Origin: Anaeramoeba ignava BMAN
Taxonomy: Eukaryota > Protista > Anaeramoebae
Direction: 5' to 3'
Assembly: GCA_028826165.1 (NCBI GenBank)
Contig: JAPDFW010000056.1
Location: 124,001-188,000, forward strand
Length of the DNA stretch: 64,000 bases
Shown here: positions 1 to 64,000 of the stretch, in pieces
How the letters are laid out: every line of letters starts with the position of its first letter
Numbering within the stretch: the first letter of the stretch is position 1
Program-made: the position numbers and the translations under genes
Notes under the pieces: generated by a model
What the model was told of the DNA's origin: nothing
Seen by the model: only the letters and a program-made list of their open reading frames with translations
The model's database searches: none

Positions 1-3000
1 GAAACAAGACTGTATTCAACTATAAATTTCCAAGTTTCAAGAAAACTTATACCCAAAATAAAAAGACACTTCGCAACGGGTCGCGCTGATTTCGCAGTGC
101 TTATTGAGCACGAAAACGAGTTCTGTCCCGGATTGTTGAAGTTGCACAAAAACTTCTTGGAAATCACAATATATGGGAAAAAGGAATCACAAAAATTTTT
201 ATATTTGGAAATTGCAAGAATAAAAAAGGAAGACGACCCAGTGGTTGATACAAAGATTGCGATTGAAATGCAGAATCGCAGCGCAGTTCGTCTTCAGACA
301 CAATCCCTGAGGAAAATGATAGAGGTTGTAAATTCACTTGAGATGTTCAAGTGGTATTTTGGGACTGATCCCGAAAATATCGCGATCCACGGCGAAATCA
401 TCGGGACGCAACTTGAAATTGAGGCTATTGCTGAGCGCGTTGCCGAGAAGAAATACGCAACGTTTTTTGTCTCTTATGCTCAGCAATCAACTGCCAAAGA
501 GAGAGCTATTCTCCGAATTGCATACTCTTCCTTGTCGTTGGTCAGCGCAGTCACATTCCACACAGTCATATCATTGACACCCCATAGTCCATCCCAAATC
601 TCCATTAGTTTCTCAGAAGAATCTTCCGTTGTTCTTTATACTTCAACAAGCGCAAAGTATCAACCGTTGACAATTTTTTGCAATTCAAAATCACAAAAAA
701 ATTTGATTGAAATTTGTTATCAAAAACTTGTCGCAATTCCCCAGGACAAAAAGGATCTCGCAACCCCTGCAAACATCCAGACGCGCAGATCTCTTTCCTT
801 GGTGAATCAATCACTTGGGCATCAATCGACGCCCAGAAAATCAACATTTACTACGCCATCATTATTATCCAATTCGTCGCCAATTCCGGCAGAAATCATA
901 CGTTATGTTGAATTTTCTCGCACATTCTCTCCAGTCGTCATCCAATCTCAATCCCATCTCGCCCTTTTCAACGAGGCTCTTCTCGACTCAGAATTCACCA
1001 CCTTCAGCGCAGATACTCTTGTATTAATACAGAACTCGCTTGCAAATTTAATCGACCAAAATAACTCCAAATCAAATGATTTAATTGTTAAAATAAAAGT
1101 AAATTTAATCGGCAAAGAAACAATCTCCTGCATCGCTGTTCTTGACAAAAAAAGCATTCTTTTCCATGAGGAGTTACTGAGCCAAATTGTGTTATTCCAG
1201 GCATCCTTGCCTTCTTCTGATTTGCGAGTGCTGTTGGATATTCGCAATCCACAAAGATTTGCAATTTTTTCAACAAAAAAAAAATTATTAATTTTCGAAA
1301 CACAAACTTCACAAGAAAGAGATATTCTCTCTAATATCATACTTCTGTTTGCGAGCGGATCATCGTTGATATCAGATCAACCAACAAACGATTCGCCGCA
1401 GCAGATGATCAAAATCCTGACTCCGTTGGCTGAAGAAATGCAGTTCAATCGGGAGAACCAAAAATCACGCAGCATTTTTTCAATAACAAAAGAGCACGCA
1501 ACTCCACCCACTCTCATCGCATCTCATCCTGTTCTTCTTGTGAACTCTTTCGGACAACGCGCAGAACATGCCACTATCATACTCGAACCCGAATATTTTA
1601 TGATCGAGCGTAAATCAACACGAAAAACAATAAGAAGAAAATACAGTCTATTTTCCAAACTCTTTCTTCTTGATCCTTTCCGCACACGGTTTTATATTGA
1701 TGATCTGCATCACATCGTGCTCGAATTCGCAGATCCCCAACGAAGATTAGGTTTTCTTTCCGATTTCTATTCTCATCGCGAAAAATATCTTTCTAGTTCA
1801 TTTCCCTTTATAGATCAAACACCATTGATTTTTAATTGTCAATTAAAAGTGAACAATCTCGAAAAACAAGCAACACTTTCTCTTCGATTCGACCGAATAG
1901 AATTCAACATCCTCGACTCATCATCTCCTTTCCATCCTCTTCGTTTCTCTTCTTCGCCATCTGTGTCTCGCAAGAATTCAATTTTGCGATCTGACCAATT
2001 TTTAACTCATCAGAACCAACTTAGCCAATCATCACTTGCTCTTGATTACTCTCAAGTCTTGACATGCGAAATGGAAAACGCCGCAAGCTCATTGGTTCGT
2101 CTTCATCTTGGAAAATCACGTCTTATTCGCATCGCCTTTTTTTCATCTGAGTTTGCTCGTCTTTTTGTTTACAGATTCAAAATGCTCACCTTTATATATT
2201 TAAATTCGCCCAAAATTTCCACTGTTTTATTTGCTTCTCCTTCACATCATTTTTTCGACAAATTCCTTGTAAAAATAATTCATAACGCAAAGAACCGTTC
2301 TCGTCCTTCTCAACACATTATGTTCAGAATTGGATATTTGATTGTTTTTAAACAAAATCTCGAACAAAAGAAAATTGATATTTCGGAATGTATAGTCTCT
2401 GTTTCATCTGAAAACCAGAAATCTTGCCATCTTAGATCTGATGTAGATCAAGATCATTTCGATATTGTTTTCGATGATACTTCACAACGCGATATATTTG
2501 TTGAAAGATTTAAAATTTTCCAAAATATTGAATCCTTTCTTGAAAATTATCATTTATTACAAAATGAAAATCCAAATCAAAATGAAAATCAAACTGAAAA
2601 TCAAACTGAAACCGAAAATCAAAATGAAACTGAAAACGATATTGAAAATGAAACTGAAACTTCTGAAATATTTTACAACAACCAAAATCAAAATTCAAAC
2701 AATGAAAATCAAAATCAAAATCAAGAAAATCTTTATAACTTAAGAAAAACTACTCAAAAATACAATTTAGAAATACTCTGGCCTAAAAAACAATCAAAAG
2801 GAACCATTGAATACGATCCTTTTACAATTACATTTAAAGAAGATGATGTATTTCATTCTGAATATTTTATTTCTGCTCAAGATTTCCATATTCGCTCCTC
2901 AAAAACCAAAGACATTGTGCAAATATCTCAAGAACAAAAAAACATTCTTTTCAAATTTCCAGATCCAAAAAATGTTGTATTATTGATTCAACAAATTAAG

Positions 3001-3270
3001 AGATATCGAAATCAACCAAAAGCAAAAGTTATTAAATCCCCGTTTTTCCAACTTAAAAATAAATTTGTTAAGATAAAGTTATTAAAAGGAAAATTGATTC
3101 AATTTCGATCAGAAAATGGATATATATTTGAAATGCAAAATTCAAAACTTTATTTAAATGAAGAGAATATGGAATTGATTTTAGGAGAAGAAGAAAAAGA
3201 AGATGAAAAAGTTGTTTTAAGATTTGTAACTCAATCAGATTATGAAAAATTTAGAAAGTGGATTAAATAA
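1..3270 (+). CDS. Large protein with about 8 tandem PH-like domains; 5' end lies outside the window
   Basis: Frame 1 is open from base 1 (ETRLYSTINF...) to TAA at 3268-3270. Beta-rich units of about 110 aa recur, each ending in an F-x5-RD-x-F-type helix (FETQTSQERDILSNII, FADPQRRLGFLSDF, FDDTSQRDIFVERF, FVTQSDYEKFRKWI). The fold assignment is inference. Confidence 0.7.
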   Translation, partial: ETRLYSTINFQVSRKLIPKIKRHFATGRADFAVLIEHENEFCPGLLKLHKNFLEITIYGKKESQKFLYLEIARIKKEDDPVVDTKIAIEMQNRSAVRLQTQSLRKMIEVVNSLEMFKWYFGTDPENIAIHGEIIGTQLEIEAIAERVAEKKYATFFVSYAQQSTAKERAILRIAYSSLSLVSAVTFHTVISLTPHSPSQISISFSEESSVVLYTSTSAKYQPLTIFCNSKSQKNLIEICYQKLVAIPQDKKDLATPANIQTRRSLSLVNQSLGHQSTPRKSTFTTPSLLSNSSPIPAEIIRYVEFSRTFSPVVIQSQSHLALFNEALLDSEFTTFSADTLVLIQNSLANLIDQNNSKSNDLIVKIKVNLIGKETISCIAVLDKKSILFHEELLSQIVLFQASLPSSDLRVLLDIRNPQRFAIFSTKKKLLIFETQTSQERDILSNIILLFASGSSLISDQPTNDSPQQMIKILTPLAEEMQFNRENQKSRSIFSITKEHATPPTLIASHPVLLVNSFGQRAEHATIILEPEYFMIERKSTRKTIRRKYSLFSKLFLLDPFRTRFYIDDLHHIVLEFADPQRRLGFLSDFYSHREKYLSSSFPFIDQTPLIFNCQLKVNNLEKQATLSLRFDRIEFNILDSSSPFHPLRFSSSPSVSRKNSILRSDQFLTHQNQLSQSSLALDYSQVLTCEMENAASSLVRLHLGKSRLIRIAFFSSEFARLFVYRFKMLTFIYLNSPKISTVLFASPSHHFFDKFLVKIIHNAKNRSRPSQHIMFRIGYLIVFKQNLEQKKIDISECIVSVSSENQKSCHLRSDVDQDHFDIVFDDTSQRDIFVERFKIFQNIESFLENYHLLQNENPNQNENQTENQTETENQNETENDIENETETSEIFYNNQNQNSNNENQNQNQENLYNLRKTTQKYNLEILWPKKQSKGTIEYDPFTITFKEDDVFHSEYFISAQDFHIRSSKTKDIVQISQEQKNILFKFPDPKNVVLLIQQIKRYRNQPKAKVIKSPFFQLKNKFVKIKLLKGKLIQFRSENGYIFEMQNSKLYLNEENMELILGEEEKEDEKVVLRFVTQSDYEKFRKWIK

Positions 3271-3289
3271 AAATTCGAAAGAATTTAAA

Positions 3290-3820
3290 TCAAAATTTAA
3301 AACAAAATTTAAAACAAAATTTAAAACAAAATTTAAAACAAAATTTAAAACAAAATTTAAAACAAAATTTAAAACGAAATTTAAAACAAAATTTAAATCA
3401 AAATTTAAATCAAAATTTAAAACGAAATTTAAAACAAAATTTAAAACAAAATTTAAAACAAAATTTAAAACAAAATTTAAAACAAAATTTAAAACAAAAT
3501 TTAAAACAAAATTTAAAACAAAATTTAAAACAAATTTTAAAACAAAATTTAAAACAAAATTTAAAACAAAATTTAAAACAAAATTTAAAACAAAATTTAA
3601 AACAAAATTTAAAACAAAATTTAAAACAAAATTTAAAACAAAATTTAAAAAAATTTTAAAACAAAATTTAAAACGAAATTTAAAACAAAATTTAAAACAA
3701 AATTTAAAACAAAATTTAAAACAAAATTTAAATCAAAATTTAAAACAAAATTTAAAACAGAATTTAAATCAAAATTTAAAACAAAATTTAAAACGGAATT
3801 TAAAACAAAATTTAAAACAA
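3290..3820. repeat. 12-bp tandem repeat (AAAACAAAATTT)n
   Basis: Directly visible; produces the spurious KFKT ORF. Confidence 0.97.
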
Positions 3821-3869
3821 AATAAAATAATTGTTTTTTTAAAAAATAAAAATTTTGAAAACTAAACAT

Positions 3870-5010
3870 TTAATTTAATAATTGATTTAATAATTAATTT
3901 AATAATTAATTTAATAATTAATTTAATATTTAATTTAATAATTGATTTAATTATTAATTTAATAATTAATTTAATAATTAATTTAATAATTAATTTAATA
4001 ATTGATTTAATAATTAATTTAATAATTAATTTAATAATTAATTTAATAATTGATTTAATAATTAATTTAATAATTAATTTAATAATTAATTTAATAATTA
4101 ATTTAATAATTAATTTAATAATTAATTTAATAATTAATTTAATAATTAATTTAATATTTAATTTTAATTAATTTTAATAATTTAATAATTGATTTAATTA
4201 TTAATTTAATAATTTAATAATTGATTTAATATTTAATTTAATAATTAATTTAATAATAATTAATTTAATAATTGATTTAATAATCAATTTAATATTTAAT
4301 TTAATAATTAATTTAATAATTAATTTAATAATTAATTTATTTAATAATTAATTTAATAATTAATTTAATATTTAATTTAATAATTAATTTAATATTTAAT
4401 TTAATAATTTTTAATATTTAATAATTAATTTTAATATTTAATTTTATTTAATTTAATAATTAATTTTAATAATTAATTTAATAATTTAATAATTATTTAA
4501 CCAAATCAATTTAATAATAAATTTAATAATTAATTTAATAATTAATTTAATAATTAATTTAATAATTAATTTAATAATTATTTTAATAATTAATTTAATA
4601 TTTAATTTAATAATTAATTTAATAAATTAATTTAATAATTAATTTAATAATTAATTTAATAATTAATTTTTAATTTAATATTTGATTTAATATTTAATTT
4701 AATAATTAATTTAATAATTAATTTAATAATTAATTTTAATAATTGATTTAATAATCAATTTAATAATTAATTTAATAATTTAATAATAATAATTAATTTA
4801 ATAATTAATTTAATATTTAATTTAATAATTGATTTAATAATTAATTTAATAATTGATTTAATAATTAATTTAATAATTAATTTAATAATTAATTTAATAA
4901 TTAATTTAATAATTAATTTAATAATTAATTTAATAATTAATTTAATAATTAATTTAATAATTAATTTAATAATTGATTTAATAATTGATTTAATAATTAA
5001 TTTGATAATT
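3870..5010. repeat. 12-bp tandem repeat (TAATTAATTTAA)n, degenerate in the middle
   Basis: Directly visible, between two convergent genes. Confidence 0.95.
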
Positions 5011-5249
5011 GATTTTGTTTTGTTGTTTTAAAGAATAAAGAAGTAAAAATTATGTGGTAATTCTTTCTGCTAGTTTATTGTGGAGAGATTTGAAAAAAAA
5101 CGAACAGAAACAAAGAAAGAATTTGAAAGAAAAACCAAATTGTTATTTTCGAATGAAAAAAAAAATTTCTGTTTTGATTTGAAAGAAAAAAGAAGAAAAA
5201 AAAAAAAGGGAGAAGTATCAAAGAAAAAGAAAAAAAAAGGGAAAAAGAT

Positions 5250-6120
5250 TTAATATCCTTGTTCTTTCATCCAATCAGTAAATTGACCAACAACTTTATT
5301 AGCATTACCAGGTTGAATTTCACCTTCATAAACACCAACAATAACAGATTGATTTGATTTTTGGCAAACAATTCCTCCATTTGTGCTTTTGCCAGCAACG
5401 AGATCATCAAGAGCTCTAACACAAGTATATTTTACTCCATTAGCTCTGACTCCATTTGCATAAAGTGATGATCCATCAGCGAATCCAGCAACAATTGCTT
5501 TAATTTCTGTTGCGGTGATGTTGAAATTTGCTGATTTTGCCCAGACTGATCCATCTAATCCGCAAATTGCTGCTTGTGTTAACTATATTTTATTTTAATA
5601 TTTTAATTTAATTATTAATTATTATTTTAATTATTATTATTATTTTAATAAATATTTAATTTAATTATTATTTTAAATATTATTTTAATTATTATTTTAA
5701 TTATATTATAATTATTATTTTAAATATTAATTTAATTATTATTTTAAATATTTAATTTAATTATTATTTTAAATATTAATTAAATTATTATTTTAATTAT
5801 TATTTTTATTATTATTTTAAATATATTATTATTTTAATTATTATTTTAATTATTAATTTAATTAAGAAAAAAAAAAGCGAAAAATTTTTTTAATTAAGAA
5901 ATTAAATTAAATTAAAAAATGAAAAAAAAAAAGAAAAAAATTTTTTTAATAAAGAAAAATAAAAAGATTCAAAAATAACTCAATTAAAATTTTGAATTAA
6001 ATATTGAATTTAAATTTTGAATTAAAATATTGAATTAAATTTAAAATTTAAAATTTTGTAATTTCTATTTACATGTCCTGTTCCAACAAGATTACTATCA
6101 ACATATCCTTGCCAACTCAT
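5250..6120 (-). CDS. Profilin, 126 aa, 2 exons (6120-6073, 5582-5250); absent from the ORF track
   Basis: Manual translation: MSWQGYVDSNLVGTGH|LTQAAICGLDGSVWAKSANF...GVYEGEIQPGNANKVVGQFTDWMKEQGY*; GT-AG intron 6072-5583. Confidence 0.97.
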
Positions 6121-6140
6121 GATTATTACTGTTTATTCAT

Positions 6141-6174
6141 AATGATGAGTAAGAAAGAGGGATATTTTTATATA
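6141..6174 (-). promoter_or_regulatory. Candidate TATA box plus initiator for profilin
   Basis: TATATAAAAA (6174-6165) begins 28 nt upstream of the A in CTCATCATT (6146). Confidence 0.5.
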
Positions 6175-6769
6175 ATTTTGTTTTGTAAAAATATATTTTT
6201 TTTTTTAAATTAAATTAAATAAAATAAAATTAATTTATTTTAATTAAATAAAATTAATTATGCAAAAAAAAAATATGATTTGTAAATTATATTATTTATA
6301 TATTTGTGTTTATATTTTTATTTAATTTATTATTTTATGTGTGTTTTGCAATATATTTTAAATATTTTTTTTAATTTTAATTACCTTTTTTATTATTAAA
6401 ATAGTTTTTTTTTTTTTTTTAAGTAAAAAAAAATGATCGATTTTAATTTTTTTTTTTTTGTTTTAAATTAAAAAATTTTTTTATTTTAAAGAAGGCAAAA
6501 AAAAAATTTTTTAATTTAATTTAATTAATTATTTTTCAATTTTGCATTTAATTTATTATTTTAATTTTATTTTTATGCCTAAAGTTAATTAATTTTTATT
6601 AATTTTTATTTTGGAATTTTAACAAAAAGAAATTAAAAAAAAATAATAATTACAAATAAATTTAAATAAATTAGTAATTTTGACAATTTTTTTTTATTTT
6701 TAATTTTTAATAAAGATTTTCTTTTTCTTTTTCTTTTTTTTTTTAATTTAATAATTTGATCAATCATTT

Positions 6770-6990
6770 TATTTATTAAATGAATTATTTTATTTTGAAA
6801 TTAAAATGATCTTGTTTTATTTAATTTATTTATTAAATGAATTATTTCGAAATTAAAATGATCTTGTTTTATTTTATTTTATTAATTTAATTTTAATTTT
6901 CGAATTTTTAATTAATTTAATGAATTATTTCGAAATTAAAATGATCTTGTTTTATTTAATTTATTAAATGAATTATTTTATTTTATTTTA
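6770..6990. repeat. About 3.5 copies of a ~50-60 bp unit (TGAATTATTTCGAAATTAAAATGATCTTGTTTTATTT)
   Basis: Directly visible, intergenic. Confidence 0.85.
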
Positions 6991-7386
6991 TTAATCATTT
7001 TAAATTATTTTTAGGGGAGAAGGAAAATTTTTGAAGTGTTTAAATTAAAAATTAAATTAATTTTTATTTTATAAAATAAAAGAGAAAAATTTTTTTTTTT
7101 TCCTCTTTTCTTTTATTTTATAAAATCCAAATAAAAAAGTGGATCAAAAAATTAAATTTTTTTATTTTTTTATTTTGTAATGTTTTTCAAAAACAAAATA
7201 TATTGAAAAAGTTTCATTTTTCTCTTTTTTTTTTTGCTGAAAAGAAAATAAATTAAAAAAATAAGATATAAGCAAAATTGAAATTTATTTAAAAAGTTAT
7301 ATTTTATATTTTGTTTTATTTTTAATTTGTTTTTATTATTTTTGATTTTACCTTTTATTTTCATTCTCTTTTTGTTGTTTTTTGTT

Positions 7387-8966
7387 TTAGATATTTTTTT
7401 TTTGATTATCATCTTCTTCTTGATTTTCGATCCACTTTTATAAAAATTTTAAATTTTAATTTTAAATTTAAATTTTAATTTTAATTTTAAAACAAACTTT
7501 GCCAAATATTTTAACACGTTCTTCTTGTGAAGCTTTAGAAGGATCTCTTTTATAAACAGTACCATCCCAAACAGAAGCAATAACTCTCCGTGAATCAAAC
7601 CATCTTCCATTAAGCGCAAGCACACATTTCTGAGCATGAGACTCATTAGCAAAACGGATCATAACTACACCTTCTGGCTCTTTCTAAAAAAAAAAGAAGA
7701 AAAAAAAGAAAGAACCAAAAAATTGCCGGACAATAACGGAAATGAGGAAAAAAATTTTTTTAAACCGATCAAATCAATCCAAAAAAAAAATAGCAATAAA
7801 TATAATATTTTTTTTTTTGGAAAATAAGGGTCTAAAAAAGATCAAATCAGATAGCAAACATCGCAAATTATAATTTCGTTAACGATCCCGAAATTCCGGC
7901 ATTCTTCCGAAATTTCATCTTCAAGCGCGACAACGTCTTGAGTTGTCTGAACTTCATCTGGACGGAACATGTGCTTCAGAACAACGGTACGCTCCATTTT
8001 CTTTGCGAACTTCTCTCGTTTTTGGGCCTCTTTGGGATCTTCTCCAAGAAGATAATCCCATGAAAGATCAGGATTTTCTTGTTTTTTTGCTCGTGTTTTT
8101 GTTTTGGAACGTTTGGTTTCATTCCTCATTTCTTGTGGTTCACTATCTGCACGGGTGATGCGAATTGGCCAGTTCGCTCTTATCTCGCTCCCATCGAGTA
8201 TATAAAGTGCATTATCAAGTGACTGAGGCATAGCATACTTTAATTCAGCCCCGCTTTTATCCTGTTCAGAGCTATCGTAAATGATTTTTATCTCGGGTTT
8301 TTTTGTCTCCTCATTCTTCTCGATGATTCCGCATTTGCTAAAATGCTTGTAAATCTCCTCCACACTTATATCTCTTGGAAGACCGGTTATTCTTGCAATT
8401 GTTTTTGATTTGTTATTTTTTTCTTTTGAATTTTCAATTGTATTTCCAGTTGATTTTTTTTTATCAATCCGTTGGAGTTTTTTAACCCCAAAATATTCAT
8501 CCACGCGCTTTTGGATTTCTTGTTCATCTCCGTTTGTTTTTTGTTCTTCTTCTACTTTTTCATTTGTTTTTTTTTCTTGATTTTGTTCTTTTCTTTTTAA
8601 GTTTTTTCTTTTTGTATGTTTGCTTTTTTGCTGATAAATTTGTTGTTGGTTTTCTATAAGCTGGTTTGTTACAGCAGGAACCCACATATTTGTTTTGGGA
8701 TCAAATTCTAATTGTGGGTCTTGTTGTGTTTGTTTTGTTGTTTCTTCTTTTTGTTGTGTTTGTTTTGTTGTTTCTTCTTTTTGTTGTGTTTTTTTGTTTT
8801 TTTCTTGCGTCATATTTGGTTTTGCTTTAATTGGATCTTTGATTATTGTTGTTTCTTTTGCTTCGTTTTTTGTATTGGAATAGAAATGTGCAACTTGTTT
8901 TTGTAGTGATTGTTTTCGATGGGATGATTTGTTCAATTTAAGTGAAATTTTATTTGGTATTGACAT
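7387..8966 (-). CDS. HTATSF1: HTATSF1/Tat-SF1/Cus2-like U2 snRNP factor (RRM + UHM), 3 exons
   Basis: RRM1 (ITGLPRDISVEEIYKHFSKCGII...ALYILDGSEIR) and UHM (RTVVLKHMF...EECRNFG...|KEPEGVVMIRF...LNGRWFDSRRVIASVWDG); final exon WIENQEEDDNQKKNI*; GT-AG introns. Confidence 0.88.
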
Positions 8967-9128
8967 TTTAAAAATGAAAATGAAAGAAAAAAATGAAAAA
9001 AATGAAAAAATTTAGAAATTAAATAATTAAATAAAATTTGTTCCACTTTTTTATTATTAGAAAATATTTAATCAATTTAAAAAAAAAAATTATTTAAAAA
9101 ATATTAATATTTAGTTTTTGTTTAAATT

Positions 9129-10897
9129 TTAAACTTTAATTTTTGGAAGAGGATTAGTAACAACTTTTGTTTCTTGTTTAATTTTTCGAAGATAAGCATA
9201 AATAAAAGATCCACCAATACATAAAATAACACCAATAGCATTAAGTAAAGAGACTTCATTTCCAAAAAGCAATGCACCAAGAACTGTTTGCAAAGATCCT
9301 TTTAAACTTCCAACAATCATATGTGTTAATGGAGATGTGTGTTTTACTTGAAGAACAGTTGCAAAACTTAAAAGAAATGCAAGACTAGTTGATATTAAAA
9401 TCAATAAAATAAATGAGAATGAAAAATATTCTTTGATTTTTTCAACTGAAATTTCTTCTGAAAGTAAAACAAAAGGAAATAGTAATCCAATAGCAAGAGT
9501 GTTATTATAAATCATTAATTCTCTATTTAAAATAATCAATTAGTCCTTTTTTTATTGATTTGAAATCAATTATTATTTATTTACCCATTACTAAATTTTT
9601 TTTTCTCTTCTTCTTCATTGGGATTATTTTCATCTTCTTTATTTTCTAAACTTTGTTTCATTACAATAGGATATAATGCTGAAAGAAAACTTGCAATCAA
9701 TCCAAATACAAATCCTTGCCATGAAAATTTTACTTCCCCAACACTTCCAAGAATATATCCAAGAGTCACAATAATACAAGCTTTAATAATAGAAAAATCA
9801 GTTTTTTGACCAAGAAGAAAATAACTGAGTGAAACATTAAATACGATATGCATTGAACGTGCAATCTATCAAATATTAAATAATAATATTAAATAATAAT
9901 ATTAAATAATAATATTAAATAATAATATTAAATAATAATATTAAATAATAATATTAAATAATAATATTAAATAATAATATTAAATAATAATATTAAATAA
10001 TAAATAATAAATAATAATATTAAATAATAATATTAAATAATAATATTATTAAATAATAATATTATTAAATAATATTATTAAATAATAATATTAAATAATA
10101 ATATTAAATAATAATATTAAATAATAATATTAAATAATAATATTAAATAATAATATTAAATAATAATCTTAAATAATATTATTAAATAATATTAATAATA
10201 ATAATAAATAAATAATAATAAATAATCTTAAATAATATTAAATAAATAATATTAAATAAATAATATTAAATAATAATATTAAATAATAATATTAAATAAT
10301 AATATTAAATAATAATATTAAATAATAATAAATAATCTTAAATAATATTAAATAATAATATTAAATAATAATATTAAATATTAATATTAAATAATAATAA
10401 TAAATAATAATATTAAATAATCTTAAATAATATTAAATAATAATAATAAATAATAATATTAAATAATCCTACAACAAAAAATGAAGCTGCAACATGCTTT
10501 AAACAATAATTTCCAAATATAATCATTGCTGCAAACACAAATGATAATTTAAAAATTTTTTTACAACGTTCAAACTCAATTTTAAAAGGAGGAATAAAAT
10601 CAAATAAAGGATTTGTTTTTCCAGCTTCTCCAACAAAATAAAGAATAACTGAAGTACCAATAGATTGTAACCAAGTCATAAAAATTGGACCAGGACGTAT
10701 TTTTGAGTAACTTAATAAATACTTGTTTAAAAAAACCATTGTTATTGAAACAGAACAATAAAATGTAACAACTGCAAATACTGTTTTTCTAAAAATAATA
10801 ATTTTATTTTTTATTTTATTTAGATTATTTTTTTTAAATTTTGCAGTTTTAAACTTGAATTTTTGCATTTGAATACAAACATTTTATGTTGATCCAT
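9129..10897 (-). CDS. Nucleotide-sugar transporter, GDP-fucose transporter (SLC35C1)-like, 4 exons (10897-10881, 10788-10473, 9865-9585, 9522-9129)
   Basis: SITMVFLNKYLLS, NYCLKHVAASFFV|IARSMHIVFNV and QVKHTSPLTHMIVGSLKG motifs; exon phases join correctly. Confidence 0.88.
9875..10465. repeat. Intronic ~13-bp repeat (TAATAATATTAAA)n
   Basis: Fills intron 2 of the transporter gene. Confidence 0.93.
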
Positions 10898-10996
10898 TAT
10901 TAAAAATAAAATGAAAAAATGAAAATTTGAAAATTTAAAAAAAATTTTTTTTCATTTTTTTCATTTTCTTTCTTCTTTGAATTTCTTTTTTTTTTA

Positions 10997-13900
10997 ATGG
11001 CAAATATTTTACCAACACTTGAAATTCAATCAGATGATTCAGATAATACAGAAAATCCAGAAAATTTAGAAACAAAACCTTGGTTAAATTTGGTTTCAAT
11101 TAATGTAGATCGTCAACCAGTGAAATTTAATGAAGAAAGACCTTGTAAATATAAATATAAATATAAATATAAATATAAATATAAATATAAATATAAATAT
11201 AAATATAAATATAAATATAAATATAATTATAAATATAATTATAAATATAAATATAAATATAAATATAAATATAAATATAAATATAAATATAAATATAAAT
11301 ATAAATATAAATATAAATATAAATATAAATATAAATATAAATATAAATATAAATATAAATATAAATATAAATATAAATATAAATATAAATATAAATAAAT
11401 ATAAATATAAATATAAATATAAATATAAATATTATAAATATAAACATAAATATAAATATAAATATAAATATAATTATAAAATATAAATCAAAATATAAAT
11501 ATAATTATGAATATAAATATAAATATAATTATAAATATAAATATAAATATAAAATAAATATAAATATAAATATAAATATAAATATAAATATAAATATCAA
11601 TATAAATATAAATATAAATATATAAATATAAATATAATTATAAATATAATTATAAATATAAATATAAATATAAATATAAAATATAAATATAAATCAAAAT
11701 ATAAATATAATTATGAATATAAAAATATAAATATAAATATAAATATAAATATAAATATAAATATAAATATAAATATAAATATAAATATAAATATAAATAT
11801 AAATATAAATATAAATATAAATATAAATATAAATATAAATATAAATATAAATATAAATATAAATATAAATATAAAATATAAAATATAAAAATATAAATAT
11901 AAATATAAATATAAATATAAATATAAATATAAATATAAATATAAATATAATTATAATTATAAATATAAATATAAATATAAATATTTTTTTCTTTTTAATT
12001 TTATTAGATACAATTGGTAGATCTCCAGATAATTTACTTAAAATTAATGACCCATCAGTTAGTCGTTATCATTGCAGTATTTTTAAGAAAATTAGTTCAT
12101 CAAATGAAAAAGGATTTACTGTTGGAATCAAAGATTTTTCAACTCATGGAACTTTTGTCAATAATAAAGTTTATATTTTAATTTATATTTTAATTTATAT
12201 TTTAATTTATATTTTAATTTATATTTTAATTTATATTTTAATTTATATTTTAATTTATATTTTAATTTATATTTTAATTTATATTTTAATTTATATTTTT
12301 ATTTATATTTTAATAGATAATTGGTAAAAATAATCAAACTATTTTAATTCCAAATGATACAATCCGAATAGCAAATATAGCAGAATTTCTTTTTATTGAT
12401 AATAAACCTGTTGAAAATAATACCGATAAAGTAATTTTAAAAATTCCAAATTCGAAAATTTTAAAAATTTTAAAAATTTTAAAAATTCCATTTTCTTTTT
12501 ATTAAATTAATTTTTATCCAATTTTTGATTTAATTAAATTTAGTGCGAAATTTTTGATCATTACGATATTCGAGATACCATAGGATCGTAAAAATATTAA
12601 ATATATAAAAATATTGTGAATTTGGAATATAATCTAAAAGGAAATATTGAAAATTTAAATTTAAATTTAAATTTAAATTAATTTTATTTTAGTGGTCAAT
12701 TCGCAACAGTTAAAGTAGCTTATGAAAAAACAAAAGGTGATAAATATGCTGTTAAAATTATTGATAAAGCTAAGTTTATTGGTCCATTAGTAATTTTTCA
12801 TATTGAAAAAAAAATATATATAGAAATGAAAAATTAATAAGAATTACAAATTATTTGGTTTTTGTTTTTTTTGAATTATATTAATAGAGTAGTTTGAATT
12901 CTTCTGAAAAATTAATGATTGAAATTGAATTATTGAAGAAAATTGAACATCCAAATATTGTTTCTATTAAGGATTTTTATGAATCTAAAAGATTTCTTTA
13001 TATTGTTCTTGAATTGTATTTAATAAAATATTCAAAAATAATATTAAATAATAAAATATTCAAAATAATTTAATAAAATATTCAAAATAATTTAATAAAA
13101 TATTCAAAAATAATATTAAATAATAAAATATTCAAAAATAACATTAAATAATAATATATTCAAAATAATATTAAATAATAAAATATTCAAAATAATATTA
13201 AATAATAAAATATTCAAAATAATTTAATAAAATATTCAAAAAATAATATTAAATAATAAAATATTCAAAATAATATTATATTCAAAAATAATTTAATAAA
13301 ATATTCAAAAATAATATTAAATAATAAAATATTCAAAAATAATATTAAATAATAAAATATTCAAAATAATTTAATAAAATATTCAAAATAATTTAATAAT
13401 AAAATATTCAAAATAATAATTTAATAATATAATATCCAAAATAATAATTTAATAATAAAATATTCAAAATAATTTAATAATAAAATATTCAAAAATAATA
13501 TTAAATAATAAAATATTCAAAATAATTTAATAAAATATTCAAAAATAATAAAATATTCAAAATAATATTAAATAATAAAATATTCAAAAATAATATTAAA
13601 TAATAAAATATTCAAAATAATATTAAATAATAAAATATTCAAAATAATATTAAATAATAAAATATTCAAAATAATATTAAATAATAAAATATTCAAAATA
13701 ATAATATATTCAAATATTCAAAAATAATTTAATAAAATATTCAAAATAATATTAAATAATCAAATATTCAAAATAATATTAAATAATAATATATTCAAAT
13801 ATTCAAAATAATAAAATATTCAAAATAATTTAATAAAATATTCAAAATAATATTAAATAATAATATATTCAAAATAATATTAAATAATCAAATATTCAAA

Positions 13901-16704
13901 AATAATATTAAATAATAAAATATTCAAAATAATATTAAATATTCAAAATAATATTAATTTAATAAAATATAAAATATTTAGGATGTCAGGAGGAGATTTA
14001 CTAAAGAGAGTTAATGATAAAGATAAGTATACTGAAAATGAAGCAAAAATAGTTATGAAACAATTATTAAATGTTATCGAATATTTACATTCAAAAAAAA
14101 TTGCACATAGAGATTTAAAGGTATATTTTTTAAAAGCAAATTTAAAAAAGAAGTTTTATTGTTATTAAATTTTGAATAAATTTCAAAACAATTAAAGCTT
14201 GAGAATATTTTAATGGCTAGTAAAAATGATGATACTACAATTAAAGTTACTGATTTTGGAGTATCAAGAATAATTGGAGAAAAAGGATTAATGTCAACTC
14301 TTGCTGGAACTCCTCATTATACTGCACCTGAAATATTTAAACATGCATATGAAAAAGGATATGGATTAGAATGTGATTATTGGTCTTGTGGAGTGATTTT
14401 ATATATTTTGTAATCTATTTAAATTTAATTAATTTAAAAATAAATAATTTAAAAATAATTAATTTAAAAATAATCAATCCAAAAATAATTAATTTAAAAA
14501 TAATTAATCTAAAAACAATCAACCCAAAAATAATCAACCTAAAAATAATTAATCTAAAAATAATTAATTCAAAAATAAATAATCTAAAAATAATTAATTT
14601 AAAAATAATCAATCTAAAAATAAATAATTTAAAAATAAATAATCTAAAAATAATTAATCTAAAAATAATTAATTTAAAAATAATCAATTTAAATATAATC
14701 AATCTAAAAACAATTAATTTAAAAATAATCAATTTAAATATAATCAATCTAAAAACAATTAATTTAAAAATAATTAATCTAAAAATGATTAATTCAAAAA
14801 TAATTAATTTAAAAATAAATAATTTAAAAATAATTAATTTAAAAATAATTAATTTAAAAATAATTAATTTAAAAATAAATAATCCAAAAATAATTAATCC
14901 AAAAATAAATAATCCAAAAATAATTAATCTAAAAATAATCAATTTAAAAATAATTAATCTAAAAATAATTAATCTAAAAATAAATAATTTAAAAATAAAT
15001 AATCTAAAAATAATTAATCTAAAAATAATCTAAAAATAAATAATTTAAAAATAAATAATTTAAAAATAAATAATCTAAAAATAAATAATTTAAAAATAAA
15101 TAATTTAAAAATAAATAATTTAAAAATAATTAATTTAAAAATAATTAATCTAAAAATAATTAATCTAAAAATAATTAATTTAAAAATAATCCAAAAATAA
15201 TCAATTTAAATATAATAATCTAAAAATAATTAATCTAAAAATAATTTAAAAATAATCCAAAAATAATTAATCTAAAAATGATTAATTTAAAAATAAATAA
15301 TCTAAAAAAAATTAATCTAAAAAAATTAATTTAAAAATAAATAATTTAAAAATAATTTAAAAATAAATAATTTAAAAATAATTTAAAAATAAATAATCTA
15401 AAAATAAATAATCTAAAAATAATTAATTTAAAAAAATAATTTAAAAATAAATAATTTAAAAATAATTAATTTAAAAATAATTAATCTAAAAACAATCAAC
15501 CCAAAAATAATCAACCTAAAAAATAATCAACCTAAAAATAAATAATTTAAAAATAAATAATCTAAAAATAATTAATTTAAAAATAAATAATTTAAAAATA
15601 ATTAATTTAAAAATAAATAATCTAAAAATAATTAATTTAAAAATAATTAATTTAAAAATAAATAATCTAAAAATAATCAATTTAAATATAATCAATTTAA
15701 ATATAATCAATCTAAAAATAAATAATCTAAAAATAATTAATCTAAAAATAATTAATCTAAAAATAATCTAAAAATAAATAATTTAAAAATAAATAATTTA
15801 AAAATAAATAATCTAAAAATAATCTAAAAATAATCCAAAAATAATTAATCTAAAAATAATTAATTTAAATAGAGTTTCTGGAATTATGCCTTTTTGTGAA
15901 GAAAATGAAAAACATTTAGTTCAAAAAATTACAGATGGTGATTTAAAATTTTCAAAAAACTTCGAGGGTGTTTCTAAAGAAGGTTTATTGATTAATTAAT
16001 AATATTCATTTCAAAAAAAAAATGAAAGAAAGAATCAATTTATAAAAATTTATATTTTTCAATTCTTTTCATTTATTTAGCAATTGATTTAATTAAAAAA
16101 TTTTTAACTGTTGATCCAACAAAGAGAATTACACCATATGAAGCATTAAAACATCCTTGGTTTAAAGAATCAAATCAAGAAAAAAAAGAAAATCAAAAAA
16201 AAGAATCAAATCAAAATCAAGAAGAAAAAAAAGAAAATCAAGAGAAAACTGAATCAATAACTCAATCAATAAGTGAACCAATAACATTAGAAAAAGAAAA
16301 TGAAGATAAATCAAAATCAAAATCAAAATCAAAATCAAAATCAAAATCAAAATCAAAATCAAAATCAAAATCAAAATCAAAATCAAAATCAAAATCAAAT
16401 TCAAAATCAAATTCAAATTCAAAATCAAATTCAAATTCAAAATCAAAATCAAAATCAAATTCAAAATCAAAATCAAATTCAGAAAATGAAAATTCAAATT
16501 CAGATTCAGAAAATAAAAAGAGAAAAAAAGAAAAAAAGAAAAAAAGAAAAAGTTCAAGAAAAAGAAAAGAAAAACAAAAATAAATCAAATTCTGATCAAA
16601 CAAAAGAAAAAAAAAAGAAAACAAAAAAACCAATAAAAAGACTAAAAAGAAGAAGTACATCAAGATATAAACTTAGAAAATCATATCCAAGTAGTTCAGA
16701 TTAA
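10997..16704 (+). CDS. FHA-domain Ser/Thr kinase (Chk2/Rad53/Dun1-like, CAMK group), 10 exons, low-complexity SK tail
   Basis: Spliced translation gives an FHA domain (YTIGRSP...SVSRYHC...[10 protein letters not shown]) and a kinase (IGSGQFATV, YAVKII, HRDLK|[26 protein letters not shown]). The C-terminus is uncertain: there is an in-frame TAA near 16581, while the +1 frame runs to 16704. Confidence 0.92.
11145..11985. repeat. Intronic (ATAAAT)n
   Basis: The first unit is the donor GTAAAT. Confidence 0.97.
12169..12312. repeat. Intronic (ATTTATATTTTA)n, 12 copies
   Basis: The first unit is the donor GTTTATATTTTA. Confidence 0.97.
13016..13975. repeat. Intronic minisatellite built on AATAATAAAATATTCAAAATAATATTA
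   Basis: Fills kinase intron 6. Confidence 0.93.
14415..15870. repeat. Intronic 15-bp repeat (AAAATAATTAATYTA)n
   Basis: Fills kinase intron 8; source of the spurious KIINL ORFs. Confidence 0.95.
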
Positions 16705-16883
16705 ATTAATAAAATAAAAATAAATTAATAATAATAGAAAAAAGGAGAAAAAAAAATTTTTTTAAAGAAGGAAAATTTGACACTTTTTTTTCAAATAAAA
16801 AAAGCAAAAAAAAAATAAAATTGAAAAATTATTTTTTCATTTTTTTCTTTTTCATTTTTTTTTTGCTTTTAAAAAAATTAAAA

Positions 16884-19800
16884 ATGTCTTATATATGGCA
16901 ACAAACAGAAAAAATTGGAGTTGGAAGATTTAGATTTAAATCCACAAACGAAACACATCTTGAAATTGATCTTGGAGACAGATTATTAATAAGAGAAGAA
17001 TATCCAAATTGGTTTCGAGGAAAAAACATTTCTACGAATAAAATAGGGATTTTCCCACAAAATTGTGTAGTAATTGTTGATGAAGAAATGGGGAAAAATT
17101 TATTAACAACTGAAAAACCAGAATTCAATCCAATTCTTGAAGCAAATGAAATTATAATTGAAACTAACTATGCAATTCGATATTTTCGCTCTTTATTGGA
17201 TAATCTCTGCAATCAACGCAATTTTCGCAAGTTTGATGAGCTAAAAATATCGATATTTACTTTGATGCAACTTCAACATTCATTTGCTAATTGTTTTGAT
17301 ACTTCCAAAAATAAAGAAAATAAACAAAGAGTAAACACTTTAGATATTGGGACTGAATCGAACAGAACAAAAGTCAAAGAAATGGAATATTTAAAGAAGA
17401 AGATGATTTCAACAATTGATTCAGCAAGAAAGAAGCTTGAACTTCCAACGATTCCTCGTGATAAAAACGGGATTGCTTTGAATGAAAATAATACGGATTT
17501 TATTACGCTTTTTGAGAGATATTGGGAAGTCAATCCTGTTGCTGATGAAATTAGTCCCCAGGGAGACCAGAAATCTCATCTTGCTGTGCAATCGCAAGGT
17601 GAACAGGAAGACTTGAATCAGAATACTCAGATACTTATGGATTTTGATACTGCAATTGTTCAAATTGGCAGTCCTGCTGAAGTTCAGTTTTTTCTTTATA
17701 CTTATAAAAATAATCAAAAGTTAACTGAAAGTTATGTTTTGACTATTGAAAAAGGTGGAATGCATCAAGATATTAATCTTCATGGGAAGTTGAAGACTGT
17801 TTTCAAGAGTAAGAATTTAAAAATGAATTTAAAAATAAATTTAAAAATGAATTTAAAAATGAATTTAAAAATAAATTTAAAAATGAATTTAAAAATGAAT
17901 TTAAAATGAAATTTAAAAATGAATTTATAATGAATTTATAATTAAATTTATAATTAAATTTATAATTAAATTTATAATTAAATTTAAAATGAATTTAAAA
18001 TTAAATTTAAAAATAAATTTAAAAATGAATTTAAAAATAAATTTAAAAATAAATTTAAAATTAAATTTAAAAATAAATTTAAAAATGAATTTATAATGAA
18101 ATTTATAATGAATTTAAAAATGAAATTTAAAAATGAATTTAAAAATAAATTTATAATAAATTTAAAAATGAATTTAAAAATAAATTTAAAAATGAATTTT
18201 ATAATGAAATTTATAATAAAATTTATAATAAAATTTAAAATTAAATTTATAATTAAATTTAAAAATGAATTTATAATTAAATTTAAAAATGAATTTAAAA
18301 TGAAATTTAAAAATGAATTTATAATGAAATTTATAATTAAATTTAAAAATGAAATTTATAATGAATTTAAAAGTGGAATTTATAATTAATTTAAAAATGG
18401 AATTTAAAAATGGAATTTTATAATGAATTTAAAAATGAAATTTATTAATAAATTTAAAAATGAATTTTATAATGAAATTTATAATAAAATTTATAATGAA
18501 ATTTAAAATTAAATTTATAATAAAATTTAAAATGAATTTATAATAAAATTTATAATGAAATTTATAATGAAATTTATAATTAAATTTAAAAATATAAAAC
18601 TCTTTATTAGATATTACATACAATGATATTCTTTCCGAACTTTATCTTGTTTGTAGAATTCTAAGAGTAGGACCTATGCTTATTGATGAAAAATCAATGA
18701 GAAAACATGAGAAAAAAGCACCACGCATTTATCGAAGACCATTTGGATGTGGGATATTAAGATTATCAAAACCATTCCTTCAAAGCATACAAAAGAAACC
18801 AAGAAATCAATCGATGGAAATTTACACATCAACATCTGAATTTAATTTCAGCAGACTTCATAAAATGGCGATTGAAAACGATACAAATGCAACTTGTTTA
18901 CAAAATTCTAGTGTGAAAATATTCCTTCAATTTTTTGTTGGAGATTATGAAGAAATTATACGCGCAGAAGAAAGTGAGAATTTTGAAGCAAATCTAGAAA
19001 ATAACGAATCAATCACAAGAATATCAGGATTCGGGACATGCGAAAAAATGCAATTTCCAGATATTGTTCTTCCTTCTTATGTTCGAAATGATTTTTACAT
19101 CACAGTTTATGGTGGAGAATTTCTTCAGGATCGCAAAAGAAGTGCGAAAAATATGCAATTGATGATGTGTGTGAGACGCAATGATTTTCGGTTTGAAGAT
19201 GAAATTGTCCCGAATTGTCTTTCTTTTGGAGGCGCTTCAGAAAAATTTTCTCGGTACATTAGCTATGTTTATTATCATAAAAACAACCCTGTTTGGGATG
19301 AGACTATCAAGATTGAACTTCCTACAGAGGAATATGAACAATGTCATCTTTATATTGAAGCAATTCATGCAACTACAAATGAGAAAAAGGAAAATAAACC
19401 TTTTGCTTTTGTTTTTGTTCCTCTTGTTACTTCTGAGCAAGCAATGATTTCTCAAGGTGATAAAAGTATCACTACTTATAAATTTCAGAAAAAGTTTTAT
19501 CAAGAAGATCCGAGATTTTATCTTCGGGAAACTGGGGATGATTTAAGGTTTATCAAGAATATTTAATTTAAAATATTTAATTTAATTAAAAATATTTAAT
19601 TCAAAATATTTAATTCAATTTAAAATATTTAATTTAAAATATTTAATTCAATTTAAAATATTTAATTCAAAATATTTAATTTAATTCAAAATATTTAATT
19701 TAATTTAAAATATTTAATTCAATTCAAAATATTTAATCTAATTTAAAATATTTAATTCAAAATATTTAATTTAAAATATTTAATTCAATTTAAAATATTT

Positions 19801-22800
19801 AATTTAAGAATATTTAATTTAATCCAAAATATTTAAACAAAATATTTAATTTAATTCAAAATATTTAATCCAAAATATTTAATTTAATTTAAAATATTTA
19901 ATTTAATTCAAAATATTTAATTTAAAATATTTAATCTAATTTAAAATATTTAATTTAAAATATTTAATTCAAAATATTTAATTTATTTAAAATATTTAAT
20001 TTAATTCAAAAATATTTAATTTTATTTAAAATATTTAATTTAATTCAAAAATATTTAATTTAATTCAAAAATATAAAAATATTGCTATTCAGCAAAAAAG
20101 CAAAATTGATTCCTAGAAAAGAATCAACCCATTTAAAAATCAATCTATGCTCTACACAACTAACTCAAGACGCAAACATAACAGCACTTCTTAAATGGAA
20201 AGACTCATCAGAAACATTGGGACAAATCTTAAAAGGAATAACATTTTCACCACCAGATGAAACAATCAAATTCATGCGAGAAATCCTGGATAAACTATTC
20301 ACAATTCTGGGAAGCGAACCAGCACCAAAGGAAAGCACACAAGAAGCAGTGCACGAAGCAATAGGATTCGTTGTTGGAATGATTAACGATAAAAGATTCA
20401 AAATGTTCACACCAATTTTAGTGGATTACATCAAAAATAGATTTGGAGAGGAATCGGCAGACACAACAACAGCACAAAAACCGTCTGAACAACTTATTGC
20501 AAGTCTGTCTCGTGTTCACATGCCAATTGTGACAGTCCTCAAAAAACAACTAAAGGGGATCGAACTTTATGAACGAAAAATATTATTGAATTCAATGAGA
20601 TCAATTGATTTTGCATTTCGGTTCATTGTGGCATCGTATCTCCTCAAACTGAGAATCGAAGGCAAAACTATTAACAAAAGCAGCGAGTTCGCGAGTGATG
20701 CCGCTCAGATCCTCGAGCAGATCATGGAGCTGATGTCCCGAAAAACACCCATTTGGATTAACGCAATTCAAGAAATGGCGTTGCGACATTTTCACGCGAT
20801 TATTTCTTCACTGTCCGTTGTTTTTACATCAACCGAGCTGACAGCATACATCATCAAGATCTTTGACTCTGTGCGAAGCGACGGGCCGAAGGGTATGAAT
20901 GTGGCGAAGTTGGAGCTTATAGCGGAGTTGATTCGTCGGGAGTTTGAAAATTTTCTAATTGAAGAATCAACAAGAAAACCGTTGCTTGAATCTTTTATAA
21001 AGCAGATCTCGAGACATTACAGACAATCTGACGAGGAGTTCCAGCTTTGTGCAGAAATTGCACTTGGTCTTGTGAAGCGGTTTTCATTGCAGATCCACGA
21101 CTCAGAGATTCATAACCAAGATGTACTTGTCAAATTTCCCGGACTGATTGTGGAATCACTGCGTTACAATGCCGAATTGGAGGAGTTGCAGATCACAGAA
21201 GCACTTGGAGCGCAAGAGAAACGTCTCCAACAGATTGCGCTTGGGAACATGCAACCGTCGCTTCTTGACATGGAGCCTATCAAGATGATCCACAAAATCA
21301 AATATCGGCGGACAATCACGAAAACATTTTTGACAACCGCACTTTTGGCAGCTTTTCAAGGACTCTCGACAAAGCAGATGGAGAATCTTCTCGCGCATGT
21401 TCGTGCACAAGAGAGCATGGAACCGGACGTGTTTGTGGAGGAGAGTCTAACGCTGTTGCTCGCGCTTCTTCATACGCCACTTTTTGAGAGCTGGGATTCA
21501 TTGACTTTATTAACATACCGCATTTGCTTCAAGACGTTACGGATGATTTTGAGTGTTTTATCAACAACCTCATCAGGCGTTGTTTTCAGCATAAATATTT
21601 GGGAGCGGTTCATAACGGCCGTAATTGATTTTATTAAGCTGCCGTTATTACAACTTGAAAATCATGTTTATTCACAATCCATAAATATTTTCGAATCTTT
21701 CGGCGACATGCGTCTTGGCGCAGCACAACTACTCCGCAAGGCCTGGCGCTTTCTGGGAGACAAGCAGTATTTGTTCCTCTCCTCGAAAACAAAGGAGTTT
21801 CTCGGTCTTGTTCTTCTCGGAAGCGAACCACTGCGCGCTCTTGGACTCGAACTTTATTATTCACTCGTTTTCCAGGAGTTCAAAAGCACTCAGGACTTCA
21901 TCCAGATAGAGCTCAGCACAGTCGATGTGATCTCTCAACTTATTCTCGAGGGAACATACCGCAAATTCAACACCCATTTCCTTTCCTATCTCGAGAAAAC
22001 CATATCAAAAGACCCTCACTTCGGCACAAAAGGTGCTGCTTTTGCAAAACAATTGCACAGGCTACTCGACTACATAACCCAGCTCAACCAGTTCCCTAAC
22101 ACACCGCTTTTCGAGGACGAACGTGCAGAGGCTCTTCTCCAAATTATAGACTACTTCAAGAAGACCAGGAAGATGTATATGTTCTCGAAATACTCCCACT
22201 ATCTCTGTGAGCTTCACGTCAAAAATAAACACTTTATTGAGGCCGCAAACACTCTTATATCAGTCATCGAACAGCTCCCTTGGTCTGATTCTCTTCTCGA
22301 AGACGAAATGAAAGTCGGTCAATTTTACTATCCAAAACATTCTTCTTCTTCAAGAAAAGAACATATTTATATGAATATCGTTGAGCTTTTTGATAAAGGC
22401 AAATATTGGGAAAAGGCGATCCAAATCACAAATATTTTGCGCGACCGTTTCCAAAATGAAACTTTTGAGTTTATCAAACTTGCTGATATTTTGTTGACAA
22501 AATCTGAAATGTATCAGAAAATTATTGATAATGAACGTTTTTTCTCAAGTTATTTTAGAGTCGGTTTTTTTGGCAATGGATTTCTTAATAACTCTTATTT
22601 TCATAATCAAGAGTTCATTTATCGTGGTGGTGAGCTTGAGCAGCTATCTGTTTTTATGGAGAATATAAAGAAGAAGTTTCCTTCTGCTCAAATTGGTTCC
22701 AATGATCCAACTGATGAGATTATCAAAGGTGATGGGATGTATATTCAAGTTGCTACTGTTGTTCCGAGTTGCCAAGAAGAGGTAATATTTTTAAATAATA

Positions 22801-23868
22801 TTTATTTAATATTTATTTAATATTTATAAATAATATTTATTTAATATTTAATATTTAATATTTATTTAATATTTATTTAATATTTATTTAATATTTATTT
22901 AATATTCATTTAATATTTATTTAATATTTATTTAATATTTATTTAATATTCATTTAATATTTAATATTTAATATTTAATATTTAATATTTATTTAATATT
23001 TAATATTTAATATTTAATATTTATTTAATATTTATTTAATATTTATTTAATATTTATTTAATATTTATTTAATATTTATTTAATATTTATTTAATATTTA
23101 ATATTTATTTAATATTTAATATTTATTTAATATTAAATATTTAATATTTAATATTTAATATTTAATATTTTTATTTAATATTTAAAATTTAATATTTAAT
23201 ATTTATTTAATATTTTTAAATAATATTTTTAATATTTATTTTAGATAAACGGAAAGAAAAAAGTTTTAAATCCTTTAATGAGTGAAAGAATCCAAAAATT
23301 CTATCAATTAGATAACATCAACGTTTTTTTATATTCTAAACCATTTAGAAAATCAAAAGAAAAAAGTGATAACGAATTTAAAGATCTGTGGTTGAAAAAC
23401 ACTTACCTTATAACAGATAAATCATTCCCAACAATTAAAAGAAGAACACTTGTAAAGGAAAAAATAATAGTAGAAATATCACCAGTTAAAAACGCAATTA
23501 AAAGTGTTCAAGAAAAAAATCATGAATTGCAAAATTTATTAAAAAAATATCAAGATTCTGATGGATCAAATATTTCCCCATTTTCTATGGCCCTAAATGG
23601 CGTTATAGATGCTGCAGTTAATGGTGGTGTTTTTAAATACAAAGACGCTTTTTTCGAAAATGAATTTGTTCAAAAAAATCAGGATAATTTTTCTCAATCT
23701 CAAATTTTAAAAAAAGCTTTGAAAAAACAACTTATGATTCTTGAATCTGGAATTGGACTTCATGCAAAGATTTGTCCTGATGATTTACGTCCATTCCATG
23801 AAAAAATGGAAACTTTCCTTGTTAAAATGAAGGATATTTTATTACCTTGTCTTCAAGAAAATTTTTAA
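16884..23868 (+). CDS. DOCK-family Rac GEF of DOCK-A/B type (SH3, DHR1/C2, DHR2), 4 exons (16884-17808, 18611-19547, 20093-22781, 23245-23868)
   Basis: N-terminal SH3 (LEIDLGD...WFRG...GIFPQNCV); DHR1 (RNDFYITV...SYVYYHKNNPVWDETIKI); DHR2 (YFRVGFFG...QEFIYRG; LNGVIDAAVNGGVFKY); exon phases compatible. Confidence 0.96.
17812..18590. repeat. Intronic ~12-bp repeat (AAAAATGAATTT)n
   Basis: Fills DOCK intron 1. Confidence 0.93.
19556..20070. repeat. Intronic repeat (AAAATATTTAATTY)n
   Basis: Fills DOCK intron 2. Confidence 0.93.
22790..23240. repeat. Intronic 7/11-bp repeat (AATATTTATTT)n
   Basis: Fills DOCK intron 3. Confidence 0.93.
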
Positions 23869-24135
23869 TTTTCTAATTCAAATTTTTTAATTCAAATTTT
23901 TTTAATTAAAAAAACAAAAAAGAAAATAAAAAAGAAATAAAATTTATTTTTAATTATTATTTTTTATTTAAGAAAATTCATTCAAAAAGAAGAAAAAAGA
24001 AGAAAAAAAGAAGAAAAAAAGAAAGAAGAAGAATAAATCAAAATTAATTTAATAATAATTAATTCAAAATCATAATTAATTATTTATTATTAAATTATTA
24101 TTTTGATTTTATATTTTTTTTTTTCAAATTATAAT

Positions 24136-29758
<5,623 letters not shown>

Positions 29759-29834
29759 TTAAAAAAAAAAAAATTAAATTAAAAATGAAAAATGAAAAAT
29801 TAAAAATAATAATTTTTCTCTTTTTCAAAAGAAA

Positions 29835-32800
29835 ATGTCTTCAATTCAAAATTATTAATTAAATATCATTTTTGAACATGCACAAATTTTAGTTTGAAAT
29901 ATTTTAAAAAAGGTATTCAAAGTGTTTTAAAGAAGTAATCTAGGACCAAAAGGAACAATAAAAAATAAATATAATAAAATAACCTTAATGAAATTTTAAA
30001 ATTTATTTAAAAATTCATTATTCAAAAATTAAAAATAAATTTTTTAATAAAAATTTATTAAAAAATAATAAATATTGCAAAATATTATAAAATATAATAA
30101 AATAAAAATAAAAAAATAAAATAAAAAATAATAAATATAAAAACTTCAAAAAAATTAAAAAATATAAAAAAATAAAATTAATTTCTTGTATAATAATAAG
30201 GAAAAAAATAATAAAAATTCAAATATCAATAAATTTAAAAATAAATTAAAAAAAATTAAAAATAAAAATGAAAAATTATAAATTAAAAATAAAAATCAAA
30301 ATAAAAAAAAGAAATCTTAAAAAATTCAATTAATTAAAAAACAAAAATAATAAATAACATAATAAATATAAATAATAAATTTAAATATTAAAAAATTAAA
30401 AAAATATTAAATAAAAAATTTTAAAATAAATACAAAGGATAAAAACAAAAAAAAATAAAATTCAAAAAGAAAATATAATACAATTATAAATATAAAAATA
30501 ATAAAAATAATAAATAAAAAGGTTCTTCTAAAATAAAAACATAAAAAATATAAAAAATAAATATAAAAAAAAAATAAATATTTAAAAATAAAATATTCAT
30601 AAATTAAAAAGATGGAAATATAATTTAAATATAAAAAAAATAAAAATATGGAAATATAATAAATAAAAAAATAAAAAAATAAATATAATAAATAAAATAT
30701 AATAAATATAAAATATAAATAAAAATAATAAATATAATAAAAATAAAAATAAAATATAATAAATATAAAATAATATTAAAAAATAAAAAATAAAATAAAA
30801 AAATATAATAAAAAATATAATATAAAATAATAAAATAATAATATATAATATAATAAAATATAATAAAAATAATAACAAAATATAAAATATAATAAAATAT
30901 AAAATAATAAAATAATAAATATAAAAAATATACAAAATATAATAAATATAATAAAATATAATAAAACAAATAAACTAAAATAAATATAACAAAAAATATA
31001 ATAAAAATATAATAAATATAATAAAAACATAAAAAATAATAAAATATAATAAAATAATAAAATAAAAATAATAAAATAAAATAAAACATAATAAATATAA
31101 ATATAAAATAAAATATAATAAATATAAATAAAAATATAATAAATATAAAATATAATAAATATATAAATAATAAATATAATAAAATAATAAATATAATAAA
31201 TATAATAAAATATAATAAAATATAAAAAATAATAAATATATATAATAAAAATAAATAAAAATAAATATAATAAATATAATAAATATAATAAATATAAATA
31301 TAATATAATAAATATAATAAATATAATAAATATAAATATAATAAATATAAATATAATAAATATAAATATAATAAATATAAATATAATAAATATAAAATAT
31401 AATAAATATAATAAATATAAATATAATAAATATAATAAATATAATAAATATAATAAATATAATAAATATAAATATAAATATAAATATAAAATAAATATAA
31501 TAAATATAAATATAATTTCTTAAACTTTGTGTTTTTTTTTTTTGTTAATAATTAGCAAATAACTAATCCAACAGCTGGATTAATTGCAAGAACTGCATCA
31601 TCCCAAGATGATATTACAGGAGATGGAACAACATCATCAATTTTATTAATAGGAGAAATCATGAAACAATCAGAAAGATATTTGATGGAAGGATTGCATC
31701 CAAGAATCATAATCTGATGGAATTAAAATAGCAAGAAGATTTGCAATTGATTTTTTGGATAAATTCAAGATTCAAAAGGAAAATACAAGAGATTTCTTGA
31801 TTGAAGTTGCAAGAACAAGTCTGCGAACAAAACTTAGACAAGATATGGCCGATCAACTCACAGAAATTGTTGTTGATGCTGTTTTAACTATCAAGAAAGA
31901 AGATAAACCTGCTGATCTCCATATGATTGAGATACAAACTATGGAACATAAATTGGATACTGAAAGTCGTTTAGTTAGAGGTCTTGTTCTTGATCATGGC
32001 GCAAGACATCCAAATATGCCAACTAGATTAGAAAATGCATTTATTTTGACTTGCAATGTTTCTTTAGAATATGAAAAAACGTAAAAAAATCAAAATTCAT
32101 TTATAAAATTACAAAATTATAAAATTTAAAAATTATAAAATTATAATTTAAAACAGAGAAATCAACACCTCATTCTCATATTATAATGCAGAACAAAGAG
32201 AACAATTTGTAAAAGCAGAAAGATCATTCGTCGATAAAAAAGTACAAAAAATTATCGATTTAAAACGAAAAGTTTGTGATGGAAATGATAGAGGATTTCT
32301 TGTTGTGAACCAAAAAGGAATCGATCCAATTTCATTAGATTTATTACAAAAAGAAGGAATCATGGCATTACGAAGAGCAAAAAGAAGAAACATGGAAAGA
32401 TTAGAATTGAGCTGTGGAGGAGTTTCTGTGAACTCAGTGGATGATTTAACACCGGATGTGCTTGGAGAAGCAGGATTAGTTTATGAACACGTTTTAGGAG
32501 AAGAAAAATTCACTTTTGTGGAAGATGTAAAACATCCACATTCATGCACAATATTGATTAAAGGACCAAACAAATACACAATCAATCAAATCAAAGATGC
32601 TGTTCGTGATGGTTTGCGTGCAGTGAATAACACGATTCAAGATAAATCAGTTGTTCCAGGTGCAGGCGCCTTTGAATTAGCTTGTTATCAACATTTAATC
32701 AAAGAAAAAGATCGAATTCAAGGAAAAACAAAACTTGGAATTCAAATTTTTGCAGATGCTTTGCTTATTATCCCAAAAGTTCTTGCTGAAAATGGAGGGT

Positions 32801-33045
32801 TTGATACCCAGGAAGTTCTTGTGTCTCTTTTAGATGAACACCAAAAAGGTCATGTTGTTGGAATTGATATGGAAACTGGTGATCCTATTGATCCTCAAAC
32901 TCAAGGCATTTGGGATAATTATAACGTTAAAAAGCAACTTATTCATTCTTCTGCAATTATTTCTTCTCAATTACTTTTGGTTGATGAAATTATTAGTGCT
33001 GGAAAATCTATGCAAAAAGGTCAAGATTCTCAACAAATGATGTGA
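29835..33045 (+). CDS. CCT6: Chaperonin CCT zeta subunit; 5' part corrupted in this sequence
   Basis: MSSIQ... and NLGPKGTIK near 29835-29965 (with indels); [27 protein letters not shown] from 31556; [31 protein letters not shown]; intron 32081-32156; +1 frameshift near 31711. Confidence 0.93.
30000..31515. repeat. Low-complexity A-rich intronic tract resolving to (AATAAATAT)n at its 3' end
   Basis: Directly visible. Confidence 0.8.
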
Positions 33046-33550
33046 TTTTGATTTTGATAATAAATTGAAATCGAAATTCAATTTAAAATTTCAATAAAAA
33101 AATCAAAATTAAATCAAATTAAATTAAATCAAAATTAAAAATCAAAATTCAAATTAAATTAAAAATCAAAATCAAAATTCAAAAAAATCAAAATCAAAAT
33201 CAAAAAATCAATTCAAAATCAAAATCAAAATCAAAATAGAATTAAAAATCAAAATCAAAATCAAAATCAAAATCAAAATTAAATTCAAATTCAATAGAAA
33301 AATTCAAAATTAAATTCAAAATTAAATTCAAATCAAATTAAAATTAAATTCTTTTTTTCTTTTAGAAATTTCTCATTCAATAAATCATCCTAAAATAAAA
33401 CAAAAAAATTTATTAATTTTGAAGGTTTTTTTTCATTCCTAAAATTTGGATTTGTAAAGAAAAGAAAAGAAAAGAAAAGAAAAGAAAAGAAAAGAAAATG
33501 ATAAACTTATTAAAAATTGGAAAGTTAATTTGAAATCTATGAAAAAAAAA

Positions 33551-35248
33551 TTAATTATTTTGATAAGGATGAAAAGAACGAGATCGACCTCTTGGTTGCC
33601 ATGAATAACCTCTTCCTCTTCCTCTTCCTCTTCCTCCTCTTCCTCTTCCTCTTCCTCTACTTCTTCCTCTTCCTCTTCCTTTTGAAAATGGAACATTTGT
33701 TCTTTTTTGAGATACATGAATATTTTTTCCTCTTAATGTAGTTCCTTCTAATGTAAGTGATGTTTCTATTGAATCTAAATTTTCGAATTCAACATAAGCA
33801 AATCTAACAAATAAAAAAGTGGAACAAATATTTTTGAATGAAATCAATATAAAATTCAAAATTAAAACTAAAATTCAATTCCAAATTCAATTCAATTTAA
33901 AATTCAATTCAAAATTCAATTCCAAATTCAATTCCAAATTAAATTCCAAATTAAATTCCAAATTCAATTTAAAATTCAATTCCAAATTCAAATTCAAATT
34001 CAAAATTCAATTCCAAATTCAATTCCAAATTAAAATTAAAATTAAATCCCAAATTCAATTCCAAATTCAATTCCAAATTCAATTTAAAATTAAAATCAAA
34101 ATTCAATTCAAAATTCAATTCCAAATTCAATTCCAAATTAAATTCCAAATTCAATTCAAAATTAAAATTAAAATTAAAATTAAAATTAAAATTAAAATTA
34201 AAATCAAAATCAAAATTGAAATCAAAATTAAAATTAAAATCAAAATTAAAATTAAAATTCAAATTAAAAATTCAATTCCAAATTCAATTTAAAATTCAAA
34301 TTCAATTTAAAATTCAATTCCAAATTCAAATTCAATTCCAAATTCAATTCAAAATTCAAATTCAACTCAAAATTCAATTCAATTCAAATTCAATTCAATT
34401 CCAAATTCAATTCCAAATTCAATTCCAAATTCAATTCAAAATTCAATTAAAATTAAAATTAAAATTAAAAATAAAATTAAAATTAAAAATAAAATTAAAA
34501 TTAAAATTAAAATTAAAATTCAATTTAATAATTGAAATTAAAATTAAAATTAAAATTAAAATCAAAATTAAAATTAAAATTCAAATTAAAAATTCAATTC
34601 CAAATTCAATTTAAAATTCAAATTAAATTTAAAATTCAATTCCAAATTCAAATTCAATTCCAAATTCAAAATTAAAATTAAAATTAAAATTAAATTCCAA
34701 ATTCAATTCAAAATTAAAATTAAAATTAAAATTAAAAATAAAATTAAAATTAAAATTAAATTTAATAATTGAAAATGATATAAAATTAAATAAAAAGAAA
34801 TGGAGAATCAAATACCCTTTAGATTCACCCATTTTATTCTTTCTAATTGTTAATTTTCTAATAGGACCACAAGAAGCAAATAAATCATATAATTCTTGGT
34901 CAGTTGTAGATGGATCAAGATTTCCAACAAAAATAGATTTTGAATCATCAGGAGAATCTATACAAAAAAATATAAGAAACAAAATTATTTAGCCAAATTT
35001 GAGAGAAAGTATTGAGAAAAATATATTTTACCTGAATTGGGTTGGTTCAATTTTATCGATTCTTCTTGTAATTGTTGAAATTTTTCTTCTTCATCTTCAT
35101 CGAAAATACCATCTTTTTGTTTTTGTTTTGTGTCCTCATCTTCTTTGGAATCCTTTTTTTGAGTTTTTGTTGTTTCTTTTTCTTTTTCTTTTTCTTTTTC
35201 TTTTTCTGGTGAAGATTGATTAGATTTTTCAGTTTGTTGAAAAGACAT
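33551..35248 (-). CDS. PABPN1: Nuclear poly(A)-binding protein (PABPN1/Pab2)-like: acidic N-terminus, single RRM, RG-rich tail; 3 exons (35248-35032, 34957-34816, 33803-33551)
   Basis: DSKSIFVGNLD...FASCGPIRKLTI...SKG|FAYVEF...KRTNVP...RGRGRG...FHPY. Confidence 0.88.
33850..34770. repeat. Intronic compound repeat (CCAAATTCAATT)n/(AAAATT)n
   Basis: Fills PABPN1-like intron 2. Confidence 0.92.
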
Positions 35249-35531
35249 AAAAATTAAGAATGAAAAAAAATGAGTTTTAAAAAATTTTTTTTTCCGATTT
35301 TAATTTTAATTTTGAATTTTGATTTTTAATTTTAATTTTTAATTTGAATTTTTAATTTTAATTTTTAATTTTAATTTTAATTTTAATTTTAATTTTAATT
35401 TTAATTTTAATTTTAATTTTAATTTTAATTTTAATTTTAATTTTGAATTTTTAATTTTTAAATTTTAATTTTTAATTTTAATTTTTATTTGATTTGAATT
35501 GAGAAAAAAAATTAATTTGAAAAGAAAAAAA

Positions 35532-36431
35532 TCAATTTGAATCTGAACTAAATTCATCACTTGAAATTTCTTTCTTGGCTCTAACAACAGATTGAACATT
35601 CATTTCTCCAGAATCTGAACTTGTTCCTGAGTCCATTACTTGGAAACTTTGTGAAGGAATTCCTTCATTTCTTGAATCAAGTTCTGAATCAGTTTCATCA
35701 CTTTCAATTTGAATTTTAACAATATTTGGATAATTTTTAGATTCTTTTTTTTTCTTATCAAAAACAACTTTAGCAGATTTTGATTTTGATTTTGAATTTG
35801 ATTTTGATTTTGATTTTGAATTTGATTTTGATTTTGAATTTGAATTTGATTTTGAATTTGATTTTTGATGACTATTTCCAAATCGATAGGGTTTATTTTG
35901 TTTTTGAGAAGGTTTTCTTCTAGAATTTTGTTTTGAAAAATTTAATTGATTTAATTGATTGAATTGATTGAATTGATTTAATTGATTTAAATTATTTGAA
36001 TCATCTGAATCATCTGAATCATTTGAATCATTTGAATTATTTGAATTATTTGAATTATTTGAATTATTTGAATTATTTGAATCATTTGAATCATTTGAAT
36101 CATTTGAATCATTTGGATTATCTAAATCATTTGGATCATCGGATTGTGAATTGGATTCAATATTAAAATCTTTTCTATTACTACTTTTCCTGTTTTTATT
36201 TTTATTTTTCTGATTATTATTATTTTGTTGTTGTGATAAATCATTTTGTTGTTGTTTTATTTGAATTGTGTAATCTTTGATTTCATTAGTTAATTTTGCA
36301 TTTTCTTCAATTAATGTCGCATTTTCAATTTCTAATGTTTGCATTTTGAGTTGAAGGAGATTAATTTCTTGTTCTTTTTCATCAAGAAGTTTATTTAATT
36401 GAAGAATTTGTCCATCTTTTTCAGTTGTCAT
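35532..36431 (-). CDS. Hypothetical protein: N-terminal coiled coil followed by low-complexity S/N/D/K regions
   Basis: 299-aa ATG ORF with a heptad-like pattern; TCATTT motifs upstream. Confidence 0.7.
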   Translation of the reverse strand: MTTEKDGQILQLNKLLDEKEQEINLLQLKMQTLEIENATLIEENAKLTNEIKDYTIQIKQQQNDLSQQQNNNNQKNKNKNRKSSNRKDFNIESNSQSDDPNDLDNPNDSNDSNDSNDSNNSNNSNNSNNSNNSNDSNDSDDSDDSNNLNQLNQFNQFNQLNQLNFSKQNSRRKPSQKQNKPYRFGNSHQKSNSKSNSNSKSKSNSKSKSKSNSKSKSKSAKVVFDKKKKESKNYPNIVKIQIESDETDSELDSRNEGIPSQSFQVMDSGTSSDSGEMNVQSVVRAKKEISSDEFSSDSN

Positions 36432-36813
36432 TTAAATAAAAAAAAAAAGGAGAAGAAAAGAATTAAAAAAAAAATGAAAATGAAAAAAAATGAAAAAAAT
36501 TTTTTCTTTTATTTTCCCTAATTAAGAAAATAATTTTTAATTTGATTTTGATTTTGATTTTAATTTTAATTTTAATTTTAATTTTGATTTTGATTTTAAT
36601 TTTAATTTTAATTTTGATTTTAATTTTTAATTTTAATTTTAATTTTAATTTTGATTTTAATTTTAATTTTAATTTTGATTTTAATTTTAATTTTAATTTT
36701 GATTTTGATTTTAATTTTAATTTTAATTTTAATTTTAATTTTAATTTTAATTTTAATTTTAATTTTGATTTTAAATTGAATTTTTAATTTTAATTTTGAA
36801 TTTGATTTTAATT

Positions 36814-38598
36814 TTAATTTTGATTATTAAATTTGTTAATTAATAAATCAAATAAATTTGGATTTGTTTGATTTAATTGAAAATAATCAATTCCTCTTTC
36901 TAATTCTTCAATTATTTCTTGTGTAATTTGAATTCCTTCTTTAATTTGATTTGAATAAATCCAATATTCAAATATTTGGAATGATTTATTACTTAATTCA
37001 CTATAATCTGTAACTTTATTTGATTTATCTTCTGTTACAGATAAAAACATTCCTCGATATAATTCACTTCTCATTATTAATATTAATTTTGGAAATTTAT
37101 ATTGTTTTTCTTTTCTTTCAATTATAAAATCTTTTCCATTTTCTTTTTCATTTTCATTTAAATAAATTCTTTTCATTGTTTCTTCAATTTTTTCATTTGA
37201 ATTTATAATTTCTTTAATTTCAGAATATAATTTTGGATTTATTATTTTGTTTGAATAAATCATTTCAAATATTTGATTTGATTCTTTAATTGATTTATTT
37301 GAAATAATTTCTTTAAGTTTTTCAATTTCATTTTCATTTTGATTTAATCTATATTTCAATATTAATTTATGAGCTTTGATTATTTCTCCATTTTTGGTTT
37401 TAAATGAAATATCACAAAATTCTTTTCTTCTAAATAATTTTATCAAATCTTCTTCAAGATTGGAAAAAGGAGGAGGAGAATAATAAAGAAATGAATTTCG
37501 ATATCCACAAGAAATATGATAATTGAAAATATTTTCATTAAATCTTAATTTAGGAAGTTCAATTTGAAATGGAATTGATTGAATATTTGTATCTCCAATT
37601 CCTAATTGTCCAGAATAATTATATCCAAATCCAATCAATTTTGAATTAGATGTTAAAATCAAAGTATGATAGCATCCAACAGAACAATCAAGAATACGAT
37701 CTTTTCTGAATAAAGATGATTTGATTTCAGTAAATTCATAAGTATTTCGAAATACATTTTCACCAAGTCCATTAAATCCGTTATCTCCACATGAATAAAG
37801 TTTTCTTTTTAGATTTTCATTTTCAATCAACATTATTGAATGAGACCCTCCACATTGAATATCAATTATTTTACCTTTTGGAATATTTTGGATTTTGGTT
37901 AATTTATTGATTTTTTCTTCTTTTATTCTTGATTCTCCTAATCCGAGTTGACCATATCTATTTAATCCACATCCAAATAATTCTTGATTTAAATTTAAAA
38001 GAAAAACACAATGTGAAGAATTTCCTGAAAATATTTTAGAAACATTTTTCATCATTAAAATTGGTTTTTCTGTTTTTTTAAGTGTTTCAGAATCAAAACC
38101 AAGTTGACCAGAATCATTTGATCCAATTCCATAAACATTTTGATTTGAAGTTAATAAGTAAATCGAAAATATGCCACAAACAATATCTTGAATTATTCTA
38201 TCATTTGTATTTTCAATTAATGATGAAATATTAATAAATTGATTTGGATTTTTTGGATTAATATCATTTCCTTTTGCAAATAGATTTCCTTCTATTGTTA
38301 AAATAGCTTCATTATGACTACCAACAGTTACTTTTTGAATATTTTCTTCAATTTGGATTTTTGAAGGATTTTGATTTGAATCTTTTTCTTCATTTAAATA
38401 TTCTATTGCTTTTCCATTTTCAAAAAGGAAAATTGTTGAAAATCTTCCTGTTGAAATTTGTTTAATTTCATTTTCATTTTCATTTTCATTTTCATTTTCA
38501 TTTTCAAATTTAAATTGAATTGGTTTTTTTATTTCATTTGATTTATTTTTGAAAAGAATTGGGTTTTCATTTAAACCAAAAAATAAAATTTCATTCAT
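36814..38598 (-). CDS. RCC1-repeat propeller + BTB/POZ protein, copy 1 (intact, intronless)
   Basis: G-x-N-x-x-GQLG and I-x-CG-x-x-HS blades; BTB motifs FCDISF...AHKLIL and LILIMRSELYRGMF...FEYWIYS. Confidence 0.92.
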   Translation of the reverse strand: MNEILFFGLNENPILFKNKSNEIKKPIQFKFENENENENENENEIKQISTGRFSTIFLFENGKAIEYLNEEKDSNQNPSKIQIEENIQKVTVGSHNEAILTIEGNLFAKGNDINPKNPNQFINISSLIENTNDRIIQDIVCGIFSIYLLTSNQNVYGIGSNDSGQLGFDSETLKKTEKPILMMKNVSKIFSGNSSHCVFLLNLNQELFGCGLNRYGQLGLGESRIKEEKINKLTKIQNIPKGKIIDIQCGGSHSIMLIENENLKRKLYSCGDNGFNGLGENVFRNTYEFTEIKSSLFRKDRILDCSVGCYHTLILTSNSKLIGFGYNYSGQLGIGDTNIQSIPFQIELPKLRFNENIFNYHISCGYRNSFLYYSPPPFSNLEEDLIKLFRRKEFCDISFKTKNGEIIKAHKLILKYRLNQNENEIEKLKEIISNKSIKESNQIFEMIYSNKIINPKLYSEIKEIINSNEKIEETMKRIYLNENEKENGKDFIIERKEKQYKFPKLILIMRSELYRGMFLSVTEDKSNKVTDYSELSNKSFQIFEYWIYSNQIKEGIQITQEIIEELERGIDYFQLNQTNPNLFDLLINKFNNQN

Positions 38599-38762
38599 TT
38601 TTGAAAAGAAAAAAAATGAAAAAAATGATTTTAATTTTAATTTTAATTTTAATTTTAATTTTAATTTTAATTTTAATTTTAATTTTAATTTTAATTTTAA
38701 TTTTAATTTTAATTTTAATTTTAATTTTAATTTTAATTTTAATTTTAATTTTAATTTTAATT

Positions 38763-38864
38763 TTAATTTTGATTATTAAATTTATTAATTAATAAATCAA
38801 ATAAATTTGGATTTGTTTGATTTAATTGAAAATAATCAATTCCTTTTTGAATTTCATTAATAAT
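38763..38864 (-). pseudogene. Isolated 3' remnant of a further RCC1-BTB copy
   Basis: Translates IINEIQKGIDYFQLNQTNPNLFDLLINKFNNQN*, embedded in (TTTTAA)n. Confidence 0.85.
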
Positions 38865-39046
38865 TTTAATTTTAATTTTTATTTTAATTTTAATTTTAAT
38901 TTTTAATTTTAATTTTAATTTTAATTTTAATTTTAATTTTAATTTTAATTTTGATTTTAATTTTGATTTTGATTTTGATTTTAATTTTAATTTTAATTTT
39001 AATTTTAATTTTAATTTTAATTTTGATTTTAATTTTAATTTTAATT

Positions 39047-40850
39047 TTAATTTTGATTTTGATTTTGATTATTAAATTTGTTAATTAATAAATCAAATAA
39101 ATTTGGATTTGTTTGATTTAATTGAAAATAATCAATTCCTCTTTCTAATTCATTAATAATTTCTTGTGTAATTTGAATTTCATCTTTAATTTGATTTGAA
39201 TAAATCCAATATTCAAATATTTGAAATGATTTATTACTTAATTCACTATAATCTGTAACTTTATTAGAAGTATCATTTGTTACAGATAAAAACATTCCTC
39301 GATATAATTCACTTCTCATTATTAATATTAATTTTGGAAATTTATATTGTTTTTCTTTTCTTTCAATTATAAAATCTTTTTCATTTTCATTTTCATTTTA
39401 ATTTAAATAAATTCTTTTCATTGTTTCTTCAATTTTCTCATTTGAATTTATAATTTCTTTGATTTCAGAATATAATTTTGGATTAATTTTGGAATTATTT
39501 GAATAAATCATTTCAAATATTTGATTTGATTCTTTAATTGATTTATTTTGAAATAATTTCTTTAAGTTTTTCAATTTGATTTTGATTTAATCTATATTTC
39601 AATATTAATTTATGAGCTTCAATTATTTCTCCATTTTCGGTTTTAAATGAAATATTGCAAAATTCTTTTCTTCTAAATAGCTTTATCAAATCTTCTTCAA
39701 GATTGGAAAAAGAAGAAAGAAAAGGAGAATAATAAAGAAATGAAGTATCATTTCCACAAGAAAGATGATAATTAGGAAATATCTTCATTAAATCTTAATT
39801 TAGGAAGTTCAATTTGAATTGGAATTAATTGATCTTTTGTATCTCCAGTTCCTAATTGTCCAAATAAATTATTTCCAAATACTATTAATTTTGAATTGGA
39901 AGTTAAAATCAAAGTATGATAACATCCAACAGAAAAATCAAGAATATTATCATTTTCAAATAAAGATGATTTAATTTCAGTAAATTCATAAATATTTCCT
40001 CCATCTTTTTCAAGTCCAGTATATGAATAAACCCCACATGAATAAAGTTTTCTTTTTGGATTTTCATTTTCATTTTCATTTTCAATCAACATTATTGAAT
40101 GAAAATTTCCACATTTAATATCAATTATTTCACCTTTTGGAATATTTTGGATTTTGGTTAATTTTTGGATTTTTGTTTCTTTTCTTGATTCTCCTAATCC
40201 GATTTGACCATATCTATTTAATCCACATCCAAATAATTCTTGATTTGAAGTTAAAAGAAAAACACGATGTGAATAATCTCCTGAAAATATTTTAGAAACA
40301 TTTTTCATCATTAAAATTGGTTTTTCTGTTTCTTTAAGTGTTTCAGAATCAAAACCAAGTTGACCAAAAAAATTATCACCAATTCCATAAGCATTTTGAT
40401 TTGAAGTTAATAAATAAATTGAAAATATGCCAGAAACAACATCTTGAATTATTCTATCATTTGTATCTTCAATTAATGATGAAATATTGATAAATTCATT
40501 TGGATTTTTGGATTAATATTTTCTCCTTTGGCAAATACATTTCCTTCTATTGTTAAAATAGCTTCATTATGACTACCAACAGTTACTTTTTGAATATTTT
40601 CTTCAATTTGGATTTTTTGAGGATTTTGATTTGAATATTTTTGGTTTAAATATTCTATTGCTTTTCCATTTTTAAAAAGGAAAATTGTTGAAAATTCACC
40701 TGTTGAAATTTGTTTAATTTGTTTTTCATTTTCATTTTCATTTTCATTTTCATTTTCAAATTTAAATTGAATTGGTTTTGTTATTGAATCTGTTTTATTT
40801 TTGATAAGAATTGGATCTTCATTTGAACCAAAAAATAAAATTTCATTCAT
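39047..40850 (-). pseudogene. RCC1-BTB copy 2, disrupted (3 frameshifts and 1 in-frame TAA)
   Basis: Full-length homology split by indels near 40505, 39776 and 39547, and by GAA>TAA near 39399. Some lesions may be sequencing errors. Confidence 0.75.
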
Positions 40851-40897
40851 TTTTGAAAAGAAAAATGAAAAATTTTTAAAAATTAAACAATTTGAAT

Positions 40898-42694
40898 TTA
40901 ATTTTGATTTTGATTTTGATTTTGATTATTAAATTTGTTAATTAATAAATCAAATAAATTTGGATTTGTTTGATTTAATTGAAAATAATCAATTCCTCTT
41001 TCTAATTCTTCAATTATTTCTTGTGTAATTTGAATTTCATCTTTAATTTGATTTGAATAAATCCAATATTCAAATATTTGGAATGATTTATTACTTAATT
41101 CACTATAATCTTCAACTTTATTTGATTTATCTTCAGTTACAGATAAAAACATTCCTCGATATAATTCACTTCTCATTATTAATATTAATTTTGGAAATTT
41201 ATATTTATTTTCTTTTCTTTCAATTATAAAATCTTTTTCATTTTCATTTTCATTTAAATAAATTCTTTTCATTGTTTCTTCAATTTTTTCATTTGAATTT
41301 ATAATTTCTTTAATTTCAGAATATAATTTTGGATTTATTATTTTGTTTGAATAAATCATTTCAAATATTTGATTTGATTCTTTAATTGATTTATTTGAAA
41401 TAATTTCTTTAAGTTTTTCAATTTCATTTTGATTTTGATTTAATCTATATTTCAATATTAATTTATGAGCTTCAATTATTTCTCCATTTTCGGTTTTAAA
41501 TGAAATATCACAAAATTCTTTTCTTCTAAATAATTTTATCAAATCTTCTTCAAGATTGGAAAAAGAAGAAGAAGAATAATAAATAAATGATTTTCTAGAT
41601 CCACAAGAAAGATGATAATTAGAAATATTTTCATTAAATCTTAATTCAGGAAGTTCAATTTGAATTGGATTTGATTGATCATTTGTATCTTCAGTTCCTA
41701 ATTGACCATATTCATTGTTTCCAAATGCTATTAATTTTGAATTGGAAGTTAAAATCAAAGTATGATAACATCCAACAGAACAATCAAGAATATTATCATT
41801 TTCAAATAAAGATGATTTGATTTCAGTAAATTCATAAGTATTTCGAAATACATTTTCGCCAAGTCCATTAAATCCGTTATGGCCACATGAATAAAGTTTT
41901 CTTTTTAGATTTTGATTTTCATTTTCATTTTCAATTAACATTATTGAATGTAAACTTCCACATTGAATATCAATTATTTTACCTTTTGGAATATTTTGGA
42001 TTTTGGTTAATTTATTGATTTTTTCTTCTTTTATTCTTGGTTCTCCTAATCCGAGTTGACCATATCTATTTAATCCACATCCAAATAATTCTTGATTTAA
42101 ATTTAAAAGAAAAACACAATGTGAAGAATTTCCTGAAAATATTTTAGAAACATTTTTCATCATTAAAATTGGTTTTTCTGTTTTTTTAAGTGTTTCAGAA
42201 TCAAAACCAAGTTGACCAGAATCATTTGATCCAATTCCATAAACATTTTGATTTGAAGTTAATAAGTAAATCGAAAATATGCCACAAACAACATCTTGAA
42301 TTATTCTATCATTTGTATTTTCAATTAATGATGAAATATTAATAAATTGATTTGGATTTTTTGGATTAATATCATTTCCTTTTGCAAATACATTTCCTTC
42401 TATTGTTAAAATAGCTTCATTATGACTACCAACAGTTACTTTTTGAATATTTTCAATTTGGATTTTTTGAGGATTTTGATTTGAATATTTTTGGTTTAAA
42501 TATTCTATTGCTTTTCCATTTTTAAAAAGGAAAATTGTTGAAAATTCACCTGTTGAAATTTGTTTAATTTCATTTTCATTTTCATTTTCATTTTCATTTT
42601 CAAATTTAAATTGAATTGGTTTTGTTATTGAATCTGTTTTATTTTTGATAAGAATTGGATCTTCATTTGAACCAAAAAATAAAATTTCATTCAT
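40898..42694 (-). CDS. RCC1-BTB copy 3 (intact, intronless)
   Basis: ATG at 42694 (MNEILFFG) by homology with the other copies. Confidence 0.92.
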   Translation of the reverse strand: MNEILFFGSNEDPILIKNKTDSITKPIQFKFENENENENENEIKQISTGEFSTIFLFKNGKAIEYLNQKYSNQNPQKIQIENIQKVTVGSHNEAILTIEGNVFAKGNDINPKNPNQFINISSLIENTNDRIIQDVVCGIFSIYLLTSNQNVYGIGSNDSGQLGFDSETLKKTEKPILMMKNVSKIFSGNSSHCVFLLNLNQELFGCGLNRYGQLGLGEPRIKEEKINKLTKIQNIPKGKIIDIQCGSLHSIMLIENENENQNLKRKLYSCGHNGFNGLGENVFRNTYEFTEIKSSLFENDNILDCSVGCYHTLILTSNSKLIAFGNNEYGQLGTEDTNDQSNPIQIELPELRFNENISNYHLSCGSRKSFIYYSSSSFSNLEEDLIKLFRRKEFCDISFKTENGEIIEAHKLILKYRLNQNQNEIEKLKEIISNKSIKESNQIFEMIYSNKIINPKLYSEIKEIINSNEKIEETMKRIYLNENENEKDFIIERKENKYKFPKLILIMRSELYRGMFLSVTEDKSNKVEDYSELSNKSFQIFEYWIYSNQIKDEIQITQEIIEELERGIDYFQLNQTNPNLFDLLINKFNNQNQNQNQN

Positions 42695-42726
42695 TTTTGA
42701 AAAGAAAAAAATGAAAAAAAAATTTT

Positions 42727-44603
42727 TTAAAAAATTAAACAATTTGAATTTGTTTTTGGATTTTGATTATTAAATTTGTTAATTAATAAATCAAATAAAT
42801 TTGGATTTGTTCGATTTAATTGAAAATAATCAATTCCTCTTTCTAATTCTTCAATTATTTCTTTTGTGTAATTTGAATTTCATCTTTAATTTGATTTGAA
42901 TAAATCCAATATTCAAATATTTGAAATGATTTGTTACTTAATTCACTATAATCTGTAACTTTATTAGAAGTATCATTTGTTACAGATAAAAACATTCCTC
43001 GATATAATTCACTTCTCATTATTAATATTAATTTTGGAAATTTATATTGTTTTTCCTTTCTTTCAATTATAAAATCTTTTTCATTTTCATTTTCATTTAA
43101 ATAAATTCTTTTCATTGTTTCTTCTATTTTTTCATTTGAATTTATAATTTCTTTAATTTCAGAATATAATATTGGATTTATTTTGGAATTATTTGAATAA
43201 ATCATTTCAAATATTTGATTTGATTCTTTAATTGATTTTTTTGAAATAATTTCTTGAAGTTTTTCAATTTGATTTTGATTTAATCTATATTTCAATATTA
43301 ATTTATGAGCTTCAATTATTTCTCCATTTTCTGTTTTAAATGAAATATTGCAAAATTCTTTTCTTCTAAATAATTTTATCAAATCTTCTTCAAGATTTAA
43401 AAAAGGAAGAAAAGAATAATAAAGAAATGATTTGTTAAATCCACAAGAAAGATGATAATTAGAAATATTTTCATTAAATCTTAATTCAGGAAGTTCAATT
43501 TGAATTGGAATTAATTGATTATTTGTATCTCCATTTCCTAATTGACCATAATCATTTTCTCCAAATCCTATTAACTTCCCTTTTGTTGTTAAAATCAAAG
43601 TATAACAATATCCAACAGAAAAATCAAGAATACGATCTTTTCTGAATAAAGATGATTTAATTTCAGTAAATTCATAAGTATAATTATATTTTTTGCCAAA
43701 TCCATTAAATTCATGATCTCCACATGAATAAAGTTTTCTTTTTTGGTTTTTATTTTCAATCAACATTATTGAATGAGTAGGTCCACATTGAATATCGATT
43801 ATTTTGCCTTTTGGAATATTTTGGATTTTGGTTAATTTTTTGATTCTTTCTTCTTCTATTGATTCTCCTAATCCAAGTTGGCCAGTATGATTATCACCAC
43901 ATCCAAATAATTCTTGGTTTGAATTTAAAAGAAAAACATGATTTGAAGAATTTCCTGAAAATATTTTAGAAACATTTTTCATCATTAAAATTGGTTTTTC
44001 TGTTTCATCAAGTGTTTCAGAATTGGAATCAGGGAGAAATTGTTCATGATAATTATAATGAATAGCATAAGCATTTTTATTTGAAGTTAATAAATAAATT
44101 GAATTCTCTGCACAAACAATATCTTCAATTATTCTATCATTTGTATCTTCAATTAATTCAGAAATATTCATAAATTCATATCGATTTGATGTAATTATAT
44201 TCTTTCCTTGTGCGAATGCCTTTCCTTCATAAGTTAAAATAGCTTCATGTAAATCACCAACAGATACTTTCTTAATATTTTCAATTATGATTGTATAAGG
44301 ATTTTGATTTGAATCATTTTCTTCATTTAGATATTCTATTGCTTTTCCATTTTTAAAAAGGAAAATTGTTGAATAATTTCCTGTTGAAATTTGTTTAATT
44401 TGTTTAATTTGATTTTCATTTTCATTTTCATTTTCATTTTCATTTTCATTTTCATTTTCATTTTCATTTTCATTTTCATTTTCATTTTCATTTTCATTTT
44501 CATTTTCAAATTTAAATTGAATTGGTTTTTTTATTTTTTTTGAAGATTTATTTAAAAAAAGTTTTGGTTTTTTATTTGAACCAAAAAAGAAAATTTCATT
44601 CAT
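42727..44603 (-). CDS. RCC1-BTB copy 4, most divergent; +2 frameshift near the 3' end (about 42863)
   Basis: Homology continues past the ORF stop at 42855 (IEELERGIDYFQLNRTNPNLFDLLINKF) to TAA at 42727. Confidence 0.85.
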
Positions 44604-44853
44604 TTTTTAAAAAAGAGAAAAAAAATGAAAAAAAAAAAATCTAGCAAAACAAAAAACCAAAATTTTTTTTTCATTTTTTCATTCCCATCTTTTTTTATTA
44701 CTTCATTTATTTACAATAATTTTTAAATTTTTTTTCTTCTTTTTCACTCTTCTTTTCTGTTATTTTTTTGTCATTTTTTTTTGACTTTTTCATTATTATT
44801 TTTATTATTATAATTTTTCGAAATTTTTTCTAAATCAAAAATACTGAATCAAA

Positions 44854-47800
44854 ATGACAACTTCAAGAAGAAAGACACGAACATTAATAAGAACACGTTC
44901 ACAAGAAAGCATGGAATTCACAACAACGCCTATGTTTTGGGAAGCATGTTTAGAAGATGATTCCGAAGTGATTCCTACTTTATTAATTCCGACATTAGCC
45001 AAAAGTTATTTAATCCGTTCAAAAACCGAAACTGGAGATACTGGAATTCATTATTGTTGTTTTAAACAAGGAAAACAAGTTGAGTCGTTGAAGGTCTTAA
45101 TGTCTTATCACATGAACCAAAACAATAAGAATAATTTCGGTTGGTCTCCTTTGCATATTTCTTGTATTCAAGGTCTTCATAATCATTGTGAAGAGCTTTT
45201 AAGTAATGGTGCTGATCCAGATTCTGTTAATAATTTAGGGCTTTCCCCAATTCATTATGCTTGCAAATATGGTCATTCTCAATGTTTGAATGTTTTACTT
45301 AAATATAATGCCAAATTAAATGTAATTTCTTTTTTTAAATTTAAAACAAATTTTTTAAAAAGAAATTAATAAGAAGAAAGAAAAAAAAATTTTTTTATTT
45401 TTGAATGAAAGAGGGATTATTTTAATTCGAAATCTAAATTACAAATTCAAATAAAATCTAAAATAATTTAAAATTAAATCTAAATTAAAAATTAAAATAA
45501 AATCTAAAAATAAAAATCTAAAATTAAATCTAAAATAAAATCTAAAATAAAAATTTAAAATAAAATCTAAATTAAAAATCTAAATTAAAAATCTAATAAT
45601 TTAAAATAAAATCTAAAATAATTTAAAATAAAATCTAAAATAAAAATTAAATTAAAAATCTAAAAATAAAAATCTAAATAAAAATATAAAATAAAATCTA
45701 AAATAAAATCTAAAATAAAATCTAAAAATAAATCTAAAAATAAAATCTAAAATAAAATCTAAAATAAAATCTAAAATAAAATCTAAAATAAAATTTAAAA
45801 ATAAAATCTAAAATAATTTAAAATAAAAATATAAAATAAAATCTAAAATAAAATTTAAAATAAAATCTAAATTACAAATTAAATTAAAAATCTAATATAA
45901 AATCTAAAAATAAAATCTAAAATAAAATTTAAAATAAAATCTAAAATAAAATTTAAATTAAAATCTAAAATAAAATCTAAAATAAAATCTAAAATAAAAA
46001 TCTAAAAATAAAATCTAAAAATAAAATCTAAAATAAAATCTAAAATAAAATTTAAAATAAAATTTAAAATAAAATCTAAAATAAAATCTAAATAATTTAA
46101 AAATAAAATATAAAATAAAATCTAAAATAAAATTTAAAATAAAATCTAAAATAAAAATCTAAAATCTAAAATAAAATCTAAATTAAGAATCTAAATTAAA
46201 ATCTAAAATAAAATCTAAAATAAAATTTAAAATAAAATATAAAATAAAATCTAAAATAAAAATCTAAAATAAAATCTAAAATAAAATCTAAAATAAAATC
46301 TAAAATAAAATCTAAAATAAAATTTAAAATCTAAAATAAAATCTAAAATAAAATCTAAAATAAAAATCTAAAATAATTTAAAATAAAATTTAAAATAAAA
46401 TCTAAAATAAAATCTAAAATAAAATCTAAAATAAAATCTAAAATAAAATCTAAAATAAAATCTAAAATAAAATCTAAATTAAAATTTAAAATCTAAAATA
46501 AAATCTAAAATAAAATTTAAAATCTAAAATAAAAATAAAGAAACTTCCTGATAATGAAACTCTTTTAATGCTTGCTGCAAAACATGGAAATACAGAAATT
46601 ATCGAAATTTTAACAAAAATTGGTGAATCAGTTAGTGAAAAAAGAACAGATGGTCAAAACGCTTTTCATTATGCTATCAAAAATGGAAATCTTCAAAGTT
46701 GTTCAGCTCTTCTTAAAGCAGGAGCAGATATAAATTCACAAGATCATTCTGGATATTCTAGTTTACATCATGCTGTTAAAATCGGATCTTTTGAAATTAC
46801 AGAATTTTTAATTCAAAATGGTGCTTCTGTAAACATTAGATTAAATTCAGGAGATTCTCCACTTCATTGTGCAGTTAGAAATAAACATTTTTTGATCACA
46901 AAATTATTATTAGATTCTGGAGCAAATCCTAACTTTCGAGATTCTAAAGGAAGAGTTGTAAATTTTTATTTTAATTTCAATTAAAATTAATTCATCAAAT
47001 TTCATGTATTTTGAATTTGATTTAAATCAAATTTCATGTATTTTGAATTTATTTTAAATTTATTTTAAATTTATTTTGAATTTATTTTTAATTTCAATTT
47101 AAAATTCAAATTCATCAAATTTTAAATTTATTTTGAATTTATTTTGAATTTATTTTAATTTCAATTAAAATTATTTCATCAAATTTCATGTATTTGAATT
47201 TATTTTGAATTTATTTTGAATTTGATTTAAATTTATTTTAAATTTATTTTGAATTTAATTTATTTTGAATTTGATTTAAATCAAATTTCATTGATTTAAA
47301 TTTATTTTAAATTTATTTTAAATTTATTTTGAATTTATTTTAAAATTTGATTAAATAAAAAGGCTCTCCATTACGCAACAAAAAATCAAGACTATAAATT
47401 ATTCAATATTCTTCTTGATCAGAAATGCAAATCCATATATAAAAGATCGCAAAGGAAGAGATCCCCTAAAATACACAAAAATCAAAAAACATTATGAATT
47501 TCTGTTTGTGGTTCTTGATCTCGCATTAATAAACATAGTTTTTTATAGAAAAAATGAATACGTTTCACAATTAATTGATGATGGAGCAAGTGTTGATGGA
47601 CAAAACTTCCAGCAATACATCAACAAATTGGAAGAAACAATAAAAACACAACAAGAAACAATATCGGAAACAGATCTTCGCAAAGAACTCAAGAAAGAAT
47701 TGAGCTATTTAAATAACATGTATTCTTCACCAATGATTGCTTCAGTTTCTGGAAAAAACTATGAAGCATTTCGGATTCTACTCAATAAATTTGCAGAAAT

Positions 47801-50081
47801 GAAACAGAACGATTATTTCACTGGGCATTCCGCATTGCACAAAGCGGTGCTGAATAACGACGCACATTTTGTAAAAATATTACTTGAACACAATGCTTCT
47901 GTGACTGTTACAGATCACGATAACCAGACACCACTAGATATCATCCGCACAAAGAATTTTGTAAAATGCCAGCAAGTGATCGAGCACTCACAACTTCTTC
48001 ATGTGCGATATCTTCCGCGCCAGAAGTTTCCGAAGATTGTGCATGGAACGCTGGAAAAATTATTAGAAAGACTTTTAACGGAAACGCTATTTGAATATCA
48101 ATTTTGTTTGTATTTCCTGCTGATGTTCAGGTTTTTCCAGAAAAAGAAAGAAATGTTGAACAAACTCATCTGGATCTTCGAAAATGCTGAGGAATACATC
48201 TCGAATATTGCTCATTTTGAATCAAACACAAATGAGGACAAAATCAAGTTTTTAAGAGTTAGAATTGCGATTGTTTTAGAAACTTGGATTTACGAGTTGT
48301 TCACAGATTTCCACAAGAACAAACCCTGCAGGAACCCATCCAAATCGAGACTCAACAGCGAGTTGATCTCAAAGCTTTCCTTTTTTGACCCTGAAAACTA
48401 TGAGGAACAGCTATTAAAGATACAGGAATGGTATCTGAAAAACTTAAAGCCCAAAAACGAGGTCATGTTTACAAAAGAATCCCTCAATCATCTTTTCACA
48501 AGTGAGACAGATGAAAAAGCACAAGCATTCTCGCAGAGTCCAAAGGTTCAGAGAAAATTGGAAAAGGCAAACTCCGATAAGAAAAAACTTTCAAGCGAGA
48601 AAAAATTGCAAAAACAGCTCCGCAAAATCAGCCAAAAAGAACCAACAACGCTGAGCAATCTAGCGCAGATATTCCAGGAATCCTCGCCACAATCACAACA
48701 GAGAACATCTCGTGTAACAAGAATAAAAAGCACAGTTTCAATTAGCGATTTGATTAACCCAGATATCCTGAGCGAGATGCCTGAAGAACCAACAGTAAAC
48801 ACAAAAAGCACAAAAAATTCGACTCATTTTGTGGCCAAAACTTGGACACGAAATTCACTGAAAAGATGGGGATCTCAACCCGAAAACATTGGACGAAATC
48901 GAGCGCGTTTTGATCCGCGCAAGACATTCAACATTCTTCTAGAATTCATAACACGAAATGCGGAGAAATTTTCTTCCGAAATGATTCCTTTAAAATACGC
49001 ACTTACAGAACAATTGAGTTACTACACACAAAAATACATTAAAGAACCATTGACAAAAATAGCGAACACAACAAACCCATCCTGGTTTGATCCGTGGCGC
49101 GCTGATAGAAAGGCACAAGCTATTATCACAGACGACATTCGCGCCAATAACGCTGGGATGATGTATTTATTTGTGGAGGTTGACGGGATGATTTATGCCC
49201 GTCATAAACCCTGGAGAGCCACTTGGATCAGTGATCCGTTTGATAATCCGCAGATTCAAAGTATTCTGGAGAGACCTATTCCAGAGTCTGTTATCAAAAA
49301 ACAGAAGAAATCCAAGAAACATGTTCACGATGTAATTTTGGATAATGATCCACTTGAAATCGCACGTCAATTAACCCTTCTTGAATTCTCGTATTTCGAC
49401 AAGATTCCCATGCTCGAGATCAAGAACTGGACTAACGGAAGAGGGTTGACAACCGAGCAACTGAAAGAAAGCAAGGTTCTGTTCAAAAACCTGCCAAATA
49501 TGATCGTTTTTGATGAACATTATAATAAAATTGTGAATTTTGTCATTTTCCAAATTGTAAAAACTGTCAATCTCAAAAAACGTCTGCGAATGCTTTCCAG
49601 ACTGATCCAAGTTTCGTATCATCTCCGCAAACTCAACAACTATTCATCTCTTATGGAGATTCTCGAGGGATTCAACCAAGAACCTGTTCTTCGTCTTAAG
49701 AAAACATGGTCAAAACTCGAAAAGTCAAGCAAACAAATACTAATGAATCTCAAGAAGGAATTGCGAGAACTAGAGCTTGAGTCGCAGTACCGCAATCACT
49801 ACAAAGAGCTGCTTCCGCCTTGTATTCCCTATATTGATCATTTCATGAATGATATCGAAGAAATGGATAAAACTTTTGTTGATATTGATCAAGATCAAAG
49901 GATCCAATTTGAAAAATTTGTAAATCAGTTCAAATTGATTGAAACAATCACAAAGTTTCAACGGTTTAACTTTAGATTTAATCCTATTCAATCCATTCAA
50001 ACTTTAATCGAAAATTCCCCATTTTGTTCAAATGAAAAATTGATTGAAATGTCCTTGATTTGTGAGAAAAAACGCAAATAA
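44854..50081 (+). CDS. Ankyrin-repeat RasGEF (ANK repeats, REM, CDC25 domain), 3 exons (44854-45321, 46541-46957, 47363-50081)
   Basis: G-x-S/T-PLH ankyrin motifs; REM (IVHGTLEKLLERL...FLLMFRFF); CDC25 (DPLEIARQLTLLEFSYF, LNNYSSLMEI, RLKKTW, PPCIPY). One +1 indel near 47423. Confidence 0.92.
45430..46535. repeat. Intronic 12-bp repeat (AAAATAAAATCT)n
   Basis: Fills intron 1 of the ANK-RasGEF gene. Confidence 0.95.
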
Positions 50082-50185
50082 AAAAAAATTTTTCTTTTTT
50101 TTTTTTTATAATTTTTTTTTTCATTTTTTCTTTTATTTTTTTTCAAATTAAAATTTATATTATAAAATTTATAAAAAAAATAATC

Positions 50186-51469
50186 ATGGAAGAAACAAAA
50201 AAACCAAAAATACAAAAACTAAAACAACTTGTTACAAAAAAATCACAATTTGGTGAATTTGAACAAAAAGAAATGGAACAAACAATTAAAAAGCAAGTAC
50301 AATTTGAAGAAGATCAAGAAATTAAAAAAGAAAAAGAAGAAATTAATAAAAAAGAAAAAGAAGAAAATATTCAAAAAGAAGAAAAAGTAAAACCCCAAAA
50401 ATTCCAAATGAAACAATACATGAGAGATCTTGCTCTGAAAATTGCCCAATCAAACGAGCAACTCAAGGATACAAACTTATCCAATCCAATTGCGCAAAAA
50501 GTTGGATTTGAAACTTTATCAAATATTAAAGACGGTTTTAATTTACTTGATAGGGATGAAAAATACCATCTCCAAATTAAAGACGGAGATGTAAAATTAT
50601 CAAACAGAAGACAAACAGTTTATAAATGGGATCACTCCCAAAAAAAAGAAGAGCAAAACACTCAAAAAGAAGGCGAGGAAAATCACGATGTTTTGGAAGA
50701 ATTAATTCAGGAATGGCCGTTTATTCTTATTGACTCTCAAGCAAATTCAACAAAAAACAGGAAATTCTTCAACAAGTTGCACAAAACTAATCTGAAACTA
50801 TGGAAAAGAAAAAGAACCAAATCTCTTCGCAAAAAAAAGAAAGACGATCCAAATGAAAATGAACCAAAAAACGCGCCAAAACTTTTTCATATTTATTTGG
50901 ATGATTTTTCGAAAAATCCCGAGGAAACACTTTTTCCTTTTGTCGATACATGCATTCAAATCATAGAAGAAAAGGGGATTGATGATGAAGGGGTTTACCG
51001 TTTATCAGGTTCTTTTAGCGAAATTAATTCCATTCGAAAAAAACTTGATGAAGGAGAATCTGTTGATTTAAATGCTTTTCAAGTAACAACAATAACTAGT
51101 TTGTTTAAGTTGTTTTTCCGCGAATTACCCGAAACGTTATTAACACAAGAAATTTGCGGGAAAATCGATGCTGTTTCCTTGGCAAGTCCTGATAAAATTG
51201 AACAGATTAGATCTTGTATTGATCAAGTTCCTTCTTTGAATAAAATTATTGCTAATAAATTGTTTTCTCATTTGCATAAGATCCAATTAAATGCTGAAAA
51301 AAACAAAATGAATGCACACAATCTTGCAATTGTATTTTTTCCTTCTTTATTAATTAATTACGAAATGACAACGTTTATTATTGAGAATTATCCAAAAATT
51401 TATGAAGACAATAAAGAAGAAAATCAACAAGAAAATCAGCAAGAAAATCAAAATCAAAATCAAAATTAA
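50186..51469 (+). CDS. RhoGAP-domain protein, single exon
   Basis: EGVYRLSGS (arginine finger intact), SLFKLFFRELPETL, NKMNAHNLAIVFFPSL. Confidence 0.95.
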   Translation: MEETKKPKIQKLKQLVTKKSQFGEFEQKEMEQTIKKQVQFEEDQEIKKEKEEINKKEKEENIQKEEKVKPQKFQMKQYMRDLALKIAQSNEQLKDTNLSNPIAQKVGFETLSNIKDGFNLLDRDEKYHLQIKDGDVKLSNRRQTVYKWDHSQKKEEQNTQKEGEENHDVLEELIQEWPFILIDSQANSTKNRKFFNKLHKTNLKLWKRKRTKSLRKKKKDDPNENEPKNAPKLFHIYLDDFSKNPEETLFPFVDTCIQIIEEKGIDDEGVYRLSGSFSEINSIRKKLDEGESVDLNAFQVTTITSLFKLFFRELPETLLTQEICGKIDAVSLASPDKIEQIRSCIDQVPSLNKIIANKLFSHLHKIQLNAEKNKMNAHNLAIVFFPSLLINYEMTTFIIENYPKIYEDNKEENQQENQQENQNQNQN

Positions 51470-51569
51470 AATTCATTTCAAAAAATGTTTACTTCAAAAT
51501 GATTCAAAAAAAAAAATAATAAAATTTTTCAAAATTATTTTTTTCATTTTTTTCTTAATAAAAAATATA

Positions 51570-54500
51570 ATGGGATTATTTTGTCTTGGATTGGAAGGAA
51601 GTGCAAATAAATTAGGAGTAGGAATTGTAAAAGAAGATGGAACAATATTAGCAAATTTGAGAGAAACATATATTACTCCTCCTGGAGAAGGATTTATTCC
51701 AAGCAAAACTGCAAAACATCACAGCAAAAAAATTATTTATTTAATTAAAAAAGCTTTTTTAACTGCAAAAGTTTTACCAAAAGATATTGGTTTAATTGCT
51801 TATACTAAAGGTCCTGGAATGGGTGGTCCTCTTCAAAATGTTGCTATTGTTGCTAGAATGTTAAGTCAAATGTGGAATGTTCCTATTATTGGTGTTAACC
51901 ATTGTGTTGCTCGTTTGTTTCATAAACAAAATTATAAACAATTATTAACAAAAATTATTAAAAAAAATTATTAACAAATTTATAAACAAATTTATAAACA
52001 AAATTATAAACAAAATTATTAACAAAATTATAAACAAATTTATAAACAAAATTATTAACAAATTTATAAACAAATTTATAAACAAAATTATAAACAAATT
52101 TATAAACAAATTTATAAAAATAAAATTTTATAAAACAAAATTTATTAACAAAATTATAAAAAACAAATTTATTGAACAAAATTATAAACAAATTTATTAA
52201 TAAAATTATTAACAAAATTTATAAACAAATTTATTAACAAATTTATTAACAAAATTATAAACAAAATTATAAATAAAATTATTAACAAATTTATTAACAA
52301 AATTATAAACAAATTTATAAACAAATTTATAAACAAATTTATAAACAAAATTATTAATAAAAATTATTAACAAAATTATAAACAAATTTAATAAACAAAT
52401 TTATTAACAAATTTATTAACAAAATTATAAATAAAATTATAAACAAATTTATAAACAAAATTATTAACAAAATTATAAATAAAATTATTAACAAATTATA
52501 AACAAAATTATTAACAAATTTATAAACAAAATTATAAACAAATTTATAAAATTAAACAAATTTATAAACAAAATTATAAACAAATTTATAAACAAATTTA
52601 TAAACAAATTTATAAACAAAATTATAAACAAAAATTATTAACAAAATTATTAACAAACAAAAATTATTAACAAAATTATAAACAAAATTATTAACAAAAT
52701 TATTAACAAATTTATTAACAAATTTATAAACAAATTTATAAACAAATTTATTAACAAATTTATAAACAAATTTATAAACAAATTTATAAACAAAATTATA
52801 AACAAATTTATAAACAAAATTATAAACAAATTTATAAACAAAATTATTAACAAATTTATTAACAAAATTATTAATAAAATTATTAATAAAATTATAAACA
52901 AAATTATAAACAAAATTATTAACAAATTTATTAACAAATTTATTAACAAAATTATAAATAAAATTATTAACAAAATTCGAAATATAAAATAAATAGATAT
53001 TGAAATGGGTAGAATTGTAACAGGAGCTAAAGATCCAATAGTTCTTTATGTTTCAGGAGGAAATACACAAGTTATTGCATATTCTTTAAAAAAATATCGA
53101 ATATTTGGAGAAACTATTGATATTGCTGTAGGTAATTGTTTAGATAGATTTGCAAGAGCGATTAATTTATCTAATGATCCAAGTCCAGGATATAATATAG
53201 AACAAAAAGCAAAAGAAGGTGGAAATAATTTTATGTAAGAAATATTATAAAATATTATAAAATAAATAATATAAAATAAATAATATAAAAGAAATATTCT
53301 AAAATAAATATTACAAAATAAATATTCCAAAATAAATATTATAAAATATTATAAAAGAAATATTATAAAATAAATATTATAAAATAAATATTATAAAAGA
53401 AATATTATAAAATATATATTATAAAATAAATATTATAAAATAAATATTATAAAATAAATATTATAAGTTTCGGAAATTCCAAAATCCCTACCTAGCTTCT
53501 CCCAATATGGATAATGCTTTAGCCATGTTAATGACATTAAGAATTGGTTTTCTTTAGATAGTTTTTTCCGTCTCCTTCTTCTTCCTTTTGATTCGCAAAC
53601 TTCTTCAATTTTATGGAATAATTCCAGAAAAGGTTGAAATTCAAAATTCGTTAAAACTTTCAATCTTTGTTCTTTGCCAGCACTTTCAAGATAGTGATAA
53701 TTATGATTGTCTGCAATTTCCGATAAATTGTCATCTTCTGAATCAAACTCTTCGATTATGTTAGCCTCATTAGTGTTATGATTATTCTCATACCAATTAT
53801 CTTTAATCTCCATGTGAGAAAAAATGAAAAAAAAATTCATTAGCGAATTAATAGAAATTAGTGAATTAATAGAAATTAGTGAATTAATAGAAATTAGCGA
53901 ATTAATAAAAATTAGTGAATTAATAGAAATTAGCGAAGCAGATGAATTCGTCCGAAGGTTTAATAATTCCTGTTAGCCGAAATGAATTGGTTATTGTTAA
54001 TCCTAGAATAGAATTCCATATTTTGATACATCCTTCAGAAACTTTGGTTCTTTTTGTTTGAGCACAATCTAACTTATTTATAATGCCTGTTATTTCCTCC
54101 TTATATTTACCTTTAAATTGTCTAAAAATCAATTTATCCAAGGGACGAAGTTGACCTGTCATATTTTGTGGAATCAATTCAATAAGGACTTCCTTTTTTT
54201 TGGCAAATTCAATGAAAGTGGAATTTATATGAGTTTTGAAATTATCTACGATCAAAACACAAGGAGTCTGAACATTGGGTAAAAAACTGGATTTAAATCA
54301 ATCATATTGTGTTCTTTTTGTCATCCAAACACTTTTTTTTGCAAAAAAAGTTCCATTATGTACATCTTCTCTCATCCACTTTTTGGCATATTTGCCTTCT
54401 TTGAAAATAAAACCTAATGGGAGTTTATTACCATCTCCAGCAATACAACCAATCAGTGTACATGATTGTTTTTGATTTATTTTGTTTCTTGCTAATACTT

Positions 54501-56146
54501 GCTTTTTTCCTCTTGGAGATAATGTAGTTTCTCTTGTATAATCATACTGAAGATTACTCTCATTTATGTTCCAAATATTTTCAGGACGATAATTTTGATA
54601 TAATTTCTCACATCTTAAATGAAACTTTTCTGTTTCTGAAATATCGTCAAAATCTGAGGGAGAACTTGATGAAGACATGCTTTTCTGATGACTAAATTAT
54701 GTCTTCGATTAAATCTGTGACACCAACTTTTTGAAAGACTTGAACCTTTATTTCCCAGAGATCTCCTTCTAGATTCATTCCGCACATCTTTGTAAGTCAC
54801 AATATTGCCCTCTCTCCTTTAATCCAAGATCCATTTGAGTAACTGAAGTTATTGTTTTTGTTCAACTTACATTTAGTTTTCCTGGTTTGCCTTCACTCTT
54901 GATTCTCTTGTGTTTGGTGGTAAAGGTGAATATGAAACACACTTTTGATATCTATTATTAAGAGTAGATCTTGGGATATGAGAATCCTCTGCAACTCGCT
55001 TTATTCCACCATATCCAATTTCTTCAATTTTGTAAAATAATTCTTCCCAATTTACACCTTGATATGATCTTCTTTTTCTTGGAATTTTTATAGGAGATGA
55101 ATTCGAACTCTTCTTAATCTTTCACACTCGTGCCATGATCCCTTATGTATGAAAAAATTTTCAACAACAAAAAAAATAATTTTTTCTAAGATTTTTTCAA
55201 TTAGATTAACTCTAATAGGTTCTCCATAACATATATAATAGGTGTTATGGAGCTTATCCATTTTTCTTTTAGTCATCGAAATGAAGAGAAAAATCAAAAA
55301 AAATAAATTTTTTTTAGAAACAAAAATGAAAATTTTTGAATTTGAAAAAAAAGTTTTTTATTAAATTAAGAATAATAAAAATAAATATTTCAAAATAAAT
55401 ATTATAAAATAAATATTATAAAATAAATATTCCAAAATAAATATTCCAAAATAAATATTATAAAATAAATATTATAAAATAAATATTATAAAATAAATAT
55501 TACAAAATAAATATTATAAAATAAATATTTAAAAATAAATATTCCAAAATAAATATTACAAAATAAATATTATAAAATAAATATTCCAAAATAAAATATT
55601 ATAAAATATTATAAAATATTCCAAAATAAATATTATAAAATAAATATTATAAAATATTCCAAAAAAAATATTGAAAACAAATATTTAAAAATATTGAAAA
55701 TAAAAAGATCACTCCCATATTCAGTTAAGGGAATGGACGTCTCTTTTTCAGGAATACTCAGTTATATCGAAAGCAACGGATTGGAATTATTACAAAAAGG
55801 AGAATGCACAGTTGAAGATTTATGCTTTTCCTTACAAGAAACAATATTCGCAATGCTCGTAGAAATAACAGAAAGAGCAATGGCTCATTGCCAAAAAAAT
55901 GAAGTACTAATTGTTGGTGGTGTTGGTTCTAACGTAAGATTGCAAGAAATGATTAAATTAATGGTTGAAGAACGTTCAGGTAAAATATTTTCAATGGATG
56001 AAAGATATTGTATTGATAACGGTGCAATGATTGGTTACACTGGAATTCTAATGTATTTAAATGGCGCTCGCGAAAATGTTGAAAATACTTTTGTAACTCA
56101 AAGATTTAGAACGGATGAAGTTGATGCAAATTGGAGAGAAGATTAA
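51570..56146 (+). CDS. OSGEP: tRNA N6-threonylcarbamoyltransferase Kae1/OSGEP, 3 exons (51570-51912, 52997-53234, 55708-56146)
   Basis: [27 protein letters not shown]|IEMG (metal site split by intron 1), [47 protein letters not shown]. Confidence 0.98.
51920..52975. repeat. Intronic 12-bp repeat (AAACAAATTTAT)n
   Basis: Fills Kae1 intron 1. Confidence 0.95.
53466..53813 (-). mobile_element. Truncated N-terminal HTH of a DDE_Tnp_4-type transposase (Harbinger/ISL2EU/IS5-like) inside Kae1 intron 2
   Basis: KVLTNF...FLELF...[40 protein letters not shown] matches the HTH_Tnp_4 pattern; it breaks off into the intron satellite. Confidence 0.72.
53839..53936. repeat. 18-bp tandem repeat (ATTAGYGAATTAATAGAA), 5+ copies
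   Basis: The unit equals the last codons of the pogo ORF (FANFY*) on the minus strand. Confidence 0.95.
53920..55136 (-). mobile_element. Decayed pogo-superfamily DD35D transposase (psq HTH + CENP-B HTH + DDE_1) inside Kae1 intron 2
   Basis: [20 protein letters not shown]; [14 protein letters not shown]; ENIWNINES (D>N), [41 protein letters not shown]; 35 residues between the last two Asp; stops and frameshifts present; no TIRs recognised. Confidence 0.9.
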
Positions 56147-56320
56147 ATTTTAATTCTTATTTTTAATTCTAATTCAAATTCAATAAAATTATTTTTTTTC
56201 CAAATTAAATTAAAATCAAAGTTAAAAATGGATTTGTTTCTTATTTATTGATTTGAAAAATTTCATTTTATTAAAAGTAAATGAAAAAAAAAGTTTGATT
56301 TTCTTATTATTAATTAATTT

Positions 56321-57940
56321 TTAAATGAAATAAGTTTCAACTTCATCAACAACCCATGAATTAAAAGAACCAGCTAAATAACTTTTACCTTCATTTGTAT
56401 TATAAGTAATTCCATTAGGTAGATTATAACTATAACCAATATTTGAATAACCAGGTTGTAAATTAGAAGATAACCAAAAATCATTTCCATAAGTTCCATC
56501 ACCAAACATTGGACCATAACTTAAACCAGAATAAATTGCATGACTTTGTTTATATGTAAACTTTGCAGGTATTCTATCTCCTTTATCATTTCTTAATGAA
56601 AAAATAAATGCATTTGAATCATTAATTCTTCCTGTATCTCCATTAAATCCAACTTGAGTAAAACCTCCAAAAATAAAATTATCTGTTGTTTTGATAATAA
56701 CTAATGTTTTTCCTTTCCCATCAACTGCTTTATGCCAATTTTGAGAATTAAATCCATTTTTTTTTGCTGAAAATCCTTTTTTCATTTTAGAAAAAAAATC
56801 ATTATCATTTATCCATTCTTGTAATTTCTTAACATATTCTTCTTCTATAATAATTCTTGTTTCTGAAAATTGAGGAAAATTCTTTTTGATTGGTTCCAAT
56901 TTCTTTTCATATTCCAAATCTTTTTGATATTGATCTCCATATTTATCAAAAATAGGTTTCATTTTCTCAATCTCTTTCTTCCATTTCTCTTCCATTTCAA
57001 TTTTCATTTGTTGATTTTCTTTCTCTTTGTTTTCAATTTCTTTGTTTTTATCTTCAATTTCTTTCTTCCATTTCTCTTCAATTTCCTTTTGATTATCTTG
57101 AATAACTTTGTTTTGAATATCAACTAAAAAAGATTTAGGAAAAAAATCAAATTGTTTTAATTTATCAAAATCTTGTTTTGAAATTGAATCTTTATCAAAT
57201 AATGAAAAAAAAGAATGAAATAATCTTTTCTTTGAATTCATTTTGTGTTCATATTTCCTTAATTTTAATTTTTTATTTCTTTTTTCAATCCAATTATTTA
57301 AAAATTGAAAAAAATCAAATTGAAAAATTTCTTTTTTTTGTTGTTTAAATTGAATAAATTTGATAATTTCTTCTTTAGTTAAATTGAATAAATTCTCATT
57401 ATTTTGAATTTGGGAAAAATTTTGATTTATTAATTCAAAACATTTTATTTCAATTTCATTTGAATTTAAATTTCGATTTTGGAATAAAAATTGGAAAAAA
57501 TTTGAATAATTAATTGAATTTAAGATTTTTTTTTGAATAAATTCTTTCAATAAATTTAATTTAAAATAAATTGAAATTTCCAATAATTGAATAAGATTTT
57601 CTTTATTCTCAAAAGAAATATTTCCATAATAAATATAACTCAAAATTGATTCCATTTCTTTTTTATTAAATTGATTTAAAGAAATAGAAAGAGATTCTTG
57701 CCTTAATGATTCATTAAAAAAAGGAGATCTTGAAGATAAAATTGATTTATGAACTTTAATTTCAAAAGGATTTGATTTATTCTCAACAAAAATTGAAAAA
57801 TCTTTAAATGAATTTCCATTTAAAAGGTTTGAATAATCTTTAATTAAATTTTTTGTTACTTTTTTTTCTAAATTTTTCATTTCATTTTGATTTTGATTTT
57901 GATTTGCATTTTGAATTTGGTTATTATTATTGTTATCCAT
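56321..57940 (-). CDS. BTB/POZ + BACK-like + coiled coil + TLDc protein, intronless
   Basis: FKDFSI...VHKSILSSRSPFF (BTB); KKGFSAKKNGF...WHKAVDGKGKTLVIIKT...IFGGFT...AFIFSL...YGPMFG...YLAG...VDEVETY (TLDc). Confidence 0.93.
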   Translation of the reverse strand: MDNNNNNQIQNANQNQNQNEMKNLEKKVTKNLIKDYSNLLNGNSFKDFSIFVENKSNPFEIKVHKSILSSRSPFFNESLRQESLSISLNQFNKKEMESILSYIYYGNISFENKENLIQLLEISIYFKLNLLKEFIQKKILNSINYSNFFQFLFQNRNLNSNEIEIKCFELINQNFSQIQNNENLFNLTKEEIIKFIQFKQQKKEIFQFDFFQFLNNWIEKRNKKLKLRKYEHKMNSKKRLFHSFFSLFDKDSISKQDFDKLKQFDFFPKSFLVDIQNKVIQDNQKEIEEKWKKEIEDKNKEIENKEKENQQMKIEMEEKWKKEIEKMKPIFDKYGDQYQKDLEYEKKLEPIKKNFPQFSETRIIIEEEYVKKLQEWINDNDFFSKMKKGFSAKKNGFNSQNWHKAVDGKGKTLVIIKTTDNFIFGGFTQVGFNGDTGRINDSNAFIFSLRNDKGDRIPAKFTYKQSHAIYSGLSYGPMFGDGTYGNDFWLSSNLQPGYSNIGYSYNLPNGITYNTNEGKSYLAGSFNSWVVDEVETYFI

Positions 57941-58014
57941 TTTGTTTTTTGTGTTTTTTTGTTTTGTGTTTGTTGTTTTTTGTTTTTTTTAAAAAAAAAG
58001 GAAAAAAATGAAAA

Positions 58015-59650
58015 AATTTTTAATTATAATTAATTTATTATTTTGCAATAAAATTAATTAAGAAATAATTTTAAAAAAGAATTTATTATTAATATTAAAT
58101 TAATATTATTAAAAATAAAAAGATAAATTTAATTAAAATATTTTATTTATTAATTTACTTAATTTTTAATAATAATTAATTTATTATTTTGCAATAAAAT
58201 TTATCAAAAAATGATTTAAAAAATTTTATTTATTTTTTTCATTTTTTTCATTTTTTTTTTTAATTAAAAAATTAAAAGAAAAAGAAAAATCAAATAAAAA
58301 TTTCAAAAACAAAATTATAAAAAAATAAAGAGAAAATGCTAATTAAAAATGTAAAATAATTTATTTATATAATTTATAAAAACAATTTTTAATAATAATT
58401 AATTATTAAAATGATTTAAAAATAAATATAAATTTTAAAAATAAAAATAATTAAATTAATTTAATTTTATTAAAAAAAAAAAAATAAATTTAATTAAAAT
58501 AATATTAAATAATAATATTTAACTAATTTTAAATTATTAACTTATTTTGAAATAAAATTAATAAAAATAAAAAATAATTTTATTATTTATTTTTATTATT
58601 AAATTAATAATAAAAATATTTAAATTTAATTAAAATATTAAATTTTTAATAAAAATAAAAAATAATAAAAATTAAATTATAAAATGTAAAATAATTTATT
58701 TATACAATTTATAAAAAGATTTTATTATTTATTTTCCTTATTAAAAATAAAAATAAAGAAATAAATTTGAAATATTTTAGATAAATATTTACTTAATTTT
58801 TAATTATAATTAATTTATTATTTTGTAATAAAATTAATTAAGAAATGATTTTAAAAAGAATTTATTATCTAAATTAATTCAAAATTATTTAAAAATAAAG
58901 AAATAATTTAAATTAAAAAATTAGATAAATATTTTACTTAATTTTTAATAATAATTAATTTAATATTTTGCAATAAAATTAATTAAGAAATAATTTTAAA
59001 AAAGAATTTATTATTAATATTAAATTAATATTATTAAAAATAAAAAGATAAATTTAATTAAAATATTTTATTTAAAAATTTTATTTAATTTTTAATTATA
59101 ATTAATTTATTATTTTGCAATAAAATTTATCAAGAAATAATTTAAAAATTTTATTTTTTTTTTTCATTTTTTTTTTAATTAAAAATTAAAAAGAAAAAGA
59201 AAAATCAAATAAAAATTCCAAAAACAAAATTATAAAAAAAAATAAAGAGAAAATGCTAATTAAAATGTAAAATAATTTATTTATATAATTTATAAAAAGA
59301 ATTTATTATTAATATTAATTCAAAAATGATTTAAAAAATAAATATAAATTTAAATAAAAATAAATTTAATTAATTTAATTTCATTTCCAAAAAAATAAAA
59401 TAATATTAACTAATATTAAATAATAATATTTAACTAATTTTAAAGTATAACTTATTTTGAAATAAATTAATAATATAGAATATAATTTTATTATTTATTT
59501 TAATTAAATTATTAATAAAATATTTTAATCAATTTTAGTATAAATTTAATCAAAAATAAAATAATAAAAATTAAAATTAAAATGTAAAATAATTTATTTA
59601 TACAATTTATAAAAAGATTTTATTATTTAAATTAATTCAAAATTTATTTC
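58015..59650. repeat. Higher-order AT-rich repeat: ~920-bp duplication made of diverged ~140-180 bp monomers
   Basis: Matching blocks at 58021/58945, 58280/59195, 58520/59433 and 58681/59580. Confidence 0.8.
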
Positions 59651-59889
59651 AAATTAAAAATAGAGATGTTAAAAATAATAACGAAGAAATTAAAACTGAA
59701 GAAATATTTAGATTTTATTATTAAAGAAAATTTCAAATTTTTTGCTTCAAGAATGTTCTGAAATTGCTGATTCTATCCAAGAAACAATTACTACAAAATT
59801 TTAGAAAATTGATGATGGTTATTATCCAATAGTAAATTATTTTAATTTTAATTTTGATTTTGATTTTGATTTTGATTTTATTAAGGAAA

Positions 59890-62445
59890 TCTTAAGTGAG
59901 ATTGCATGTTTCTTGAAAAATAAGAAATGAAAAAAAATAAAAAATAAGAAAAGAAAAGTAAGTAGAACACCTCATTTTTCGATTATATTTAGTCACTCTC
60001 TGTTGAGTTTTCCATCCTGAGTTGATACCCATTTCTTGTTGTCTTGCTAAAAATAGGTATTTTTGAATAATTTTCAAGTTTTGATTTTCCCATATTTGAT
60101 CATTTCTTTCTCTCTCATTTGTGAAGATGGGAAGATCTAAGATTAGGAATTCTGAGTTTGGCTTTACATTTGATTCTTTCATCTTTGGGCAGAATGAACG
60201 CAACAGTATTTGAAAGAGAATTTAAAAAATTTTTGTAAATCAATGGTTGATTTGATGCCTTTAAACGTGACCTTCATATGTGCTATGTCACCGAAATGTT
60301 GGTCACAATGACTTTTTCCAATGATAACTAATGAAAAAAGAAATTTTGATGGATCGGAACAAAGAAGAAAATGAACAAATCATTTCGGAAACTACGACAT
60401 TATTTTTAATTGATCCTCCACCATCCGCAAAAACAGCAAGTTTCTTAGAAGAAAAAGCTTCCTTATGAGGGTGAAATTTAAAAACTTCCTGTTGGAATTT
60501 TATTATCGAATCTCTAACAAATTCTTGGTTCTAAAAAGAAATTAATTAGTGAAAAAACAAATAATTTTTATAAATAGATCTTACTTTTGTTGTATTCTCT
60601 GAGAGAAAATCGAAATAAGTTAATTGATCTTCACCCATTAATGTGAAATTTAATAAAGCTCAAGATTTGGCTTTCTTGAAAGTTTACAGAAAAATTAACG
60701 ATCAAAACAACCACATCAAGATCCGCTACTTGCTTGTAAAAGTTCCGCATTTTCTTCACTTTTCTTAGGTGTCTCTTTTTTTATGTGCGTTCGAACAGAG
60801 GGGACAAATAAAAAATAATTGTGAACCATGCTTGAAACTGAAATTAGTTTTCACAATTGAACAAAAAAGAGAATATGAAATGAATTTTTTATTTTGTTAA
60901 AGTGGAATGAAAAACTGGAACATTTTTTCTTCCATAAAAATTAATCGAACAAAAAGTTTCCAAAATTTCAAAAATGAAAAGAATCATTTGATCTTTTGGA
61001 TTTAAATCAACGAGTTCTAATTTTGATAGTATTTTTAACTTGCCTGACAGATTTGTTTGATGTTTATTCGAATTTAAGTGCCGGATCAATTAGATCTATT
61101 CTTCTGAAACAACCAGAAAAGTCTGCAAAACCCAAAATGGCTGTGAAATCCAACAAAGCATCAATTTCTCGCGGTCTGGAATCTCTCATATAATATCTTT
61201 TCTAAGTTTTGCTATTCTTTTCACTTCTGTCCAATAATTTGTTCTACTTTGATTACCTATTTCTATTCCTCTCATAGTATCTCTCCACCTTTTCCTCAAA
61301 GCTTGCTTCCAATCATATTTACTTTTTGAGTCAAATCCTGTTAAATTAATTCCAATCTTCAGTTTTTGTATCTATATGAATGAGACTTCTTAAATTTTTC
61401 TTTTATATTTTTAATTGTTGGAATACCGAGAATCGATTCCTAAGATGAATTTGTTTTCCTAATTCTTCCATTATTATATCTTGGGATTGTTGTTTTGTTG
61501 GTTGATAGTATTCTTTTCTTTATTTTGATGTAAATCTGTTTCAATATACTTTTGCAATTTAGATTCGGAGCGTATTGTTAAAACTTTGTTACATGTCTTA
61601 CAGAAGATTTGATTGCCGACAATTTTGAAGTTTATTCTTTGTGAGATTATTTGTTGTAAGGGTGATGACATGTTCACATTTCCATAATATCGTGTGCATT
61701 CCATTGTTATAAAACTTCCTTCTTTTTTTGCTTTATTTTCTTGAACAAAACATAAAAATTGGTTATAACAAAATTCTGAGTCTATTTTCACTTTTTTGTT
61801 ATTGATAAAATACTAAGCCATCAATTTTTTTTCTTTTCCAAAAACTTGTTTCAGATTTTGTTCAAATTCTTGAAATGTATCTGGGATTTTGAATGCTGAA
61901 AAATCGTCTTGAAAAGAAATACCTACTTCTGGAGCTATAGAATATGCTCTGTTTCGATTTTTGATTTTTGATTTTTGATTTTTGATTTTTGATTTTTGAT
62001 TTTTGATTTTTGATTTTTGATTTTTGATTTTTGATTTTTGATTTTTGATTTTTGATTTTTGATTTTTGATTTTTGATTTTTGATTTTTGATTTTTGATTT
62101 TTGATTTTTGATTTTTGATTTTTGATTTCGAATTAGATTTTGTTGATGTTGAATTTGTTGATGTTGAATTGGATTCTGTTGATGTTGAATGTTTTGATTT
62201 TGATTTTGATTTTGTTGATGTTGAATTTGTTGATGCTGATTTTATTGATTTTGTTGATGTTGAATTGGATTCTGTTGATTTTGATTTTGATTTTGATTTT
62301 GATTTTGATTTTGATTTTGATTTTGATTTTGATTTTGATTTTAATATCATGTGAATTTGCGGAATTTTTTGATATGTCTCTTCATCTGTGTGAATTAAAA
62401 GTTGTGAATTTGTTTCTATTTCTTTTTGACTTCCCATCATCACAA
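59890..62445 (-). mobile_element. Decayed Sola-like DDD transposase with N-terminal C2H2-type zinc fingers and a spliceosomal intron (60584-60531)
   Basis: Across frameshifts: CKTCNKVL...LH; IRHLNSNKH; SYSLFCSIVKTNFSFK...ICPLC; VVLIVNFSVNF; YFDFLSENTTK|NQEFV; AVFADGGGSIKN; FFISYH/GKSHCDQHFG. Confidence 0.72.
61955..62345. repeat. (TTTTTGA)n heptamer followed by (TTTTGA)n and GTTGATGTTGAAT-type repeats
   Basis: Directly visible. Confidence 0.93.
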
Positions 62446-62564
62446 CAAAAAAATGAAAATAATGAAAATAAAAATATTTTTGTTTTTTTTGGAAATTAAA
62501 TTTATATAAAAAATAAGAATAAATTTAAATTAATAATTAATTTAATTTTCTTTTTTATTTATTA

Positions 62565-63165
62565 TTTTAAATTAATTTATAAATTAAATATTAATTTAAA
62601 TCTATTCTTATTTTTTATATTTATATGTTAAATATTTAAATAATAAAATACTTAAATCTAAAACAATAAATTATTATTTTAATAATAGAATTAAATACTA
62701 AATTATATTTTTAAATTAATTTATAAATTGAATATTAATTTAAATCTATTTTCATTTTTTATATTTATATGTTTAATATTTAAATAATAAAATATTTAAA
62801 TCTAAAACAATAAATTATTATTTTAATAATAAAATTAAATACTAAATTATATTTTTAAATTTAATTTATTTAAATTAAATATAAAATTTAAATTAAATTA
62901 TATTTTCATTTTTCATTTTTATATTTTAATTTTTATATTTATATGTTAAATATTTAAATAATAAAATATTTAAATATAAAACAATAAATTAATATTTTAA
63001 TAATAAAATTAAATACTAAATTATATTTTTAAATTAATTTATAAATTAAATATTAAATTAAATCTATTCCCATTTTTATATTTATATGTTAAATATTTAA
63101 ATAATAAAATATTTAAATCTAAAACATTAAATTATTATTTTAATAATAAAATTAAAATTAAAATT
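62565..63165. repeat. Four tandem copies of a ~143-170 bp AT-rich unit
   Basis: TATATTTATATGTTAAATATTTAAATAATAAAATA...AAAACAATAAATT recurs at about 62616, 62760, 62935 and 63077. Confidence 0.9.
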
Positions 63166-63292
63166 AAAATTAAAATTAAAATTAAAATGTTTCAAATGGA
63201 TTTGTCTCTTATTTATTGATTTGAAAAATTTCATTTGATTGAAAGTAAATGAAAATTAAAAAAAGTTTGATTTTCTTATTATTAATTAATTT

Positions 63293-64000
63293 TTAAATGA
63301 AATATGTTTCAACTTCATCAACAACCCATGAATTATGAGAACCAGCTAAATAGCTTTTACCAGAATCTGTACCAAAAGTAATTCCATCAGGTGGGTTGTA
63401 AACCCAACCAATATTTGAATGACCACCTCTTAAATCATATTTTAAATAGAAATCTGGATGTCCACTTCCAAACAATGGGCCATAATTAATGTAAGAATGT
63501 ATTGCCAAATGTTCTTTTCCTTGTTGAATAGGAAACTTGTGTGGTTTTCTATCCCCTTGACTATTTCTTAATGAAAAAATAAAAGCATTGGGATCATTAA
63601 TATCTCCTCCTTCTTTGGGTGAATGAACTTTAATCCATTTTGATTTATCATTTGTAAATCCAACTTGAGTAAAACCTCCAAAAATAAAATTATCTTTTGT
63701 TTTGATAATAACTAATGTTTTTTCTTTATCATCAACTGCTTTATGCCAAGTTTTAGAATCAAATCCATCTCTTTTTGCTGAAAATCCTTTTTTCATTTTA
63801 GAAAAAAAATCATTATCATTTATCCATCCTTGTACTTTCTTAACATACTTAAAATCTTGAATGATTGTTGAATCTAATTTAAATCTTGATTTGAAAATGA
63901 ATGAATTTTCTTTTTCAATTAATTCTTTGAATACTTTTTCATTTTTTTGAGATAATAAAAAATGAGTTAATTTTATAAACATTTCATTTGGAATTAAATC
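63293..64000 (-). CDS. TLDc-domain protein, paralog of 56321-57940; 5' part probably beyond the window
   Basis: WINDNDFFSKMKKGFSAK...KTLVIIKT...IFGGFTQVGF...SYLAGSHNSWVVDEVETYFI. Confidence 0.9.
   Translation of the reverse strand, partial: DLIPNEMFIKLTHFLLSQKNEKVFKELIEKENSFIFKSRFKLDSTIIQDFKYVKKVQGWINDNDFFSKMKKGFSAKRDGFDSKTWHKAVDDKEKTLVIIKTKDNFIFGGFTQVGFTNDKSKWIKVHSPKEGGDINDPNAFIFSLRNSQGDRKPHKFPIQQGKEHLAIHSYINYGPLFGSGHPDFYLKYDLRGGHSNIGWVYNPPDGITFGTDSGKSYLAGSHNSWVVDEVETYFI

Follow-up and report, generated by a model that had tools for sequence, protein, structure and literature searches.

BTB domains recruit Cullin-3. In the F-box and MATH-BTB families of nematodes and plants, the cullin-binding part is conserved and the substrate-binding part is positively selected, and recognition of foreign proteins has been proposed for them (Thomas 2006, as presented in PMC8665587). 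Expansions of F-box and BTB-box ubiquitin-ligase adaptors are described for the Parachlamydiaceae, in an amoeba-bacterium setting (PMC4209131). The animal proteins RCBTB1, RCBTB2 and IBTK consist of an RCC1-like propeller followed by a BTB domain, and IBTK is reported as a demonstrated CRL3 receptor (PMC4447969).

No published description of the RCC1-BTB-BTB family analysed here was found in the literature, and the main text of the genome paper for Anaeramoeba ignava mentions neither BTB nor RCC1. By analogy, the A. ignava family appears to use a new scaffold for what the F-box/MATH-BTB repertoires of nematodes do: like the nematode and plant families it is a large birth-death family with a constant and a selected part, although its cullin role is putative. 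Unlike them, it carries an RCC1 propeller instead of FTH, FBA2 or MATH together with a tandem, predictedly self-dimerised BTB, its about 1,200 copies form one young subfamily with variation limited to about 25-40 loop codons, and its host is a free-living unicellular metamonad. The order of a propeller followed by BTB is shared with RCBTB1/RCBTB2 and IBTK, and profile comparison gave a match to an RCBTB1-like protein of a starfish (prob 99.7, E=9e-26), whose BTB aligns to the second BTB (BTB2) of the A. ignava protein. Those animal genes are conserved and low-copy, whereas the A. ignava family is massive and hypervariable, has an extra inserted BTB1 and lacks BACK/3-box. UVR8, BLIP-II and the HERC RCC1-like domains have the same fold as the A. 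ignava propeller (Z 23-41), but offer single conserved binding surfaces, with no repertoire and no BTB. The Parachlamydiaceae likewise combine massive adaptor-gene expansion with an amoeba-bacterium setting (the adaptor role being putative in A. ignava); theirs are, according to the same source, bacterial effectors acting on the host, whereas the A. ignava family lies in the host genome.

The window analysed here is a stretch of 64,000 nucleotides of A. ignava BMAN (contig JAPDFW010000056.1, positions 124,001 to 188,000), and contains an array with the following features. Residue numbers refer to copy 3.

36814..38598, minus strand: copy 1, an intact, intronless RCC1-BTB-BTB gene of 594 aa (translation, Pfam)
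38599..38760, no strand: inter-gene spacer with a T-rich 5' leader carrying a TCATTTT element, and an (AAAATT)n hexamer tract
38745..38896, minus strand: fragment of ~150 bp from the 3' end of another copy, flanked by (AAAATT)n tracts (blastn)
39047..40850, minus strand: copy 2, full length, broken in the assembly (codon alignment)
40898..42694, minus strand: copy 3, intact, 598 aa, protein P0004 (translation, Pfam, AlphaFold)
41570..42694, minus strand: seven-bladed RCC1-like propeller of copy 3, aa 1-375 (AlphaFold, structure comparison)
40904..41566, minus strand: tandem BTB pair of copy 3, aa 377-597, a shortened BTB1 and a complete BTB2 (structure alignment, profile)
41951..41956, minus strand: codons 247-248 of copy 3, an example of hypervariable A-B loop codons (entropy, site models)
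41870..41881, minus strand: codons 272-275 of copy 3, an example of hypervariable C-D loop codons (entropy, site models)
42743..44603, minus strand: copy 4, the most divergent copy (ORF, homology)

Further hypervariable codons of copy 3 were found in A-B loops (50, 90-91, 139-140, 190-192, 309-310, 366-367) and in or close by C-D loops (9-12, 107, 158-159, 170, 208-211, 326-328, 339-341). Copy 2 is interrupted by three 1-nt indels, each a homopolymer-length change, and by a premature TAA, and is either a pseudogene or affected by sequencing error. In copy 4 a 2-nt homopolymer insertion terminates the ORF (42855-44603, 582 aa) prematurely and removes the last BTB helices, and homology continues to about 42743. 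Pfam detected RCC1 repeats and BTB in copies 1, 3 and 4; in copies 1 and 3 the BTB match came as two stretches. When the window was searched by blastn with copy 3, the 3'-end fragment showed 86% identity over 152 nt. The make-up of the spacer, with its T-rich leader and hexamer tract, is typical for the RCC1-BTB-BTB cassette, and TCA(C/T)T(A/T) was present within 45 nt upstream of 39 of 41 starts, as a raw count without a chance control.

This array is one among many. Two family marker sequences occurred 1,079 and 1,245 times in the A. ignava genome (controls 0), giving a family of about 1,100-1,250 copies, or about 5% of the genome and roughly 8% of ~14,800 gene models as judged from locus tags. 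The copies are intronless, dispersed in both orientations and arranged in short tandem arrays on many contigs, and the young subfamily of ~1,200 copies shows ~83% identity. At 27 of 28 other top loci the translation reached 586-639 aa; internal TAA stops seen there at first were mostly the C-terminal repeat of the query aligned past the stop. Among neighbouring copies, 5 of 14 were interrupted in the part read. Divergent subfamilies were present in a transcriptome-derived set, and relatives in A. flamelloides were distant only (27-34%). For the subfamily of the array itself, RNA evidence was looked for and not found. The copy number in short arrays, the fragments, the broken copies and the lack of closer A. 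flamelloides relatives together mark an expansion specific to the lineage, in which clustered genes are born and lost.

The family gene encodes a protein of ~590 aa in which a seven-bladed RCC1 propeller is followed by a tandem BTB pair. In the AlphaFold model of copy 3 (pLDDT 88.8, pTM 0.83) the propeller is closed by N- and C-terminal strands, and aa 1-375 matched RCC1, HERC2, RPGR and UVR8 at Z 36-41. Membership of the RLD propellers is indicated by Pfam (PF25390/PF00415) and by Z 40.8 of aa 1-375 to Prp20 and HERC2 RLD3. The BTB/POZ fold was detected by PF00651 and by a profile match to KBTBD4 (E=1e-10). The modelled tandem BTB aligned with the tethered Miz1-BCL6 POZ dimer 4u2m (Z 14.5, 193 residues, rmsd 3.9), and the pair is predicted to fold on itself like a BTB dimer. 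Given this predicted fold, the proteins are probably monomeric, so that mixing among the 1,200 paralogs would not be required. There is no 3-box or BACK after BTB alpha6, since the modelled protein ends past helix 580-597 and Pfam gave no BACK match. The last two helices were considered as a 3-box and rejected, as the model and the alignments assign them to BTB alpha5/alpha6.

The original prediction held that the four copies share near-identical BTB halves and blade frameworks and differ radically at equivalent loop positions. Its motifs CG-GS/NF/SL/PT-HS, SCG-DNGFN/VYSYT/HNGFN/DHEFN-G, FG-YNYS/NNLF/NNEY/ENDY-GQ, SCG-YRN/NDT/SRK/FNK-S and STG-RF/EF/EF/NY-ST are all present as quoted in the codon alignment and translations, and the pattern extended to 113 paralogous proteins. 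Among these, pairs of sequences were on average 93% identical over the BTB half, 85% over the propeller framework and 15% at 25 hypervariable sites, a difference far beyond chance. Entropy exceeded 2.5 bits in 24 propeller columns and in 0 BTB columns, and all 113 loop fingerprints were distinct. The hypervariable sites span 14 loops within 1.1 kb, and variation is restricted to about 25-40 loop codons. Their composition is unlike that expected from AT mutation pressure: Ile made up 1.8% against 25% expected, Lys 3.9% against 21%, and Asp plus Glu 16% against 0.4%. The surface is rich in Tyr, Asn, Ser and Asp, with aromatics at 27% compared with 10% in the framework. Codons 247-248 align to the GWRHT motif of UVR8, and in the alignment hypervariable positions coincide with the interfacial Trp positions of UVR8 (PMC8748919).

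Selection was analysed on the 30 DNA copies nearest to copy 3, which are not a random sample, with site models that assume a single tree, the actual tree being star-like and recombinant. As predicted, dN/dS exceeded 1 at loop codons relative to the gene-wide silent rate. M2a was preferred over M1a (2dL=988, omega 6.5; 39 of 40 selected sites in the propeller), also when multi-nucleotide hits were allowed (2dL=641, omega 5.6; 36 of 37), and the positively selected class, robust to such hits, comprised ~8% of codons. The expectation that selected sites would lie on one propeller face was borne out as well: of the 37 sites, 30 fell among the 96 positions of the A-B/C-D loops and 0 among the 65 of the opposite B-C/D-A loops (p=3e-8), the A-B/C-D loops being placed on one face by DSSP strand order and UVR8 homology, not by measured distances. 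For 25 sites that had been chosen on 92 held-out proteins, neutrality at the background silent rate was rejected (2dL 240-870), and a tree-free count gave pN 0.575 at hypervariable sites against pS 0.09 elsewhere. The BTB part was under purifying selection (omega 0.17). The adaptor-repertoire pattern of a purified BTB and a positively selected propeller class was thus observed, with a caveat concerning silent rates: silent sites adjoining the loops were 2-3 times more variable, and against a class-specific silent rate the hypervariable-site omega was 1.17 and not significant with single hits only, and 1.6-5.1 with multi-hits (p between 0.10 and 3e-6, according to the codon frequencies used).

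Sites at least 3 residues apart were nearly independent (mean z 0.2-0.5), neighbours were linked (z 3.5), and a PHI-like test indicated recombination (p<0.001). A silent-linked GGA-AGR micro-haplotype was common to 7 copies, whose common ancestor spans 27 of 30 tips.

About eight cullin genes were counted at family level in the A. ignava genome, excavate cullins being difficult to classify (PMC2785787). In BTB adaptors a phi-x-D/E motif in the alpha3/beta4 loop serves Cul3 binding, and solved complexes show contacts of the alpha5/alpha6 region with Cul3 (PMC3616122; 10.1101/461806). BTB2 has T520-E521-D522 in register with this motif of KBTBD4 and RCBTB1; the acid is invariant, the phi position is Thr and an invariant V519 precedes it by one residue, so the BTB2 motif reads as non-canonical. 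The divergent subfamilies have V/I-x-D there, and the motif is absent from BTB1. D522 and G567-Q572 (G-I-D-Y-F-Q) were invariant in all 113 proteins; the latter stretch includes D569, the conserved alpha5/alpha6 Asp. In BTB adaptors this Asp contacts Cul3 Y125, and we take D569, by motif position and not by superposition, to be the equivalent of SPOP D278/KLHL11 D181. On Cul3 binding the sequence evidence is mixed, with the invariant acidic residues on one side and the Thr at phi and the missing 3-box on the other, and the original interpretation as a whole is supported in part.

The family may be a selected repertoire without being a ubiquitin-ligase adaptor, the BTB pair serving as a structural stalk or docking another constant partner; the propellers would then have diversified proteins of the host or of symbionts as binding or regulatory partners, acting for instance in a GEF-like way on the expanded Rab/Rho GTPases of the symbiosome. 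RCC1-like domains are known partners of small GTPases, which agrees with this reading, as do the non-canonical phi-x-E and the missing 3-box. The Rab expansion in Anaeramoeba (PMC11550330) points the same way. We nevertheless consider it unlikely, as the alpha3/beta4 Asp and the alpha5/alpha6 DYFQL are kept even though the subfamilies share no more than 33-42% identity, in agreement with a conserved cullin contact, and co-evolution with a cell's own proteins would rarely yield omega >5 with independent loops. Another source of loop diversity could be targeted local hypermutation or templated rewriting of micro-patches, with selection as a filter only. It would account for the silent rate alpha of 2.6 within and next to hypervariable codons against 0.3-0.4 in the single-hit model, for the 3.0 codons, against 1.9, that Gly third positions carry when they lie 5' of the sites (p=0.002), and for a multi-hit weight of 0.6 at hypervariable sites against 0.2-0.3. 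However, with multi-hits and site-class frequencies alpha was 0.4-0.7 and the background of 0.35 was not rejected, simulated deep alleles with shuffling gave an inflated alpha from a true 0.35, and at site 367 positions 1-2 differ between the Tyr, Asn, Phe and Ser codons but the third base stays C, which leaves this origin improbable. Targets of diversity-generating retroelements vary only at adenine positions of a template repeat and have a linked reverse transcriptase. On the pattern of variation such an element was rejected, as 14 different loops hold variable sites and many codons, with GAA, CAA, TGG and AGA common, lie beyond the set reachable from AAY at positions 1-2.

Selfish or neutral amplification of a cassette with merely unconstrained surface loops would fit the intronless, dispersed, (AAAATT)n-bounded copies in both orientations and the interrupted neighbours. 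It is quite improbable, given a loop replacement rate 6-9 times the background silent rate, the purifying selection on the BTB and the lack of variation in opposite-face loops; neutral unconstrained loops were largely refuted by the rate tests. By eye, terminal repeats, target-site duplications and a poly(A) tail were not apparent in the flanks of the cassette, and transposon cargo with terminal repeats was rejected. An assembly or sequencing artefact creating false paralogs or variation is very improbable: the frameshifts of copies 2 and 4 do resemble long-read errors, but substitutions cluster, in each of the seven blades, at codons that correspond structurally, the copies lie on many contigs with all 113 proteins distinct, and the divergent subfamilies recur in the transcriptome-derived set.

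One varying propeller face with a constant tail points to a repertoire for recognition that is built into a unicellular organism. That the family is a selected recognition repertoire is highly likely, that its members act as cullin adaptors is probable, and for foreign proteins as candidate targets the chances appear even. The whole reading, a germline diversifying repertoire of putative cullin-RING ligase substrate adaptors, is somewhat favoured. Each protein would present a hypervariable surface on one propeller face with the tandem BTB pair attached, and BTB2 would probably recruit a Cul3-type cullin, leading to ubiquitylation of the bound protein. Duplication of the compact 1.85-kb intronless cassette into short tandem arrays on many contigs has enlarged the family. 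Diversity would arise by point and multi-nucleotide mutation, retained by the positive selection detected, and the recombination signal suggests that short-patch gene conversion may shuffle loop variants among copies. Likely targets would be foreign or selfish proteins that evolve rapidly, for instance bacterial effectors, from prey or from symbionts, or those of viruses and mobile elements. More tentatively, A. ignava might possess a cell-autonomous, antibody-like intracellular immune repertoire of ~1,200 monomeric receptors with 14 micro-converted paratope-like loops, possibly with locally raised mutation, which would pass proteins of symbionts, prey or viruses on to a cullin ligase.

Recognition of foreign proteins inside single-celled eukaryotes is a largely open field, and the idea of expanded cullin adaptors as an innate immune repertoire is based mostly on nematodes and plants. 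Since the family is young and its variation is confined to few loop codons, the idea is directly testable in A. ignava, which is cultured and houses bacterial symbionts. The family is also a natural library that maps the RCC1-propeller positions tolerating any residue, which may be useful for binder scaffolds.

The RCC1-BTB genes of the window lie head to tail in the genome of Anaeramoeba ignava (assembly of 42.8 Mb in 147 contigs), an anaerobic free-living metamonad that houses bacterial symbionts (PMC11550330). The following features were annotated in the window:

36814-44603, minus strand: RCC1-BTB array, four copies head to tail (codon alignment and translations)
38745-38896: 3' fragment of a further copy, 150 bp
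56321-57940, minus strand: BTB-TLDc gene, 539 aa (Pfam)
16821-23868 and 44854-51974: signalling genes, SH3-DOCK (DOCK_N, TPR, DHR-2), ankyrin-RasGEF and RhoGAP (Pfam)

The codon alignment and translations contained all of the loop motifs that the original prediction had quoted for the four copies. Copies 1 (594 aa) and 3 (598 aa) are intact. Copy 2 carries a premature TAA and three 1-nt indels, and copy 4 a 2-nt insertion close to the gene end. Since every one of these indels is a change in homopolymer length, they may be long-read errors.

Copy 3 was modelled with AlphaFold (pLDDT 88.8, pTM 0.83), and its residues 1-375 form a seven-bladed RCC1 propeller (Z 36-41 to Prp20, HERC2, RCC1, RPGR and UVR8). 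A shortened first BTB domain (BTB1) and a complete second one (BTB2) follow, and comparison with a starfish RCBTB1-like protein showed that BTB2 is the common domain and BTB1 an insertion. Residues 377-590 align with a tethered POZ dimer of Miz1 and BCL6 (Z 14.5 over 193 residues, rmsd 3.9), so the two BTB domains probably pair within one chain as a pseudo-dimer.

Variation in the family was found to be confined largely to the propeller. Among 113 full-length paralogs, all columns with an entropy above 2.5 bits (24) were in the propeller and none in the BTB half. Pairwise identity was 93% in the BTB half, 85% in the propeller framework and 15% at 25 hypervariable sites, in agreement with the near-identical BTB halves and radically differing loops first noticed in the four copies, and the hypervariable fingerprints were distinct in 113/113 paralogs. 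Each blade repeats these sites after the A-B turn Gly and where the C-D loop begins. According to the strand order of the model, 30 of 96 residues in the A-B and C-D loops were selected vs 0 of 65 in the B-C and D-A loops (p=3e-8), and six further selected sites were at strand ends adjoining the A-B and C-D loops. By propeller topology, these two loop types would share one face and the BTB module would exit from the other, as expected from the prediction that the variable sites map to a single face. The hypervariable positions align with the GWRHT and WGW motifs of UVR8, in which the motif tryptophans are interfacial (PMC8748919).

Codon site models were fitted to 30 DNA copies (527 codons). 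The model with a positive-selection class (M2a) was strongly favored over that without (M1a; 2dL=988). It assigned 8% of codons to a class with omega 6.5, and all but one of the 40 selected sites were in the propeller; when multi-nucleotide hits were allowed, 2dL was 641, omega 5.6, and 36 of 37 sites were in the propeller. The BTB omega was 0.17. To avoid circularity, 25 test sites were defined on 92 held-out proteins; tree-free pN at these sites was 0.575 vs a pS of 0.09 elsewhere, and a neutral model using the background silent rate was rejected (2dL 240-870). Tyr, Ser, Asp, Glu and Trp were enriched and Ile and Lys depleted among the hypervariable residues, which do not fit AT mutation pressure. 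It was also found that double-nucleotide substitutions improved the fit even in conserved BTB and framework codons (2dL 76-137), suggesting that multi-nucleotide mutation is frequent in the AT-rich A. ignava genome.

The expected dN/dS above 1 at the loop codons thus held against the background silent rate, but not when the hypervariable class was given its own silent rate in a single-hit model (dS 2.6 vs 0.3-0.4, omega 1.17, not significant). With multiple hits and class-specific frequencies, dS of this class was 0.4-0.7 and omega 3-5 (p 5e-4 to 3e-6). Under global frequencies, omega was 1.6 (p=0.10). Variability was raised at silent Gly positions directly 5' of hypervariable sites (p=0.002). 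In simulations where deep alleles were shuffled among copies, a true dS of 0.35 was inflated to 0.8-3.2. We read the raised silent variation as adjacent silent changes hitchhiking with selected alleles; a targeted mutator is a less likely explanation. The family tree was star-like, site incompatibility rose from 0.39 to 0.57 with distance (PHI-like test, p<0.001), and neighbouring hypervariable residues were linked while those at least three apart were nearly independent. One GGA-AGR micro-haplotype (codons 8-9) was common to seven copies dispersed across the tree. Between copies 1 and 3, one stretch held 4 differences in 438 bases and another 20 in 147. Loop shuffling of this kind is most simply explained by short-patch gene conversion, with recurrent mutation also contributing.

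Cullin binding by BTB2 is likely, judging from its sequence. In its phi-x-D/E motif the E position is always Asp, and G-I-D-Y-F-Q is invariant in alpha5/alpha6; both regions touch Cul3 in solved complexes (PMC3616122; 10.1101/461806). The in-register phi position is Thr, and a 3-box is absent from copy 3, the chain of which stops after BTB alpha6. Residues 562-566 of copy 3 (window ~40997-41011) form a variable patch in alpha5 of BTB2 (D/N/E, I/L, E/Q/K, I/R/T), and residue 566, adjoining G-I-D-Y-F-Q, scored as positively selected. About 8 cullins were found in the A. ignava genome; the published numbers are >30 in A. flamelloides vs 8 in A. ignava (PMC11550330 supplement), the reverse pattern of expansion.

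A propeller 19-mer and a BTB2 35-mer occurred 1,079 and 1,245 times in the genome (reversed controls, 0 each), and the family therefore accounts for about 5% of the genome (~2.2 Mb). Single copies and arrays of 2-6 with ~2 kb spacing are spread over many contigs, in both orientations. Each unit consists of a ~35-nt T-rich leader and an ORF without introns, flanked by (AAAATT)n tracts. Upstream of 39/41 starts (counted without a chance control) is a TCATTTT-like element, which is similar to the Trichomonas initiator. At loci L009-L029, which hold further copies, 5 of 14 downstream neighbouring copies were interrupted within the first 1.1-1.4 kb, through pseudogene formation, assembly errors or both. 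All named matches among the best 120 protein matches were from A. ignava, which also has older subfamilies (33-42% identity), two of them in a transcriptome-derived set. In A. flamelloides, the relatives that were found reached no more than 27-34% identity, and among the sequences compared the young subfamily therefore seems to be restricted to A. ignava.

The module also occurs in other contexts. Three A. ignava proteins (P0125, P0126, P0130; 50-58% identity to copy 3) join armadillo-repeat N-termini to RCC1-BTB-BTB and are a modular family variant. Gene models P0045 and P0127, in which the module is joined to a Ras/Rho domain or TLDc, may be true fusions or read-through mis-annotations. P0162 (A. 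flamelloides, 1590 aa) has several RCC1 propellers before the same BTB tail (34% local identity). A genome search with PF00651 yielded 3,711 first-look candidates. The best 150 were mostly in 450-550-aa frames scoring far above the RCC1-family BTBs, so the genome contains another large BTB family, perhaps of the BTB-TLDc type. The GC-rich 1057-aa ORF at window 97-3270 (plus strand) had no Pfam match, and gave weak PH/syntrophin-like leads with Atlas feature scores <0.9.

The family was left undiscussed in the A. ignava genome paper, although RCC1-type PANTHER names appear in its supplement for some genes flagged as LGT, most of them from A. flamelloides (PMC11550330). The family protein is not BTB-BACK, and is a candidate member of the Cul3 adaptors. 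The RCC1-BTB-BTB family would operate like the nematode F-box and MATH-BTB repertoires (PMC8665587); what is new is the scaffold that unites RCC1 with a predicted self-dimerised BTB, the size of the family, the paratope-like way in which variation is confined, and the host organism.
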